From positions 30,978 to 94,977 of IMG/VR virus record IMGVR_UViG_3300032295_001098: 64,000 nt of DNA; one strand, 5' to 3'. The position numbers were made by a program, and so were the translations under genes. Below, piece after piece: positions 1 through 64,000 of the stretch; position 1 is the first letter of the stretch, and each line of letters begins with the position of its first letter. The notes below the pieces were generated by a model, which was not told where the DNA came from, made no database searches, and was given only the letters and a program-made list of their open reading frames with translations. The DNA is from a virus. Lineage: Duplodnaviria > Caudoviricetes.

Positions 1-2
1 TC

Positions 3-68
3 AACGGCAAGACCGATGAGTTTGACCGTCAGGTGCTTCGCATCATGAATGATGTGGTACTCGTATGA
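3..68 (+). CDS. 3' end of an upstream gene (..NGKTDEFDRQVLRIMNDVVLV*), truncated by the window edge
   Basis: Open frame ends in TGA overlapping the whiB ATG (ATGA coupling). Confidence 0.55.
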   Translation, partial: NGKTDEFDRQVLRIMNDVVLV

Positions 69-457
69 CCGAAGCGCTGGTGGGGGAGCAATCCCCCACC
101 TATGCTCGGGACACCGAATACACAGCCTTACCATTCCCCGAAGTGATGGCGGAATGGAGATCGCAAGCCAAGTGCAAAGATGAAGACGGATCACTGTGGT
201 TTGCCAGCAAGCCGAAAGGCATTAACAACTCATCCATCAAAGGAAGAATTGTTAACAGCCGTAGGAAGCGGGCACAGCGTATTTGTAAAGTGTGTCCTGT
301 TCAGTATGAATGCCTGCGCTACGCCGTCTTGAATGACTTCAGGGATGGCATATGGGCTGGTTATGAAATGGATGACCTCACACATACAGACCGTCAAGTA
401 CTTCGTCAGCGTATTAAACGAGCAGAACGAAAGTTAAATAAGACTGTCAACAAGTGA
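65..457 (+). CDS. whiB: WhiB-family Fe-S transcription factor
   Basis: W..QAKC...LWF...AQRICKVCPVQYECL..GIWAG: four Cys plus G[IV]WxG turn, basic C-terminus. Confidence 0.9.
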   Translation: MTEALVGEQSPTYARDTEYTALPFPEVMAEWRSQAKCKDEDGSLWFASKPKGINNSSIKGRIVNSRRKRAQRICKVCPVQYECLRYAVLNDFRDGIWAGYEMDDLTHTDRQVLRQRIKRAERKLNKTVNK

Positions 458-1507
458 ACTGAGGCGGTGTGCTCCGAGGCTGATGTCTCGTGAGCGCACC
501 GCTTCTAGTAAAGCCTCTCCCTCGTCTGCTCGCCTGACTGGATCCCGAAGATCCTTCAGATGTTTGAGCCACTGCGATGGTTTACTCGCAGTACGACCAA
601 TCCCCCAACTCTTACGCAAGCCCTCATACGCTGATAGCGATGAACCAATCCATGGAATGCCCGAGGCTGAGTACTCCAGCAACTTGATGTCGCTCTTGGC
701 ATGGTTGAATGGTGTGTCACGCAATGGTGCGATGCCCACGTCCATGGTCAAAAGAGATGGGTAATCCCTAGCGTCTACAGCGTCTAAAACACTTACTTGA
801 TCTTCGTGAAGTCCAAGTTTGCTGGCAACAGATACTGCATGTGAATAGTGACCACTGTGTTGAAACTTAATATCGTTATTAGCAAGCAAAGGGTTGATAA
901 CCCCCTTCATGATCTCTAAGTCACTGGAGCGATGGCTCGTGGCTCCCACCCACCCAACTACAGGAACAGAACTATCGGTGTGCACATGCGGAGTAAATCG
1001 TGCGATGTCTACGGTGTTTTCCAGCACGATGATCGGACAATGCACAAAGGACTTAATGCGATCAGCGAGGTACTGCGTAGACACTGTGACCATATTGCTG
1101 GAAGCAATCACCTTCTTGTAATGGTCTCGGTTCTCTCTTGGGTTTGTCTTTGGGTGCGATGAACTGAATGCGTCATTGGCTGGGTCAAGACCCCAGTACC
1201 AATCGTCTAGGTCATTCACTACTATCTGACCAACGGAACGAGCCTTATAGATGTGATCGGCAAGCGAATCGTGCATGAGGCGTTGCATGATAATCATGTC
1301 AACTTCCTGTAGTTCTTCGTACTGGTCACGAATGAGGAAGCGATTGTCCTTCCATGTCAGCACGCCTGTAAACACTTCTTTCTCCAAGTGCTCTAACCAT
1401 TCAACGTACTGACCAAAGCGTGCCCATCCCGAGCCACCCCAATGCTCTAATCCATCTTTGGATTTCAATGCTGGCAGGTAGTCTCCGCTAGCAAACCCAA
1501 CCCTCAC
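434..1507 (-). CDS. GT-B (GT4-like) glycosyltransferase
   Basis: VNDLDD, VTVSTQYLAD, VGWVGATSH, DVGIAPLRDTPFNHAKSDIKLLEYSASGIPWIGS. Confidence 0.85.
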   Translation of the reverse strand: MRVGFASGDYLPALKSKDGLEHWGGSGWARFGQYVEWLEHLEKEVFTGVLTWKDNRFLIRDQYEELQEVDMIIMQRLMHDSLADHIYKARSVGQIVVNDLDDWYWGLDPANDAFSSSHPKTNPRENRDHYKKVIASSNMVTVSTQYLADRIKSFVHCPIIVLENTVDIARFTPHVHTDSSVPVVGWVGATSHRSSDLEIMKGVINPLLANNDIKFQHSGHYSHAVSVASKLGLHEDQVSVLDAVDARDYPSLLTMDVGIAPLRDTPFNHAKSDIKLLEYSASGIPWIGSSLSAYEGLRKSWGIGRTASKPSQWLKHLKDLRDPVRRADEGEALLEAVRSRDISLGAHRLSSLVDSLI

Positions 1508-1641
1508 TTCTTCTCCACCATTTCAATAGTGATACTGCTGTGTTTGTCAGGGTTAGTGCATGTTGGTGGTACCGATGGCTTGACATACACGGTGAGCACC
1601 TTCCCACATTGTGGGCATTCGTAGTGTCGCTTGTCGCTCAT
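1504..1641 (-). CDS. 45-aa zinc-ribbon protein (not in ORF track)
   Basis: MSDKRHYECPQCGKVLTVYVKPSVPPTCTNPDKH...; ATGA/GTGA overlaps with both neighbours. Confidence 0.7.
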   Translation of the reverse strand: MSDKRHYECPQCGKVLTVYVKPSVPPTCTNPDKHSSITIEMVEKK

Positions 1642-1847
1642 TGTTGTGCCACCTTCCATGGACGCCACTCAGCAAGGAATGCCTGAATGTCACGCTTATC
1701 CCAAATTGGTGTTGATGCCAAGTTTGCGATTGGTTGTGGAAACTTCTTCTGCTTACGCAGTGCATGGATGCGCTGTTTGGTTACTCCAAGAATTACAGCG
1801 ATCTCGCTAGTGCCTGCTAAGTGTTCGGGTTGTAGTTGGTTTGTCAT
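1638..1847 (-). CDS. Small HTH DNA-binding protein (AlpA/excisionase-like)
   Basis: LAGTSEIAVILGVTKQRIHAL...FPQPIANLASTPIW; TAGGAT 6 nt upstream of ATG. Confidence 0.8.
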   Translation of the reverse strand: MTNQLQPEHLAGTSEIAVILGVTKQRIHALRKQKKFPQPIANLASTPIWDKRDIQAFLAEWRPWKVAQQ

Positions 1848-1879
1848 GTTTACATCCTACCTTGTTGTGTACGTTGTTG

Positions 1880-2377
1880 CTACAACCTCCAGTGACCAAG
1901 TCCTCCGTTGTCATACAGATACTTCGCTACCGACAAGTTGCAATCCACATTGAATAATCCTTTTATTTCTGTCCCGCAGATGTTCCTCGTGACCGTTTTC
2001 CATGAGGAATTAATCTGTACGAGTCCAAGGTCTTGTGAGCCGTTTTTGTTTAGAGTGCGGTTCCAAGCATTTACGTTGCACCGACTTTCTCTGTACGAGA
2101 TGTACGAGAATGCAACTACTGGCAAGCCATACTCACGGAACTTGGCTTCCCATTGTGGGCATCTCTTTGTCTTATCTTTCGGTATTCCTTTAGGCACTGC
2201 CATGGCTTCGGGTGCCAATTCCTTTGCATTTACTACCTCAAGTGATACCGATTGCACTAGAGGGGTTAACTGAACTGTTGTTACTTCGGGCGTTGGTGAT
2301 TGTGAGGAGATCCCAAGTACCAATGTCATTATTGAGTACAGGACTGTCCCCGCTACTACTAGCGTGCGATCTAACAA
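1880..2377 (-). CDS. Secreted or membrane-anchored lytic transglycosylase (SLT/lysozyme-like)
   Basis: N-terminal hydrophobic segment; ISYRESRC...N..GSQDLGLVQIN...NLSVAKYLY..GGLGHW. Confidence 0.8.
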   Translation of the reverse strand: MLDRTLVVAGTVLYSIMTLVLGISSQSPTPEVTTVQLTPLVQSVSLEVVNAKELAPEAMAVPKGIPKDKTKRCPQWEAKFREYGLPVVAFSYISYRESRCNVNAWNRTLNKNGSQDLGLVQINSSWKTVTRNICGTEIKGLFNVDCNLSVAKYLYDNGGLGHWRL

Positions 2378-2408
2378 TATTCTTCTCCTTGATAGGCGGA
2401 TAAAGCAA

Positions 2409-2446
2409 AACGCCCACAGGATTCTGTGAAGAACTCTATGGGCGTT
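2409..2446 (-). terminator. Stem-loop followed by U-tract (terminator or 5'-leader attenuator)
   Basis: Minus strand AACGCCCATAG..CTGTGGGCGTT then TTGCTTT; TAAACT -10 box just upstream (2455-2460). Confidence 0.6.
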
Positions 2447-2466
2447 ACCCTTCTAGTTTACAGGTG

Positions 2467-2883
2467 TTAAGGCTGAATCAACCTAAACTTAAGCATCTCT
2501 AAATCAATCTCTTTGTCACCCATCTTGGGAATCTCTTCAATATTTATTTTATTAATCTCTGCTGACTCTGCTTCCGCACACTCATTACAGCGACAACCTT
2601 GTCTGTAACGCACCCATGTGCCATGTTGACGCATGATGCTTGCTTTAGGATGCTCTACAGTGAGCGCTGTTCGTTCTTGTGGTGTGAGACCGCCCCACAT
2701 TCCCCACTTCTCTTCCACTCCATCGTCTAAACATTCTTTCCACACAGGACATTGACGACATACTGCTTTAGAAATTATGTAGTAATTATCTGGTACGTCA
2801 GTGTCTAATGGCGGATACCAAAGGTCAATGGCTCGGTCTTTGCAAAGGGCATCAACACGCCAGTCCTCTGCGAACTGTGGCAA
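2467..2883 (-). CDS. whiB: WhiB-family transcription factor with C-terminal HGT..Y..GCRC..C extension
   Basis: WRVDALC..LWYP...KAVCRQCPVWKECL..WGMWGGLTPQER. Confidence 0.9.
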   Translation of the reverse strand: MPQFAEDWRVDALCKDRAIDLWYPPLDTDVPDNYYIISKAVCRQCPVWKECLDDGVEEKWGMWGGLTPQERTALTVEHPKASIMRQHGTWVRYRQGCRCNECAEAESAEINKINIEEIPKMGDKEIDLEMLKFRLIQP

Positions 2884-3351
2884 TTAAAACTCTTCCGTTG
2901 GAACTTCATCGTGGATGCGCTTGTCACGAATCGGACGAATGGTGTTTTCAATAGCGGTGTATATCGCTGTACTCATGCGCTCTACTTGCTCATTCATCTT
3001 TTCAATCTGTCCGAGAAGGGCAACAACCTCACCTGACAGGCGTTTGTTTTCTACAGCCAATTGAAGGATGTTGTCCCAGTTATCTAGCAAAATCTCTGCC
3101 ATGGACAACTCAGCCTGAGCCGAGAACTCTTCCAATGTAGGTGTTGTTTCTTGCTTTACAATCTGTGGAATCATGCTGAGGGCATAAGACATGCGCTTGC
3201 GCTCACGCTCTAACTCCTGTTGCATCGTCCAATGGTTTGGCTCACTGGGGTTGTATATGTAGCGTGGGTCTTTATTTGACATCCACTCATTGTAATAGTC
3301 GTGGTTGTTGTACATCATTGAAGACCCTCTTCCTGCACTTCGCAATCCCAA
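2884..3351 (-). CDS. Hypothetical coiled-coil protein (start probably ~3318)
   Basis: Co-oriented ORF with heptad-like C-terminal half. Confidence 0.6.
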   Translation of the reverse strand: MGLRSAGRGSSMMYNNHDYYNEWMSNKDPRYIYNPSEPNHWTMQQELERERKRMSYALSMIPQIVKQETTPTLEEFSAQAELSMAEILLDNWDNILQLAVENKRLSGEVVALLGQIEKMNEQVERMSTAIYTAIENTIRPIRDKRIHDEVPTEEF

Positions 3352-3689
3352 CCGCAGGCGCCATAACCAATAGCGTCAGTCCAGTGGTCACGCTTTTCAG
3401 GAGTCCATGAGAGTCGGGCGATCTTGAGAAGCATCATCATGACAGCCACGTCATGTGGTTTGATCTGCACTTCTTGACGGCGGTCAATAATGCGCCGAAG
3501 GTAAGTGCTCCACAAGTCTCCTGTGGTGGCAAAGTCATCAATTGGATCGCCGTAGTCGGCGTCTCGGACACCATTTACTAGGTGATCGGCTTCCGCCAAG
3601 ATGTTGGTACGGTTGGTGGGATTACTAGTCATGGTGCACCTCGCTGTTGGGTTGCGGGAATTATAGAGGTGCGTGAGCGGTTCTGTCAA
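3315..3689 (-). CDS. DUF6378-like phage protein (alpha-helical NTP-pyrophosphatase-related)
   Basis: ILAEADHLVNG.RDADYGDP..DF...W..YL...HDVAVMMMLLKIAR...DHWTDAIGY. Confidence 0.75.
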   Translation of the reverse strand: MTEPLTHLYNSRNPTARCTMTSNPTNRTNILAEADHLVNGVRDADYGDPIDDFATTGDLWSTYLRRIIDRRQEVQIKPHDVAVMMMLLKIARLSWTPEKRDHWTDAIGYGACGWDCEVQEEGLQ

Positions 3690-5122
3690 TTATCTTCGGA
3701 TAGATCCAAGATATCTGAGTACATGGAATTGGTCGCATTTGGTCCCATTCCGCCACCTTCTAGCATGCGATTGGATTCTCCAGCCTTGGCTCCAAATAAT
3801 CTAGATAAAACTCCGCTGGATCCTCGTGCTTCCATCTCTAAACGGATGGTGTCACGGGTGTCTGAGATGTTCTTGAAGCGGTCAATCAAGTTGAACAAGC
3901 GATCCATTTCGTTGGACAACGCTGGGTCAAGACCTTGACCTTCTAGTTCTTCAGCAAAGCGAGCGAACATCACACGACCTACTTGCATCTCTAACAGGGC
4001 ACGCATCGCCGCCTGTAATTGATCCTTTGTGCGGATCTCAATCGGCAAGTTAAATGCACATTCTGTGTTTTCTTTAAATGAAGGACATCTACTGCTCAAA
4101 TAGCAATTATTGCATTGGCGTAAAGGGTTCGCATTGTAACGAATTACGTTCACTTTTTCAGGGTCAATTTCTATTGATTCCCCTTGATTATCAACGGTTT
4201 GCGAGCCAAAGGAGGTGATTGTTTCCATACCCATTACTGGTAGCAATACACGGTCACTCTCGTGCCGCTTGTTTGGTACGTTGATAGCAATAGATGACCC
4301 CCCTGAAACCGCTAAAGTGGGGGTATGTGGTTTAGGGTCAATAGCAATTATTGACCCATCTTCAGTACTACTGATCTCTTGCTCGTCATCGTCATTCATA
4401 GGGTCATAGCCCCCAAAAGTATGGGTCTCCCACTGGCGCCATGAAGCGATAGCGAGGGTACCGATTGCGGATACGTTGTCATCCATTACAGCATCAAAGT
4501 CAATACCGAGTCGGATGATGTCCGCTCGGTGCTTCTTTCGTGAAGACTCTTTCTGTTGTGCTGGGTATCGGCGCAAGCCGTGACCGTCCCACACCTGTGT
4601 CTCGCCGTAACGGATAGCGCTCGTCCATGATCCCACGATTACGGTGTCCCATGGGATGCGCTCAATCAGATCGGGCTTAGATGTAATGCCGACTAACTTG
4701 GCACTCCAGCGCTGTTGTATGGACGCTATGCGCCCCACATTGCGTCCTGTGACCGCCTTGTCGCTGATCGCAGCACGACCGTACTTCTGGCACAGCCATG
4801 TCAGGCGCTCCAGATCTTGCTCGTCATTCCATAGCGGGTAGTACTTATCACCCAGCCATGTCCCGTCATACTCAGGACGACCAATTACAATATGTATATT
4901 ATCTGCGTGATCCCGTACGAACTGGTCAAATCGGCTTGTGTCCTCATCGTTCTCGGATGTGTACACAATGACCTCGCCACCTCCGAAGAGCACGCTGAGG
5001 TCTAGTTCTTTCTTCTTGGGGATCGGAAAGTGGGTCAGGTTGATGGCATGACGCTCTACCCCAGCGTCAATGAGCATCTTCCGATACGTCCCCTTTTCCG
5101 CTCCGCCAAAGAAGACTTTCAT
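3686..5122 (-). CDS. Degenerate TGT/DpdA-like TIM-barrel domain plus C-terminal Cys4 and helical domain
   Basis: MKVFFGG start; YYPLW; PWDTVIVGSWTSAIRYG resembles the TGT-like 'SxDSTSW..G' motif; CNNC...C...C; acidic linker. Confidence 0.4.
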   Translation of the reverse strand: MKVFFGGAEKGTYRKMLIDAGVERHAINLTHFPIPKKKELDLSVLFGGGEVIVYTSENDEDTSRFDQFVRDHADNIHIVIGRPEYDGTWLGDKYYPLWNDEQDLERLTWLCQKYGRAAISDKAVTGRNVGRIASIQQRWSAKLVGITSKPDLIERIPWDTVIVGSWTSAIRYGETQVWDGHGLRRYPAQQKESSRKKHRADIIRLGIDFDAVMDDNVSAIGTLAIASWRQWETHTFGGYDPMNDDDEQEISSTEDGSIIAIDPKPHTPTLAVSGGSSIAINVPNKRHESDRVLLPVMGMETITSFGSQTVDNQGESIEIDPEKVNVIRYNANPLRQCNNCYLSSRCPSFKENTECAFNLPIEIRTKDQLQAAMRALLEMQVGRVMFARFAEELEGQGLDPALSNEMDRLFNLIDRFKNISDTRDTIRLEMEARGSSGVLSRLFGAKAGESNRMLEGGGMGPNATNSMYSDILDLSEDN

Positions 5123-5400
5123 TCGTTTGAAGGAAGTTCTTCCCAGCCAGCCTTACGCCATACTGACGGGCTGTGGTTCTGCTCTACGAGCATCGCCTCA
5201 AGATCGTCTACATAAAGACGCAAGATATGAATGCAAGGGTCATCGCCCTCGTCCCATGCGCTGTCTTCGTCCTCGGTGGATGGTAACCCATCATGTGTTG
5301 AACACACAGGAGGACCGACCCACTTATTCTCTAATCCCATTTTAAGCCATGAGTCAAAATCCAATTTAGACATCGCCCCAATTCCTTTCCGCTCTTGCAA
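5119..5400 (-). CDS. Conserved-looking phage hypothetical protein (start probably 5373)
   Basis: FDSWLKMG..NKWVGPPVCSTHDGLP...GDDPCIHILRL. Confidence 0.65.
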   Translation of the reverse strand: MQERKGIGAMSKLDFDSWLKMGLENKWVGPPVCSTHDGLPSTEDEDSAWDEGDDPCIHILRLYVDDLEAMLVEQNHSPSVWRKAGWEELPSNE

Positions 5401-5848
5401 GAGCCTGCTTCTCAGTTTCTTCTACAATCTCGCCCCACTCTTTCTTAAAGCGGGACTCAGACCATTCAGGTCTAACGGTGTGTGGCACCGTCATTAGCAG
5501 TGTAGGGATTCCGTTATGGGCTACACGGGCTATGACATTTGGGTCAACGTCAATGTACCAGTTGATGCGTCCATAAACAGCGTGCAGATTACTAATTCTT
5601 GCAACCTTGGCTTCAACAGTGTTTTCAGGAATAAAATCAACCGTTGATGCTTTAAAGTTTTCACGCTTCAACCAACTAAGCAAACCCTCTTGGTTTTCTA
5701 CGCCATGAGCAAACACCACCATTCGTCCGCTGTATGCAGGGAACAATGTGTTCCATAGTTTCCGACCCTCAGGTGTTGGTTGCCTTGCTCCGACATCATC
5801 ACTTACTGGGCTAGGTACCGAAAGGACATCTAGCGACAGGATAATCAT
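5366..5848 (-). CDS. HAD-like fold protein (degenerate)
   Basis: IILSLDVL motif-I-like; WYIDVDP motif-IV-like; GIPTLL. Confidence 0.45.
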   Translation of the reverse strand: MIILSLDVLSVPSPVSDDVGARQPTPEGRKLWNTLFPAYSGRMVVFAHGVENQEGLLSWLKRENFKASTVDFIPENTVEAKVARISNLHAVYGRINWYIDVDPNVIARVAHNGIPTLLMTVPHTVRPEWSESRFKKEWGEIVEETEKQALARAERNWGDV

Positions 5849-6312
5849 CAGTCGTAGAGACCCAACTCAATTCGTTGACGGTGCGTGTAGTACTCGGCGG
5901 CTGGGCAGTACATGCAAAGATACTGGCGCTTATCTTTAGGGACACCAACCTTGCGACCGACTGTCTTGTCGTCTGCACACCAGTCAAGACAACCTTGCTT
6001 AGGACGGTTATGTCGGTTAAAGCACTTGAGTGCATCTACCTTTAACTCGTCACGAGTGTCACGGATGTAGACGTCATTCTTTTCTAGTTCACTCTTGACG
6101 GCTGTCTCGGTGTCTAGTTTCTTGGCGGTCTCTTCATCTGTGCGGAAGATAATGGCGTTGCAGTCTTGTGGGTTTGGAACCTGTGCGTTGTGACGGTCAC
6201 AGAGTTCACGCAACTCTTGGTCATACTCCGCAGGTCCGTCATACGGCTTCATCTTGTACATGACACCGTGTGTTTTGCATACCAAAAGACGATGCGCTTG
6301 ATCATTGGACAT
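5848..6312 (-). CDS. Cys/His-rich hypothetical protein
   Basis: CKTH, CFNRHNRP..GC..W, YLCMYCP; SD AGGAG. Confidence 0.7.
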   Translation of the reverse strand: MSNDQAHRLLVCKTHGVMYKMKPYDGPAEYDQELRELCDRHNAQVPNPQDCNAIIFRTDEETAKKLDTETAVKSELEKNDVYIRDTRDELKVDALKCFNRHNRPKQGCLDWCADDKTVGRKVGVPKDKRQYLCMYCPAAEYYTHRQRIELGLYD

Positions 6313-6353
6313 GTTGTGCTCCTAACTTCGGTCTAGCCGAAGCCTACTATAAA

Positions 6354-6539
6354 TTATTCCGTGTCTGTTCTGCCGTACAAAGGTTGCATAGTCAACAAGC
6401 CATCATTGCATGATTTACACAAATGGGCTGTGAGATGCTCAGGGCTTTCTTGCTCTGTATCGCAGTGGACACAGGTGCGCTTATAGTCCTTCTTGTTGAC
6501 CGAAGGGTTGCCTCTAAACGCCCGATAGTCGGGACGCAT
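6354..6539 (-). CDS. Small zinc-finger protein
   Basis: CVHC...HLCKSC. Confidence 0.6.
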   Translation of the reverse strand: MRPDYRAFRGNPSVNKKDYKRTCVHCDTEQESPEHLTAHLCKSCNDGLLTMQPLYGRTDTE

Positions 6540-6540
6540 G

Positions 6541-6744
6541 TTATTGGTGCAGGTGTGCTTCGGGAGCGTTAGCCAAAGGGGTGCGCTCTACTATGCCGTA
6601 TTGTGCTTGGAGTTCCATAGCACGCACTGAAGCGTCAGTTGGATCAAGGTCACCACCACGGTCTGGTGTGGTGCTCTTAAACTTACCGTCCTTGGCGCCG
6701 AGGCGAAGGTCGTTGTTCATTGAGCGGGTTTCGTTTACAGCCAT
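6541..6744 (-). CDS. Small hypothetical protein (likely leaderless mRNA)
   Basis: TAGGAT 7 nt upstream of ATG; fills the gap between neighbours. Confidence 0.65.
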   Translation of the reverse strand: MAVNETRSMNNDLRLGAKDGKFKSTTPDRGGDLDPTDASVRAMELQAQYGIVERTPLANAPEAHLHQ

Positions 6745-6763
6745 AGTATTAATCCTATCATTT

Positions 6764-7459
6764 TTATTTAAGAAAATCTGGGGTGTTTTGTTCGTTTAGT
6801 GATTGACGAATCCTGTTAATAGCCTCTGTGCCCATTGTCCTACGTTGTGAACGGGTCTTTGCTGGAGTCTTAGACGTTGCTGTAGGTGTTGGTTGACGTG
6901 CTGCTTTCATCTGAGCCACTCCAGCAACAGCACTTTGTTGCAGTGGAGTCAATGGTGGGCGGGCAGGTGCAGGAGTTCCTGGTGCTGGGAATGCTTGGTT
7001 CTGCGATGGAGTTCCAAATGGCTGTACTCCTGGCGCTGGTGGTGGCATTGCTTTACTAGGCAATGCTGGTGCAGGGGACTTTTGAAAAGCGGCTTGATAT
7101 TGTGCTCGGTTAGCAAGTCCTACATACTGACTATAAAAGTTCTGACCAGCCTGTTGACTCTGTTGAGCCTTCTGTGCTTGTGCTTGACGGTTCAGGTTTC
7201 GGTTAACAAACCCTTGTCCAATTGCATTAACAGCATCGGCAGTAGCGCCTGGTTTGGTGCGGGTGTCACGAATTTCTCCACCACGCCACGCCTGTTGTAC
7301 GCCAGCATTTGGTGCTTGATACTTGTTTTGCGAAGTACGATTACCCTGCTTAAATTCGCCCTGCATCCATGATGGTGTGCGGTTTAGGTAACTCGCATTC
7401 ATTGACTGCCAGCGAGAGGTGCTTAAGTTACCAATGTAGTCACTGTCATTGTCAGCCAT
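6764..7459 (-). CDS. Low-complexity Gln/Pro/Ala-rich hypothetical protein
   Basis: QAQAQKAQQSQQ and PAPALPSKAMPPPAPG tracts. Confidence 0.7.
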   Translation of the reverse strand: MADNDSDYIGNLSTSRWQSMNASYLNRTPSWMQGEFKQGNRTSQNKYQAPNAGVQQAWRGGEIRDTRTKPGATADAVNAIGQGFVNRNLNRQAQAQKAQQSQQAGQNFYSQYVGLANRAQYQAAFQKSPAPALPSKAMPPPAPGVQPFGTPSQNQAFPAPGTPAPARPPLTPLQQSAVAGVAQMKAARQPTPTATSKTPAKTRSQRRTMGTEAINRIRQSLNEQNTPDFLK

Positions 7460-7461
7460 AG

Positions 7462-7779
7462 TTACATCCCCAAACTTTGCATTGAATAGCGACTAGAACC
7501 TGAGAAGTTGTCTTCCATGAATGTACCATCACGGAACATTACAGGAGCGCCAGAAACCCATGAACGGTTTGAAGCCGCATAACGGTCAATGTTCAGTACA
7601 TCCATGATGCCCATTGTTTGTTTTTCAAAACCACGGTTCTGCGGGAACACTTGCTGTGGGTACACAGGGCGAATCTTGCGAATGGTGTCTGGATCAGATA
7701 TGGCGTTCTGCAATGCCATGTCAACGAGCATCTCGGTGTGAGACTGCCACGGGCGTGAAGGTGGGACTTGTTGAGCCAT
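7462..7779 (-). CDS. Hypothetical protein
   Basis: Tightly packed co-oriented ORF. Confidence 0.65.
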   Translation of the reverse strand: MAQQVPPSRPWQSHTEMLVDMALQNAISDPDTIRKIRPVYPQQVFPQNRGFEKQTMGIMDVLNIDRYAASNRSWVSGAPVMFRDGTFMEDNFSGSSRYSMQSLGM

Positions 7780-8102
7780 TATTTAATCGGTTTTCCTCTG
7801 AAGGATGGATTGTTGTTTTCGTCCCATGAGAACATTGGCTTCTTGGCAACTTGTCCAGTGCCACCCTTGGCTTTGTCAATCAAGTTGCGTGGAGCAAGGT
7901 CAGAGATGCGTGCTACTTGACCTGTGTACTCAGGTGTATTTGGGTCATCCAAGTCTGGGTTTGCTGGACCGCCAACAATGGCGTCCTTGATGCGACTAAC
8001 GCCCTTTTTCATGCCACCAGAGGCAGGGTGGTTGCGCATCTTGTATGCATTCATGTCAACAATGCGTGCACCGTTGCGTGATTCGTCATTACCTTTTGCC
8101 AT
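7779..8102 (-). CDS. Hypothetical basic Gly/Pro-rich protein
   Basis: TAATG coupling to the next gene. Confidence 0.65.
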   Translation of the reverse strand: MAKGNDESRNGARIVDMNAYKMRNHPASGGMKKGVSRIKDAIVGGPANPDLDDPNTPEYTGQVARISDLAPRNLIDKAKGGTGQVAKKPMFSWDENNNPSFRGKPIK

Positions 8103-8104
8103 GG

Positions 8105-8596
8105 TTATTTCCAGTTCGGTGCTAGGGATTTGAGTTGAGAACGGCGTTGAAGGCTGATTTCTGTAGCCTCGTCACGCTTTTGGTCTCGTGAAATACCACG
8201 AGGACCGACCTTGCCATCATTAGTAAGACGCACAGGCTCTGCACCAGTTGGCGCAAACTTCAAACCTTGTGCTTGATACTGAAGAGCAGTATAAAGGTTG
8301 AACTCATCGGGCCAAATGTAATCGCCCGCATTAATCCGTTCACCTTTATGCACACCACGTGAGTACTGGCGAGCATTCATTCGGCTGAGTGAGCCGAGGA
8401 TCTTGTCTTGACGGCGGTTAGCCGACATGGTGCCAAGGTATCCGTCTGGATACTGGGTGTCAGCGCCTGTCTGGTAACCAGATAGCGCTAAGTCTTTGGC
8501 GTTGCGGAATACTGGGCTAGGACCAAAGTCGGACTGCGTGCCTACACCGTTTTGCGCCGCTGGAGTCATCCATGATGTAAAAGTGTTTTTGCTCAT
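8105..8596 (-). CDS. Hypothetical phage protein
   Basis: YPDGYLGT..RRQDK...YSRGVHKGERI...Y.WP looks like a conserved core. Confidence 0.7.
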   Translation of the reverse strand: MSKNTFTSWMTPAAQNGVGTQSDFGPSPVFRNAKDLALSGYQTGADTQYPDGYLGTMSANRRQDKILGSLSRMNARQYSRGVHKGERINAGDYIWPDEFNLYTALQYQAQGLKFAPTGAEPVRLTNDGKVGPRGISRDQKRDEATEISLQRRSQLKSLAPNWK

Positions 8597-8760
8597 ATGC
8601 CCGTTTGACCTTGTCCGCTCGGACTGAGCAGACCACCCATTATACCGCCACCTAGAGGTGAGATTGGGCGTATTGCATAGCGGGCACCGCCACGCTCACC
8701 AGTCATAGATGCAGGAGTCCTACCAATAGTAGGTTTGCGAGGCTTCTTTTTGGAAGCCAT
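8593..8760 (-). CDS. 55-aa basic Gly-rich protein (not in ORF track)
   Basis: MASKKKPRKPTIGRTPASMTGERGGARYAIRPISPLGGGIMGGLLSPSGQGQTGI*; ATGA overlap with the next gene. Confidence 0.6.
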   Translation of the reverse strand: MASKKKPRKPTIGRTPASMTGERGGARYAIRPISPLGGGIMGGLLSPSGQGQTGI

Positions 8761-8762
8761 AA

Positions 8763-9389
8763 TCACATCTCGTTAGGTTTTTTGGCTTTAGGGTTAGGAA
8801 TTGTTGCCTTCGGGTAAGTCTTGTTGGCAACTGAAGGTGCATCAATGCGCTTAGTGCGCTTGCTAGGTTTGTCGTTAGGCAACAATGCCATGCGCCGTTC
8901 ACGCTTTGCTTTACGGGTTGCATTTAGTTTTTCTGTAGCCATTGCTTTAACAGTTGCATTGCGCTCTTCAACATACTTGTCTCTGCCAGCCATATACTCA
9001 TCATGAGTAGCAGGAGCGCCTACCGTCTTACCCAGTAAGCGTGGATGGTTCTTTTCTAGTTGCTCAGGTGACGCTGTTTTACCTGTTGACTCAAGTCTTT
9101 CAACTGTCTGGGTATTTGGGTCACGCAAAGCAATGCGAACGTTTCCTACATCACCAATGTGGCTTGTCTTGGTTGAAATGTTGCGCTCAATTTTAATACG
9201 GTTAGTCCACTTGACTGGATACCCAGCATCGTCTGGACCAAGTGTCCCCGCTTCACGAGCAGGGGTATGGATCATAGGGACAACAGTTTCAGTAGGTTCT
9301 TCTGAAGACTTAGCCGTATTTGGTAGATCCCATATTTTAAATGGAGACTCTGAACCAGCGCCAGATGCGAAGTGGTCTTTACGAGCCAT
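8763..9389 (-). CDS. Hypothetical protein with Lys/Arg-rich C-terminus
   Basis: Co-oriented, TAATG coupling. Confidence 0.65.
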   Translation of the reverse strand: MARKDHFASGAGSESPFKIWDLPNTAKSSEEPTETVVPMIHTPAREAGTLGPDDAGYPVKWTNRIKIERNISTKTSHIGDVGNVRIALRDPNTQTVERLESTGKTASPEQLEKNHPRLLGKTVGAPATHDEYMAGRDKYVEERNATVKAMATEKLNATRKAKRERRMALLPNDKPSKRTKRIDAPSVANKTYPKATIPNPKAKKPNEM

Positions 9390-9670
9390 TAACGACCAGA
9401 TACATCGTATGGTTTGGCGTACCCGTTCTTCATGCCCCAGTCTTTATCCATCTCTGACAATCGTGCATCAACTTGTGCAGTTGTCATTGCTGGCTTACCG
9501 CCTGATCCCAGTTTTCCTTGGGCATCAAGTTGTTTAGGAGAGCCAGTTGGACGAGTCTTTACCCACGATGGTGGCTCAGGTGGAGCGCTACGCATACCAC
9601 GATGTGGCTCGTTGTTTGAAATACGGCTGTGGATGCTCATGGCTGTTAATAACCTAGTTCTTTCAACCAA
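9389..9670 (-). CDS. Hypothetical protein (start possibly 9640)
   Basis: Co-oriented ORF. Confidence 0.55.
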   Translation of the reverse strand: MVERTRLLTAMSIHSRISNNEPHRGMRSAPPEPPSWVKTRPTGSPKQLDAQGKLGSGGKPAMTTAQVDARLSEMDKDWGMKNGYAKPYDVSGR

Positions 9671-9951
9671 CTGTCGTCTTCTGGAGCGCTTGACTGAGGT
9701 TCAGGTGCTTTAGCAGGAATTGCTTTACCCCATACGTCTGTTTTTGCCTGCCCAAACTTACCTTGTTCGTAAGCCCTGTTTTGAGGAGCCATAGGCTTAT
9801 CGCCAAAAATCCCTCTAGATGGTTTGTAACCAGCGGATGAAAAATCGTTAACTGCACCTGGAACGTACGCTTGCCCTGGTTGGCTAAACTGTTTCTTCTT
9901 TGGTGGGTACTCAGAGTATGAACCACCACGAATCTTGTTAAAAATGCCCAT
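9646..9951 (-). CDS. Hypothetical Gly/Pro/Lys-rich protein
   Basis: Co-oriented ORF. Confidence 0.6.
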   Translation of the reverse strand: MGIFNKIRGGSYSEYPPKKKQFSQPGQAYVPGAVNDFSSAGYKPSRGIFGDKPMAPQNRAYEQGKFGQAKTDVWGKAIPAKAPEPQSSAPEDDSWLKELGY

Positions 9952-9953
9952 AG

Positions 9954-10160
9954 TTAGTCTTCTACTTTCGTCAAAAAGGATTTAGAGGAATCATAATCAG
10001 GATGCTTTTCCATACCTGCTGGCATGTCAAGATCATCACTGTCTTGTGTTACGCCGTGAGGGTCATCCCCACGACCTGCGTTGTAAGCACGATGGTGCAC
10101 CATTTTTGAACGGGCAGCGGCTGGAAGAGTGCCTCGCAATTTTGGGCTGATATCTGCCAC
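9954..10160 (-). CDS. Small hypothetical protein
   Basis: SD GAGGT upstream of GTG; fills the gap. Confidence 0.6.
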   Translation of the reverse strand: MADISPKLRGTLPAAARSKMVHHRAYNAGRGDDPHGVTQDSDDLDMPAGMEKHPDYDSSKSFLTKVED

Positions 10161-10162
10161 GA

Positions 10163-10453
10163 CTACCTCACAATTGGTTTGAAGGAGATAGCCGAAATGG
10201 ATTCTCCGTTATCACCAATAATATCATCAAACCCAATAATGTAAGTAAGATCAACACCACGTGGGGCAACAAAGCCTCTGGCAATTGCGGCGGCTTTTGC
10301 GGCTTGGTTAACAGCACTAGCACCGATTGCTCGCATCTTTGGCGCTTGCCCTGCGTTCACTGCACGGGCAAGAATGGATCCAACGCTCTGTGGGTTGCTG
10401 GAACCCGAGACTTTAAGGACGTCTTCAATTGGGGAATTAAGTTCTTGTGACAT
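10163..10453 (-). CDS. spoVS: Stage V sporulation protein S (SpoVS, Alba-like fold) homologue
   Basis: VLKVSGSSNPQSV...MRAIGASAVNQAAKAAAIARGFVAPRGVDL closely parallels B. subtilis ILKVSAKSSPNSV...QAIGAGALNQAVKAVAIARGFVAPSGVDL. Confidence 0.92.
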   Translation of the reverse strand: MSQELNSPIEDVLKVSGSSNPQSVGSILARAVNAGQAPKMRAIGASAVNQAAKAAAIARGFVAPRGVDLTYIIGFDDIIGDNGESISAISFKPIVR

Positions 10454-10497
10454 GTTTGTACTCCTAGTAGAACAATGAATTAAATTGTTCCCAAAGT

Positions 10498-10863
10498 TTA
10501 GAAGTACTCTGCCTCTTTCAAGAGTTCTATCAGGTCATCTAGCCTCATCACAGCGTACGACTCACCCAACGCTTTTTCCCCTTTACCTTTCCTCTTCACT
10601 ACCAACGCAGGAACGCCATCACCTAGACGATCCGCCTGCTCTACAGTGTCATTGAGCCACCCACTGATATTGAATGACTTGTCGTTCTTGCACTGGATCG
10701 CAACCTCTCGTTCGGTCACACGGCGCACAATGCCATTGATGTCACCTGTGTCCATGGCTCCAGCAAGGGCTGTTCTGCGGGCGTTCTTAAACCCTGCACT
10801 AATCAAGTACTCCTTGACCAAGGTCTCAAAGGCTGTCCCTTTGGCTTTATGTTTATTTCCCAT
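10498..10863 (-). CDS. Holliday junction resolvase (Hjc-like PD-(D/E)XK)
   Basis: KAKGTAFE...GF..ARR..LAGAMDTGDI...IQCKN...PALVVKR. Confidence 0.85.
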   Translation of the reverse strand: MGNKHKAKGTAFETLVKEYLISAGFKNARRTALAGAMDTGDINGIVRRVTEREVAIQCKNDKSFNISGWLNDTVEQADRLGDGVPALVVKRKGKGEKALGESYAVMRLDDLIELLKEAEYF

Positions 10864-11260
10864 AACCCAAACTTTCTAAGGCATCTCTACCTTTAAAACT
10901 AATCTTGTATATACCTTGTGACCCCCCAGCACGGCTTAAGCGCTTTCTAAAAGTGTCAGTAAGGTACCCTTCTTCTTTAAGATGTGACACCAATACCCAC
11001 CAACCATGTGCGGTCTGATCTAGCCCTGTGTACTCACCCATTTCATCTGTAGTCATATCTTTATGTTCGGCGTAAGCACTAAGGATTGTGTAATACCTGT
11101 TACCTTCAACGAGTACTACTTTTTCTTTGTCATCCTTCTTCTTAGTAGAGACTTTGGCTTCTTTAAGTAAAGTTGTAAGTCTTTCAATTTCACTAGCGGC
11201 TTCTACACAATCCGCTTTTTTAGGGAAGTCAGAACGAAGTCTTTCTATTAATGTAGGCAT
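10853..11260 (-). CDS. Winged-helix-like DNA-binding protein
   Basis: MTTDEMGEYTGL...VSHLKEEGYL...GIYKIS.KG; more AT-rich than neighbours. Confidence 0.55.
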   Translation of the reverse strand: MPTLIERLRSDFPKKADCVEAASEIERLTTLLKEAKVSTKKKDDKEKVVLVEGNRYYTILSAYAEHKDMTTDEMGEYTGLDQTAHGWWVLVSHLKEEGYLTDTFRKRLSRAGGSQGIYKISFKGRDALESLGYGK

Positions 11261-11269
11261 GTTATTCCT

Positions 11270-12055
11270 TTACTTATACTTTGTGATGACAGGGTACCCA
11301 GTTAGTGGGCACATTTCTAAATCTGGCGATACTGGGCTGGTGTAACTGCGGACAAGCAAACGCTGAACCCAACGGTCGGTCCCGTCATAACTGGCTTGGA
11401 ATGGCTTACGACCATGGACGGTGTTGGAGTTATCAATAATCAAAAGATCACCTCTAGTTAATGCTATTTCGTTAGTGTGCTTTTCTATTGCACGACCAAA
11501 CTCTTCTAGAGCCTCTTGAGCCGCCACTGTAGTGCCACGCATGACGGACTTGTCGTAGCACATGGTGCTACGCCCATCCTTAACTCCTAATACAGAAGTT
11601 GTAACAACAGTGTCAGGTTCTCCGTTCGTCCTAAAACTGTCATCAACAGTTGTTTCAAATAGAGGCATTGACAACAGCGCAATACAAACATCATCTAACT
11701 CAGGCAAGATGTTTTGCAACTGCGCATAAGTTGTAAAGGCTTGTGGATCACCACGTAGGCACAGCAACATAATGTAGTCAGGCTTGTACGGGTGGAAGGC
11801 TGTCTCAGTATGGAGCGCCAAGGTTGTTTTAGATGACGAAGATATCTGTGAGTACTCAGTCTTTGGGTTGGGCACAACGTTTTGAATCAGTCTGCCGTTT
11901 TGTTCTTGTTTGTACCCTACTGGTACGCCAAGGTTCTTTGCGTAATGAAACAAGGTGTCACGAGCAATAGGACAAGTATCCTCGGATATGTGTGGTGTAA
12001 TTGGGGTCGTTGGAATCGGACCAACAGGAACGTCTTTAAATAGAACGATGGTCAT
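11270..12055 (-). CDS. Fe(II)/2-oxoglutarate dioxygenase, clavaminate synthase/AsnO/VioC-like (TauD superfamily)
   Basis: QEQNGRLIQNVVP, LALHTETAFHPYKPDYIMLLCLR (HxE), GDLLIIDN..VHGRKPF..YDGTDRWVQR. Confidence 0.9.
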   Translation of the reverse strand: MTIVLFKDVPVGPIPTTPITPHISEDTCPIARDTLFHYAKNLGVPVGYKQEQNGRLIQNVVPNPKTEYSQISSSSKTTLALHTETAFHPYKPDYIMLLCLRGDPQAFTTYAQLQNILPELDDVCIALLSMPLFETTVDDSFRTNGEPDTVVTTSVLGVKDGRSTMCYDKSVMRGTTVAAQEALEEFGRAIEKHTNEIALTRGDLLIIDNSNTVHGRKPFQASYDGTDRWVQRLLVRSYTSPVSPDLEMCPLTGYPVITKYK

Positions 12056-12576
12056 GGGTTATATCGTGCTTGTCTACGCTCCTGCGGAGCAATGCTGATA
12101 CGGCGACTAAGTTCTCGGGACAACACCTGTGCACCACGCTCACAGCGCTCAAACACTGAGTCCACCATCTTGCGGTATGCACGAGAGTTCAAGTGTTCTT
12201 CCTGCTGTTCAATAACGTCAGGGTCAACATCTCGGCGGGCTTTAGCCAAGGTCACTGTGTCACCTTTAGCGGTGTCACTCCATTGACCGATCAAGCAACG
12301 TGCTTCAACGATCCGACAATTGTTTGCTTGTCGTTCTTCGTTGATTTCTGCTTCAACTAATTCTGCTTTGGCATATGACACCCATGCCATGAACTCTCCG
12401 TAGAGAGACATGAGTTCAGCGTCTGATAACTCGTCCAGATACTGAGGTACCTGTGGCATTTCCCCCGCTGGTCGTGGGGGCATCGTGAACTTCTGATTGA
12501 ACCTCTCCCTCACTGAGGAGTTGTCCTGTGAAGGGCTTGTCATTGTCATCGGTTCTGGTCGCAGTATTGTTCGCAT
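12052..12576 (-). CDS. Helical protein, possibly a UvsY-like recombination mediator
   Basis: All-helical pattern, AKARRDVDPDV, LSRELSRR end; lies in the recA/nuclease cluster. Confidence 0.45.
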   Translation of the reverse strand: MRTILRPEPMTMTSPSQDNSSVRERFNQKFTMPPRPAGEMPQVPQYLDELSDAELMSLYGEFMAWVSYAKAELVEAEINEERQANNCRIVEARCLIGQWSDTAKGDTVTLAKARRDVDPDVIEQQEEHLNSRAYRKMVDSVFERCERGAQVLSRELSRRISIAPQERRQARYNP

Positions 12577-13444
12577 CGTTTTCCTTCCAGCATGTGTTTT
12601 TAAATGGGCATTGCTTGCATGTCTTATGTTCTGAGTCCGTTACCCACGCTGGACGCATGGGTGGGACTGATGAATCTAGCGCCCGAACTACTGTTTCGCA
12701 AGCGCTAAGAATCGGATCAACTAGTTCCTGTTGGAACTGGACTACGAACTCTTTTACTTCTTGGGTGGCTTTCCATTCGTAGATAAACACCATGGTATGA
12801 ATGCCTGTGCAGTACATGTACAGCATGGCTTGACGGACATGAGACTGAAACGGTTGACGGATGCGTTTCCACATCTCATCAGGTTTACCTTCAGACTCTT
12901 TAAATATGTCATAACTCTCAAAACGGATGGTGCCAGCGCCAACACTCTTAATCTCAATAAGAAATGGCTCTTCTTTCCCGTTGTTGACAATACCGTCAGC
13001 ATGCCCAAGGATATGAAATTGATCGTTGGTTACAGGAACTTCACGATAGATAGGACCAGGGGTCCCGCATGATGGGCACTTTTGTGGACTCAAATCTACC
13101 CATTTGTGACTACAAATATCGTTCTTGCACTGCCACGTACCGTGAAGAACGCCTGCGTCACGAAGCCACCCTTGCCACTTGGCATGAATAGCGTGACCTT
13201 CTGCAAAGACGTTCAAGCGTTGAAACGCAAACTTCTCGTCTTCTTTCTCATAACCCTTGATGGTGTACCAAGACGAACGAGGGCACCAATCCTTTTTAGC
13301 AATCTCGCTTGGGTGTAGGTGAGCAGTGTCTCGTGTAGATGACAAGCGCTCTTTGATTAACTGAGCCTGCACAATAGGAATGACCTTACCTTTACTGGTA
13401 CGAGCCTTCTTATACTCCTGTAAGTGCCATGGTGTTTCAGTCAT
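12416..13444 (-). CDS. Cas4-like PD-(D/E)XK exonuclease
   Basis: LHPSE..WCPR, GHAIH, GHADG..LIEIKS, QAMLYM, C-terminal CKQCPFKNTC. Confidence 0.85.
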   Translation of the reverse strand: MTETPWHLQEYKKARTSKGKVIPIVQAQLIKERLSSTRDTAHLHPSEIAKKDWCPRSSWYTIKGYEKEDEKFAFQRLNVFAEGHAIHAKWQGWLRDAGVLHGTWQCKNDICSHKWVDLSPQKCPSCGTPGPIYREVPVTNDQFHILGHADGIVNNGKEEPFLIEIKSVGAGTIRFESYDIFKESEGKPDEMWKRIRQPFQSHVRQAMLYMYCTGIHTMVFIYEWKATQEVKEFVVQFQQELVDPILSACETVVRALDSSVPPMRPAWVTDSEHKTCKQCPFKNTCWKENDANNTATRTDDNDKPFTGQLLSEGEVQSEVHDAPTTSGGNATGTSVSGRVIRR

Positions 13445-13772
13445 CGTTTATCCCGCTCATCTCTAGAAAATCATCTTCAGTAATTATTACGTACCTACGG
13501 TTGTTAAGGTCAAACTGAAGTACAGGAAGGCGATCTTCCAAAATGGCACGTTCAACTAACTCTGATAGATCTTTATGTTTAATGGTGATTTGTTTGGTGT
13601 TGGTGGTGAACTTGTTCTCAATCAAGATGTCGGCAGTGCGTACGTCATTCTTACGCAACCAACCTGAGCCTGACCCAGCATTGCGACTTCCTTTGTAGGA
13701 CTTAGCGCTTCGCTGTTCCTGTTTCTTGGATGTCTTATTAATGGCTTTGCGGTCATCACCACCAAGGATCAT
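13437..13772 (-). CDS. Small PD-(D/E)XK nuclease (resolvase-like)
   Basis: KQE..A....G...GSGSG...KNDV....LIENK.T. Confidence 0.7.
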   Translation of the reverse strand: MILGGDDRKAINKTSKKQEQRSAKSYKGSRNAGSGSGWLRKNDVRTADILIENKFTTNTKQITIKHKDLSELVERAILEDRLPVLQFDLNNRRYVIITEDDFLEMSGINDD

Positions 13773-14785
13773 TCAAGACCAAACTTTGCAAACACTTCTT
13801 TAGTGATCTTGTCTCTCAGGTCAAGGTCTTCACGAACTGCTTGAAGCACTCCGTCCTTACCTTGCCACTTCTGGTCTCCGTAGGAGTAGTAGGCACCTGC
13901 ACGGGTAACCAACTCATATGCAATTGCAATGTTGACAACGTCTTTTACAGTGTCATACTCACCACGATTGAATCCAGGAGTATCTGCAAAGTAGTAGTCA
14001 ACTACAGCAACTTGCTGTGGTCGGTACGTCTTGTTCTTCATGGTACGAGCCTTAATGGTTTGACCTACGGTCTCGTCCTTGGCTTTGATCCACTCGTCAC
14101 GCTTTACTTCAACACGGCAGAAGTAATGGAAGTTCTTAGCCTTACCACCTGGGGTAGTGCGGTTGTCTCCCCACATCACACCAATCTTCTCACGCCACTG
14201 GTTGATCATGATGCCTGTGCACTGGCGCTCGTCATGTATCAGTGAGCGCTTCTGTGACTTAGAAGACTTGCGGAAGAACTTACCTGTGAGGCGAGCACCA
14301 AGACCAACAGTGAACTCTTCCATCATCTTTTCTGACTCGTCACTTGGTACGAGAGCAGGGAGTGAGTCAATCACGATCATGTCAACGGCACGGTTGTCCA
14401 GTGCTTTAATGACAAGGTCATAAACCTGTTCCATGATGTTGGACTCAACGACCCACAAACGGTCAAGGTCTACGCCAATGCTCTTGGCATAGTCAGGTAC
14501 GTACTCTTCAGCCGCAATCCAAAGCGCTGTAAAGTCTGGGTCAAGTGCTTGGTTAGCCGCAATGGTCTTGTATGCAAGTGCAGTCTTACCTGAAGACTCT
14601 TCACCGATGATTTCACTCCACTGGTTAGCAGGCCAACCTCCACCAAGCATGAGGTCATAGGCAAGGATGCCCGTGGTGATGCGAGGCATTAACTCACGAA
14701 CGGAACTGCCCTTAACGAGCGTGCCGTCTCCGTACTTCTTGTTCATCGCATTGATGATTGAATTGAGTGATTCGTAATCAGTCAT
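13769..14785 (-). CDS. recA: RecA recombinase
   Basis: TGILAYDLMLGGG, Walker A GEESSGKT, IVIDSLPAL, INQWREKIGVMWG..RTTPGGKA. Confidence 0.95.
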   Translation of the reverse strand: MTDYESLNSIINAMNKKYGDGTLVKGSSVRELMPRITTGILAYDLMLGGGWPANQWSEIIGEESSGKTALAYKTIAANQALDPDFTALWIAAEEYVPDYAKSIGVDLDRLWVVESNIMEQVYDLVIKALDNRAVDMIVIDSLPALVPSDESEKMMEEFTVGLGARLTGKFFRKSSKSQKRSLIHDERQCTGIMINQWREKIGVMWGDNRTTPGGKAKNFHYFCRVEVKRDEWIKAKDETVGQTIKARTMKNKTYRPQQVAVVDYYFADTPGFNRGEYDTVKDVVNIAIAYELVTRAGAYYSYGDQKWQGKDGVLQAVREDLDLRDKITKEVFAKFGLE

Positions 14786-15175
14786 TTATACTCCCCAACT
14801 AGATCCGTCGCCTTGTGAAAACCTACCGTTCCAACCACACGCATAACAACGTGGTGCTGGCTGTGCTCCGTTGATCATACTGTTTGATCCTCGTCCTACA
14901 CGGCTAAATACATAAATACTTCCGCATTCAGGACAAGTTGAGTTTCCTTCTTTACGAGCCGCTTCTCCACCTTTCCACAAGCGAATTGCATCACTCATGT
15001 TTAGTTGGTCAGTCGGTAAACGATTAGGGTCTAACAACTCTTGGTTACCTTGTTGTACTTGTTGTTGCGGTTGTGCAACAGGGAAATTTAGAACAGGAGA
15101 AGTCGGAGGTGTTGCGTACGTGCGAGGTGTTGTTGGCTTCTCCCCTGCAATCTTTTTACTCCACCAGTCACTCAT
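14786..15175 (-). CDS. Zinc-ribbon hypothetical protein
   Basis: CPECGS...RCYACGW. Confidence 0.7.
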   Translation of the reverse strand: MSDWWSKKIAGEKPTTPRTYATPPTSPVLNFPVAQPQQQVQQGNQELLDPNRLPTDQLNMSDAIRLWKGGEAARKEGNSTCPECGSIYVFSRVGRGSNSMINGAQPAPRCYACGWNGRFSQGDGSSWGV

Positions 15176-15521
15176 CGTCTTCTTCCTCCATCAGGTTGTC
15201 TAACATTATTAAAATTCTCTCTGAGTCCGCAAGTTTGTTAACTGCCGCCATACCGAACACTGTCAATATGGCAACAATCTCATCTTTAGGGGACACTAGT
15301 TTATCCGATTTCTCTAGTAGATCAGCAAACCAGTTAGCGCCTTCTAAGATTTCATTGTAAATGTCAGTAGCAATAAAGACGCCCCATCGGGACAGTACAT
15401 CTGCGTATTCCACTTCTCTTACATCTTCTGATGGTGGTGAAAACCCCATAGTGCTGGCGTAGTCCTGCCCGTCAGGGACAGACAGCATAAGGTAGAAGTT
15501 ACGCTGTTCTATTTCCTGCAT
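15168..15521 (-). CDS. Acidic hypothetical protein
   Basis: Coupled co-oriented ORF. Confidence 0.65.
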   Translation of the reverse strand: MQEIEQRNFYLMLSVPDGQDYASTMGFSPPSEDVREVEYADVLSRWGVFIATDIYNEILEGANWFADLLEKSDKLVSPKDEIVAILTVFGMAAVNKLADSERILIMLDNLMEEEDDE

Positions 15522-17602
15522 TACTTAGCGTCTGCCCAGTTGTGCGCAACATTGCAGGACACCTTGAGTGGCACACCACGCAAGATAACACCGTCACCCA
15601 TGGCTTCAATAAAACGTGGCATGATTTCCTCCCAAGAGTTCTCTGGTACAGCGGTCACGATTTCGTCATGGACCTGTACCAACATCCTAGTGTCAGTTCC
15701 TTGGAGGGCTTTTTCAATGTCAATCATGGCAATCTTGCAGATGTCAGCCGCACTGCCTTGGACCACGGCGTTAATAGCCTGTCTCTCTGCTCTGGAGCGC
15801 TTCTCATCGTCTGTGGACTTGATATCGGGCAAACGGCGTCTGCGCCCCGTCAGAGTCGTTACGTAGCCTTTGGCACGGGCTTGGGATACAACATGGCGCT
15901 TCCACTGGGTTAGCCCTGCAAACTGCTCGTAGTAACGGTTGATCATGTACTTGGCACGGTCCTCAGGGATCCCTGTGGTGCGAGCCAGTTTCATGTAACC
16001 ACCGCCGTAGGCAGTGAGGAAGTTCACTCCCTTTCCGATCTGGCGCTCTTCACTGGTTACCTCTGAAACGTCCTTGCCAAACAACAGAGCAGCAGCACCT
16101 GCGTGAATGTCAATGTCATTATTGAAGATGTGGATCAACTCAGGATCCTTAGAGAACATCGCCATGACTCGGAGTTCAATCTGGTCGTAGTCAGCCACCA
16201 TCAAGGTGTAACCCTCGGGAGCAATGAAGAGACTACGAATACTGGACTCACGAGGAATGTTCTGTAGGTTCGGATTAGAAGCAGACAAACGACCTGTAGC
16301 AGTTCGGTGCAGGTTGTATGACGGGTGCAAACGACCCTTGGACAACTTAGGCAACAGTCCGTCAACATAAGTTGATTTAAGTTTCTGAGTTTCAGACCAT
16401 TGCAAGAGCAACGTAATCGCTGGGTGCTTGGATTCCAGGCGCTTCAATGACTCTTCGTCTACTGATGGCGCTCCACCTTTGGTCTCCTTGAATGGTTTTA
16501 GTCCCAAACCACCTTCACGCTTCTTGTTAAACAAGAACGCTTGCTTGTGCTTTGTGGAGTCAGGGTTAAACCCAATTGGTGCGTACTTGGACAACTCCAA
16601 CAGAGTGTCTCGCATCTTCCCGTCTAGTTCCTTACCAAGAATCTTTAACTGGAGATGGTCTACTGGGATGCCTTCGTTCTCCATCTGCATGAGGACACGA
16701 AGCACTGCGGAGTCTTGTTCAACAACTCGGGTCAGGTCATTATGGTGCTGGAGGTAATTAGACAGACGCTCATAAAGCATCCATGTCCAACGGGCATCAA
16801 GGTGTACATAACGAGCCGCTGAATCAAATGGAACCTCATCAATGATCTTGCCCAACTTACCTTCACGGGAATAGGCGTTGTGCTTGTCATAGTTATGTTG
16901 GATCAAACTTTCAAGTGAATAAGACATCAAGTTCTCATTGATGGCGTGCTGTAAGAGCATGGTGTCCCTGAATGGATTAGACGGGACTTCGTTGTAGTAC
17001 TTGCTCAATGAGCGAGCATCAAACTTCACGTTGTGCCCAACTTTAATCAAGTCACTAAAAAACAAAGGGCGCAACTCTTCAAGTACAACGGAGCGAGACA
17101 GTTGCTCAGGTACTGGTGAGTATTGCGCTGGTATGTGGTAACGAGCCTTAGCGGTGGACTCTTGACCGCTCTTAAGAACTTTGCGGTAACCCTCAGGTGG
17201 GACAGTAGTACCGTCACCAATCTCCTCGGGTACCAAGATGGAACCACGACTGTGCCCCATAGGGATTGCCCATGAGTGTCCTTTAGTAGCGATACCTAAC
17301 CAAAAGACTTCGTTGCGCAAAGGATCAAGCGCAAGCATCTTGCGGTAATCGCCTTCTATTTTCTCCCGTGCTTTACGAGCGATGTCGGGGGAAGGGTTCT
17401 TGAGTTTTGCGACATGCGCTTTCCATTCCTTTTCAATGTGTTCAAGAAGGTCGGGATGGCGATCAAGGATTCCACGGGACTCAATGTCAAACGCAAAAGC
17501 CCCAACGTTTTGGATAACTTTGATGATTTCATGTAGTTCTGCGATGGTAGACACAACATGGGGCGCTTGGCGCCCCATGTCATTGTCGTTAGTTGTGGTC
17601 AC
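15521..17602 (-). CDS. polA: Family A DNA polymerase with 3'-5' exonuclease
   Basis: ExoI FDIES, ExoII HNVKFD, TATGRLS..NPNLQNIP, motif A DYDQIELR, motif B RQIGKGVNFLTAYG (Phe at the 762-equivalent position), motif C VHDE. Confidence 0.96.
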   Translation of the reverse strand: MTTTNDNDMGRQAPHVVSTIAELHEIIKVIQNVGAFAFDIESRGILDRHPDLLEHIEKEWKAHVAKLKNPSPDIARKAREKIEGDYRKMLALDPLRNEVFWLGIATKGHSWAIPMGHSRGSILVPEEIGDGTTVPPEGYRKVLKSGQESTAKARYHIPAQYSPVPEQLSRSVVLEELRPLFFSDLIKVGHNVKFDARSLSKYYNEVPSNPFRDTMLLQHAINENLMSYSLESLIQHNYDKHNAYSREGKLGKIIDEVPFDSAARYVHLDARWTWMLYERLSNYLQHHNDLTRVVEQDSAVLRVLMQMENEGIPVDHLQLKILGKELDGKMRDTLLELSKYAPIGFNPDSTKHKQAFLFNKKREGGLGLKPFKETKGGAPSVDEESLKRLESKHPAITLLLQWSETQKLKSTYVDGLLPKLSKGRLHPSYNLHRTATGRLSASNPNLQNIPRESSIRSLFIAPEGYTLMVADYDQIELRVMAMFSKDPELIHIFNNDIDIHAGAAALLFGKDVSEVTSEERQIGKGVNFLTAYGGGYMKLARTTGIPEDRAKYMINRYYEQFAGLTQWKRHVVSQARAKGYVTTLTGRRRRLPDIKSTDDEKRSRAERQAINAVVQGSAADICKIAMIDIEKALQGTDTRMLVQVHDEIVTAVPENSWEEIMPRFIEAMGDGVILRGVPLKVSCNVAHNWADAK

Positions 17603-17605
17603 GGC

Positions 17606-18328
17606 TTATTTGTCAAAGCCGAGTTCTTCTGATGCAATCTGCATCAAATCACGCTTAGAAGGGACCTGAATGATCTCCTCGGTGTATGCACCCTCTGTAA
17701 GTTCAGCGAGTTGCTCAGGTGTAATCACTGCAAGACCCCACTCTTCAAGGTCAGCCGCTTTGACCATCTGAAGCAAGGTGGACGATGTTGCGCCCTTACC
17801 TGTGCGTGAGATAGCCCAGTAGTGCTTATCAAGAGGACCAGTGCGGTCACTGTTGTGGAAATTCTTCAACTGGTCAATTACTCGTGGACCAATCTCCAAT
17901 GAACGGAGCGCTGGCTCTTCACCTTCGGTAAGAAGTGCAACGTTGAAATTGTGACGCTTGGATGGGCGACTGCCTGCTTTGCAAAGTGGGCAATCCTCTC
18001 CGATACAAACGAATGACTTCTGACCAGAACGCTCAAGCCAGTGCTGACCATACGAAGCGTATGGGGCATCACCAATGAAGCGAATGATCTGAGTGTCTTC
18101 GGTCAACTTAAGACGGACGGCGTAGTTGCTGTCGCCTGTCTTTACGGAGTCAACACCGCTCCAACCACTGCGGACAACACGGCGTGCTTTTGGAGCATCG
18201 TCTTCGTCTGCAACACGGGCTGGTCGTGGCTTGGCTGTAATCTCATCGTCATCGTTTGAGACGATTGGCTTCTTACGAACGACAGGTTGAAATTCCTGCT
18301 CGTCATCTTCAAATTCATTAAATGGCAT
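17606..18328 (-). CDS. Single-stranded DNA-binding protein (gp32-like)
   Basis: IRF....YGQHW....SFVC...CPLC, ISRTGKG..S; acidic; adjacent to the polymerase. Confidence 0.7.
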   Translation of the reverse strand: MPFNEFEDDEQEFQPVVRKKPIVSNDDDEITAKPRPARVADEDDAPKARRVVRSGWSGVDSVKTGDSNYAVRLKLTEDTQIIRFIGDAPYASYGQHWLERSGQKSFVCIGEDCPLCKAGSRPSKRHNFNVALLTEGEEPALRSLEIGPRVIDQLKNFHNSDRTGPLDKHYWAISRTGKGATSSTLLQMVKAADLEEWGLAVITPEQLAELTEGAYTEEIIQVPSKRDLMQIASEELGFDK

Positions 18329-18346
18329 CGTTTTTCTTTCTATGAG

Positions 18347-18796
18347 TTATTTTGGATAGTTTTTTGATGTGTGATTTGCAAACCCTGCCCAGTCTGCTTG
18401 CGCAGTATCTAGTTTGAAGGTTTGTATTGCATCAAGTAGAAACTCTACCTGTGCTCTGCTGTAAAGCCTACGACCTTTTACAGATTTATTAGGAATCTGT
18501 GCAGTCTTCGGAGCGGGAGTGCGATAGGTGGCTTTAGGTACCCACCCACGTGTTTCCCACATACGAATTGTTACGGGCTTTCGGTTTACAGCAATTGCTA
18601 ACTGACCAATAGTAAACATTTGCATGTCTTCTCCATTGATCCGATAGACCTTGTAGCGAGCGCCATTAAAGCGATCACTTAATAATGAGTTTTGTTTCTT
18701 AGAAGAGGGGCGGTTCTTAGGAACACGAGAACCTGGGAAGTCAGGCAGGTCGCCAAACATCTCAAGTGCTTTGTCGCTCACGCTTTGAATGCCCAC
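18347..18796 (-). CDS. MerR-type HTH DNA-binding protein
   Basis: FTIGQLAIAVNRKPVTIRMWETRGWVP...RRLYS. Confidence 0.8.
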   Translation of the reverse strand: MGIQSVSDKALEMFGDLPDFPGSRVPKNRPSSKKQNSLLSDRFNGARYKVYRINGEDMQMFTIGQLAIAVNRKPVTIRMWETRGWVPKATYRTPAPKTAQIPNKSVKGRRLYSRAQVEFLLDAIQTFKLDTAQADWAGFANHTSKNYPK

Positions 18797-19212
18797 GTTT
18801 CTTTCTCAACATAGAACGAAGTAACAGTCTCTTCATGGTCTTTGTGTTCCCATGCAAACTTAACAAGGTTGTCCTCGTCTACGACTTCTACAATTTTCTT
18901 GATGGTGTCCCAATAACCATTGGAACGTGCCCACTGCTCTACAGCCATGACGTCCAATGAACGGGAGATACGGCGTTCACGCTTCAATTCAAATGAACCA
19001 ACTTTGAGCCATTGATGACCCTTGTCATCGGTGTAACCGAAAACGGTAACAGCCTCGGCAAGTTGCTTCTTCATATCACCTAGGCGCTTTTCAAGAATGT
19101 CAATAGTCTCTTTGGACTTCTTGAACTCTTCAGCAAGGCGCTCTAAATGCATTTCATCAAAATCTTTGATGATTGATTCTTCTGCTGGTTTTTCTCTTTT
19201 TACTGTTGCCAT
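18778..19212 (-). CDS. Hypothetical coiled-coil phage protein
   Basis: N-terminal coiled coil, DDKGHQW, ETWAF end. Confidence 0.65.
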   Translation of the reverse strand: MATVKREKPAEESIIKDFDEMHLERLAEEFKKSKETIDILEKRLGDMKKQLAEAVTVFGYTDDKGHQWLKVGSFELKRERRISRSLDVMAVEQWARSNGYWDTIKKIVEVVDEDNLVKFAWEHKDHEETVTSFYVEKETWAFKA

Positions 19213-19221
19213 CGTTTTTCC

Positions 19222-20781
19222 TTATAGTTGTGATGTTGATATGAAGTCAGACAAGGTACCGATTGTTAATTCAAACTTACCTTGGCTGTCGTAGTTTCCG
19301 TCAATAAAAGCCTCATTGATGCCACGCTTCTGTTGAAGCATTTCGTACTGGCGTTCCTCAATTGAACCTTTCATAACGAAGGATGCAACTGTAACGTGGG
19401 GGTGTAACGAAGACAACCTAATGATGCGAGCCTCTCGTTGATCCAGTTTCCCAGCGCTCCATGGCAGGTCGTAGGAGATGAGGTAGTTGGCATTTGGCAA
19501 ATCCACGCCATAACCACCAGCGTCTGACGATAAGAAGATACGGGTATTTGGGTCTGTAGCGAACTGTTGTTTAGCGGCGTCCCGTTCTTCGGCAGTCATG
19601 CCACCCATAAAAAGAACACTATTAGTCTGAGGTTTAAAAGCCGTTTGCAATAGTCGTAGGTTCTGTTTAAAGAATGAGAATAGAACAACCTTGCTATCAG
19701 GGTCACCCGACAAAATGTCAGTCACATACTCAATGACTGATGCCATCTTTGGCGCTTTGGCAGTTTCTGATAACCAACCAGCCTTGATGATCTTGTCTGC
19801 ATACTGGCTTCCATCTTTGCCTTGTGTCTCTCGGAACTTACGAGCAGAGTCATACACAAGGGCTGGGTTGTCACACAGCATGCGCAAGATAGTTAGGCGG
19901 GACATGATTTGCCCCTGCGCTTCTCCGCCACCGTCTCCACCGTTGTAGTGGGACCATAGATCAAAACCACGTCCATGTGTTGCAATGGCATTTGCTATCT
20001 CTTTTAGAAGATCTTTAGCAATTGCTTCGTAGGCAACTGCGCCAGCGTTATCAAAAGACACAGGTATTACTTGATGTATAACTTTTGGCAACTGATCTGC
20101 AATGTCTGCCCGTGTCTTACGAACCATGGACTCAGTGAGACTGTCTTGTAGTTGCTTAAGGTTTCGGTAGCGGACTGGCTTGCCGTAGTGATCACGGACA
20201 ATAAAGGTGCGGTCAAAGATGTCAAAGCGACCTAGCACTCCCTTATCTACGAACTCCATGATGGAAAATAACTCTTCTGGTTTGTTCTCAATTGGTTGAC
20301 CTGTTAGAGCGAAGCGGTAGTGGCACTTAGAGCCAAGTCGCTTGAGCAACTTAGAACGCTTTGCTCTAGGAGACTTGATGATGGTTGCCTCGTCTATGAC
20401 CATGGCGTCAAACTTAAGTGCAAGAAACTCTTTCTCGTCTTTTACCAACATCTCAGGGTTGACAATAACGTAACGACAACGCAAAGCATTGCGCCACAAA
20501 GGTGCACGAGCGGCTTTGGTACCGTCAATGACAATTGCTTTTGAGTTAGTGAACTTCTTAATCTCACGTAACCACTGGAACTTAAGTGATGAGGGAACTA
20601 CTACGGCTACACGATCAATCTCCCCGTCATCAAACAGTCGTTCAATAGCGGCAAGTGTTGTTGGTGTTTTACCAGCACCCATGACCATGGCAAGCATCAT
20701 CTGCCCACGATCAACCATGCGTTCCATGGCTTCCTGTTGGAATGGATAGAGGGTGCCGTTAAAAGTCATTACATCCACCAA
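19222..20781 (-). CDS. SNF2-family helicase
   Basis: LYPFQ, MGAGKT, VIDEAT, LTGQPIEN, GGYGVDL, QREARIIR. Confidence 0.93.
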   Translation of the reverse strand: MVDVMTFNGTLYPFQQEAMERMVDRGQMMLAMVMGAGKTPTTLAAIERLFDDGEIDRVAVVVPSSLKFQWLREIKKFTNSKAIVIDGTKAARAPLWRNALRCRYVIVNPEMLVKDEKEFLALKFDAMVIDEATIIKSPRAKRSKLLKRLGSKCHYRFALTGQPIENKPEELFSIMEFVDKGVLGRFDIFDRTFIVRDHYGKPVRYRNLKQLQDSLTESMVRKTRADIADQLPKVIHQVIPVSFDNAGAVAYEAIAKDLLKEIANAIATHGRGFDLWSHYNGGDGGGEAQGQIMSRLTILRMLCDNPALVYDSARKFRETQGKDGSQYADKIIKAGWLSETAKAPKMASVIEYVTDILSGDPDSKVVLFSFFKQNLRLLQTAFKPQTNSVLFMGGMTAEERDAAKQQFATDPNTRIFLSSDAGGYGVDLPNANYLISYDLPWSAGKLDQREARIIRLSSLHPHVTVASFVMKGSIEERQYEMLQQKRGINEAFIDGNYDSQGKFELTIGTLSDFISTSQL

Positions 20782-21698
20782 GGAAGCACTGATGCGTGCT
20801 TGATTGCATAATCTACTTCTGCGTCAGTCATGTCACCAATGTCTTTGGCGTCTGTCTTGCTGTAATCAAGGAAGAAGATACCGTCACGAAAACGTGGCAA
20901 TGCTTTTAGCAAAGTCTTAGCGGACTCAATTCCTGCTTTGTCGTTATCCATTGCAATGATCACTCGCTCTGCTGATTCAGAAAGCAAAGTCATTTGCTCG
21001 TGACTTACATGGGCACCAAATGTGGCGAGTGCTTGCATACCCCCGAATGATGATGCAAACCTCACCACATCTAGTGGTGACTCAACAAGCACAGCAGTCC
21101 TTGATTGAAAACGTTCAATACCAAAAAGAGTCCTGCTCTTCTTTATCCCAACTGGGTTGTTGTTGAAGTACTCAGGACCTTTTTCTTGCCATCCCATTAG
21201 TTCACCTAACGGAGAGACAATAGGAATTACCCATGCTTTCTTAAGCGTGTTCCATTTGATACCGTGCACTAGTGCAACGTCAGCGTCAAGGTGTCGCTTT
21301 ACTAACTCTCTGTGAGGCACCTGTTCAAAGCGACTGTACGAAACCCAATCAACTTCTGGCTGGTACTCAACACGTTCTGGAGCAGTGAGACGATTGATAC
21401 CTGTCTCAATCAACAACTGGTTAACAGCCGAAACACTGTCAGGGTTACCTGTCAACTCTGAAACAAGACCAGCAAGTGTTCCACGAGCGCCACATGAGTG
21501 ACAGATCCACAAACCGCTCTCTGCATTCATTGACCATGAAGGAGAACCATCTGCACGACCAGTGCGCTTCTCATGTACAGGACAGCATCCTGAAATCTCA
21601 CGACCACTTGTTCGGCGTACATCTACGCCAAGTTCTATAAGAACATTAGAAAGATCAGTAGTACCAGTTGTCTGTGTCGCCATTGTCATTTTCATCAA
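20769..21698 (-). CDS. DNA primase (Zn finger + TOPRIM)
   Basis: CPVH..PSWS..GLWICHSCG; LVESPLD; IAMDNDKAG; KDIGD. Confidence 0.9.
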   Translation of the reverse strand: MMKMTMATQTTGTTDLSNVLIELGVDVRRTSGREISGCCPVHEKRTGRADGSPSWSMNAESGLWICHSCGARGTLAGLVSELTGNPDSVSAVNQLLIETGINRLTAPERVEYQPEVDWVSYSRFEQVPHRELVKRHLDADVALVHGIKWNTLKKAWVIPIVSPLGELMGWQEKGPEYFNNNPVGIKKSRTLFGIERFQSRTAVLVESPLDVVRFASSFGGMQALATFGAHVSHEQMTLLSESAERVIIAMDNDKAGIESAKTLLKALPRFRDGIFFLDYSKTDAKDIGDMTDAEVDYAIKHASVLPWWM

Positions 21699-22923
21699 CC
21701 TCCGTAAAGTTCATATTTTCCCAATCCCATTTAATTCTTACTTCACCCTTAGGTGATGACCGAGACAAGATAACTCTGATGATTGCTTGGTTATCTACGT
21801 CAGGATCTGATTCCACACCGAGCACAAGGTCTGAGTCCTGTGCGAACGATGATGTGTAACCAATTGCTTCCGCCGTAATCTGTCGTGACTTCTTGTTTCC
21901 AAGTTTCCACGACAATACTTGTGTTGTCCCGATGATAGGGATATCAAAGCGCTGTGCCAACCTCTTAAGCGAGCGTGTGATATTTGTCAATGCTTGTGGT
22001 GAACCCTTTGGTTCTCCTTGCTCATCGTCCATGAGGTATACACCGTCAACGATAAGCAAACGTGGTCGGTGTTGTTGCACCTTTCCAGCAAGTGCACTTA
22101 CTGTTGTTAGAGAGTGCGTATCTTCGGTCATGATGAACGGGTGCATGTTCTTGCGAAGTTTCAGCGCTTTTGAAATACGCTCCATGTCTTGCGCAGTCAA
22201 ATCACCTCGGATGATGCGTGTATGTGGCACTCCTGAAATGATGGCGTCATAACGAGCCGCTTGCTCTTCAATACTCATTTCAAACGAAACATACATTGGC
22301 GTGATGCCGTGGCTGTGAGCCGCATCAGCCATGATCAAGGTCATTAATGATTTACCTTTTTTCGCTTCACCAACGAATGTAACCAACTGCTGAGGCCGAA
22401 GACCAGCAGTGATCCGATCAAGACCCAAGAAGCCTGTCGGAATGCCACGTAGACCGTTCGGGGTGTTACGCATTTCTTCATACTTTGCTAATCGTCCTTC
22501 CCATGATTCCATGAGGTCAATGTCTCGGAGTCGTGCAACTTCTACTGATGCCTTCTGTAGACCCTCGGAGAGTTTGTTAAAGGCTTCTTCAGTCTCGTTG
22601 TTATTAAGCGATGGGAGCGCAGATGTAATTGCGCTGACCAAGTGCTGGTGTTTGTAAGCAATATAGATTTCGTCAATGAGCGCTTGAAATGGTTCGTTCT
22701 CAGCGTTGAGCAAACGTAGGTCTGCGTACTGTTGCTTGAACACACGAGCGCTTGGCACCACGCTGTATTCACGCCAGTAGTCAAGAACCCATAGCCAGAT
22801 GTCAGACCATTCACCACTGAAGTGATCAGGGCGAAGTCCACCGTCAATGATCTCGCTGAGGTCAGCAGTCTGAATAACCTTGCTAATTAAGAGATGTTCA
22901 GTTGATGCCATTAGAAAACCCAA
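21655..22923 (-). CDS. dnaB: DnaB-like replicative helicase (start probably 22911)
   Basis: GIPTGFLGLD..TAGL, GEAKKGKS, SFEMS, IVDGVYLM, LKRLA, QDSD. Confidence 0.92.
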   Translation of the reverse strand: MGFLMASTEHLLISKVIQTADLSEIIDGGLRPDHFSGEWSDIWLWVLDYWREYSVVPSARVFKQQYADLRLLNAENEPFQALIDEIYIAYKHQHLVSAITSALPSLNNNETEEAFNKLSEGLQKASVEVARLRDIDLMESWEGRLAKYEEMRNTPNGLRGIPTGFLGLDRITAGLRPQQLVTFVGEAKKGKSLMTLIMADAAHSHGITPMYVSFEMSIEEQAARYDAIISGVPHTRIIRGDLTAQDMERISKALKLRKNMHPFIMTEDTHSLTTVSALAGKVQQHRPRLLIVDGVYLMDDEQGEPKGSPQALTNITRSLKRLAQRFDIPIIGTTQVLSWKLGNKKSRQITAEAIGYTSSFAQDSDLVLGVESDPDVDNQAIIRVILSRSSPKGEVRIKWDWENMNFTEVDENDNGDTDNWYY

Positions 22924-23351
22924 GCGCTTGTAGGAGATGAAACTGTCGCACGAATACCAAGCGCAAATGCTTGTTCTTGGTGCGGGACGAAGATTGTACG
23001 GACAGATCTCTTGAAACGCAAGTCGTATTCAAGTTCTCCTACATTTTTATAATAGAGAACAGGAAGAGACATTCCTTTACGTTGTAGCCAGTTGTCTACT
23101 GCTTCAACTGCGTCTATTGCCAAGAAGGTGTACACCTCTGCACCAATACCTAAACGATGCGTTGTGTCATAGAGCGACTTCAACGGAAGGTCGTGTGGCT
23201 CCCACAAGTTAAGAACACGGTTCCAGTTGTTGCGTGCTTTGTACAACGAACTACCAATACCTTTAAACCCTCCAGGAGGAGAAGCAAGTAGTTCTTCAAA
23301 GATAACTCCGTATCCAACATCATCGTATGACTGAATATCGTTACCGAACAT
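22911..23351 (-). CDS. Hypothetical protein (degenerate HAD-like)
   Basis: Coupled gene in the replication operon. Confidence 0.6.
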   Translation of the reverse strand: MFGNDIQSYDDVGYGVIFEELLASPPGGFKGIGSSLYKARNNWNRVLNLWEPHDLPLKSLYDTTHRLGIGAEVYTFLAIDAVEAVDNWLQRKGMSLPVLYYKNVGELEYDLRFKRSVRTIFVPHQEQAFALGIRATVSSPTSAWVF

Positions 23352-23983
23352 TAGTGCTCCAACCTGTAGTCAGCACCAGTTACTCCCATAATGAAACATG
23401 ATTGTTTGATAATGGAATGCACTCGTGGACTGTACAGAGTTGGTAACTTGTCGGGGTTGATTTCTGTTGTAAAGATTGTTGGCAGTTGCATGTCGTAGCG
23501 AGACTCAATCATGCTTGACACAGTCTTGGACATATATTCAGTCAAGCGGTCTGCATTCAAGTTGTCAACAACAACGATGTCATAAATGCGGCGCATGTAC
23601 TTAAGCAAGTTTGGATCGCCATACATCTCAGGAAGTTCACCATCGTTGTTGCGTGAGTCGTGCACCATCTCAACAAAGATGTCGTAGGAGATAAACAAAC
23701 CACTGAGTTCGTTCTTTGAAACAACTTCACGCAAAGCGGATACCGCCATGTGTGTTTTACCAAGACCTGTCTTGCCATGGATATACAAACCCATGCCGTC
23801 TTCCATTCGCTTTTCAATATTGTTTGTCCACTTGATGACAGCATCTTTGAATGCAGGAGAACCTTCGTTCTCGTCATAGTTTGCAAACGTGCTGTTCTTG
23901 TAGCGAGGTGGTATGCGCAGGTTACGAACCCGTTCTTCAACGGGGCGGTTGCGCCAGTACTTTGAACTCTTCCAGTCAGTCAT
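23351..23983 (-). CDS. DnaC/IstB-like AAA+ helicase loader
   Basis: IPPRYKNSTFANY, GLYIHGKTGLGKTH, VVVDNL, RY..QLPTIFTT; start reassigned to MTDWK. Confidence 0.88.
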   Translation of the reverse strand: MTDWKSSKYWRNRPVEERVRNLRIPPRYKNSTFANYDENEGSPAFKDAVIKWTNNIEKRMEDGMGLYIHGKTGLGKTHMAVSALREVVSKNELSGLFISYDIFVEMVHDSRNNDGELPEMYGDPNLLKYMRRIYDIVVVDNLNADRLTEYMSKTVSSMIESRYDMQLPTIFTTEINPDKLPTLYSPRVHSIIKQSCFIMGVTGADYRLEH

Positions 23984-24152
23984 GCTTTTCCATTTTGTGA
24001 GGGGGTAACGATGATACCGCACACCTGTGGTCTAAAAACGTAACTGCATCTAAAAAGTAAAGATCACAGCAAATACAATGTATATACGATCTACTCTTCG
24101 GTAAGTCTTGGGTCAATTGAGATTGAGGTCGGCTGATCGTCTTCTTTGACAT
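23976..24152 (-). CDS. 58-aa zinc-finger-like protein (not in ORF track)
   Basis: MSKKTISRPQSQLTQDLPKSRSYIHCICCDLYFLDAVTFLDHRC...; SD AAGGA; stop overlaps the DnaC start. Confidence 0.6.
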   Translation of the reverse strand: MSKKTISRPQSQLTQDLPKSRSYIHCICCDLYFLDAVTFLDHRCAVSSLPPHKMEKHD

Positions 24153-24498
24153 AGTTTTCCTTTGCGTATTTATCTAAGTTTGCTAAGAATGCTCTCCACG
24201 GCGCAACCTCCACTGGTAACGGTCTCCGTGTTATCTCTTTTACAAACGCCATGATCATGGCACGTATCTGGTCAGTTGTAAAGCCCTTGTCGGTGAGTTT
24301 CTTGAAACCCTTCATCAAGGCGGGACCATTCACTGGGGCGGTGATTCTGTCCAGCGTCTCGGTCGGGAGACTGTCACGGAAGAAGTACACCAAGTTACCT
24401 CGGGAGTCCTGTCGGGTCTGTTTTGGGGCGGGTTCTTTTTTGTCGGGGTCTTCACCTAAGCCGACGCCCCAGTCGTCAGAAAGTTTCTTCATCTTCAA
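24091..24498 (-). CDS. Hypothetical protein (helical, possibly initiator-associated)
   Basis: Lies between the HTH initiator and DnaC. Confidence 0.6.
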   Translation of the reverse strand: MKMKKLSDDWGVGLGEDPDKKEPAPKQTRQDSRGNLVYFFRDSLPTETLDRITAPVNGPALMKGFKKLTDKGFTTDQIRAMIMAFVKEITRRPLPVEVAPWRAFLANLDKYAKENYVKEDDQPTSISIDPRLTEE

Positions 24499-24961
24499 GC
24501 CTCTGATCTACTTGTGTTGAAATTTTCCCTTTCTTGTTAAATTTACTCTTGTTATATACTCTTGATTGGGTGTCACCCGTGACACTACTAGTGGTGTCTC
24601 CCGTGACACTACCTAGTGTCTCCATGGACACTACTAGGGGTGACTCGTGTGACACTACTGGGTTGTTAAAATTGACGTAATAACGGTTCGTCAAGTTCTT
24701 GTTGTTACGGGTCACACGGTGCTGTTTGACGATCAAGCCAATCTCTTCTAGGCGCTTCATGGAGCGGATTACGGTTCGGCGGTCACAGCCCAACTGGTCA
24801 GCAATGTGCTGGTAGGAGGTTGTCAGTTCCTGCGTATCTGGGTGAAGGTACTGAAGCATGTGGTTCAGTACTGCATGCGAGATGTAGTCCGTAGAGATGT
24901 ATGGAAGCACCCATCTCGGGACAGGTAAAAAAGGTCCGCTCAACTTATTGTTTCGTGCCAT
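24476..24961 (-). CDS. HTH replication initiator (lambda-O-like arrangement)
   Basis: SYQHIADQLGCDRRTVIRSMKRLEEIGLI...NRY; internal DNA repeats; SD AGGAG before MARNNK; heads the DnaC-DnaB-primase operon. Confidence 0.8.
   Translation of the reverse strand: MARNNKLSGPFLPVPRWVLPYISTDYISHAVLNHMLQYLHPDTQELTTSYQHIADQLGCDRRTVIRSMKRLEEIGLIVKQHRVTRNNKNLTNRYYVNFNNPVVSHESPLVVSMETLGSVTGDTTSSVTGDTQSRVYNKSKFNKKGKISTQVDQRLEDEETF
24570..24658. repeat. Four 16-bp palindromic iterons (putative replication origin)
   Basis: GTGTCACCCGTGACAC (24570), GTGTCTCCCGTGACAC (24594), GTGTCTCCATGGACAC (24616), GTGACTCGTGTGACAC (24640), each followed by TAC; AT-rich tract at ~24520-24563. Confidence 0.8.
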
Positions 24962-24992
24962 ACTGCTCCTCAGGTTGTTATCTAGGGTCGCC

Positions 24993-25002
24993 ATGCTACA
25001 CT
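24993..25002. promoter_or_regulatory. Overlapping divergent -10 elements
   Basis: Plus strand TGcTACACT (extended -10, 24994-25002); minus strand TAGCAT (24998-24993) facing the initiator gene. Confidence 0.5.
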
Positions 25003-25008
25003 CTCGCT

Positions 25009-25144
25009 AGTCGCTTTAGCACTTCCCTGATCGGGTGCTAAAGTGGGCATAGTGTTGGGGGGAGGGCGACCTCCTCAGGAACTACAGAGCAAGGGTCTTT
25101 CCCTCCTTTCTGCCCTTGCCCTTGTTAACGGCCCTCCCTTCAAC
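25009..25144 (+). ncRNA. Candidate structured small RNA with anti-SD loop
   Basis: Hairpin 25012-25045; 14-bp stem 25054-25067/25131-25144 with G-U pairs; inner stem GCAAGGG/CCCTTGC enclosing CCTCCTTTCT. Confidence 0.55.
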
Positions 25145-25159
25145 CGCTAAACTATGTTC

Positions 25160-25324
25160 ATGGCATCTAAAAAAGAAGTATGGGATAAACCCAATCCAAA
25201 GAAGAAGTCAACCAAGTTGACACCTGACCAGAAGTCAGAAGCAAAGGCTCGTGCTAAAGCCGCTGGTCGTCCATATCCAAACCTTGTTGACAACATGGCT
25301 GTCTCCAAGAAAGGTAAGAAATAA
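25160..25324 (+). CDS. 54-aa basic protein (not in ORF track; leaderless)
   Basis: MASKKEVWDKPNPKKKSTKLTPDQKSEAKARAKAAGRPYPNLVDNMAVSKKGKK*; TAAACT 6 nt upstream; TAATG coupling. Confidence 0.8.
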   Translation: MASKKEVWDKPNPKKKSTKLTPDQKSEAKARAKAAGRPYPNLVDNMAVSKKGKK

Positions 25325-25593
25325 TGGCTGAGAGTAAGAAAGACCCACGACTTGCACGTGCAGGTGTGTCTGGTTTCAACAAACCAAAAGCAACACCTGA
25401 CCACCCAACTAAGTCGCATGTTGTTGTTGCTAAAGAAGGCGACAACGTTAAGACCATTCGCTTTGGGCAACAGGGCGTCAAAGGTTCACCTGATGGTTCC
25501 GCACGCAATGCTTCGTTCAAGGCACGTCATGCCAAGAACATCTCTAAAGGAAAGATGTCTGCCGCCTATTGGGCTGACAAGGTGAAGTGGTAA
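25324..25593 (+). CDS. Small basic viral protein (FG...R..FKARH...SAAYWA..W type)
   Basis: KSHVVVAKEG..KTIRFGQQG...RNASFKARH...MSAAYWADKVKW. Confidence 0.8.
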   Translation: MAESKKDPRLARAGVSGFNKPKATPDHPTKSHVVVAKEGDNVKTIRFGQQGVKGSPDGSARNASFKARHAKNISKGKMSAAYWADKVKW

Positions 25594-26415
25594 CTAAATA
25601 GTTGCACCGAAGCCAAACAACTGTTTGACTTCTTCCACGTTTGCAGGACGGCTCATGATCACTCCGCTAGGGAATGTTGCCGTAAGCATGCAGGTGTCAT
25701 AAGAATTAGTAACTGCTCGGTCGTTTTGAGCACTACTTACAACATGGAATGTACCTAGATCAATAGGTGGCAAGATGTCTACTTCTTCTACTTCGGTATC
25801 TTCAATAATTGGGTCTGGCATCGTAACGTCATTGAGTATTGCATCAACGATTTGTTCTTTAGTCATGGTCGTTCCTACTTGGATACCTTGAGCCTTTGCG
25901 TTCTTGCGAAGGACACCAATAGACATTGACAACATTTCAGCACGGCTAAATGGTTCAATCTCAACTTCTTCAGTAGGTACTGGTGTTGCTTTCTCTTCGT
26001 GTGTAATGTCCACAACAATTGGGACCAATCCATTAGTCAAGTCCAGGATTGTTACACCAGCGTCAGCCGCATCAAAACAGATCTCTTCCATTTCAGGTAC
26101 TAATGTGTCATCCCAAAGAAGCAAAAGAGTTCCTTTGGTCTTTGACAAATAGTGAATGATGTCCCTTGCTGGGTTTGCATCTAGTCGTTCAATTGAAGCC
26201 TTCTCAATAAACTCCGCAGGAGCCTTACCATTGTGGGTAAGCATGAAATCAACTTCCATGTCAATCAACCAGTTGATTACTCTTGACTCTGACTCTGATG
26301 GCTTGGCACCACAGGTAACAATAAAGTTGTTATCTACGCCCAGTTCATTAAGAGCATCTTCAATGATGTTCTTGCTGGTTCTACCTGTTCCTAAAATCCC
26401 ATATTTCTTTAGCAT
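25594..26415 (-). CDS. Rossmann/SLOG-like N-domain plus Rho-N/HeH-like helical motif
   Basis: YGILGTG start; MLSMSIGVLRKNAKAQGI...MTKEQIVDAIL; acidic. Confidence 0.45.
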   Translation of the reverse strand: MLKKYGILGTGRTSKNIIEDALNELGVDNNFIVTCGAKPSESESRVINWLIDMEVDFMLTHNGKAPAEFIEKASIERLDANPARDIIHYLSKTKGTLLLLWDDTLVPEMEEICFDAADAGVTILDLTNGLVPIVVDITHEEKATPVPTEEVEIEPFSRAEMLSMSIGVLRKNAKAQGIQVGTTMTKEQIVDAILNDVTMPDPIIEDTEVEEVDILPPIDLGTFHVVSSAQNDRAVTNSYDTCMLTATFPSGVIMSRPANVEEVKQLFGFGATI

Positions 26416-26424
26416 CGTTTTCTC

Positions 26425-26700
26425 CTATTTTAATGATTTGCGTTGTGACATGTCCCCCACAAGCGTAATCATTCGGAGTACACCGTGGCAGGCGCCAGCC
26501 AGTGTAGCGACAACAAGACCCGAAGTCCACATGTCTTCAATACTTAAAACAAAAGATGCGCCGTATCCAAATACAACGCCAGCAAGAATCTTGACCCAAG
26601 GCATCGCTTCCCTTGGAGTTAATACGTTTAGTAGTTGAACCAATTTGTATACCGCTAACCCAGCGATTATGTAGTTCATAAAGCCTTTCCAGGAATCCAA
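26425..26700 (-). CDS. Small membrane protein (start probably 26679)
   Basis: Three hydrophobic segments. Confidence 0.7.
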   Translation of the reverse strand: MDSWKGFMNYIIAGLAVYKLVQLLNVLTPREAMPWVKILAGVVFGYGASFVLSIEDMWTSGLVVATLAGACHGVLRMITLVGDMSQRKSLK

Positions 26701-28298
26701 TCAAACATAAGTTGATACTTAGGTTGCCCGCTCACGGTACCAAGCATTGTAACTGGAAGGATCTGGGGAAGCAAACGCTCAATTGCGCTTTGTGTCTTCT
26801 GACGGTTCGTTGTATAAATTGAATAAGAAGCCTGTTCTGTACCAGACCACTTGTAGTCAGAACTAAAACCTTGGTACAAGAACCCACCAAAAACGGTATC
26901 CCCGTCAAAGAACTGCCCAACCTTATTTGGTTCAACCATCCAACGAGATAGTGTTACAGATTGATTAGCACTAAGTTTAAACAAAAATACAGGTCGGTTG
27001 CTTCCCGACGCCACTGACGTCATTGGGTAGGCAACACGGTTAGCGGCGCTTACAGGGACGCTTGCCCCAGCAGTCGTGGCTGACCAATCTGACCATGAAG
27101 CACCAGACGACCAGTAACCACCATAGACAACCTCTGGTGCTTGGCTAAATTCCCCAGACATGTAGTAAGTACGGGTTGCTTCCATAACCACTGCTGTCTT
27201 ACACATAACAGCAACCTGGGTAGCAGTCGCACCAGCCGTTATTGTGATGCCTTCAGTAGGAGTGGTGCTAACTGTTACAGAGTTTTCAGAATAGACAGCC
27301 CATGTAGATCCCGAAGCACCCACAAAACGTGGGTCGGCAATAAGGTTTGCTCGCTCTGCGTGTACTGCAAAGGTGTAATAAGGAGCGGATGCTCCAGTAA
27401 AGACAGTGACGTCTCCGCCACTTACTGCTGTGACATAGTCTTTGGTTGCCTCAAGGGTTCCTTTGTTTTTACGAAGGTACCCAATGTCATGTAATAACGC
27501 ACGAGTTCTTGATACACCGATGTCAGAAACACCAATCTCCAGACCAAGCATCTTTGCCAGTTCGTTAACTGCCTCGGCTTCAGCCAATAATGGGTCATAC
27601 TGGACCATCATGGTGTCAATAAGCGTACGGCTTCGGTCTAACTCAAATCCAAAAGTATCAATAAAGCGTTCTAACTGTGTGTCATTTGCTTCATCCTGCT
27701 CACGGTAGTACTTAGGGATTCTTCTCCACATCTCATCCCGTGATCCATAATCTTTAGGAACAATTAGTTCAAGTTCAGACAGTAACTCATAGTGGTATGT
27801 ACCGCTTGTTCCTTCAGTGTTGTAATAAACAAACAAAGAATAATACGCCCATTTACCAGTTGCTGGTTCATTTTCGTACACAATTCCTTGGTCAGTTGTG
27901 ATCGCAATACTTTCTTGATGAAGGTAACTATTGTCAGTACCTTGGTAGATGAGTTTGCCATCAGTCACAGTTTGTGGGTAGCCAGTTTTTGAATAAACTA
28001 TTGCAACATTAAGGATTCCAGACTCACCAACACCAATATCAGCAAGTTCTGAATATGTCTCTGTCAATGTCCAATTTAAAAGAACAGCAGTGTACTCAAT
28101 AGCAGTTGCTTCAAATGTTGATTCTGGAGTTGTTGGGATAACAGTAATAATGTCTTTTGAACGGATTGCCGAGTCTTGGTCAAACGACGATGCCCCAGCG
28201 GTTGCTTGAATATCGCTTGTACCTCTTACAAACGAACCAACACCAACGACGTCTCCAGAGACAATTGGACGCCTAAGTCTAAATGATTTGCGTGCCAT
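26676..28298 (-). CDS. Baseplate wedge/tail protein (P2 gpI-like) with C-terminal carbohydrate-binding-like domain
   Basis: IPKYYR..D...LERFIDTFGFELD, LAKMLG, KGTLE; NLIADPRF; FFDGD. Confidence 0.75.
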   Translation of the reverse strand: MARKSFRLRRPIVSGDVVGVGSFVRGTSDIQATAGASSFDQDSAIRSKDIITVIPTTPESTFEATAIEYTAVLLNWTLTETYSELADIGVGESGILNVAIVYSKTGYPQTVTDGKLIYQGTDNSYLHQESIAITTDQGIVYENEPATGKWAYYSLFVYYNTEGTSGTYHYELLSELELIVPKDYGSRDEMWRRIPKYYREQDEANDTQLERFIDTFGFELDRSRTLIDTMMVQYDPLLAEAEAVNELAKMLGLEIGVSDIGVSRTRALLHDIGYLRKNKGTLEATKDYVTAVSGGDVTVFTGASAPYYTFAVHAERANLIADPRFVGASGSTWAVYSENSVTVSTTPTEGITITAGATATQVAVMCKTAVVMEATRTYYMSGEFSQAPEVVYGGYWSSGASWSDWSATTAGASVPVSAANRVAYPMTSVASGSNRPVFLFKLSANQSVTLSRWMVEPNKVGQFFDGDTVFGGFLYQGFSSDYKWSGTEQASYSIYTTNRQKTQSAIERLLPQILPVTMLGTVSGQPKYQLMFDWIPGKAL

Positions 28299-28301
28299 TT
28301 A

Positions 28302-29876
28302 TTAGCCTCCTGAAGCGACAATACCACCACTAGGTGTAATGGTAAAGGTTGAGGATGGAGCAATAGTTAGTAGCGATGTGCTTGGAGCAACAACTCCAGT
28401 AAACCCACCACTACTATCAATTACGTTTCCGCTTGTTGTAGTAAACCTAGTCACTACTGCGTAGTCCACACCTGGAATGTCAAGAACAGTTCGGTACAAG
28501 GTACCAAGTGATACCCTGCTACCAAAGTCCATGTTGTCAAATGAGAATAATGCACGTATTGCCGTTTTTACATTGTCGTTTACTGCTTCTTGGATATACC
28601 CGTTTTGAACTTGTACGGTTGCAACAACATTGACTTTTGTTAAACTAACTGAGGCTCCTACGTTTGAAGTAGCAAATACAATTTCACGTGGTTCTAGGTA
28701 GTCAATAATTTCTTGTTTTTTAATTGTGTCAATTGCAACTGTTAGTGCAGAACCATAATCAGATGGTTCTTCCATAGCCAGAATTTGCACTACGTTACTA
28801 CCGTCAACATAAGCAGTTGATCGTACAATTCCAGGAATACGCTTTACAATATCTTTGTAATCTTGCAAAGATACAGCACGGTCTTGTGTTCTAAAAGTTG
28901 TAGGGATGTTGGCTTTCAAAGAAGCCATTGATTCAATGTCAACACCACCAGCCGCCGCAGAAGTATTTGGGATCACAACTAACCCATCAAGAGATGGTTT
29001 ACTTGGAACAGTGGTGCTTTCCAATGTAGTGATTGAACCAACTGCTACGTTTCCAGAAGCACCACGACTACGTCGGTATTCAATAGTTATTGAAGAGTTA
29101 GTCGTTGGTATCTTTCCGTTAATACCATTTCCAAAAGAAACAATAGTGTAGTTATCGGCATCAATGTCAACAGTAAATATATTTGAACTACTACCTCCAT
29201 CAATAATTCGTGAGGCATACGCATAGCGAATATCTGATGAATCAGTACCTTCTCCAACGTTTACTACAATACTGGTAGTTACTACACCACTTTGACGTAA
29301 AGTGATTTGTTGACCAGAAAGACCTGTAGCCGTGTATGTTTCTGTGAAGCGCTCACCTTCTGTAACACCAACAGAAACAGTTGTTGTCTTTGGGTATGTT
29401 ACATACGTAACTCCATCAGAGACTAAGTTTGCGCTTGCTCCAGATACAGTGCCCACAAAAGCAATTGGATTGTTTAAAGTAAAAATGACACTTGTTGAGG
29501 TGTCTACCAATGGGGATGCTACAAAGCGGGTGTACTGAGGGATATAAATTGGAGTTGCATCAGTGGCGGTTGTTGCCGAAGCATTTAATTGAATAACAGC
29601 CGTTGCTGAACGACGGCCCGATGGTACGTAGTCTAAAAGGTTGGCAATAGCCAAAACGCTTTCACGTTGTGTAGCGGTTCCAAGAAACGCTTCACCAGCC
29701 GCACGGTCCACATAAAAATGCAAAACGTCTCCCATGTATGACCATAGGTCAACCATGACCATACCGAAGTCTGAAGACTCACGTGATGTCCATTCAGGGA
29801 TTTGTGTAGAAGCACGTGCAAGCAAGTCTGCTTGAATAGACGTGTAATCACGACTTGTGTAATCAAAAGTGGTCAT
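28302..29876 (-). CDS. Baseplate J / gp6-like wedge protein
   Basis: DYTSRDY, PEWT..SDFG, FGNGINGKIP, GGVDIES, QDRAVSLQDY. Confidence 0.92.
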   Translation of the reverse strand: MTTFDYTSRDYTSIQADLLARASTQIPEWTSRESSDFGMVMVDLWSYMGDVLHFYVDRAAGEAFLGTATQRESVLAIANLLDYVPSGRRSATAVIQLNASATTATDATPIYIPQYTRFVASPLVDTSTSVIFTLNNPIAFVGTVSGASANLVSDGVTYVTYPKTTTVSVGVTEGERFTETYTATGLSGQQITLRQSGVVTTSIVVNVGEGTDSSDIRYAYASRIIDGGSSSNIFTVDIDADNYTIVSFGNGINGKIPTTNSSITIEYRRSRGASGNVAVGSITTLESTTVPSKPSLDGLVVIPNTSAAAGGVDIESMASLKANIPTTFRTQDRAVSLQDYKDIVKRIPGIVRSTAYVDGSNVVQILAMEEPSDYGSALTVAIDTIKKQEIIDYLEPREIVFATSNVGASVSLTKVNVVATVQVQNGYIQEAVNDNVKTAIRALFSFDNMDFGSRVSLGTLYRTVLDIPGVDYAVVTRFTTTSGNVIDSSGGFTGVVAPSTSLLTIAPSSTFTITPSGGIVASGG

Positions 29877-30286
29877 ATAAAAGACTCCTCAGTGAGGCCA
29901 GTGGGGGTTGCTATTTTAAAAGAAAAGATTCGGTTGCTAGACAAAGCCATACTGTATTGGACTTTGATTTCAATAACTACGGATGGGTCTTCATCTACAT
30001 ATGGAGTTTCTGCTGGCTGTATTAACATGTTTGTTACGTTAGCCATACTTAATTGTTTATTTAATTCCATTAATGCGTCTGTTTTAAACTCACCATAAAC
30101 TAAATCGTCCACTGGCTCATAGAGTAACTGGGTGGCACCAGCACCATATGTTGGTCTCATGACTCGTTCAAATTTAGAGGTTGTTAGCACATCAATGATC
30201 TGCTGTTCCACAATTCGTTCAGGGGTGTTGGTTTTAGCAATTCTTCCTGAAGAATCAATTCTAAATGGTGTGTAAATGGATGGCAT
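29873..30286 (-). CDS. Baseplate gp25/GPW-like protein
   Basis: LTTSKFERVMRPTYG....LLYEP. Confidence 0.88.
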   Translation of the reverse strand: MPSIYTPFRIDSSGRIAKTNTPERIVEQQIIDVLTTSKFERVMRPTYGAGATQLLYEPVDDLVYGEFKTDALMELNKQLSMANVTNMLIQPAETPYVDEDPSVVIEIKVQYSMALSSNRIFSFKIATPTGLTEESFI

Positions 30287-30288
30287 AG

Positions 30289-30579
30289 TTACCTAAATAC
30301 TCCTAAAAAGAGGGCGTCTATTTGAGGTTGTAGAGCAGTTGTTGCTTCTGGGGAAACCTGTACCCAAAACACATTAGTAAGGTTAGCGTCGTCAGCAGTG
30401 ACTACTATTTGTGAACCGATTGATGGAACAGACCAGACTCCATTGTACGCTGTTCTACCGATATAGGAAATGGGTATGTTGCCACTAACGCCAGTAAGCA
30501 AAGGGACACGAACCTTGATTTCTCCAGTAGTACTATCAGAATATGTAACAGTTCCTCGGTATACAGGATGATCAAGCAT
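30289..30579 (-). CDS. Baseplate spike-like OB-fold protein (short gpV/gp5 N-domain)
   Basis: YRGTV.....GEIKVRVP....VPSIGSQIVV. Confidence 0.7.
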   Translation of the reverse strand: MLDHPVYRGTVTYSDSTTGEIKVRVPLLTGVSGNIPISYIGRTAYNGVWSVPSIGSQIVVTADDANLTNVFWVQVSPEATTALQPQIDALFLGVFR

Positions 30580-31741
30580 AAACGTCCCCGTAAGCCTTAG
30601 AAGCCCTCCAAGTATTGTCAGATAACGATGGGGTTGGGGGTTGGGTGTACGCCGATACGGGCTGTACTTCTGGGTTCATACCATTTGTAGAATCTGTGGA
30701 GATAGTCAATTCTGTAAGGAAGTTTGACCTAGTCACAGTATGTTTTACTGACCTTACAATCCAATACCCATCAAAGTTAGAGTCATAGTTGTCAATTTTG
30801 GCAATGGATCCAGGAACAGGGTCTGGGATACCAGTAACTGTAACTTTGGCGTTGTAGGGGTATCGTTTACGTACAGCAGCATTTGAAAACTTATTTAACA
30901 TCTCTACTGAAGAAACGTTGGTATGTACAGTAGTTGTATACCGAGATGGTACTACTTCACCTAACTTGCTGTAGTTAGTATCGTCAGTTGAGGCGGTTAC
31001 GGGTTTACCTGAGGAATCAATACCGATGTATTCAAAACGATTGGAGTTACCTTCTGGGGTTACATCACCAAAGGTCCCTGTGAATTCCATAATACGCCCT
31101 GGTAGGTACACAGGATCCCCCGATGCCCCACGTACTGTAAGCAGTTCTACGTAAGGTAATTTACGACCAAGAGCCTTATAAGGATCATACACATGTATGT
31201 GCGTACCATTGGTCGTTATCGCATAACCTAAAGATGTGCAGGTATCTTTAAGAAAAGCCCAGTCAGATTTTTGATTTTGCAACAACCTAGTCCATACAAA
31301 GTAATCAGATGGTACGGAATAAGAATAATTATAAGTAGAGGACAATGTTTCAACAATGTTAGGAATAGTTGCATTTTCCCAAACTTTGTTTTTATTATTA
31401 GTCATGTCGTAACTTGCGCCAAAACAAACAACAGTTGCTGATTGCACTGGACTGTTATTAACAAGACCTTGTCGTGTAATCATTTCTGGTTCTACATATG
31501 TAACATACCCATAAAAGGTCGTGGTTTGGGCAGGACTAACTGCTATTGAAATATAAACAGGGGCACCAACATACTCAGTAATTGCTTTTGGCAAAAGCCC
31601 TACAAAATCAATAGTTGCCATATCATGCTGGTTTTCACTAATATCAATAGATACCGTTTGAATAGAGGTGTAATCCACCGATACCCCGCTTAACACTACG
31701 GTTACGTCTGGGGCATTTGGAAACTTATTCTTAAATATCAT
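30572..31741 (-). CDS. Baseplate hub (gpD/gp27-like)
   Basis: FYGYV, Q..KSDWAFL...LGY, FDGYWIVRSVKH. Confidence 0.85.
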   Translation of the reverse strand: MIFKNKFPNAPDVTVVLSGVSVDYTSIQTVSIDISENQHDMATIDFVGLLPKAITEYVGAPVYISIAVSPAQTTTFYGYVTYVEPEMITRQGLVNNSPVQSATVVCFGASYDMTNNKNKVWENATIPNIVETLSSTYNYSYSVPSDYFVWTRLLQNQKSDWAFLKDTCTSLGYAITTNGTHIHVYDPYKALGRKLPYVELLTVRGASGDPVYLPGRIMEFTGTFGDVTPEGNSNRFEYIGIDSSGKPVTASTDDTNYSKLGEVVPSRYTTTVHTNVSSVEMLNKFSNAAVRKRYPYNAKVTVTGIPDPVPGSIAKIDNYDSNFDGYWIVRSVKHTVTRSNFLTELTISTDSTNGMNPEVQPVSAYTQPPTPSLSDNTWRASKAYGDVYA

Positions 31742-31986
31742 GACGGGATTCTAAGTTGAGTACCCACTGGTATTTCATTAGGGAACTTAACCTGAGGGTT
31801 AAGATTAGCAATACGCCAATATTGACGTGGGTCACGATAAATACGAGTAGCAATTGTATCTAATGTATCTCCCGCCTTAGACACATATGAAGTGTATCGC
31901 TCAGATGATATTGGTTTAGTTACAGCAATGAGTACGGAAGTTGTTGGATCTTTATAAGTGGTGTAGCGAGATGAAGAATCAAGCAT
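31738..31986 (-). CDS. LysM / tail X baseplate protein
   Basis: GDTLDTIATRIYRDPRQYWRIANLNP...GTQLRIP. Confidence 0.88.
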   Translation of the reverse strand: MLDSSSRYTTYKDPTTSVLIAVTKPISSERYTSYVSKAGDTLDTIATRIYRDPRQYWRIANLNPQVKFPNEIPVGTQLRIPS

Positions 31987-33586
31987 TGTTTCTTTCCTTT
32001 GCTATTAAATCATCATTCAAAATTGCTGTTTGTAGATCCTTAGAGATATACCAAGTTTCATTAAAAGTAACAGTTTTATTTGCTTTTGCTATTTGGTTAG
32101 CATCTACATCTCCCCCAGAAGCACCACTAAGATGATAAAGAATTTTAATGTCTATTTCATACTTAGCATTTGATGCTCTATCCAATAATTTACCAGGATC
32201 GGGTGTTGGGTTTGTTATGTTATATGTAACCGCATTTCGTCCATTTTTAATTTTAGACATATCAAAATCTGCATTAATGCTATCTCGGTGTACTACTTCA
32301 TTTAATGTGTACCCGCCAGAAGGAGAGCCACTTGTCTTTCCTTTATAAGTAACAGTAAATTGTAAAGTGGAACTTACTGTTCCAAGATTACCTTTAGCAA
32401 AGTTCTTAAAGTTCTCAGTAGGTAAAAATATGATTTCTAAAGCAGACACCCCATCACCATCAATATCAAAAATACGATCAGGGTTTAACTTGTTTTTATC
32501 TATGTTGGTAATTAAAAAATCGCTAAATAAGTTATTACCATAACCCTTTAGTGCTTTGTTTTGAGCAACATCTCCTGCTACTGCTGTTATTCTTTCTTTT
32601 TCTTGGTCTTTAAACAACTGTGTTAAGTATGTGTCCTTATTAGCAAAGCCAATGTACATTGCTTGCATTTGTACATCAATCTGGCACTGCGTAGGGACCA
32701 TTGATGCATTAAATTTATTAAACATAACTGTTGTGCTGGTAACAAAGCCTTCAACCATAAAACTTGAAGAGAATACTACACGTATTGGTTGTGCAACTAA
32801 AAATGCTGAGTTACCAATATTTGTTCCTAAGAACGTTGTTGCTTTGTTAAAGTCCACTTTAATTTCTTGGTCCGCTTGGTCTTTAGTTCCAGCATCCTCT
32901 GATACACCCCTGTTGTAAGCAACCGTGGCTTCCTCTGCTTTTTTAATAATACTTTGAATGAGGTCTTTGTTCATACCTTGACCAATGATCTGATCAAAAA
33001 CCATGAGGTCAGCCAGCACTCCAATGTCTGTTACCCATGATTGTGTGTAATCGGCATCTTCAAAAGAAGTAGTGCTTTTTAAAGATGGGTGACCAGCATT
33101 TGGGTTTGTTGTACGAACAGTTCTTGCAAGTTTTGCAACTTTATTACTTCTTACTACAGCACCGTTTGAGTCTTTGTAAGAGGCTGACGCAACTTCTGCT
33201 TCTCGGTTAAACAACAATTGAAATGAAAAGTTTGAGTCACCTGGAATAGGTTGCGTAAATTGAAATGGATCTTGGTTCTGCCACATTTGAATATCATTAC
33301 GTGCAGTAACTTGACGTGTCAAAGTGTCTGGGTTGAATTGAAAATGTAACCTTCTTTTACCTAATGCAATAGAGGTTTCATCAGTACCATACGCTTCGGT
33401 AATCATGCGCATGTAGCCACGTTTTACACTGATGTCACCTTGCTTACCTACGACAGCATTTTTATTAACTGACTTAGGCCAAAGAAATAATGGGTTGTCT
33501 TTTGAAGTGTTATTTCCAAAAGAACCAATCTTTTCCTCATATGAAGAAAAGTTATAAAACTGGTTTGTTGCATAACGATCAGCCAT
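31979..33586 (-). CDS. Tail tube initiator-like baseplate protein
   Basis: LHFQFNPDTL, FQLLFNR, VEGFVTS..V.F.KF...MVP..C.I; lies directly after the tape measure. Confidence 0.65.
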   Translation of the reverse strand: MADRYATNQFYNFSSYEEKIGSFGNNTSKDNPLFLWPKSVNKNAVVGKQGDISVKRGYMRMITEAYGTDETSIALGKRRLHFQFNPDTLTRQVTARNDIQMWQNQDPFQFTQPIPGDSNFSFQLLFNREAEVASASYKDSNGAVVRSNKVAKLARTVRTTNPNAGHPSLKSTTSFEDADYTQSWVTDIGVLADLMVFDQIIGQGMNKDLIQSIIKKAEEATVAYNRGVSEDAGTKDQADQEIKVDFNKATTFLGTNIGNSAFLVAQPIRVVFSSSFMVEGFVTSTTVMFNKFNASMVPTQCQIDVQMQAMYIGFANKDTYLTQLFKDQEKERITAVAGDVAQNKALKGYGNNLFSDFLITNIDKNKLNPDRIFDIDGDGVSALEIIFLPTENFKNFAKGNLGTVSSTLQFTVTYKGKTSGSPSGGYTLNEVVHRDSINADFDMSKIKNGRNAVTYNITNPTPDPGKLLDRASNAKYEIDIKILYHLSGASGGDVDANQIAKANKTVTFNETWYISKDLQTAILNDDLIAKERNNA

Positions 33587-36291
33587 TAGTAACTCCTCAT
33601 AGCGGCACGCTTAAGATCTTGGGTCATTAGTTTGGCAACTTCCTGAGCGGCACGGTGTGCATCAGCACTGTTATTACCAGCGCTCTGAATGTATATATTA
33701 GGTGCAATAGTGATGCCCCCACCTGAAACTACAGTAGTTCCGCCACCACCACTTCTCATTGGTGTGGTTGGATCTCCTGTTGTAGGAAGGTTCATGCTTT
33801 GAGCAATTTGCTTGCTCTGAGTCATCTTTGCTGGATCAATACCATTCTTCCAGTCACCCTTAACACTCCATGGTGACAAGTTCCCACCGCCATACGTAAT
33901 ACGTGCGGCTTTAACGTTTGTTTTTGGGTCAAATAGTTCACTGTCTTCAGCAATGCCAAAATACTTACGTCGGGCTTCTCCTAAGTTGCCTTTCATATTT
34001 ATTTGAAATAGTCCGTATGAGTCATCAACAGGGCCTACGTTGCGTACCGAAGGTATCCAACGTGATTCTCTATGGGAAATGGCAAGCATCTTCCAAATGT
34101 CTTCTTTTTTAAATCCACGATTTAATAGCATTTGTGCAATGCTTCTTGGATCCATTGGACTTCCAGTGGTGACAGATCCAGAATTCTGTGTTGAAGTGCT
34201 GGAAGAACCAAGGACACGGGGACGACGCACCGTAGACATCCTTCCGCTACCGCCTCCACCACCAACGCCACGGAAGGCTGATACTTGTTCGCTCATGGAC
34301 ATCTGACTATAAGAAGGGACAGATCCACCGCCGCCACTGCCACCGCCACTTGACTTCATTAAAGCATCAGAGACACCACCGTCCGAAGACATTCCTTCAA
34401 ACTTGCTGTTTGGATCAAAACTTTCTGCTCCAGCAATCGTTCCCCATGGGGCACCTGCTTTTTCATATTGCCTTCTGCTATTTGGAAGTTCTGCTGGTTG
34501 TACGTGCCAAGGCTCATTGTTAACATCCGCAAATGTCTTTAGACCATACTTAGCCGCATTTTGCTGCACCCATTGCAAGTCACCTGTGAGGTCAGCCGCC
34601 AAACCAATTTCGTGCATAGACATTCCTGGAGGAGCCGCATCTGCAACTCCAGAGTTCTTTTTCCAATATGCACCATCCCAAAACGTTCCTGTTTTCTCTG
34701 ATGTGCGTGAGTACCTTGACAAGAACAAAGTGCGTTGTTGAGCACTTGAACGGAAGCCACCACCAACAGAAACATTGGGGTTATCTTGCATCATCTTTTC
34801 AAGACGCTGTCTAAACGTAGTATTTAAACTATTTAAAGAAGATGAAGTTTTTCTAGTAGTGCTTACAGTTGCACCTTTATTATTACTCTTTGCTTCAGTA
34901 CCATCACCTGAAGTAAACGCACCACCAGCCAGTCCTAAACCAGCAGACGCCATACCAATACCAAGAGGAGCACCAACACCAGTAAACCCAACCATTGCTC
35001 CACCAGCAATTAGCCCTAACCCAGCAACTCCTTTAAGTGCTCGGGCGGCAATAGACCCACGAGTAGATATACGTGAACCAATAAGTCCAGATGCCAACTC
35101 TTCCATGGTCGTTTGCAACTTGATCAATGCTTGAGTGTTCTGTTCCATCGTTGCAAGATTGTCTTTTTGACGGTTGTAATACTTCTCATCACGCAGTTCA
35201 GATAGACGAGTAGTCTCTTCACGTTGTGTAGCAAAGTTGGCTTCAATGCCCATGGTTTGTCGTTGAGACTTATTCTCAGGGTTATACATACCCTGCTTGC
35301 CACCAGTTTTATTTTGAAACTGTAAGTTTGATTGAGCGTATTGAAGAACCATGTTTTGCATGTCTTCAGGTACACCCATAGCACTCAAACGAGCACGAGT
35401 CATAGATCCTTGTTGCATGGCTCCCTGAACCATGCGGGCATTAGTTAGTCCAGCACCACGAGTAATGCTTTGGATAACCTCGGTCATTGAACGTTGCTTA
35501 CCGCCAACGCCATACAACCCAGTTCCAAGAGTCATGCTCATACGATTGTTTACTTGTGGTGACGCCAATGTTGTTAGCATCTGAGCCATCTGGTCAGTGC
35601 TGTACGCATAACCAGTAGCGGCTCGTAACCCCGCTACAGAACTTGCTTGCCCACTAGCCTGGATTCCTGTTTGTGCTTGGAGCGATAAAAGACTGTTAAT
35701 ACCACCAGCACCAAGTCGTGCACCTTGTAATGGTCTACGTAATTGGTTGTAGTACTGCTGTTGGCTGATACCTTGTGTCTGCTGGTATAGAACAGCCAAT
35801 TGGTCGTTCTGCAACATCTTTGGGTACGCAGAGTTAGTGCGTGCATCCATAGCACCGAGTATCTGCCCACCTGCTCGCATTGCAGAATCTGCTATACCTG
35901 CATAACCACCAGCAGCACTAAGCCCACCACGCATGTTGGCAAAGAAACCACCACCGCCTCCGCCCATAGCGGCGGCTGAGGCAATAGGAGCGCTACCAAC
36001 TTGTGCTTTGGATGCCGCAACTGCTTGTGCAATAGCACCACCTGAAGTAGTTGCGGATGTAGGGGAAGCGCCAGTCTTACCAGTTGCGTTTTTAAGTGCG
36101 TTTGCAAAAGCATTAATCTGCGCAGTTGCTTTATCTAAGCGTGCAGAGAACTTATCAACAAGTTTAGGAACTTGGGCAAGTGTTAAAGCGGCGTCACCTT
36201 TACCTGCTGTTGGTGCAGGAACAAACGAATCAACGGCAGAGCCACCAAACGCCCCACCACCAATGTTCGCTTCATTAGGCATTTCCGCCAT
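33586..36291 (-). CDS. Tape measure protein with M15 peptidase and SLT lytic transglycosylase domains
   Basis: Ala/Gly-rich helical body; GFRS..QQ..L...APPGMSMHEIGLAADL..EPWHVQ; AISHRESRW...DSYGLFQIN. Confidence 0.9.
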   Translation of the reverse strand: MAEMPNEANIGGGAFGGSAVDSFVPAPTAGKGDAALTLAQVPKLVDKFSARLDKATAQINAFANALKNATGKTGASPTSATTSGGAIAQAVAASKAQVGSAPIASAAAMGGGGGGFFANMRGGLSAAGGYAGIADSAMRAGGQILGAMDARTNSAYPKMLQNDQLAVLYQQTQGISQQQYYNQLRRPLQGARLGAGGINSLLSLQAQTGIQASGQASSVAGLRAATGYAYSTDQMAQMLTTLASPQVNNRMSMTLGTGLYGVGGKQRSMTEVIQSITRGAGLTNARMVQGAMQQGSMTRARLSAMGVPEDMQNMVLQYAQSNLQFQNKTGGKQGMYNPENKSQRQTMGIEANFATQREETTRLSELRDEKYYNRQKDNLATMEQNTQALIKLQTTMEELASGLIGSRISTRGSIAARALKGVAGLGLIAGGAMVGFTGVGAPLGIGMASAGLGLAGGAFTSGDGTEAKSNNKGATVSTTRKTSSSLNSLNTTFRQRLEKMMQDNPNVSVGGGFRSSAQQRTLFLSRYSRTSEKTGTFWDGAYWKKNSGVADAAPPGMSMHEIGLAADLTGDLQWVQQNAAKYGLKTFADVNNEPWHVQPAELPNSRRQYEKAGAPWGTIAGAESFDPNSKFEGMSSDGGVSDALMKSSGGGSGGGGSVPSYSQMSMSEQVSAFRGVGGGGGSGRMSTVRRPRVLGSSSTSTQNSGSVTTGSPMDPRSIAQMLLNRGFKKEDIWKMLAISHRESRWIPSVRNVGPVDDSYGLFQINMKGNLGEARRKYFGIAEDSELFDPKTNVKAARITYGGGNLSPWSVKGDWKNGIDPAKMTQSKQIAQSMNLPTTGDPTTPMRSGGGGTTVVSGGGITIAPNIYIQSAGNNSADAHRAAQEVAKLMTQDLKRAAMRSY

Positions 36292-36294
36292 ACG

Positions 36295-36444
36295 TCAGTC
36301 TCCAGATTTACGCCATTTGCCCATTGCAGACCAGTAGCGCCTTTGGCGTACCGTCATATTTTGTAAGTCAGTGAGCGTGAAGCCCTTGTAAACCGTGGCG
36401 ATCAGATCGTATTCCCAGTATATATGAGTTAGATTAACCAAATA
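36295..36444 (-). CDS. Tail assembly chaperone C-terminal extension (gpGT-like), reached by frameshift
   Basis: YLVNLTHIYWEYDLIATVYKGFTLTDLQNMTVRQRRYWSAMGKWRKSGD* in the +1 frame over CCCTTTTA. Confidence 0.75.
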   Translation of the reverse strand, partial: YLVNLTHIYWEYDLIATVYKGFTLTDLQNMTVRQRRYWSAMGKWRKSGD

Positions 36445-37216
36445 AAAGGGATGCCCAATCAAGCGCTAAAACCATAGGTTCATTACATGTGGCGCATTGG
36501 GCATTCACCTCCCCTACGACAGGTCCTGGCTGGTTGTCCAGTAGGAGTTTGACGAGGTTGGCTCGGTCCTTTAGTCCCAATCCTTTTGCCCAGTTTTCAG
36601 CATTTTTAATGTGCTTACTGGTAACGCAACGAGCAATCATGATTGTGTTTTGTTCTGCTGTGCTCTTTGCTTTCTTTGCTACAAACTGGCTATCTCCACC
36701 AGTTGGTAAACGGAACTCAATTTCAGAACCATCAGACAACTTACCCACCAATGGTTGGTGCACATCTAGGTCAGTCTTCTTATTTTCAAACTCATCCATA
36801 GACACGATGACATCGTTAGATGCGCTGCATGCGTTACAAGTAACTTGGTACTCACGGTTTTTTCCATAAGTGGCCTCAACAACCCCTAGGAAAAGCAAGT
36901 CACGGTCACCAATAATAAGGTTATCAATGACTGACGGGTGGTTAGCAATGGTTATAGAACCAATAGAAACCACAGCACGCTTTAACAGCGTTGACATGTA
37001 CTCGGCGTAAACCAGACTACGGTTGTCTAAAGATGCCAGTGCTTCTTCATCAAACCCGTTAAGTTCACGAACAATAGCCGTGGTGTCCCATGACTCAAGT
37101 TCGTCATTGAAAACACCACGGATAAGTTCAACTACCGTGTTTGGCGCTGGCTTCATTTCTGGAATGTCATCTTGAATAGCCGAATTGATGGCGTCAGCCT
37201 GTTGTTTTGCGTCCAT
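36434..37216 (-). CDS. Tail assembly chaperone (gpG-equivalent, two CxxC motifs)
   Basis: VRELNGFDEE, GDRDLLFL...TYG, CNAC, FRLPTGGD, QPGP..CATC; lies between tube and tape measure. Confidence 0.75.
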   Translation of the reverse strand: MDAKQQADAINSAIQDDIPEMKPAPNTVVELIRGVFNDELESWDTTAIVRELNGFDEEALASLDNRSLVYAEYMSTLLKRAVVSIGSITIANHPSVIDNLIIGDRDLLFLGVVEATYGKNREYQVTCNACSASNDVIVSMDEFENKKTDLDVHQPLVGKLSDGSEIEFRLPTGGDSQFVAKKAKSTAEQNTIMIARCVTSKHIKNAENWAKGLGLKDRANLVKLLLDNQPGPVVGEVNAQCATCNEPMVLALDWASLLFG

Positions 37217-37253
37217 TTGTGCTCCTACTTTGTTTGACTTAGTTTAACGAGTG

Positions 37254-37889
37254 TTATTTGGTATCAATGTTAGCGATGTCTGTGTCGCTCCATGCGATGT
37301 AGAAACCTTCGTGGTGAACTGTCATTGACTGAATCAGGATACCATTGTCTCCAGCGTTCAAGTCAGTAAGTGCGTAAGCGCCAGGCCATGCATTGAAAAG
37401 TTTAAATGCAAACTTTACGTTACCTGGGGTGATGGAGTCACTCTGGGTGCCACCGTCATACTGGTACTTCAAAGCACCGCTGTTCAATTCACTTGCGGTA
37501 TGTGGGTGATCATAAACACGAACCACGATGTCACAACGGTAGTCACCGTCGCCCATTGCAAGTCCCTGTTCTCCAGAAATGCCGCCGCCCAACCATGCAT
37601 GGATGAACTTTTGCCACTTCCACAATTGGTCTTGCCCAGCAAATGCTCCACGTGCAAAAGACACAGGAGCAAAGTCTGACTGAGCAACCATCTTGTGTGG
37701 GTGGGTGTTCATTCCGCCTTCACGGTAGGAGATGACTTCGTTGGTTACTGAGATACCACTTACCTGAGCAAAGCCGAGTTCGCCAATTTGGCTAAGGTTA
37801 TTAGCCAAGTTGCCATCAGCCGACTTTGGCGAGATGCTCACTCGGAACTTAAAGTTACGGAGTGGATCAGTGCGTAGTGTAGTTGCCAT
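37254..37889 (-). CDS. Tail tube protein (T4 gp19-like)
   Basis: DPLRNFKFRV, GFAQVSG, YREGG, FNAWP..LNAG...HEG. Confidence 0.93.
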   Translation of the reverse strand: MATTLRTDPLRNFKFRVSISPKSADGNLANNLSQIGELGFAQVSGISVTNEVISYREGGMNTHPHKMVAQSDFAPVSFARGAFAGQDQLWKWQKFIHAWLGGGISGEQGLAMGDGDYRCDIVVRVYDHPHTASELNSGALKYQYDGGTQSDSITPGNVKFAFKLFNAWPGAYALTDLNAGDNGILIQSMTVHHEGFYIAWSDTDIANIDTK

Positions 37890-37907
37890 TTTTTAAATGC
37901 TCCTTGA

Positions 37908-39485
37908 TTAGAGAGTTCCAGCGGAGTTTCCGCCAGCCCACTGAGTGAGGTTGATTACAACGAATTCGGCTGGGTATTGCAAGGCGATACCAACCTCAAT
38001 ATTTACGTAGCCATCTTCAATAGACGATTGTGTGTTATTTGTAGAATCACAAATGATGTAGAACGCACTGTCTGGGTTTGAACCCTTCAAGTTGCCCTTT
38101 GCCCAGAAGTCGGTCAAGGTGCTTGACAAAGCAATCTTGATGCGGCTCCATAGACGCTCATCGTTTGGCTCAAACACAGCAAATTGTGTTTGATCTGCAA
38201 GAGCAACACGCAAGTACGAAAGGGTACGGCGGATTGGAATGTACTTGTCTGGACGAGTCTTTGACAAGGTACGGGCACCATTGATAATGGTTCCACCACC
38301 AGCAATCGTACGAATACAGTTGACATGGTTAACGTTGTACAAAGTTCCTTGATCAGCGTCTGTAAGAGTTGCTACAAGACCAAATACGTTCTGTAGATCC
38401 AAGAAGTAACCAGCAGGTGCTTTAGCAACACCACGGAGGCTTTCCGAACGTACATACGCACCAGCAACTGCTCCACCTGTGTAGGTGTCACGAATAGCCG
38501 TTGGACCACTCTTTGCTGGGTCATACATCTTCAATGCTGGGAAGTACACAGCACCAAAACCGCCATTACTAGTGCTATAACCAGAAATAGCAGTCTGCAT
38601 GTCAGCCTTAGTTGTTGCATTCAATGGGCAGTCAATGATGATGAAAGCGTCTGCACGTTCTGCGGCGTATGCCAATGCTTGGTTAATACGAGTGGTTGAT
38701 GTTTGACCAACAAGGTTAATCAACAAAGGACCATTTACAATGTCCAAGTTGGTTACGCCAGTTGCCCATTCAACGTCATCGCTCACAGCACCTGGGGTAA
38801 CTGCATCCGAACCACCTGTCAATGTGAAGGAAGTTTCGTAATCACCAACACCAATTCCAGATACAACAATTGTTGCGTTGCTTGCAATTGTTGCTGGGGT
38901 GCTTTGCAATTTTACATACGAAGAATAAAGTTCAAGAACAGTCTTGTAGTAACGGCTTGATGAGGCATCAAACGAAAGTTCCTGCCAGCGTTCTACTTCT
39001 ATTGTAGAGCCAGAACGTGTTTGGCTTATAGTCAATGCAAACAAAGTGTTTGCTGTAACTTTTGGTGCTGTTGCTACGTCTGCCAAAGTGTTTGGGTCAA
39101 ACGAAATGCTTACTGAGAGGTTGTCTCCCCATGCACCTTTTGAAGCGGCTTCCAGAATGAACATTGTTGAAGCGGCTGATGCGCCAGTCACTGTTCCTTG
39201 GAAGGTATATGAAGACGCTACTGCTGTGGTGTCAAGCACTCGTGACACATAAGCGTCACGTCCACCGTTAGCAAAGTAGTGGTAAACGGCATAACCAAGG
39301 TCATAAGTATTTGAGATTTCTCCATACTTAGCCTTGTAGTCGTTCCAAGAGGTGATCAATGTTGCCGATCCTGGACCACGTTCTGCGTAGCCAACAAAGG
39401 CAGCGGCAGTAGTAGCGGCACGGGGGGTTACATTGCTGGTAAATGGAGTCTCACGTACGTAGACTCCAGGGCGGTCGTATGCCAT
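37908..39485 (-). CDS. Tail sheath protein
   Basis: RPGVYVRE, AAFVGYAERGP, YFANGG, KAPAG, VNCIR, GARTL, FEPND, PAEFVVI. Confidence 0.96.
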   Translation of the reverse strand: MAYDRPGVYVRETPFTSNVTPRAATTAAAFVGYAERGPGSATLITSWNDYKAKYGEISNTYDLGYAVYHYFANGGRDAYVSRVLDTTAVASSYTFQGTVTGASAASTMFILEAASKGAWGDNLSVSISFDPNTLADVATAPKVTANTLFALTISQTRSGSTIEVERWQELSFDASSSRYYKTVLELYSSYVKLQSTPATIASNATIVVSGIGVGDYETSFTLTGGSDAVTPGAVSDDVEWATGVTNLDIVNGPLLINLVGQTSTTRINQALAYAAERADAFIIIDCPLNATTKADMQTAISGYSTSNGGFGAVYFPALKMYDPAKSGPTAIRDTYTGGAVAGAYVRSESLRGVAKAPAGYFLDLQNVFGLVATLTDADQGTLYNVNHVNCIRTIAGGGTIINGARTLSKTRPDKYIPIRRTLSYLRVALADQTQFAVFEPNDERLWSRIKIALSSTLTDFWAKGNLKGSNPDSAFYIICDSTNNTQSSIEDGYVNIEVGIALQYPAEFVVINLTQWAGGNSAGTL

Positions 39486-39523
39486 TGTTTACTCCTAAAT
39501 CAGGGGTGACAGGGTTTCAATAA

Positions 39524-40159
39524 TTAATTTGTCTGTTCAAGTGTAGTTGATACAGACGATACTTTCTTGAGACCAGTTAGTGCAGACGTTGGGATTTCCG
39601 ACGTCATTTGTAGTGTGTATACCTTACGGAAAATACGCTTGCGGTAGCCCGCCTCAGGGTCTAGGAGGTCTGCTGTAGACCAATCTAAGAGGTCCAAACG
39701 ACGAGACGTTCCATCCGCCTCAATCATTATGGAACTGTACCTAAAGGGAACTATGTTTGCCAGCATTTGTGAAGCCAGTTGTCGGTCATGTATAGCACTT
39801 CTTGTAAACGTAGAAACTTGGTATAAAAGGTCTACAGGGGTAAATTCTGTAGTTCTGAAGGAGTCAAACCCTGGAACATTAGGGGAACTAGCCGAAGAGG
39901 TGCTAGGCCAGTAATCAAGGTTATTTGGGTGCCCCGCATGATGTGTGTCCAGATAGGTTTCTGAGTGCTGACGGTTCTTGGCATGCACGATGTCAATAAG
40001 TTCAATCGTGATGAAGGGGTACTTACGCTCAGTCTCACCTTCTGGATAACGAAAGAATACCTGTACGGGGCGCTCTGCTTCACGGTCATCTGAGACAGTC
40101 AAATCGGAAAAACGCTTTTTAATAGCCTCGTCTTCAGCAAACAGAAACCCTTGTTTCAT
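39524..40159 (-). CDS. Tail terminator / completion protein
   Basis: V.FRYPE...YPFITI, P.DLLYQV; lies upstream of the sheath. Confidence 0.65.
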   Translation of the reverse strand: MKQGFLFAEDEAIKKRFSDLTVSDDREAERPVQVFFRYPEGETERKYPFITIELIDIVHAKNRQHSETYLDTHHAGHPNNLDYWPSTSSASSPNVPGFDSFRTTEFTPVDLLYQVSTFTRSAIHDRQLASQMLANIVPFRYSSIMIEADGTSRRLDLLDWSTADLLDPEAGYRKRIFRKVYTLQMTSEIPTSALTGLKKVSSVSTTLEQTN

Positions 40160-40224
40160 TTAGGGGCTTTTACACAGACGGCAAAACTAGAACTCAAAGG
40201 CAACACAGATGACAAGCCGATCAT
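40156..40224 (-). other. 22-codon ORF or gene remnant with upstream promoter and hairpin
   Basis: MIGLSSVLPLSSSFAVCVKAPK*, SD AAGGA, ATGA overlap; CTTAGC-GAGC-GCTAAG hairpin and TAAACT upstream. Confidence 0.35.
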
Positions 40225-40286
40225 GGCACATCCTTAAGTTCTAGGCGTTGGACCCCTTAGCGCTCGCTAAGATTGATCTAAGTTTA

Positions 40287-40823
40287 TCAAATAATAGGCA
40301 ACGCTGTAGGCCATGGAAGGTTCTGAGTGTTCATAGGTTCGGGACCTATATCAAATGGCATTTCTTGATTTATATACACTTCAATACCTTCAACAACTAC
40401 CATGACGTCATCACGAAGGCGACCACGGACACGGTAAGTGGCAATTGCAAAGTAGCGACCGTCATACAAGAACATGTCGTTTAGATGCTTCTGGTACTCA
40501 AACGGGTCAGTAACTCCAGCCGTTCTAAAGTCTTCAATAGACGCCACAAAGTTAGTAAGTTCTACAGGCTGACGACCTTCAGGAATGGCTCGTTTTTGGT
40601 CTTCAGTTTCCGTAACCATCAGGGTAGGGATGATCACACCAGCCTTGTATTTACGCCCACCTGTTCCCACAATGCCTTCGTCGTAGACATCATCGTAGAT
40701 AGAACCTGCGCTGGCTGGGGTGGTCTGTGGAAGGTACTCAAACCAAACTATTGATTCGCCGTAGTTCCTCGTGTATTCACGGTAGTGACGGCGTATCTGA
40801 GATAACTCACGTCTAATATCCAT
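40287..40823 (-). CDS. Head-tail stopper/closure protein
   Basis: YDDVYDEG, D.FLYDGRYF.I; position in the neck region. Confidence 0.6.
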   Translation of the reverse strand: MDIRRELSQIRRHYREYTRNYGESIVWFEYLPQTTPASAGSIYDDVYDEGIVGTGGRKYKAGVIIPTLMVTETEDQKRAIPEGRQPVELTNFVASIEDFRTAGVTDPFEYQKHLNDMFLYDGRYFAIATYRVRGRLRDDVMVVVEGIEVYINQEMPFDIGPEPMNTQNLPWPTALPII

Positions 40824-41635
40824 TAGAAGAACGAGTTGTTGACATAGCCCTCTTGAGGTGCCATATCAACATATACGTCCTCACGCAAGTTGTCAATCGG
40901 GGCTTCTTCCAATTGAATGACTTCTTTGTCAGAGTTCGGGAAAATGCGTTCGGTTGGACCATAGTCACCAAGTTCCCGAGCCTTGAACATTGGTACGTAA
41001 CGGTTGGTTGTGCGGGATACACGACGCAGATTGAATATTTCAATTCTGTCAACACCAATATTGAGGGAACGAGCCTGTGTTTCGTACTGGTTGCTCCAAT
41101 AAGCAAGGAGGCTTTGTACCATGCGGAAACGCTGGCTGGCTGGGATATGGATAGATTCTGATGTCATGACATCAATATCACGGCTGAACTCAGACATCAA
41201 AGCCCCGAGGGCTTCTACGATTGCACCAATACCAATAGTCTCAATAATTAATTTAGCCATATTTTCTAAAGGTATATCAAGACTAAATGTATGCTGGTTG
41301 ATTGCTTGCTTGGCGTAGAACTCAAGGTCTTGTGGGGAAACCCACTCGTAGTGGTATCCCTCAATCATGATCTTGGCGCCAGATGCAGGAGTGGTAGCCA
41401 AGCGCAAGATCCCATTGCGGGTATCCAAGGAGTACTGAGCGGTAGTTAATTCGCTAACTGAAGCGCCGACATTACTGGCAATCCACAAAGTATCAGGGTC
41501 AATATTAGGGTGCCCTAACTCGTAAGTCCTACCTACGGAGTCAAAAGAGACTTGAAAGAACTTAGGGAAGTCTCGGAGGTATGTCCGTGCTACTTCTGTG
41601 ACCTCATCAAGGATACTTTGGGCGTAGATTGACAT
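40823..41635 (-). CDS. Head-tail adaptor/neck protein
   Basis: DIDV...E.IHIPASQRF..., LRRVSRTTNR; leaderless TAAACT promoter. Confidence 0.6.
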   Translation of the reverse strand: MSIYAQSILDEVTEVARTYLRDFPKFFQVSFDSVGRTYELGHPNIDPDTLWIASNVGASVSELTTAQYSLDTRNGILRLATTPASGAKIMIEGYHYEWVSPQDLEFYAKQAINQHTFSLDIPLENMAKLIIETIGIGAIVEALGALMSEFSRDIDVMTSESIHIPASQRFRMVQSLLAYWSNQYETQARSLNIGVDRIEIFNLRRVSRTTNRYVPMFKARELGDYGPTERIFPNSDKEVIQLEEAPIDNLREDVYVDMAPQEGYVNNSFF

Positions 41636-41654
41636 GCTTACAGTTTACTTCAAA

Positions 41655-41852
41655 TTACTGATCTCCTGAGCCAGCCCCAGGAACAGTGTCACGTGATGGC
41701 TGGTTTACCTCTGGTTGGGTCTCCCTATGGCGATGAGACATAGTCCCACGAAGACGGGTTATGTCGGCTACGGTTCCTGTTGGTTTAGGGATTGGACGCT
41801 CTAAAGTCATTGAAATCCACCTTCTTTCTTGGCTTGTTTGTAGGTAGCCCAA
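41655..41852 (-). CDS. Small hypothetical protein (start probably 41810)
   Basis: SD GAAGG, ATGA overlap. Confidence 0.5.
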   Translation of the reverse strand: MGYLQTSQERRWISMTLERPIPKPTGTVADITRLRGTMSHRHRETQPEVNQPSRDTVPGAGSGDQ

Positions 41853-42121
41853 GGACCATTAATAAAATTATTAAACATGAAGGAAGCACTCATGTAGGCG
41901 TTAAGGGGTGAGGACATATGGGATAAACCATCCTCAAATGCTTCGCACACTTCATCTACAGATAGACGTAAGTTTTCAATAATGTGTGCTTTAAAAGCAG
42001 GGATAAAACTTGCATCCGCCTCAGCAATTTCAATTAATAAATGAGATTCTTGTGCTGTGGCGTACACATCCCCATACTTAACAAGGGGACCATTAAGGGT
42101 TTTTAATAGTTCATATGCCAT
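41807..42121 (-). CDS. Hypothetical protein
   Basis: Co-oriented ORF. Confidence 0.55.
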   Translation of the reverse strand: MAYELLKTLNGPLVKYGDVYATAQESHLLIEIAEADASFIPAFKAHIIENLRLSVDEVCEAFEDGLSHMSSPLNAYMSASFMFNNFINGPWATYKQAKKEGGFQ

Positions 42122-42125
42122 TTTA

Positions 42126-42281
42126 TTACCATTTTCCTATTGGGCACTTAGACCCTTTAAGTTGTGACTTTACTTTCATAAAACAACCACACTCTTTACA
42201 AGTCATCGTTGGTGTAAATAAACGAGGGCATTCACGACAAATGTCTAAACGTTGTTCTGGAGTAAGTTCTTGTGGACTCAT
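42126..42281 (-). CDS. 51-aa Cys-rich protein (DUF6171-like; not in ORF track)
   Basis: RLDICRECP.....TCKECGCFMKVK..L..SKCPIGKW. Confidence 0.8.
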   Translation of the reverse strand: MSPQELTPEQRLDICRECPRLFTPTMTCKECGCFMKVKSQLKGSKCPIGKW

Positions 42282-43108
42282 ACAGGAGAGTATACAAACC
42301 TATCCACCCCTGTTGATGCTGTACCTGTGGTTATTGGCGCCAAAATAAAGCCATGGCGCTTTCCAGTCAATGGGCTAGATGGGGTATTACTTAAAGTTTG
42401 AACAGTTGCTCCACCATTCATTTGAGCGGTTGCTGTGATAACTCCAGCCTTAGAAACACTTGCTTGGACATAACCAATTGTTGATGTGCTATTTGTGTTT
42501 GTTTCAATGTTTTTTACATCTACTTCAGTAACTGTCCCTGCAACTGATTTTATTAATCTAATTCTGTAGGTGTATTGAAGGGTCGCCGCATATGTCTCAC
42601 CTGCAGTAACGATGTCATAGTAGTAAGTAGAACAGGTAGCATTAGCAGAACCTAGGTGTACGTTGCTGGTTGTATAACACTCAGTTCCAGACAAGATGGT
42701 TCCTTCTGGGCATGAATACACACATGTCAAACCAGATCCTTGAGTTACAGTGTCTGGCTTCTTACAGTTAGTGCCAATCAGTGTGTCACCAGCACCACAA
42801 ACGTAAGCAGAAGTTCTATCAGTTACTACAGCCCACCAATTATCTGCGTCTCTAACCCAAAACCCCACACCCCATCCATGTGTTCCTGCGGTTCCAAAGT
42901 CAGCACGGACGGTAACACTAGTAGTGTTGGCATTAAAGGTAGCAAGTGGGTATGACGAAGCCGCTGTAGCCGTATACGCTTTGTTAGACAATACAGACCA
43001 TGAACCACGTGTACTGGTCCAGCGTTGCGCTAGAGAACCTGTTCCTGAGAACTCGTCTGTGAACGCACGAGTGGCTGCAACTGCGGAATCTACAATTCCT
43101 GGAATCAT
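42278..43108 (-). CDS. Virion fibre-associated beta-sandwich protein with Cys-rich insert
   Basis: MIPGIVDS N-terminus; Thr/Ser/Gly-rich; YSCPEGTILSGTECY. Confidence 0.55.
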   Translation of the reverse strand: MIPGIVDSAVAATRAFTDEFSGTGSLAQRWTSTRGSWSVLSNKAYTATAASSYPLATFNANTTSVTVRADFGTAGTHGWGVGFWVRDADNWWAVVTDRTSAYVCGAGDTLIGTNCKKPDTVTQGSGLTCVYSCPEGTILSGTECYTTSNVHLGSANATCSTYYYDIVTAGETYAATLQYTYRIRLIKSVAGTVTEVDVKNIETNTNSTSTIGYVQASVSKAGVITATAQMNGGATVQTLSNTPSSPLTGKRHGFILAPITTGTASTGVDRFVYSPV

Positions 43109-43111
43109 AGG

Positions 43112-44278
43112 TTAGTCCGTAAGGTTTCCGACAGCCACCCAACTATTAGCACCACGCTTAATCAAAGTGCATGCCGCCCATTGACTAAGGAGTTTACGTT
43201 TACCAGTATCTGTGTTTAAGGTAACGCCTGCTGTTGGTGCCAGCGTTACTTGTCCTGCACCAGTCTGGATGATATCTATACGATCTCCCGTAGTAAAAGC
43301 AACTGAATCGGTAGGAATGACAAGGTTGCATGCCGACCCACTAGACACTTCAACTAATTTACCCAAGTCACTTAACACCAAAGTGTATGAACCCGCCACA
43401 GCATTGATTGTTGAGTTATAACCTGCACGAGGAGTTCCTGATCCAAGTTTGGCTTGCGTAATTGAAGAGTCTGTAATTTGGGTAGTTCCGACAGTGCCCG
43501 CAGTAAGACCTGCACCAGAAATACCCGTAAGAGATGCACCAGAGCCAGTAAATGAAGTTGCTGTAATTGCACCTGCAGTGAAGTTACCGCTACCGTCACG
43601 TTGAACCAGAGTGTTAGCCGTATTGGCTGAAGCCATTGCTACATACGTAGCAAGGTTGGTCCATGTAGACGCACCAGTCTTAACGTAGATATGTGATTGC
43701 CCACTGTTTGATGGAGCCGTAGTGGTTACATACACGTCACCAACAGCACCAGTACCGCCTGCTGGAGCGCCAGAAGCAACACGACTCAAAGATGATGAGG
43801 TAAATGATCGCTTATCAACAACCAATTGAGTTGTGTAGGTAGTGTTAAAAGTGTTCTTTACATACACCGCATACAGAGGAATTTGGGTGTCTGTGAGTGT
43901 GGGAAACACTGGGTTAGTTGAACTAGCCGTTCCTTGAACTACGTCAAATTGGAAGGTACCACTGTTGTTATACGCAACAATGATGTCAAAACGAGTATCA
44001 GTGTTAATTGGAGCGGCGGCTACAACAACTGTTGAACCTGCAATAGATCCATAGGTGTTATCAATACGCACTTCAACAGCGCTCAAAGTTACGTTGATAT
44101 AGGCAGGCGTTGCGTTACCAGCGGCACTAGATATGGCTGTAACGTTTGCCCCACTGATTACACCATGTCGGTGATCACCAATACTTGAAAAGTCAAGAGA
44201 GTCTGGCTCTGACTGATCTAATGAGGCAATATTCCCAAGTCCAAAATCGGTTGCGTTAGGGACTGTAAAGCCTGCCAT
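43112..44278 (-). CDS. Virion fibre protein
   Basis: GVISG, RFDIIV, NTLVQRDGSGNF, C-terminal YTLVLSD..IDIIQTGAGQVT..LIKR..NSW.AVGNL. Confidence 0.7.
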   Translation of the reverse strand: MAGFTVPNATDFGLGNIASLDQSEPDSLDFSSIGDHRHGVISGANVTAISSAAGNATPAYINVTLSAVEVRIDNTYGSIAGSTVVVAAAPINTDTRFDIIVAYNNSGTFQFDVVQGTASSTNPVFPTLTDTQIPLYAVYVKNTFNTTYTTQLVVDKRSFTSSSLSRVASGAPAGGTGAVGDVYVTTTAPSNSGQSHIYVKTGASTWTNLATYVAMASANTANTLVQRDGSGNFTAGAITATSFTGSGASLTGISGAGLTAGTVGTTQITDSSITQAKLGSGTPRAGYNSTINAVAGSYTLVLSDLGKLVEVSSGSACNLVIPTDSVAFTTGDRIDIIQTGAGQVTLAPTAGVTLNTDTGKRKLLSQWAACTLIKRGANSWVAVGNLTD

Positions 44279-44286
44279 TTGTTACC

Positions 44287-44526
44287 TCACAAGGTGTCGT
44301 AGATGTTTCCGCTTTTCTTCAAATAATTGTAGAGGTCACGTGGAAGCGTGTAGCGGGTACCATCTTCAAAATTAAAAACTAATTGTCCCCAGAACATCGT
44401 CCACGTACCCTTAACACGGGCAGAGATTTGGTCACTGGATACTTCAAGCGGTTGTACTTCTACAACGGCTTCTTCTGAGTCTGTATCAACAGCCTCAGCA
44501 AACTGACTGACTTTTTTGGTTGCCAT
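44287..44526 (-). CDS. Small head-associated hypothetical protein
   Basis: Directly after the capsid gene; SD AGGAG; FEDG.RY.LP. Confidence 0.65.
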   Translation of the reverse strand: MATKKVSQFAEAVDTDSEEAVVEVQPLEVSSDQISARVKGTWTMFWGQLVFNFEDGTRYTLPRDLYNYLKKSGNIYDTL

Positions 44527-44560
44527 GATTACTCCTGTTTGTTTAAGTTAACTATGAATA

Positions 44561-44586
44561 AAGGGGCGGGTTTTACCCCGCCCCTT
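44561..44586 (-). terminator. Intrinsic terminator after the major capsid gene
   Basis: AAGGGGCGGG-gtaaaa-CCCGCCCCTT then TATT on the minus strand. Confidence 0.8.
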
Positions 44587-44608
44587 AACTCTACTTCATT
44601 TTGCCTAA

Positions 44609-45685
44609 TTAGGCAGAAGCGATAGCGCCACCCTTGGTGTTGATCAACACTCGGGATTCGTGCGTGATTACGCCGAAGCCCCAGATTGCGTACCAAGCGA
44701 GACCATGCTCACGACCGAAGTCAATTACGCCACCGTCACGGAGTTCAACTGGCAAGGCGATTGCCTGACCAAATGCGTTGTCACCGATCATCATTGCGCT
44801 GTACGAGGTTGCGCTTGGGTCGTTGATTGAACCACCTGGGGTTACGTCAACGATTCCAGTGCCACCCTGAAGTACTTGCGTGGTTTCAATGAACACTACG
44901 TCGTAGATACGACCGATTTCACCGAGCATGAAGTTTCCTGGAGCGGCATACTTCGTGACTTCAATGAATTCAGGCCAGTCACGGAGCGAGCGGCTCTGTG
45001 ATGGGTGAACGAAGCACACGTAGGTGTCGCCAAGGCGTGGGATGTTCTGACCAGCAAGGATTTCAACTGCGTCCTTGATAGTTGCAGGCGAGAGGTATCC
45101 AGGAGCCGATGCTGAACCAGCGCTTGAGTACTCGTAAGGAGCGATTGAGCCACGGGTTGAGCCGTTGGTCGTACGACCGAAGACTACCGATGGAGCAACT
45201 GCTGAACCGCCGCCGAATGGAACGCCTGCCGAGTACAGCGTGTTGCGTGCCTGAACGTCCATGGACTGTGCCATGTGACGACCGAGCAAGCGGCTGGACG
45301 AAGCCATAACGTCATCAAACGATGCGTTCAAGAGAAGTTCGGTTACTGCAACCGACTTACCTTGTTCTTTAACGGTGATTTGAATCTGCGATGCAGTCAA
45401 CGCCGTTGGTTCCATGCGGGTACCTTCGGTGAGTTCTGAACCACTTGCGCCAACCGAAAGGTTGTTGTAACGCATGAAGTTGACGGTGAGTCCTGGCATT
45501 ACACCAAGTTCTGTCTTCTTCACTGCGAACTGTTCAAAACGCAGGACTGGCATTGCCTGGAACAAGATTTCTTTGGACCAGATTTGCTGAATTGCTGGGG
45601 AGAGGGCGGTTGCCGAGCCGTAGCCGTTTGGACTAATGCTTGCGGAACTGGTTACTGCTCCACCTGTTGGGGCTGGAAAAGCCAT
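44609..45685 (-). CDS. Major capsid protein (HK97 fold, N4-gp56-like)
   Basis: WSKEIL, LRFEQFA, LTEG, YVCFVHPSQ..LR, GEIGRIYDVVFIET, DFGREHGLAWY. Confidence 0.93.
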   Translation of the reverse strand: MAFPAPTGGAVTSSASISPNGYGSATALSPAIQQIWSKEILFQAMPVLRFEQFAVKKTELGVMPGLTVNFMRYNNLSVGASGSELTEGTRMEPTALTASQIQITVKEQGKSVAVTELLLNASFDDVMASSSRLLGRHMAQSMDVQARNTLYSAGVPFGGGSAVAPSVVFGRTTNGSTRGSIAPYEYSSAGSASAPGYLSPATIKDAVEILAGQNIPRLGDTYVCFVHPSQSRSLRDWPEFIEVTKYAAPGNFMLGEIGRIYDVVFIETTQVLQGGTGIVDVTPGGSINDPSATSYSAMMIGDNAFGQAIALPVELRDGGVIDFGREHGLAWYAIWGFGVITHESRVLINTKGGAIASA

Positions 45686-45723
45686 GTTCTAATCCTCCTA
45701 GGATTAAGTGTTGATATTAGGTT

Positions 45724-46521
45724 TTAGAACCGACCCCTATTGGGGCGGGCATTAAGTAGCCGATCTCGCATTTTTGCATACTGATCCATTGTCATGTTAC
45801 GGATGTCATCCGCATTCAACGTTTGGTATTCCGTCTGAGTTTCCATTGGCCCTACAGGAGGCGCCGTTACTGGTGCCCCCCTCAAACGACCTTGCTGTTG
45901 CGCAGTCGCCTGTTGGATTGATTCCATAATAGCATTACTTCGGTCACGAAGTACACTAATTGATGTTTCAATCTCATCTTCCGTATTACCCGATACGAGA
46001 TCAATCAATTCAGGGATGATTTCTTCCTGAGTTTCCTGAAGTCGGCGGTTACGGTAAGAATTGATTTCCTGAAGACGGCGCTCTTTTTCAATGATTGCCT
46101 CTTGGGCTTGGCGCTGTCCTTCAATCTCCTCAAAACGACGCTTGTATTCACCGTCAATTTCCTGGAGTTTTACGTTGAACTCTTCTTCACGCTTAAGGAG
46201 TAGTTCCTTGGCGCTTAATTCGTCAACTTCTCGCTGGCGCAAGATGTCGGATTCTTTAGCCGCACGTGCTTCAGCCTCTTTTTTAGCGGCTTCACGTTCG
46301 GCGGAGATTACGCTCATCTGCTCTTCCATGCTCTTTACACGGGTATCCGCTTCTTCAAGACGCTTATACATCTTGTCTTTTTCTTGCTTGCGGATGCTTT
46401 CAACTTCATCTTCGGTAAATACCTTAGAAGTTTTCATTGCCGACTCTACGAACTGTTCCACCATTGGTGCGTCCGCAGGTACGCTGATAATATCCCCTTC
46501 GGGATTGGTATTTCTTGCCAT
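45724..46521 (-). CDS. Capsid scaffolding protein
   Basis: FTEDEV..IRKQEKDK.Y, long coiled coil, MTMDQYAK.R end; lies between portal and capsid. Confidence 0.8.
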   Translation of the reverse strand: MARNTNPEGDIISVPADAPMVEQFVESAMKTSKVFTEDEVESIRKQEKDKMYKRLEEADTRVKSMEEQMSVISAEREAAKKEAEARAAKESDILRQREVDELSAKELLLKREEEFNVKLQEIDGEYKRRFEEIEGQRQAQEAIIEKERRLQEINSYRNRRLQETQEEIIPELIDLVSGNTEDEIETSISVLRDRSNAIMESIQQATAQQQGRLRGAPVTAPPVGPMETQTEYQTLNADDIRNMTMDQYAKMRDRLLNARPNRGRF

Positions 46522-46569
46522 GTCTATTCCTCATGTGTTGTTTGGCGAATAATAACTGTTTTTTTAAAC

Positions 46570-48258
46570 TTAATTGTCTTCGTCTGGGTTACGGCGTTGG
46601 GCGAACCTTGCTCCGTATGCCCGTGAAACTATCTTGTTTACTAACTCTTCTTCAATCGGTGAAACTCCTGGTAAAGGAGCCGCTCCACCGTCTGACGAAG
46701 TTACATTACCATCTCCAGGTGAGGTGGGTGCGGGAGCCGCTCCACCGTCTGGAGTCGCAACCATTCCAGTAGCCAACATAATGGCTTGCTGAATTTGGGC
46801 ACGCATCATGTCAAGAGATCCCTGATCTAGGGCGTCTTCTTGAAGTTCTTCAAAGATTTCAAGCATCTTTTCGTTCGGGAATTCCTCACCAAGTAGACGC
46901 AGAGCGCCACGCTTGGACTCAAGACCAAGAGCCATCTTGGCTTGTACTTCATTGAGTTTGATGAGTTGATCAACAGGCAATGGTTCAGGCCAGTGAACTG
47001 TTGTTTTATAAGTCACAGGGTCACCAGGATTTAACTGCGGTAACTGGTCTGTCTCAGGTTCAGCAGCAAGCAATGGGTTGTAGGTCAACCACTCAGGTTG
47101 GAAGATAGCAACAGTACGAATGATCAATTCGTTTACACGCTCAAGACCCTTTGTAAAGTGGATCTTTTTCATCATGAAACGGTTCATCATTGGCTGGTAT
47201 TGAATAGCCAAAGCAACACCTGAGGTGTTAGACACTGGCTGGAATTGACCCAACGCAGTTTCAGGAACACCTGTCATTTCGTGCATGGTGCGCTTAATAA
47301 ATGCGATGTACTCCAAAGCGCCAGCCATCTCACCACGTGACTCAAGGTTAAACACGTTGGCATCTTTAGGAAGACCTGCCCAAACCTTCTTAGGTCCACG
47401 CTCTAGTTGAGAAGCCTTTGCACCAGTGATGATGGTCACAGGAGCGGCGTGGTAGTTAATGATGTCCGAGACTTCAACCATCTTTTCATTGAGTTCACGG
47501 TTGAGAGGGATGATGTCCCAAATGTCTGACTGACCCCAAGGTGACGACGAGATAGTGGAGTTAGGAATGTGGACAATAGGGATCGTTCCCAAAACGTTGT
47601 CGTACTGGTCAATAAGTTCATCGTTAATAAACTGTTGAACTGTTTCATCAGTGAGAATCTCAGTAAATGTATAAACCTGACGAGTACCTTCTGGTGATGT
47701 TCCCCAGAAACGATACTTAAGTTTGAATCTAATGATTCTGTCACGGTCGTGTGGGTGATACTCAGGGAAGCAATGCGCTGGGTTCAAAGGAATGATGCGG
47801 ACACGACCTTCATGCGGGATTCCAGCAGGGTCAACAAATGGCTCTTCAAAAGCAACTTTGACAAAGGCGTCACCAGTTACAGAAGCAAGTTGACCTAGTT
47901 CCCAAAGAACGTAATGCTTGTTGTTGTCTTGATCCCAAACTCTATGGAGTAGGTGCGGGATAATCGCACCGTTCTGCTCAGGGACTTTAAATTGAACGCC
48001 CTTACCAAAACAAAAGTTGGTGATGTAATCCGACATGGTGCGGACATAGTTCATGTAGAATTGTGACTCACCCATCTCACGGCGGTATGACCAGTGGTGA
48101 CCTAGGTACCAAGCCCAAGCGGCACCATACCTGTTAAGGCGAGGTCCATGGACTTCAAACTCTTCGTCTGCGAGTTCAACTAATCCAAGCGGGGATATAG
48201 CAACTGTTAGGTCGCTTGAAGATGCTCTATATGATGGCGACCAAAAATCAACTGCCAT
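46570..48258 (-). CDS. Portal protein (SPP1-like)
   Basis: NYVR, TGDAFVKV, IPIVHIPN..WGQSDI, SGVAL.IQYQP. Confidence 0.92.
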   Translation of the reverse strand: MAVDFWSPSYRASSSDLTVAISPLGLVELADEEFEVHGPRLNRYGAAWAWYLGHHWSYRREMGESQFYMNYVRTMSDYITNFCFGKGVQFKVPEQNGAIIPHLLHRVWDQDNNKHYVLWELGQLASVTGDAFVKVAFEEPFVDPAGIPHEGRVRIIPLNPAHCFPEYHPHDRDRIIRFKLKYRFWGTSPEGTRQVYTFTEILTDETVQQFINDELIDQYDNVLGTIPIVHIPNSTISSSPWGQSDIWDIIPLNRELNEKMVEVSDIINYHAAPVTIITGAKASQLERGPKKVWAGLPKDANVFNLESRGEMAGALEYIAFIKRTMHEMTGVPETALGQFQPVSNTSGVALAIQYQPMMNRFMMKKIHFTKGLERVNELIIRTVAIFQPEWLTYNPLLAAEPETDQLPQLNPGDPVTYKTTVHWPEPLPVDQLIKLNEVQAKMALGLESKRGALRLLGEEFPNEKMLEIFEELQEDALDQGSLDMMRAQIQQAIMLATGMVATPDGGAAPAPTSPGDGNVTSSDGGAAPLPGVSPIEEELVNKIVSRAYGARFAQRRNPDEDN

Positions 48259-48359
48259 TAGGACATGTGCCCCTATTCAAATTTGTAGGTGTATAAATTG
48301 TAGCCTGAGATAACAATAGCGTGTTGTGAGTCGGTGTGGGAGGAGGTATCGTGGGTGCC

Positions 48360-48533
48360 ATGAAAGTAGACACTTGGAAACTCAAACTAGATTCAGTTCA
48401 ACCAGCAGTATGTGACTTGTGCGGTGGAGAACGCCGTTGGGGTATCGGAAAAGGAAGATTTCACTTTTGTGACAAGCACAATTCGTGGATGACTTACTTC
48501 TTCTTACGGTTCAGAAGTTCTTCAGAAGCGTAA
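48360..48533 (+). CDS. Possible small Zn-binding protein on the opposite strand
   Basis: CDLC...CDKH; TATCGT 7 nt and GGAGGAGG 13 nt upstream of ATG. Confidence 0.4.
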   Translation: MKVDTWKLKLDSVQPAVCDLCGGERRWGIGKGRFHFCDKHNSWMTYFFLRFRSSSEA

Positions 48534-49078
48534 ACGCCAGCCATTTCTTCTCGGCTAGGTGTGATCTTCACGGTCTTTCCTGACTGAGAAACCGCTGGTT
48601 TCATTGGATCTTTTGCAGTTCCAATTGACCAGTCTTGCCCTGAATGTAGGTGTTCTGGAATATCAATGCTTCCAGCGTACCCACCTGTCTCATTGACTTC
48701 ACCAATTGCTTGCTGACGATTACGAGCGCCTTTTGTATAGGCAGTCATAAATCCTTCATCTGTGCGTGGAAGCGCCTCTGAAACGTCCTGAGTGCCCTCT
48801 CCTTTAGAAGGTACCCAACCACCGTGGTACACGTCGCTACCCGTAAGAAGTCCTTTAAACTTCCTTTGGTAACGACTAATGGCACGGGACTGAACAGGGG
48901 CTTTAATGGTTTCTTCTACCCGCTCTTTAGGCAAAGCCACCATGTAGGAGTCTTTAGCCTTAGAGCCAGCGTTTGGACCATAAGCACGGACAGACCAACC
49001 AGAAGAACCTTCTTGGGCGATCTCTGCGTTTACAGATGAGGTAAGTTCCCCAACCTGCTTTTTACGCATTTTTGCCAT
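48494..49078 (-). CDS. Hypothetical phage protein
   Basis: GWSV....SYMVA....YHGGWV...QDVS...A...G..NRQQAI pattern. Confidence 0.65.
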   Translation of the reverse strand: MAKMRKKQVGELTSSVNAEIAQEGSSGWSVRAYGPNAGSKAKDSYMVALPKERVEETIKAPVQSRAISRYQRKFKGLLTGSDVYHGGWVPSKGEGTQDVSEALPRTDEGFMTAYTKGARNRQQAIGEVNETGGYAGSIDIPEHLHSGQDWSIGTAKDPMKPAVSQSGKTVKITPSREEMAGVYASEELLNRKKK

Positions 49079-49344
49079 TACTTTTTAGCGGCGGCTTTCT
49101 TAGCAGGAGCCTTCTTGACAGGTACGTTTGTCATAGCGGCGGCTACTTCTTTAGCGGCTGGGAGGCGACCAAAAGCACCATCGTTAGGGTTGATTGCTCG
49201 CAAGGCTACTGGAGCAAGAGCCGCCAATAGTGAGTAAGCAAGCGTCTGCGGGTCAGTTACACCTGACATGTAGAGAGCAAGACCAGCACCGAGTACTGAA
49301 CGTCCGTACGATGCGAGCATGCCTTTTAGTTGTTCTGTGTTCAT
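49078..49344 (-). CDS. Holin-like membrane protein
   Basis: SYGRSVL, two TM segments, LRAINPND.AFG, basic KKAPAKK tail. Confidence 0.65.
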   Translation of the reverse strand: MNTEQLKGMLASYGRSVLGAGLALYMSGVTDPQTLAYSLLAALAPVALRAINPNDGAFGRLPAAKEVAAAMTNVPVKKAPAKKAAAKK

Positions 49345-49371
49345 AACACTCCTTGAATAGGTTTAGATTGA

Positions 49372-50004
49372 TTATACCGTTTTACGGGTTCTGGTGCTTT
49401 CTTGCCCTTGAACATATGTTTGGTATGGGGGACCTGTATACGGGTCAAACCGAGCCGCAATATTAAGAGCCTTAAGGGCACTCGTTTTAGCCTGCTGGGC
49501 TGTCCACTTCTTTTTGTTCATCATGACCTGTAGGGCACCTAGGGCGTAATGCGCCCCAGACCCTATGGCGTAGATACCACTGGATTCTGAGCACCATGCG
49601 TAATCACCGTCAACCATGTAGATAACGCCATTGACTACCACAATGATGCTGGATCCTTGTTCTGCAATGTGCTGTTTGTTTTCATTGAGGTCTGGGATTG
49701 AGTAACCCTGTGCATCAAAGCACTCACGCAATGAAGGAATGAACTTGGCAGTAAAGAACTGATCAAGTCTTTTTCCTTTTAGATTTGGAGGGACTGCTGG
49801 GGGCTGAAAGACATGGTGCAAGATATTGATTGCACGCACATCTCCAGCCGCTCCTAGCAAGTACTTACCATTAGTAGACACCTTGCTTGAACCTTCACGA
49901 AGTGTTCCAGTTTGAGCAAGACCGTCAGCAAACATAGTTGAGATACGTGAGTCAACACATACCACGGCAAAGCCGTCACCTTGAATGCCAACGATTGTTG
50001 TCAT
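49372..50004 (-). CDS. Proteasome-beta/HslV-like Ntn threonine protease
   Basis: MTTIVG...DSR, K, LGAAGD, AIGSG..YALGAL, A..D.YTG. Confidence 0.85.
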   Translation of the reverse strand: MTTIVGIQGDGFAVVCVDSRISTMFADGLAQTGTLREGSSKVSTNGKYLLGAAGDVRAINILHHVFQPPAVPPNLKGKRLDQFFTAKFIPSLRECFDAQGYSIPDLNENKQHIAEQGSSIIVVVNGVIYMVDGDYAWCSESSGIYAIGSGAHYALGALQVMMNKKKWTAQQAKTSALKALNIAARFDPYTGPPYQTYVQGQESTRTRKTV

Positions 50005-51185
50005 TAGTCTGCTTGGTATTCTTTACCTTGGTACATTCCCCATCCGTTGTAGATAGGAATGACGTCGTAAGAGAAACGGTGTTGGTTGTCATCTTCGTAA
50101 CGAACGATGCCGAGTCCTTGTTGCCAATTTTCATGGCGAGTCAACGGGCGTCCGTCAAGATCTACGCCTCCACGTGTGGACGGAATCGCTCCGTCAATAC
50201 GGGCAAGGCAACCAGGAGAAGCAGCCATAATGGTTCTCGGACCATCAAAGTCTTCACGTGTTTTAAACGCCGTTTCAATGCGATGGATATGTCCATAGAT
50301 AACACTTGTCTTCTCTTGGTTGAGATAGATGTGCGCAGTTGAACCTGACGACTTCACACGATCGCCGTGGATAATTCGGAGTTTCTCATTGACCCAGTAA
50401 TCAGATGCTGGGTATCCTGGCTTGTAAATAACATTGAAATCGTCCATACGACAAAGGTATGGAACACTCAAAACAGGCCATGATTCTGGGGTGTTTCCCT
50501 TGCGCAAACCATAAGCGGCTGATGCATTCACCAAGAGGTACTTAGGCATACGCTCTTCGTGGTTACCAGCAAGCCAAACGATTTCTGCATCAGGAGCCGC
50601 AGAACGCACCTGTGCACAGAACACTGTTGCACGATCAATTGATGCTTGCGTAGTTTGTGCATACGCAGGGTATGTCAAGTACTTACCCATCTCAGGGAAG
50701 TCCAAGTTGTCACCAACACAAATAACAGCATCAGGATTTACTTCTTCAATGATCTTGAGTGCAACACTAAGTGCTTTCTCATCATGAGTTGGCTCTAGTG
50801 TTCCATCACGCCCACGGTAATAACCGATTTGAATGTCAGGAACAACAACACATGTTTTGAATGTTGATGCTTTCTTTACCTTTGCTTTAGGTACTGGCAT
50901 TTTAATTGCAGGACCTTGTGTAACAACAGGCCACTCAGGACCAGTTTCCCACTTAGGAGAAAACTGAATTGCGGCGAGGTCATGAATATGGGCTTCGCCA
51001 TCAGAGTCTTTTGACATTGCTTGGTACAACTTGACACGCTTGATGTCACCAATTTCATTGATGTCAATGTTCTTGCTTTCAAGCATTTCAACTAACTTGC
51101 CAAGCAACTTACTCTTGTCTTGTGGTGCGGTTGTTAACGCTTTTGCTAGTTCACTCATTGTGCATCTCCTTGGTAACAGCAACAC
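50004..51185 (-). CDS. Calcineurin-like metallophosphoesterase (start probably 51158)
   Basis: PDIQ, VGDNLD, GNHEER, IIHGD, GHIHR, NWQQG. Confidence 0.88.
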   Translation of the reverse strand: MLLLPRRCTMSELAKALTTAPQDKSKLLGKLVEMLESKNIDINEIGDIKRVKLYQAMSKDSDGEAHIHDLAAIQFSPKWETGPEWPVVTQGPAIKMPVPKAKVKKASTFKTCVVVPDIQIGYYRGRDGTLEPTHDEKALSVALKIIEEVNPDAVICVGDNLDFPEMGKYLTYPAYAQTTQASIDRATVFCAQVRSAAPDAEIVWLAGNHEERMPKYLLVNASAAYGLRKGNTPESWPVLSVPYLCRMDDFNVIYKPGYPASDYWVNEKLRIIHGDRVKSSGSTAHIYLNQEKTSVIYGHIHRIETAFKTREDFDGPRTIMAASPGCLARIDGAIPSTRGGVDLDGRPLTRHENWQQGLGIVRYEDDNQHRFSYDVIPIYNGWGMYQGKEYQAD

Positions 51186-51454
51186 TCTTTGTTGACGTGT
51201 CGCTGGATCGTACTTATACTCACGTTGTAACCATGTTGACGCATAACTTTAGTAAGCCATGATGCGCTGTATGATTTGCTTTTACCTAAACCGTTGTCCT
51301 CACGAATGAGTTCAATTGCACGGTTTATTGCTTCTTGTTCATCAGCAGACATTTTGTCTACTGTTCTGGTGAACTTGCATGCGTCTGCCGAAAGATTAGT
51401 TCGGGGAGAAAGCAGGGCGTCCAGCAGTGTTATTTTCTGCTCTTGTTGTTTCAC
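51155..51454 (-). CDS. Small HTH-like protein with C-terminal H..C.C
   Basis: LTKVMRQHGYNVSISTIQRH...CCC. Confidence 0.6.
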   Translation of the reverse strand: MKQQEQKITLLDALLSPRTNLSADACKFTRTVDKMSADEQEAINRAIELIREDNGLGKSKSYSASWLTKVMRQHGYNVSISTIQRHVNKECCCYQGDAQ

Positions 51455-51528
51455 AAATACCTAACCTTTTCCAATTCAGAATTACGGTCAGGAATATCCT
51501 AGCACCCAATTCATGGGTGTGTCATGTA

Positions 51529-51765
51529 TCACTTCTTAGCGTCTAGGTGCCAATCAATGTGGTTGTCAAGGCGCTCGGATACGGACTGGACTTTGTCGCC
51601 CACGTTCTCAACACTACGCCTTACAGTTTTTAAATGAAGCATGACCATTCCGTGGTCATTGCGGTTCTCTTTACGGAGTTCTTTTAGTTGCTTAATCCCT
51701 GCGCCGATAGCACCAGCAAGAGTAGTTATGAGAGTAGCGATAATAAGCGCCCATGCATCGGTCAT
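51529..51765 (-). CDS. Single-TM coiled-coil membrane protein (lysis-cassette type)
   Basis: N-terminal TM; RKENRNDH...RLDNHIDWH. Confidence 0.7.
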   Translation of the reverse strand: MTDAWALIIATLITTLAGAIGAGIKQLKELRKENRNDHGMVMLHLKTVRRSVENVGDKVQSVSERLDNHIDWHLDAKK

Positions 51766-51776
51766 AGCAGTCTCCG

Positions 51777-53150
51777 TTAACTCTTGAACTGGTCCCAGTT
51801 GATACCAGGAAGTGATTTGGATGCTTTAGGTGCGGCTTGGCGCTTTTCCTTTTTAGGCTGTGCATCTCTTTGACGAGCATTAAAAGGGGCATCTGCGTTT
51901 GCTTGACGACGCTCTGCCGCCCATACACCTTCTTGAAGCATCATTGCAGGAACTGTAAAGTCAAGACCAAGATCACTTTGTACCTCACGAGCGGCACGGG
52001 AAGTAGCCTCAGCACCAACTGCGTGTTGGATACCTGCAGGGGTGATGTCTTTATTACCAACTCCAACAGCCATTTGACGACCACGCTTGGTCTTCAGTTG
52101 CTTTGTAGAGAGGCTGACATCTCCTGCTACTTTGCGCACTTCCTGTGGTTGCTGACGCTCGTTAGCAAGCATCCAAGAGTCATTAGGGGTCTGAAGTTGG
52201 TTAGACAAGACACCTTCATTACTGGAGCGCAATCCTTCAAAATCAAACATTCCTTGACCAGCGGCTTCTTGACCACGCTTTACCCGTCCAACATGCCCAG
52301 CACGTAACTGGTACTCACGGTGTTCTGGGCTATTTGGAACAGCAAGTTCATGACCCTTACCGTATGAGAACAACTTTGGGTTGTCTGTTGGGGATACAGC
52401 ACGGGTACCTTGAAGGGCTTCATGGGCATACTGAAGGTTTGAGCGCATAGACGTTTTTGCCATATTTGCAACGTCTACACCTTTAGAGTGTTTCTCTACG
52501 GTTCCACGGATTGATGGCTCGGTGATACCTTGCACTACATGACCTGGAAGATCTTTAAAAGCAACTTCTTTACCGTGAAGTTCAGTAGGCACTGTTACTT
52601 TCTGAGAACCTAACGCTTCAACCATCTCAGGTTTAAAATGAACTGAACCACCAGTATGGGCGCTACTTAGAGCAGACAAAGCCGCCTTTTCACTCTCAGG
52701 TTTTGTTTGAATACTTAAACGGCTAGTTGCATTAACAACTCGCTCAATAGGAATGTTCCCACCACCAGTGGTTTCGTCAAGTTCTTTGCGGTGTTTAAAA
52801 TAGAATTCTTGACCAGCAATACTTTCTTCTGGCAACCGAACGTCACCTGTTGTAGCAGAATGAAATGCTTGTTTGCGAGCGCTAACCATGTCATCCATAG
52901 ATAATGGTTTAGAAACCATTTGAGGAGCAGCGGCGGCATAACGCTTTCCTTTTGATTGCATTCCTGGTCTAGGTGACTTCAAACCACGTTCTGCAAGTGT
53001 TGCCATTTGTTGTGGCATCGTCTCAGACACACGGCTAACCATTCCTACAGCGTCTGATTGTTCTTTCTTAGGAAGGTCACCAAATTCAAGTACTCGGTTA
53101 GAAAGGTCTGGACCTGCCTTCTTGGCTTTAGCCTTTTTCTTAGCCGCCAT
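51777..53150 (-). CDS. Large hypothetical protein, possibly degenerate HhH-glycosylase-like
   Basis: FY, RLSIQT, PKLFSY, NDSWM, AAREV...VPAMMLQEGVW. Confidence 0.55.
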   Translation of the reverse strand: MAAKKKAKAKKAGPDLSNRVLEFGDLPKKEQSDAVGMVSRVSETMPQQMATLAERGLKSPRPGMQSKGKRYAAAAPQMVSKPLSMDDMVSARKQAFHSATTGDVRLPEESIAGQEFYFKHRKELDETTGGGNIPIERVVNATSRLSIQTKPESEKAALSALSSAHTGGSVHFKPEMVEALGSQKVTVPTELHGKEVAFKDLPGHVVQGITEPSIRGTVEKHSKGVDVANMAKTSMRSNLQYAHEALQGTRAVSPTDNPKLFSYGKGHELAVPNSPEHREYQLRAGHVGRVKRGQEAAGQGMFDFEGLRSSNEGVLSNQLQTPNDSWMLANERQQPQEVRKVAGDVSLSTKQLKTKRGRQMAVGVGNKDITPAGIQHAVGAEATSRAAREVQSDLGLDFTVPAMMLQEGVWAAERRQANADAPFNARQRDAQPKKEKRQAAPKASKSLPGINWDQFKS

Positions 53151-53608
53151 CAGATGCCATCTTTGTTTTCAGGATTAGCCTCTGCGTACGCACGGGTACC
53201 TTGTGCACGTCGTCGCATTGGGTCTTGTGGGCGGTGGTTCATACGAACACCTGTAGAAGTTTTATTTAAACCAGATCGCATAGGCTTAAACAGATCAAGC
53301 GCATCTTGATAACCAACACCAAGTCCTGACATGTTGCGCTTCATGTCAATACCACCCCTAGGTCCTGGGGTTTTTCCAATTAGTGGATTGCGGTCGCTTG
53401 TACCGTAATCAGGGCGTCGGTACTGTTGATGGGTGTCGTGGAATTGTTGTTTACGGGACCTTACTACCCCCGTAAAGAATCCTGCCCCAGCATAAACTTG
53501 ACCAATCGCTATCCCAGACTGGGTATTAGTAGGGGGAGTCGTTGGACTCCCCCCACTTTCAACAGCGCTGTCAGTTGTGCTGGCGCCTGCATCGGCGCCG
53601 CCTTCCAT
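53150..53608 (-). CDS. Low-complexity hypothetical protein
   Basis: Gly/Arg/Pro-rich, coupled ORF. Confidence 0.6.
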   Translation of the reverse strand: MEGGADAGASTTDSAVESGGSPTTPPTNTQSGIAIGQVYAGAGFFTGVVRSRKQQFHDTHQQYRRPDYGTSDRNPLIGKTPGPRGGIDMKRNMSGLGVGYQDALDLFKPMRSGLNKTSTGVRMNHRPQDPMRRRAQGTRAYAEANPENKDGI

Positions 53609-53610
53609 AA

Positions 53611-54012
53611 CTAGTCGTTAACGACTGTTGGATTCATGCGGTTCATTTTACCGCCGCTGTTTTGCTCGTACTCAAATGCTGGCATGCCGTCGCCTGACAT
53701 TGAACCTTGAACGAATTCTGAAAGAACCGCAGGTGCTTCAATCCATGAAGCCGAACCTACGTGAGCACGCTCACGCATTGTCTCTTCAGGGTACTTGTAG
53801 AACATCTCTGGGTTGTTGTGGTTCTGACGACCAGGAGCCGACGATGGGTCAGCATATGCACCACGAGCAAAGTCGTTAGGTACATCTGTGTCAGTTGCTA
53901 CGCCTTCTTCAAAGCGAAGTGGTCCACGGTTGCCTGGGATACTTGGCGCCATTGAACGCTCAAAAACGTTCGGTGAGCGCTCTGGGAATTGTGGTGCTGG
54001 TGCTACGTTCAC
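53611..54012 (-). CDS. Hypothetical phage protein
   Basis: RGPLRFEEGVATDTDVP, ERAHVGSASW; SD GGAGG. Confidence 0.7.
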   Translation of the reverse strand: MNVAPAPQFPERSPNVFERSMAPSIPGNRGPLRFEEGVATDTDVPNDFARGAYADPSSAPGRQNHNNPEMFYKYPEETMRERAHVGSASWIEAPAVLSEFVQGSMSGDGMPAFEYEQNSGGKMNRMNPTVVND

Positions 54013-54058
54013 GTAAGCCTCCGTAATAGGGGTTTTTTAACTTGTTACTAGAGTACCA

Positions 54059-55618
54059 TTAATTAAAGAATGGATTTTCTGCTACTTGGATCGTAGGCAG
54101 GGTGTCATGCATGGACATGAAACAGGCGATAGCCAAGGAGTCTGGGTAGTCGTCAAAAGCGCCCTTTTCATCAGGTGCTTCAGCCAACATATACGGACCA
54201 CGGTAGGTCTTTTCTAGGTCACTCATCTGCTGATTAAAACGTTTCCATCCACGGGTACGCCGTGCTTTAGAGTGCCCTGGAATTATTAATTGATCTCTCT
54301 GAATCAACTCTGTAAGATGTACCCATCTCTCATGCTGTGCCTTGGAGTCTGATGAGACTGCAACAACATCTATGTCTGGCAGAAGTACTTGGAAGCGTTC
54401 GGCTACAGCACCACCAACACCTTGAGAGTCAATGCCGATTCTGATCGGGTCATAGTTTCTCAAGAAGTCAATGATCTGGAAGTACTGGGATTCCCACTCT
54501 TCGTTGTTAATCTCCAACCAGTTAAGAACACGATGCTCATGGAAGCCGAAAGGGTCTGGATGGTCCCAGTCAACCCAACAGACCGTCACTACGGTGGAGT
54601 CATTAGATCGGGCAACGTCAATACCGACTACTACAGGAGTACGCCACCACTGCTTTACAAGAGCCATAGAGGGGTCATACAGGCGTTCTAAGCGCTCATC
54701 GGTTACAAACATACCTCGGTCAAGCACCCACTTGTTGCAGTAGGACATCTGGAACTCATCTGAGTCCTCACCGATCCGCAACTTCTCCTTGGCAATAAAC
54801 TTGGCGTAGTTAGGGTTGTACTTTGAAGCAACACGGTAGTCATACTCAAAGTGACATGGGCGTGTCTTTTTACCGTTAACCATACGTCGCTTGTTGTATT
54901 GGATCATCTTGTAGAAGTAAGACTTGTTACGGGTAGCCGTTCCTGTCAAACAGATACTGCCGTTGTTAAACGCCAACATCGGTTTAATTGATTTGGCGAT
55001 CATGTACTCGTCGGCTTCCTGAGCCTCGTCAATCATGACGAAGTGGTACGTCTTTGATTCAATCTTTGCCTTTGGGTTACAAGTCTGCATACGGCAGAGT
55101 GAGCCAGAGTGCTTCAAAGTAATGATGCGACCTTTACCACGAGCGCCACCTGAGGTTGCTTTGTCATCAATCTCAGGATCCAGCAAGAAGTCCATTGCGT
55201 GGTCGCTAGTAAGTTTGCCAACGATACGACTGAATACCGTATCTGCTTGGTCTTCTACTGGGGCGAACACGCCACACCAAAAGCCTTTTTCAAACTTGTC
55301 AAGCCATGTTGGATAGACCTTTGCTAACTTAGGTAAGATCACCATGAGCGAAGCCATGACGTTAGAGAGCACCTCAGATTTACCTGACTGACGTGTAGCC
55401 ACTACCGTCATTTCTTCACCGTCACCAAGGATGACAGACTCAATTAATCGGTAGGCAATTGGTACCTGGTACGGGAATAGTTCCACATCGCAGAACTCTT
55501 CGGTAAACACAATGATGCGCTTTACCAGCACGTCTATGAATTCGGCTGAAGTTTCGTCCAGTTCTTCGGCTACGTCCTCGGCTAAGAGGTTATCGTCTAG
55601 TTCTTCGTCTGTTAGCAC
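54059..55618 (-). CDS. terL: Terminase large subunit
   Basis: YQ motif, Walker A RQSGKS, Walker B VMIDEAQ, TGT coupling motif, nuclease VGIDVAR..DST and DDYPDS. Confidence 0.95.
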   Translation of the reverse strand: MLTDEELDDNLLAEDVAEELDETSAEFIDVLVKRIIVFTEEFCDVELFPYQVPIAYRLIESVILGDGEEMTVVATRQSGKSEVLSNVMASLMVILPKLAKVYPTWLDKFEKGFWCGVFAPVEDQADTVFSRIVGKLTSDHAMDFLLDPEIDDKATSGGARGKGRIITLKHSGSLCRMQTCNPKAKIESKTYHFVMIDEAQEADEYMIAKSIKPMLAFNNGSICLTGTATRNKSYFYKMIQYNKRRMVNGKKTRPCHFEYDYRVASKYNPNYAKFIAKEKLRIGEDSDEFQMSYCNKWVLDRGMFVTDERLERLYDPSMALVKQWWRTPVVVGIDVARSNDSTVVTVCWVDWDHPDPFGFHEHRVLNWLEINNEEWESQYFQIIDFLRNYDPIRIGIDSQGVGGAVAERFQVLLPDIDVVAVSSDSKAQHERWVHLTELIQRDQLIIPGHSKARRTRGWKRFNQQMSDLEKTYRGPYMLAEAPDEKGAFDDYPDSLAIACFMSMHDTLPTIQVAENPFFN

Positions 55619-55636
55619 AGACCAATCATAGACTAA

Positions 55637-55906
55637 TTAGTAATCGGTTTTATCAAACTTGAGTTGGAGTTGCGATTCGTCGTTAAAGATTGGGCGTCGT
55701 GGGCGCAATTCTGAGATCAGGGCGGCTGAGTCCTCAATGATCATAATGAGGCTTTTGAGGTCCACAGATACGCTCTCAGGGTCTTCTTCAGAGGTCTGGA
55801 AGACCTTTGGGGAATATGATTCAGTGACCAAGAAAAGGTCATGAACTGCATTAATAAGGCGTCGCTTTTCGGTTGCTTCTAGGTTGTTGATAGTTGGTTT
55901 TGACAT
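55637..55906 (-). CDS. Hypothetical protein (leaderless start MSKPT)
   Basis: TACTAT 7 nt upstream of ATG 55906. Confidence 0.55.
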   Translation of the reverse strand: MSKPTINNLEATEKRRLINAVHDLFLVTESYSPKVFQTSEEDPESVSVDLKSLIMIIEDSAALISELRPRRPIFNDESQLQLKFDKTDY

Positions 55907-55925
55907 GAATTTGATAGTACCACTT

Positions 55926-56168
55926 CTATTTGGTGGCATCAACCCGTCTTTGTAATTCTTCCCAAATATCATCTAGAGCCTTAATGAACTCTGTTACTTC
56001 ACCTTCAGGACCACCGTGATAACGCCAACGGTCAAACGAAGCGCCGAGACCCATGATGGTGGTATCAAACCATTGGAGGAGGGAGGCTCGGTCTAGGTTC
56101 TGTACACGCTTAGGTACATCTCTTCTGGCTGTTTGCTCTTCTTCTTTTTTAAAGAAACCCATCACCAC
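55926..56168 (-). CDS. Hypothetical protein
   Basis: Co-oriented helical ORF. Confidence 0.6.
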   Translation of the reverse strand: MVMGFFKKEEEQTARRDVPKRVQNLDRASLLQWFDTTIMGLGASFDRWRYHGGPEGEVTEFIKALDDIWEELQRRVDATK

Positions 56169-56428
56169 ATTCCAATCTCTTGTGCAGGTGTGTTCATTTC
56201 ACGACCACCTATTGCTTGTAGAACACCGTCTGTTTCATCTTTCATTTGGACACGTTTACAGTAACCTATTTGTAATGTGTGCTTGCGAGTACGCAGTTGA
56301 ATGCCTTTACCATGTCTCCATGGGTAGTCAGTTTCTCTCATAATGCCTATACACATCAAAGGTGTATTGCAATTTGCAAAGTCTCTGGCAATCCAATACA
56401 GGCGTCCAATAGCATGGACCCTATTCAT
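56162..56428 (-). CDS. Hypothetical protein
   Basis: RETDYPWR.GKG..LR pattern. Confidence 0.6.
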   Translation of the reverse strand: MNRVHAIGRLYWIARDFANCNTPLMCIGIMRETDYPWRHGKGIQLRTRKHTLQIGYCKRVQMKDETDGVLQAIGGREMNTPAQEIGMW

Positions 56429-56430
56429 AA

Positions 56431-56886
56431 CTACATCTGAGATTGTACGAAAAACGTGCTCTCTTCATCGCCTGACGCCCTACTGTTTGGAAAGTTATTA
56501 AGTACCGAGTTAATATAGCGCCCTTTTGATTGAGCAGACGCAAACGATTGATAAACATGTTCTGGGACATTCAGGTATTTCCAAGGGGTGCCGTTCTTAA
56601 TAAAGCGAACAAAGAGTATGCCGTTGTAACCAATAGCCCCAGAAGTACCTTCCGTAGCAACATATCGGAAGGCTTCTACACGGCTACTCTCATCAGAGGC
56701 ATGGTAATAAGTGGTATTTGGATCCCATTGAATTGGGATCATTTCTGATGGTTTAAACTTCGTTTCGTTTACACGAGTACGAGTGCGCTCTTCTTGAATA
56801 GCATATTGACCTGAGTAGTAGTTTAATCCCTCAGCAAAACGCTCTTTTGCTGATTTACTTAACCCTGGTTTAGGTCTTGGTGCCAT
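56431..56886 (-). CDS. KTSC-domain protein
   Basis: SSRV..FRY...LFVRF..G..WKYLNVP..VY..FASAQSKGRYIN. Confidence 0.85.
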   Translation of the reverse strand: MAPRPKPGLSKSAKERFAEGLNYYSGQYAIQEERTRTRVNETKFKPSEMIPIQWDPNTTYYHASDESSRVEAFRYVATEGTSGAIGYNGILFVRFIKNGTPWKYLNVPEHVYQSFASAQSKGRYINSVLNNFPNSRASGDEESTFFVQSQM

Positions 56887-56890
56887 TTAT

Positions 56891-57661
56891 TTATTTTAGT
56901 CCTAAAAGTTGCTTTACTTTCGGACCGACTACAGAGTCGGCACCAAGTTTGTTAGCAACCTTAAATGCCTTAACGGCTTCGTCCGTTGCTGAGTCTTTCT
57001 GACCAGTAACTTCACCCTTGTAGAAACCTTTTGCCTTAAGGGCTTCTTGAAGTTTCTTGGTGTCATCCCCACCTGCGGCAGGAGCGGCGGCTGGGGCTTT
57101 ACCTATTGGGGCAACTACGCCGTTAGCGTCCATCCATGCTTTTACTGTTGGAGGAGGATTGTCACCACAGACGTAACGCAAATGCCATGGCTCGCTTGGA
57201 ACAACTTCCCATGAGAAACCAAACTCTTTAACATTTGCAATTAGCCAGTTGAGGCGCTTTGGTTCTGACGCTGAATGAACGTCAACCGCCAAGCCGAGAT
57301 TATGCTGCGATTTACCAGGTGTGGCGAGCATCGCCATACCCTTCTTGAGGTACCAAGTCTTACCTTCAAACGTCTTTGTGCTTTGACCAGGAATTGGCTC
57401 AAGTTGGTAGCGAGAAAGAAATCCTCTTTTTTGCAACTCGTATTCTCTATATGTGTCGCCGCTGGAAGTCGGCTTTAATTCAACGCCCTCAGCCTTTGCC
57501 TTCTCCACCATTGCACTCCACGCACATGCTGCAATCCAATGCATCTTTCCGCCACCAGGAACAGCCTTCAGAAGGTTGGCAGGGAGTTTTCCTGGCTCAA
57601 TACCTTTAAGGTCTTTTGGAAGAACTACTGGAACAATGTAATCCCATGCAAGTTTGCCCAT
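56891..57661 (-). CDS. Endolysin: M15 Zn peptidase plus peptidoglycan-binding domain
   Basis: YR..ELQ, ATPGKSQHNLGLAVD, EPWHL; C-terminal LQEALKAKGFY..T..AVKAF...L.AD.VVGP. Confidence 0.9.
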   Translation of the reverse strand: MGKLAWDYIVPVVLPKDLKGIEPGKLPANLLKAVPGGGKMHWIAACAWSAMVEKAKAEGVELKPTSSGDTYREYELQKRGFLSRYQLEPIPGQSTKTFEGKTWYLKKGMAMLATPGKSQHNLGLAVDVHSASEPKRLNWLIANVKEFGFSWEVVPSEPWHLRYVCGDNPPPTVKAWMDANGVVAPIGKAPAAAPAAGGDDTKKLQEALKAKGFYKGEVTGQKDSATDEAVKAFKVANKLGADSVVGPKVKQLLGLK

Positions 57662-57801
57662 GATTTTCCACCATCTTTCCTGTTAAATACAGTGTTGTCT
57701 TGGCACCATTTTACACCAACACTAGGCAACGGGGACGTAAAGTTCCTCAGATAGTGCCAGAGCCTTGTATTAATTGGGAGATTTAGCCATTTTGCTAATA
57801 A

Positions 57802-58386
57802 CTACTTCATAGTTAGGTTTATATTCAAAACTCTTCTATATGGGTGAACCATAGGATTTGTAGCAGAATGCCATGTCTTTGCTGGAAAGATTACCAATGA
57901 ATTAGCGGATGGAGTTTGACGGTGGATTATCTCTTCTTTATCTTCTGCGTAAAAAACGGTATCACCGTCAACTGAATCAAAGTAAAAAACCCCAGTAAAC
58001 ATTTTGTCAATATCATCCAAGTGTCGTTCCCTATCAACATGCGGTCTTGGTGGAGGCGTCTTGTTGTAGTTTTCCATAAGGTTTAAGTGCATTGAATAAA
58101 CGTTACTTATTTCCGAATTTAACTTATCTGCCATAATCCATGCAATCGGTAAAAATAACTGCACCCAATCTGAATTACTTTCTCCATCCTTTATCAAACT
58201 ATGTCTAAAGCCATGGTTGATAGAGTCTGTATTATTCTTTGAGCCATACGTTGTGTCTGGTTGAAAGAACCATGGAAAGTTTGGCGATGAAATGGCATCT
58301 AGGCCATTTTTAAAATGCGTTGGACTTAAAAGATTACTAAAAAATCTAATATTCTCCGACAATGATCCATTCCAATTTTGATTCAT
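57802..58386 (-). CDS. 2OG-Fe(II) oxygenase
   Basis: FPWF, PHVD, DGDTVF, P.ANSLVIFP...WHS...RRVLNIN; AT-rich. Confidence 0.85.
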   Translation of the reverse strand: MNQNWNGSLSENIRFFSNLLSPTHFKNGLDAISSPNFPWFFQPDTTYGSKNNTDSINHGFRHSLIKDGESNSDWVQLFLPIAWIMADKLNSEISNVYSMHLNLMENYNKTPPPRPHVDRERHLDDIDKMFTGVFYFDSVDGDTVFYAEDKEEIIHRQTPSANSLVIFPAKTWHSATNPMVHPYRRVLNINLTMK

Positions 58387-58711
58387 CCCAGTTATAGATT
58401 ACCCCCTCAATAGGGTTTTCATTCGCTTTAGGTGGTACCCAGTCGTTATTTTCATTAAGAGTCCAGGATGGGTATGGTTGAAATCTAACGAATTCATCCC
58501 TAATCTCATCATAGGAAAACCCAATACTTGGATATTCCTTACGGATTCTGTTATTGAAAGAACATTGTACCCAGCGGCCTTGTTTTATTGTATTGCAAAA
58601 ATCAATACCCTTCTGTTCGTTTTCAACACCATCAAGCAATAATTCGTTATTGTGAACAGCAATAAGATTTATTACAATATTGTTTTCGTCTAGTTCTGCA
58701 AAATAAGCCAT
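58346..58711 (-). CDS. Fibre-associated small virion protein (start 58711)
   Basis: MAYFAELDENNIV...WVQCSFNNRIRK.Y..IG..YD...D.F...QPYPSW.L...W.PP...WDE. Confidence 0.75.
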   Translation of the reverse strand: MAYFAELDENNIVINLIAVHNNELLLDGVENEQKGIDFCNTIKQGRWVQCSFNNRIRKEYPSIGFSYDEIRDEFVRFQPYPSWTLNENNDWVPPKANENPIEGVIYNWDESKLEWIIVGEY

Positions 58712-60303
58712 TAGAATGTAATACTCCCTGAGCCAGTCCAAACATAAACATGAAAGCCAGCACGAGATGTGGTGCTGTATGAAGGACTTCCAGTCGTTGC
58801 TACAGCAGGGGCGAATGTAGTTGAATAAGCAATAACACATTCGCCACCACCGCCAGCGCCCGTGCCACCACCGCCCCAAACGTTAGCATCGGCAGAACCT
58901 CCGCCTCCGCCTCCACCTACACCATTGCCGCCAGATATAAGACCGTTGGCTACTCCTGCGGCTCCCCCTGATCCATAACTTGCACCATACCCAGCACCAG
59001 TTCTGACTGCACCACCACCGCCACCGCCCCACCCAACAGTTGTGCCTCTTATGGTTGGAGCAGCAGAGGTACCACCAGTACCAACACCGCCGTTGTAACC
59101 TCCACCGTTTCCGTTTCCTGTAATGGAATAACCCAAACCAGTGGCTGTAACTGTTGCGCCAAGAGCCGCACTAGATGTAGCACCTTGTCCTCCAACGGTT
59201 ATTGTGTATGCAACACCTGACGACACTGGGGTACTGAGGTTTGCAGTAGAAGCACCACCGCCACCGCCTCTATAGCCAACAGGTGTGAATTGCCAAAATT
59301 CTCCCTGGCTGCCACCTGCTCCAACAAGAACCTCAACAGAAGTTGGAGCGGGTCTATTAGTGGTTGCGTTAACTCCAGCAGATTGCGGTCCTACTCCATA
59401 CGAGTTTTTTGCTCTTACATAAAAAGTGTAAGTAGTATTTGCCGTTAATCCAGTAACGGTTATTGGGCTTGCTGTTGTGTTGTTCCAAGAGTTTGTTTGC
59501 CCTGCAACATACAAATCCCAACCAGTCACCGTACCGCAACCAGTAGCCGTAAATGAAACTACTACTGATGTGGCGGTAACAGTTCCAATGGTAATAACTG
59601 GTGTACATGTAGGAACACCCTGTGTCGTAAACGACACGCCAGTTGAACCTGGACCAACACCATAAGAGTTAACTCCACGAAGATATACGGTGTAAGGCGT
59701 GTTTTGATTAAGCCCAGGAACAGTTACAGGACTTACAGCGTCTGCTGGTGACAAAGCAGTCCATGTTGAGTTATTAAACGAATACTCATAGTTGGTTAGA
59801 GCAGTACTGCTTGCGGCGGCAGTAAAGGATATCGCCGCAGATGTGTTTACTGGAATTGCCGAAAGGGTCGTAGGAGCCGATGTTGGGACACCTTGTGAAG
59901 TAAATGAAACAGGTGCTGACTCAACGGCACTAACGCCGACATCATTTACAGCCTTTAATTTAATTAGGTAAGCAGTATTTTGTGTAAGACCAGTAACTGT
60001 AATTGGAGAAACACCATCTGCGGGAGACAACGCAGTATACGCACTATAAGTAGACCCGCCGTTTGTTGAGATTGCGTACTGATAGTTGGTAATAGTTGCG
60101 CCACCAGTATCAGTTGGGGCAGTAAATGCAATGCTTACAGATGTGTTAGCAGGTGTTGCTGATAGGGAAGTTGGGGCATTTTGGGGGGCGCTAACGCCAA
60201 CCCATATTGAATGTACTTGCCCAGAATTAGTACGAATACCACGAGGACTTAAATGGGTAGCAACTTGCTTCCCACCCTCAGTTTTCCTATTAAACGCTAC
60301 CAT
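58711..60303 (-). CDS. Virion protein with three FN3 repeats and a glycine-rich C-terminal domain
   Basis: Repeated APT.LSA.P.NTS..I.FT...TNY.Y...SP.TV.GL..NT.Y..A.N..G; GGGGG tracts. Confidence 0.85.
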   Translation of the reverse strand: MVAFNRKTEGGKQVATHLSPRGIRTNSGQVHSIWVGVSAPQNAPTSLSATPANTSVSIAFTAPTDTGGATITNYQYAISTNGGSTYSAYTALSPADGVSPITVTGLTQNTAYLIKLKAVNDVGVSAVESAPVSFTSQGVPTSAPTTLSAIPVNTSAAISFTAAASSTALTNYEYSFNNSTWTALSPADAVSPVTVPGLNQNTPYTVYLRGVNSYGVGPGSTGVSFTTQGVPTCTPVITIGTVTATSVVVSFTATGCGTVTGWDLYVAGQTNSWNNTTASPITVTGLTANTTYTFYVRAKNSYGVGPQSAGVNATTNRPAPTSVEVLVGAGGSQGEFWQFTPVGYRGGGGGASTANLSTPVSSGVAYTITVGGQGATSSAALGATVTATGLGYSITGNGNGGGYNGGVGTGGTSAAPTIRGTTVGWGGGGGGAVRTGAGYGASYGSGGAAGVANGLISGGNGVGGGGGGGSADANVWGGGGTGAGGGGECVIAYSTTFAPAVATTGSPSYSTTSRAGFHVYVWTGSGSITF

Positions 60304-60312
60304 GACAGCGCC

Positions 60313-60660
60313 TTAAGCGATTCGGTTAACGTATCCGCTTATCTGAATTGCGTTAGCGGCGGCAGCACAATAAGCACGAACAACCGTTCCACCAGTCAAG
60401 ATAAGACCTGGAACAATTAAGTACAAACCGTTTTGTGCTTTAACGGTGAACTCAATGTCGTCATCTGTTGCCGTTGTTCCGCCCCATTGAATAGTAAGCA
60501 AGCGATCCGTTGCGGTGTCGTTAACGGCATATAGCCAAATCTCATCCAATGCGGTTGCGTGGGCTGTGTGGATAAGCGTTCCAGCGGAGGCTGTTGCCAC
60601 AACCTTGATCTGCCTACCGTTTGTTGAACCGCTAAGGGTTGTTTTGCTATAGGTTGCCAT
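60313..60660 (-). CDS. Small beta-rich virion adaptor protein
   Basis: LSGSTNGR.IKVVAT..GTLIHT..DEIWLYA...PGLIL...GYVNRI. Confidence 0.65.
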   Translation of the reverse strand: MATYSKTTLSGSTNGRQIKVVATASAGTLIHTAHATALDEIWLYAVNDTATDRLLTIQWGGTTATDDDIEFTVKAQNGLYLIVPGLILTGGTVVRAYCAAAANAIQISGYVNRIA

Positions 60661-60668
60661 GGTTGCGC

Positions 60669-61022
60669 CTAACTGAAGAGTTGCTTACTAATAATTGCTT
60701 GGTCACTAGCCCAAACGTCTGCATCAATCTTATCAAGAGTAACAGATCCTGTGGCTAACTTACCCGAGGTAACAGACCCTGTACCTAATTTACCTGCGGT
60801 AACAGCCCCAGTACCTAACTTACCTTCGGTAACTGATCCTGAACCTAACTTATCTGCAGTAACAGCCCCCGTGGCTAACTTGTCTTCGGTAACAGACCCT
60901 GTTCCTATTGATTGGGCGCTTTGAACAAGGCTCCAAGACACGCCGTCATATTGCCAAGTGGTGTTCCCAGAGGTAAAGGTGTCATTAACCGATGGGGAGT
61001 TGGGGAAATCAATCGCTGGCAT
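60669..61022 (-). CDS. Short fibre protein with 10-aa repeats
   Basis: AIDFPNSP N-domain; G[SA]VTxxKL repeats; ends DQAIISKQLFS. Confidence 0.75.
   Translation of the reverse strand: MPAIDFPNSPSVNDTFTSGNTTWQYDGVSWSLVQSAQSIGTGSVTEDKLATGAVTADKLGSGSVTEGKLGTGAVTAGKLGTGSVTSGKLATGSVTLDKIDADVWASDQAIISKQLFS
60721..60900. repeat. Six 30-bp coding tandem repeats
   Basis: GSVTEDKLAT/GAVTADKLGS/GSVTEGKLGT/GAVTAGKLGT/GSVTSGKLAT/GSVTLDKIDA. Confidence 0.85.
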
Positions 61023-61179
61023 CAGGGTTCCATTCTTCTGGAGTGTTACCTTCTTCTAACCACGCTAGGTATTGTTGGTAATCGGAGTTAGCAGGGTCGG
61101 TTGGAATAATTGCGTTATCTTCCAATCTCCGAACTTGGTTCATAGGACCCCAAGGGGCGTCAGGAAATAGTCTGTACAT
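61009..61179 (-). CDS. 56-aa fibre partner/chaperone, copy 1 (not in ORF track)
   Basis: [28 protein letters not shown]. Confidence 0.8.
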   Translation of the reverse strand: MYRLFPDAPWGPMNQVRRLEDNAIIPTDPANSDYQQYLAWLEEGNTPEEWNPDASD

Positions 61180-62667
61180 TTATAGTTCTGCCGATGCTGT
61201 GTAAGCAATAAAAATAGTAAAATATCCCGTAGATGTGCTACCACCAACGGATGCCGCTAGGTTAAATCCGTTTTGATTTATCTGTTGGGCTGATACATAT
61301 CCAACGGCTGTAGAACCGTCACCGTTTGTTACATTTGAAGCCGCCGCCGTACTGCCCGTAGCAGGGGCATATTGAACTACGGTAGGGGTTGCTCTTTTAG
61401 GAACCTTGAAGAAAACACCTGAACCAAAACGATTGTAAGCGGCTGGGGTATTGGTATAAATACCTAAACCTATTGATTCGTTCAATGTAGAAGCAGTCCC
61501 AGGGGTTGTTTCAATGTTGTATGACTTTTCAAAGTATCGTTGGCATTTCCGCAAAGTGGTTCCGAAGTCTTCAAACTCAAATGGTGTAGCAACAGAACCT
61601 TCTTCAAGTTGAATACCAGTAATCTCAAAATAGTCAGATGCCCCAGCAGTACCAACAGGGATAAAGCCTATTTGTATTCCTATCTCGGTTGCTGTTGCCG
61701 CTATTGCACAAGTCACACTGAATCTCTGCCAAGATGTAGTTAGTGTTGGACCAATACCACCAGCGTTTGTCAAACCAGTATATGCACTACCACCAAAATT
61801 GCTTTGGTCTGTCCCTGTTCCAGTAAAAACATTTACACCCAAAGAAGTTGCACTAGAAATTCCCGAACTTGCACGAGCATAAAAAGACAAGGTAGCATTT
61901 TTCCCTGCAAAACGAACCGAGTTTGCTGTTTCTAACGGGGAAAAGAAAACCGATGAAACGATACTAGTTTGACCTGCTGTACGCTGAATGCGAGCGCAAT
62001 ACTGAAACTGGGGCAAAGTAGAACCACAAGGCTGTCGGCTAATAGTCGTTGTGAATCCGTTGTTATAAAACCACCAACGGTCAGGACCCACATAACTACC
62101 ACCACCTAAACCAAGAGTTCCTGAGGTTGTGCCTCTCTGCCATACATTCATTGCACCATTAATAAACGCATTGCGGTTTGATGTAACAGCAGTTGTCGCT
62201 GTCAGTTTAGAATCCAGTTGTGTCTGGATAGAAGAAGTAACACCGTCTACATATCCGATTTCGGTAGATGAAACAGTACCAATAGAAGTTGTAGAAGGGA
62301 GTGTGACCGTGCCTGTAAACGTAGGGCCTGCTAATGGAGCCTTAAGATCAAGGGCGGTTTGTTGTGCTGTGGATACAGGTTTTGCCGTGTCTGCCGTGTT
62401 GTCTACAGACCCTAAGCCCACCATTGACTTAGTTATTCCAGCAACTGTCCCTGTAAATGTTGGTGAGGCAATGTTTGCTGGTGTATACCCAATGTTGGTT
62501 ACAGCGGCTCCTGAAGCAAGTTTTGCCCCAGTAATAGACGCATTAGCAATACTTAGATTGGCAGGTGTCTGGACAATATCCCAAGACGTGCCGTTAAAAG
62601 TCCAAGCCTTATCATTTGACTCAAAGTAATCATTAAGTGCTGGGGAGTTAGGGAAATCAATCGCCAT
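61180..62667 (-). CDS. Tail fibre / receptor-binding protein
   Basis: AIDFPNSP; VGLGSVDNTAD..KPVSTAQQ; RN..INGAMNVWQRG; [14 protein letters not shown]...CQRYF. Confidence 0.8.
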   Translation of the reverse strand: MAIDFPNSPALNDYFESNDKAWTFNGTSWDIVQTPANLSIANASITGAKLASGAAVTNIGYTPANIASPTFTGTVAGITKSMVGLGSVDNTADTAKPVSTAQQTALDLKAPLAGPTFTGTVTLPSTTSIGTVSSTEIGYVDGVTSSIQTQLDSKLTATTAVTSNRNAFINGAMNVWQRGTTSGTLGLGGGSYVGPDRWWFYNNGFTTTISRQPCGSTLPQFQYCARIQRTAGQTSIVSSVFFSPLETANSVRFAGKNATLSFYARASSGISSATSLGVNVFTGTGTDQSNFGGSAYTGLTNAGGIGPTLTTSWQRFSVTCAIAATATEIGIQIGFIPVGTAGASDYFEITGIQLEEGSVATPFEFEDFGTTLRKCQRYFEKSYNIETTPGTASTLNESIGLGIYTNTPAAYNRFGSGVFFKVPKRATPTVVQYAPATGSTAAASNVTNGDGSTAVGYVSAQQINQNGFNLAASVGGSTSTGYFTIFIAYTASAEL

Positions 62668-62824
62668 TAGGGTTCCATTCCTCTGCTACGTTGCCTTGAT
62701 CTACCCACGCTAAATACTGTTGATAATCAGAGTTTGCTTCATCCAATGGAATATATGCATAGTCTTCCATTCTTGCAATACAAGTTACCTCATTGGTAAG
62801 CGTACTTTTAACAATTTGATACAT
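62657..62824 (-). CDS. 55-aa fibre partner/chaperone, copy 2 (not in ORF track)
   Basis: [28 protein letters not shown]. Confidence 0.8.
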   Translation of the reverse strand: MYQIVKSTLTNEVTCIARMEDYAYIPLDEANSDYQQYLAWVDQGNVAEEWNPNGD

Positions 62825-62826
62825 AA

Positions 62827-63885
62827 TTACAACTCTATTGCTGCTTGAAAGTTGAATTGTGCGCCAGCAATCCCAGTAAACCCTGTACCCTGAAGACTGG
62901 AAAAACCATTAGTTGTGATTGACCCAATTCCAGACACGGTTCCAGAACCTCCACCAATCAAAGCAACAGTGTTTATCGTATCTCCATTGTATATTGTGAC
63001 CGTTGGTGCGGCTCGCATTGGAACGGGGAAAAATGCGGAACCAGCAAGATTGGTTGAGTTTACGTTAAAAAACGAAGTCCCAAAGCCAGAAATTCTTGCA
63101 AGAAAGTAACGCTGACATTTGGCAAGTGTTGTTTGATAGTGTTCAAATTCAAACGGAGTTGCCACCGAGCCAGTCTCTAATTGGATACCTGCAACCATAA
63201 AGTAATCTGACGATGTGTATGACTGGCTATTAGCAAAACCAACATCAACAAAACAACCATGAGCATTGTCGGCAGTAGTCCAGGCAGTGATATTGCTAAA
63301 CGATGTTGCAGTAAGACTGATTTTTGTCCATGTATTGGCAACAACCGTAAAAGCAGTTTGTATGTCTTGTCCACCTGTTGCTAGGTAAGCAGCGACACGA
63401 CCCTTAACTGAAGTTTTAGATGACTTAATCCAAAAAGACAAAGTAACAGATTTGCCAACAAACCGCTTGACATCTTGAACTTCTAGCCATGTTCTTAAAA
63501 CATATTCAGCAGTAGAAAAAGTTGATGGTGCCGCAAACTTCAAAGAGTACGAAAAGTCTTTTGACGGAACATCTGTATCTCTTGTTATGTTGGATGTAAC
63601 CGCACCATAAGAGTTTGTCCATCTATCGGCAGTGTATGCACCAGGTGCTACAGCAGAAAAAGAAGTTCCTCGTTGCCAAACCTTAAAGTCACCATTAATA
63701 ATTACATTTCTACCACCAGCGATAGGAGCAAGAACAGTCCACTGTGTACCATCCCATACAGCCGTTTGATCTACATCAGTCATGTATATGACTTGACCGT
63801 CAAACGGTGACGCAGGACGAGTAGATGACGTACAGACACCAGGCTTAACAATTGACTGTGCGCCAACAACACTAGATAGTGGCAT
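62827..63885 (-). CDS. Tail fibre / receptor-binding protein paralogue (start MPLSS)
   Basis: [18 protein letters not shown]; [15 protein letters not shown]; [14 protein letters not shown]...CQRYF. Confidence 0.8.
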
Positions 63886-64000
63886 CTGGACTCCATTCTT
63901 CGGCGGTGTTACCTTCAGCAACCCATGCTAGGTATTGCTGGTAGTCAGAGTTAGCAGGGTCTTGTGGTATCCATGCCCCATCGCTTCTCCTAATAGAAGT
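63872..64000 (-). CDS. Fibre partner/chaperone, copy 3 (5'-truncated by the window edge)
   Basis: [29 protein letters not shown]. Confidence 0.8.

Follow-up and report, generated by a model that had tools for sequence, protein, structure and literature searches.

The c4 RNA of phages P1 and P7 and the CI RNA of phage P4 are phage small RNAs that pair with the ribosome-binding regions of distant phage genes, and in phage T4 early mRNAs are shut off via their ribosome-binding sites by RegB, a nuclease that cuts GGAG, and by the repressor RegA. A motif found at the starts of actinophage genes, the start-associated sequence (SAS), was described in 2011 in Cluster K mycobacteriophages with the consensus GGGATAGGAGCCC (Pope 2011, PMC3203893), and Cluster EF Microbacterium phages carry an SAS with the consensus GGGAAAGGACCCC. 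The authors of that description left undecided whether the motif is read by an RNA or by a protein (Pope 2011, PMC3203893), and its role was still called unknown in papers of 2020, 2024 and 2025. Published accounts of SAS describe no RNA of the kind reported here, the ZoeJ paper (Dedrick 2019) and its supplements, which could mention one, lying outside that scope.

The locus described here lies in a 64,000-nt stretch of viral DNA that was analysed as a whole (the window). The phage carries two WhiB genes, its best DnaB matches are Streptomyces phages, and its host is, judging from the sequence, an actinobacterium. The gap at 24962-25153, flanked by the replication initiator gene on the minus strand and adjoining a module of initiator, helicase-loader and helicase, is the site of a candidate RNA element. 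The 9-mer CTCCTCAGG and the motif GCTA[A/C]ACT each occur twice in this gap as direct repeats. We read the element as a plus-strand, non-coding, structured and conserved RNA of ~140 nt (about 25009-25148), the transcript itself being predicted, and propose, with a probability of roughly 45%, that it would act by base-pairing to block phage start sites, namely those of the initiator and of a block of small genes.

Fold and conservation of the element

An initial annotation of the window had proposed a small RNA in this gap, with a 5' hairpin, a 14-bp stem enclosing an inner stem-loop, and the plus strand as the folded strand; this architecture was borne out. The plus strand folded at -62.8 kcal/mol (z = -2.97), with 2 of 200 shuffles as stable, versus -57.1 kcal/mol (z = -1.45) and 11 of 200 shuffles for the minus strand. 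The 5' hairpin (hairpin 1; 25012-25045, plus strand, as are all parts of the fold) has 13 predicted pairs and the loop CCCUGAUC, and a hairpin occupies this position in 20/20 variants despite differing stem sequences. In the 14-bp stem, GTTGGGGGGAGGGC (25054-67) pairs with GCCCTCCCTTCAAC (25131-44), and the alignment lengthened it to a closing helix (helix 3) of 17 pairs between a G-rich 5' strand (25051-25067) and a C-rich 3' strand (25131-25148, with C25144 bulged) that may mark the 3' end of the RNA. The inner stem-loop (25084-25125) pairs ACAG and GCAAGGG with CCCUUGC, C and UGU, around the annotated core of GCAAGGG (25089-95) and CCCTTGC (25113-19), giving the 11 pairs of helix 5. In both helices 100% of the alignment cells are paired, and both sides have changed at 6 pairs of helix 3 and at 4 of helix 5.

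The loops at 25096-25112 and 25068-79 are predicted to be largely unpaired, and each holds a C-rich motif. The apical loop of 17 nt (25096-25112) contains, as originally annotated, CCUCCUUUCU (25102-25111), which we take to match the 3' tail of actinobacterial 16S rRNA; CCTCCTTTC in this loop is invariant in 20/20 variants, and 9-11 loop nucleotides are invariant though the closing stem varies. The internal loop (25068-25079) carries the anti-start-site motif GACCUCCUCAGG, in which A19-G29 of alignment A3 are invariant in 20/20 variants. It includes the second CCUCC that had been noticed near 25070 (25070-74), and may form a 3-pair hairpin, CCU/AGG, with the loop CCUC. Invariant unpaired motifs of 11-13 nt sit beside stems that vary.

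Covariation was assessed in 20 distinct variants from 49 loci. Across these variants 99.2% of cells are paired, versus only 41-53% in slid controls, and compensatory changes on both sides occur in 12 of the 38 pairs, a degree of covariation reached by 0/500 shuffles. Since helices 3-5 contain 42 G-U cells versus 0 A-C cells, the plus strand is the folded strand, as G-U wobbles had first suggested, and model R1 scores 98-110 bits in the plus sense versus 19-20 bits on the reverse strand. These results bear on the possibility of a DNA-level or single-stranded DNA element, such as a priming signal, part of an origin or operator repeats, which would suit both the adjoining replication module and the direct repeats of the gap; G-T pairs, moreover, are also tolerated in folded single-stranded DNA. 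We regard it as highly improbable, as a compensatory pattern whose intermediates are all G-U is what RNA typically shows, the invariant extended -10 described below would start transcription just before hairpin 1, and the motifs match ribosome-binding sites rather than iterons.

Coding explanations were rejected on both strands. The GGAGG of the minus strand had been considered as the Shine-Dalgarno (SD) sequence of a translated micro-ORF, an alternative that fails because in 10 of 20 variants no GGAGG is followed by a start codon at a distance of 4-12 nt. A minus-strand TTG 9 nt after the loop GGAGG opens a 5-codon ORF in 6 of the 20 (30 codons in L106), and in 3 others the sole ORF is a different one of 17 codons, likewise opened by a TTG. 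Plus-strand open frames shift between clades owing to 1-nt indels. An Rfam 15 cmscan of 24000-26000 on both strands (E up to 10) returned four weak hits, all far below gathering scores and none in 24962-25153, with no match to 6C (RF01066) or C4 (RF01695), leaving the element without any family. The literature on anti-SD and phage-encoded small RNAs, as searched, contained no account of such an RNA, and the element would represent a structured RNA family not described before, from uncultured actinobacterial phages of freshwater and wastewater.

Promoters, transcript ends and distribution

The extended -10 of the initial annotation, TGC-TACACT (P1; TGCTACACT, 24994-25002, plus strand), is present and, as TG[C/T]TACACT, invariant in 20/20 variants. 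P1 is a putative promoter, from which the RNA would start near 25009; it was missed by a two-hexamer promoter scan because it has no -35. Overlapping it face to face on the minus strand is a -10-like hexamer, TAGCAT (24993-24998; TAGCAT or TAACAT in relatives), which is by inference only a candidate initiator promoter. A further -10-like hexamer on the plus strand, TAAACT (P2; 25148-25153), reads TG and then TACACT or TACAAT in relatives, and its invariant positions in alignment A2 are G154, C155, T156, A157, A159 and T161. Promoter and terminator scans flagged nothing at P1, at P2 or 3' of the closing helix. Genome-wide, GCTA[ACT]A[ACT]T has 8 matches and the loose TGnTAnnnT has 100, and no early-promoter consensus was derivable from this search for P1-like motifs. 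A search for sequencing runs gave no RNA dataset that includes the region; the four runs that do include it, X1-X4 of one study, are labelled RNA-Seq and look like DNA; they consist of contigs only, and their coverage takes in genes and gaps alike.

We place the 3' end of the RNA, tentatively, at the closing helix (~25148). The terminator scan of the plus strand across 24994-25160 found no U-tract or intrinsic terminator, the sequence after the helix being AAACUAUGUUC. Actinobacterial terminators can lack U-tracts, and the 17-pair G/C-rich helix stands at a boundary between transcription units (the late operon, two plus-strand genes and the replication operon), as would befit a structural insulator or factor-independent terminator whose C-rich motifs are by-products of a G/C-rich helix. 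Such a device, however, needs neither two invariant unpaired motifs of 11-13 nt, nor a covarying inner stem-loop, nor a separate 5' hairpin, and the covariation is specific to the plus strand, which has only two small genes downstream. We therefore consider a terminator scarcely credible.

Pattern scans gave true members in 20 of 24 viral stretches and in 10 of 12 metagenome stretches; L107, L113, L118, L119, L132 and L136 were dropped as chance matches on reading the sequences. Every RNA-bearing genome has the element exactly once, in the same orientation as the small-gene block. In bacterial genome contigs the core pattern had 0 matches, and thus no host copy and no prophage was found. The element is present at 18/18 loci whose initiator is at least 83% identical, it is unchanged where the gene downstream of it is swapped between clades, and it occurs at 0/78 other phage loci that carry a homologue of the small gene. 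From these three observations it follows that the element travels with the initiator and its promoter region.

The gene downstream in the window (25160-25324, plus strand; phrog_34011), encoding a small basic protein, lies outside the RNA and differs between clades. It is probably leaderless, as its conserved ATG is placed exactly 6 nt after the -10-like hexamer of P2 in 14/14 contexts with that gene type. Were the element instead the cis-acting 5' leader of a plus-strand transcript, whether an attenuator, a put-type antitermination signal or a 5' stabiliser, one could account for a structure that begins a few nucleotides after the -10 of P1 and stops ~12 nt short of the next gene, with no U-tract terminator between the two; contig L010/L115, moreover, a natural variant that also tells against the base-pairing model, lacks P2 and the 3' strand of the closing helix, leaving P1 alone to serve the gene. 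A leader is nevertheless unlikely. The RNA stays constant while the gene behind it differs, and none of the 78 other loci that have this small gene carries it. The fixed spacing of P2 implies a leaderless start for that gene itself, with no SD that the C-rich motifs could sequester. Since only two small genes follow on the plus strand before a convergent operon, antitermination would have little to act on.

Complementarity to phage start sites

We found that start sites of the phage share a stereotyped hairpin, NNCCU-GAGG-AGGN'N', that contains the SD sequence and of which GACCUCCUCAGG is the exact complement. In the plus-strand small-gene block, four (plus five near-identical) genes have this hairpin in front of their ATG, and so does the initiator; in genome G000 the sites comprise four of the CCUGAGGAGG type (one of which reads UCUGAGGAGG), five CCUAGAGGAGG sites and the initiator. 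The start-site form in the phage is GACCUGAGGAGGUC and then ATG, GACCUCCUCAGG is exactly complementary to the CCUGAGGAGGUC start sites, and about a dozen plus-strand genes have GAGGAGG at a distance of 4-9 nt upstream of their ATG. Proteins of the small-gene block have PHROG matches in 5 of 10 cases (one helicase and four of unknown function) and none in the other 5, and we assume from this gene content that the block is early.

Complementarity was assessed from duplexes restricted to one segment of the RNA (25066-84) and from exact 8-mer counts, both against 106 start regions; whole-RNA duplex prediction had given long, gapped duplexes that we judged meaningless. Predicted duplexes of this segment reached -22.0 to -26.1 kcal/mol with four plus-strand start sites and -17.6 to -19.7 kcal/mol with the five CCUAGAGGAGG sites, versus a mean of -10.7 kcal/mol for the 106 start regions. 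The GACCUCCUCAGG segment is also the sole stretch of the RNA with 8-mers perfectly complementary to 2-6 of the 106 regions, and the complement of CTCCTCAG, which the genome contains 8 times, falls at a start site in 6 cases. Upstream of the initiator, the motif CCUGAGGAG (24966-24974, minus strand; ATG at 24961-24959) forms the SD region of its mRNA, is invariant across the relatives compared, and is a predicted target of the RNA through a 9-nt match with CUCCUCAGG. That the neighbouring initiator might be controlled, as the initial annotation had suggested, is thus plausible, its duplex of -18.3 kcal/mol standing against -9.3 ± 2.6 for shuffles, but the best single shuffle, at -20.3, beats the observed value.

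Relatives carry the start-site motif 5 to 15 times. In three of them CCTGAGGAG occurs 8, 11 and 15 times, versus 0, 0 and 1 for the reversed control, and of the listed copies in gene blocks 26 of 28 are followed by ATG or GTG within about 4-12 nt. The bases that flank CCUGAGGAGG co-vary as complements (GA/UC, G/C, UA/UA and GU/AC). An antisense copy lies inside the element once per genome in G000-G002; relative G003, with 15 forward copies, has 0 reversed copies and no match to model R1. RNA and target do not co-vary, both being invariant, and in the L114 clade the RNA has AACC for GACC while the start sites there are unchanged. Because the start-site hairpin is nearly self-complementary, only its loop and a few flanking bases make the match exceed that of a generic anti-SD sequence. 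In the sister clade L020, the equivalent position holds an RNA with a near-continuous complement of ~24 bp to its own initiator SD and AUG, with a duplex of -41.0 versus -24.4 ± 3.9 for shuffles; downstream of this RNA come a hairpin and a -10 that lies 5 nt ahead of a leaderless ATG; further searching for this clade returned the same 3 contigs only.

The best complementarity to phage start sites therefore runs via the internal CCUCCUCAGG and not via the apical 16S-like loop, which has no perfect phage target (best duplexes -17, mean -9.2). This result, together with a phage that is itself strongly SD-led, leaves unsupported the proposal that the RNA takes over the host by silencing SD-led host mRNAs while leaderless phage mRNAs stay translatable. 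The adjacent small gene does look leaderless, in 14/14 contexts, but the bulk of the phage genes are SD-led. A general anti-SD RNA that titrates host SDs, mainly through its 16S-like loop, and spares leaderless phage mRNAs would explain why loop CCUCCUUUC is invariant in 20/20 variants; with no perfect phage target for the loop, host targets remain conceivable, the host is actinobacterial, and leaderless mRNAs, such as that of the adjacent small gene would be, are common in the actinobacterial phylum. Such an RNA would nonetheless hit the phage itself, whose genes mostly rely on an SD and in many cases have a perfect GAGGAGG. Only one leaderless candidate was seen, and a single small RNA would face the demanding task of titrating every host SD stoichiometrically. 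We judge this reading to be very unlikely.

The same loop could alternatively act as a decoy, a putative replica of the 16S tail (perhaps with the SD-like G-rich strand) that binds a factor recognising that tail and so protects or retunes ribosomes. Such a factor might be a ribosomal protein, a nuclease of maturation or decay, or a defence toxin with the anti-SD as its cleavage site. The 9-11 loop nucleotides that stay invariant despite a varying closing stem would be accounted for, as would the lack of a matching phage target and an apparently immediate-early position beside divergent promoters. However, no computed result points to a protein interaction, no partner protein was identified, and the other invariant motif is clearly explained by base-pairing, which makes a decoy improbable.

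Proposed mechanism and comparison with known systems

In the base-pairing model that we favour, the RNA would be transcribed from P1, back to back with the promoter region of the initiator, and its 17-pair-helix domain displays the two invariant, mostly unpaired C-rich motifs. GACCUCCUCAGG would pair at the starts of the initiator and the small plus-strand genes and bar ribosomes from these sites, and this pairing may begin as a loop-loop contact of CCUC with GAGG. The predicted outcome is that the small-gene block is shut off and synthesis of the initiator limited, a timing or copy-control switch acting on phage mRNAs. In what is the least certain part of the model, the 16S-tail-like apical loop UUUCCCUCCUUUCU may bring start sites of the GGAGGG type or host mRNAs within range. 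If this model holds, a single small RNA would set the timing of an entire class of genes, and of phage replication itself, in phages of actinobacteria.

The closest parallel is SAS. As originally described, SAS sites are stereotyped motifs of 10-14 nt with an SD core and complementary outer bases, stand a short distance (a few nt) upstream of the start codon in many non-structural actinophage genes, and include one copy that is opposite in orientation and away from a gene start (PMC3203893), in all of which they are like the motif here. The motif in our phage likewise has an SD core upstream of several non-structural starts, with symmetric outer bases and an asymmetric core. It is, however, CCUGAGGAGG with variable flanks and not GGGATAGGAGCCC or GGGAAAGGACCCC, so that the two are analogous only, and its reversed copy lies inside a covarying structured RNA beside the initiator gene. 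In mycobacteriophage Anaya, one reversed SAS among 17 sites falls in a non-coding gap of 385 nt (59682-60066 of the Anaya record), where it forms a 10-nt hairpin loop on the transcribed strand; all but one of the 9 aligned relatives keep a C-rich loop of this reversed-SAS type, with CCUCCUAUCC in 7. This Cluster K gap is conserved, non-coding and situated in a late-transcribed region, and Rfam returned nothing above gathering score for it in Anaya. Microbacterium phage AnnaSerena has 10 forward and 0 reversed SAS in the last 50,000 of its 56,707 bases. The reversed copy is consequently not universal, as G003 has none and AnnaSerena none in 88% of its genome. Rather speculatively, the RNA could be the missing trans-acting SAS partner, responsible for a timed shut-off that includes the initiator, with the same design arising independently in Cluster K and the second loop competing with ribosomes or serving as a decoy for 16S-tail factors. 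The window in any case supplies a candidate reader of a start-associated motif that can be tested by mutation, beside a replication initiator.

6C RNA, RsaE/RoxS and RNAIII also present C-rich unpaired loop motifs, with predicted pairing to G-rich SD regions, and unpaired C-rich motifs with predicted start-region duplexes down to -26 kcal/mol would place the element in this class. Unlike these RNAs it is phage-encoded, it has no Rfam hit, 6C included, and 5-7 extra specific bases (UCAGG, GA) match the start sites beyond the SD core. CopA/CopT, RNAI/RNAII and pT181 RNAI offer a second likeness, a small structured RNA beside an initiator gene and complementary to its translation start, whose complementary hairpins could start pairing by loop-loop contact. 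Here, however, the RNA is probably not cis-antisense and probably also has distant genomic targets; because the inferred start sites (-10s at 24993-25002) would diverge without overlap, pairing would need a separate target copy of 9-12 nt.

With the c4 RNA (C4 in Rfam) and the P4 CI RNA the element shares its predicted logic, occlusion of ribosome-binding sites in trans, but no match in sequence or structure (Rfam, E up to 10), and the target here is a repeated hairpin of about ten genes and the initiator in a lytic-looking actinophage. The functional logic is also that of T4 RegB and RegA, which are proteins whereas an RNA is proposed here; if the model is correct, the element would be the RNA counterpart of the T4 pair.

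A conserved structured element beside the replication initiator

The divergent gap holding the element (24962–25153) lies in a virus record of 94,977 bp with a G+C content of 47%. On its left, the minus strand carries a replication module comprising an HTH/initiator-like protein (24476–24961; phrog_270, 1e-14), a DnaC-like loader and a DnaB-like helicase. Its right side carries two small genes on the plus strand, convergent with tail-fibre and baseplate genes: a phrog_34011 gene for a 54-aa basic protein (25154/25160–25324), with relatives encoded in at least 554 viral-contig stretches, and a phrog_7595 gene (25324–25593; 89 aa). The latter has 66–81% nucleotide identity to genes of Roseobacter, Lentibacter and Celeribacter phages and SIO1-like phages (24 records), which is unusually high given phage hosts from different phyla. 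As the window encodes two WhiB-family proteins (155–370, plus strand; 2662–2862, minus strand; 58.1 and 51.8 bits, both exceeding the Pfam cut-off) and the nearest relatives of the helicase belong to Streptomyces phages, the host is likely an actinobacterium. Contigs 90–99% identical to positions 23000–26750 were present in four wastewater runs of one study, so wastewater harbours close relatives of this phage; the runs, labelled RNA-Seq, look like DNA.

The initial annotation had described a candidate phage small RNA in this gap, and every sequence feature that it listed was found in place. The plus strand folds at -62.8 kcal/mol (z -2.97) versus -57.1 kcal/mol (z -1.45) for the minus strand, and the element has no match in Rfam. 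The gap was retained at 73–96% identity in 18/18 loci whose initiators are at least 83% identical, and with its element was found in 0/6 loci whose initiators are at most 51% identical. Pattern scans recovered members in 20 of 24 stretches from viral contigs and 10 of 12 from metagenome contigs, and none in bacterial genomes. The resulting 49 loci collapsed to 20 distinct sequences, and their alignment gave a consensus fold of 38 pairs, 12 of them with compensatory changes. Paired cells reached 99.2%, compared with 41–53% in slid controls, and none of 500 shuffles equalled the observed covariation. The 5' hairpin is present in all 20 variants, built from differing sequences, and helices 3–5 contain 42 G-U cells and no A-C cells. 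A covariance model detected a single copy in the phage genome and in each of the related genomes G001 and G002 (98–110 bits, versus 19–20 bits on the opposite strand), and no copy in the related genome G003. The annotation had also considered a translated micro-ORF; a conserved ORF was excluded, and the fold, covariation and strand evidence together establish that the element is real, structured, non-coding and specific to one strand, the simplest candidate being an RNA. In one natural variant (L010 2828–2894, on the same contig as L115) 27 nt are deleted, so that the closing helix has no 3' strand, the second -10-like hexamer is lost and the RNA directly abuts the downstream gene; this is either a real deletion or an assembly artefact.

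Transcription signals and the downstream gene

The motif TG[C/T]TACACT is invariant and ends approximately 7 nt 5' of the 5' hairpin, and a second hexamer of -10-like sequence lies 3' of the closing helix. We infer that both are transcription signals; a simple two-hexamer promoter scan flagged neither, and a terminator scan found no U-tract terminator. The phrog_34011 gene (25160–25324) has no SD, and its first, annotated-looking ATG at 25154 is not conserved. Its conserved ATG lies exactly 6 nt past the second hexamer in 14/14 contexts, and as this spacing is fixed while the six bases vary, the mRNA is probably leaderless and made from its own promoter. In three further contexts the downstream gene is a different one that bears an SD. 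Since the gene downstream differs from clade to clade, and the RNA was absent from 78/78 other phage loci carrying the small gene, the RNA is linked to the initiator and promoter region rather than to the gene that follows. At 24993–25002, the plus-strand -10 TACACT overlaps a minus-strand -10-like hexamer, TAGCAT, face to face, so RNA polymerase could probably engage just one of these divergent promoters at any moment.

Complementarity to the start sites of the phage

Three unpaired stretches of the RNA, ACCUCCUCAGG, ACAGAG and UUUNCCUCCUUUC, are invariant amid varying stems. An internal segment, GACCUCCUCAGG (25068–25079), is the exact complement of stereotyped start sites in a block of some 20 small plus-strand genes outside the window (window coordinates -10732 to -1879; G000:C1 about 20245–29100; L148 about 1245–10100). 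Of ten block proteins searched against PHROG, five matched (one helicase and four of unknown function) and five did not. About a dozen block genes have GAGGAGG 4–9 nt 5' of the ATG; four start sites have the sequence CCUGAGGAGG (one of these UCUGAGGAGG) and five have CCUAGAGGAGG; their flanks are complementary, giving SD hairpins of the form NNCCUGAGGAGGN'N' or CCUAGAGGAGG. The block's gaps at L148 about 1760–7800 are long (88–183 nt) and hairpin-rich, and at least three block genes are preceded by a shared module, CCCCAGCG..CTAGG..GTTCAATCG..GGGACT; possible explanations are processing sites, promoters or ESAS-like partners.

Duplexes restricted to the RNA segment at 25066–25084, which includes this complement, reached -22.0 to -26.1 kcal/mol at the four sites, -17.6 to -19.7 kcal/mol at the five and -18.3 kcal/mol at the initiator start site, CCUGAGGAGC, against a mean of -10.7 kcal/mol across 106 start regions. 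This segment is the sole part of the RNA with 8-mers perfectly complementary to several start regions (2–6 of 106); the apical 16S-like loop (25096–25112) has at most one perfect 8-mer target, with duplexes reaching -17. In three relatives CCTGAGGAG occurs 8, 11 and 15 times and its reversed control 0, 0 and 1 times, and the start motif is conserved 5–15 times in G001–G003. ATG or GTG follows 26 of the 28 copies listed from the fetched gene blocks. Because the flanks co-vary, the start sites are predicted to fold as small hairpins, NNCCU/AGGN'N' with a GAGG loop, and a mirror hairpin with a CCUC loop can form in the RNA, a geometry shared with antisense RNAs whose pairing starts by loop-loop contact. 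The RNA and its predicted targets show no co-variation with one another.

These data suggest, as the most likely function, a base-pairing RNA whose exposed segment would pair with, and so block, the phage's own stereotyped start sites, the adjacent initiator's included, a reading to which we assign a probability of 0.45. Of the functions first proposed for the RNA, copy control is thus kept in the form of this predicted blocking, whereas takeover of host translation is disfavoured because the phage's own genes are strongly SD-led.

Parallels in a sister clade and in mycobacteriophages

The sister clade L020/G003 shares the layout of this phage, though without this RNA family. At the equivalent position (L020 about 2790–2940, minus strand of the locus), a TGATACACT -10 precedes another RNA, about 100 nt long, that ends in a 12-pair terminator-like hairpin, followed by a -10 hexamer 5 nt 5' of a leaderless ATG. 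This RNA has a complement of about 24 bp to its own initiator's SD and start codon (-41.0 versus -24.4 ± 3.9 for shuffles); as the clade is sampled by just three near-identical contigs, DNA-level operator repeats are a possible explanation.

The start-site motif also behaves like the start-associated sequence (SAS) of Cluster K mycobacteriophages, which PMC3203893 describes as a 13-bp motif whose symmetric ends flank AGGAG, 3–7 bp upstream of non-structural gene starts and of unknown role; the later papers PMC11373665, PMC12699233 and PMC7302621 still call the role unknown. No reversed copy of the motif was found in G003, nor of the SAS in the 88% of the AnnaSerena genome examined, so the presence of a reversed copy is not universal. 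Mycobacterium phage Anaya has 16 forward SAS sites and one reversed, the latter in the unannotated 385-nt gp96–gp97 gap, whose fold is very stable (z -5.96). There the antisense motif CCUCCUAUCC forms the apical loop of a predicted hairpin on the transcribed strand (L149 34850–34905; Anaya record about 59849–59904), which would be made late if its region is late-transcribed. Across 135 mycobacteriophage records the gap region is retained, mostly unannotated. This predicted parallel is independent of the window. A C-rich loop of the Anaya type occurs in 8/9 aligned relatives, in seven cases as CCUCCUAUCC, and compensatory changes are seen in the outer stem of the hairpin.
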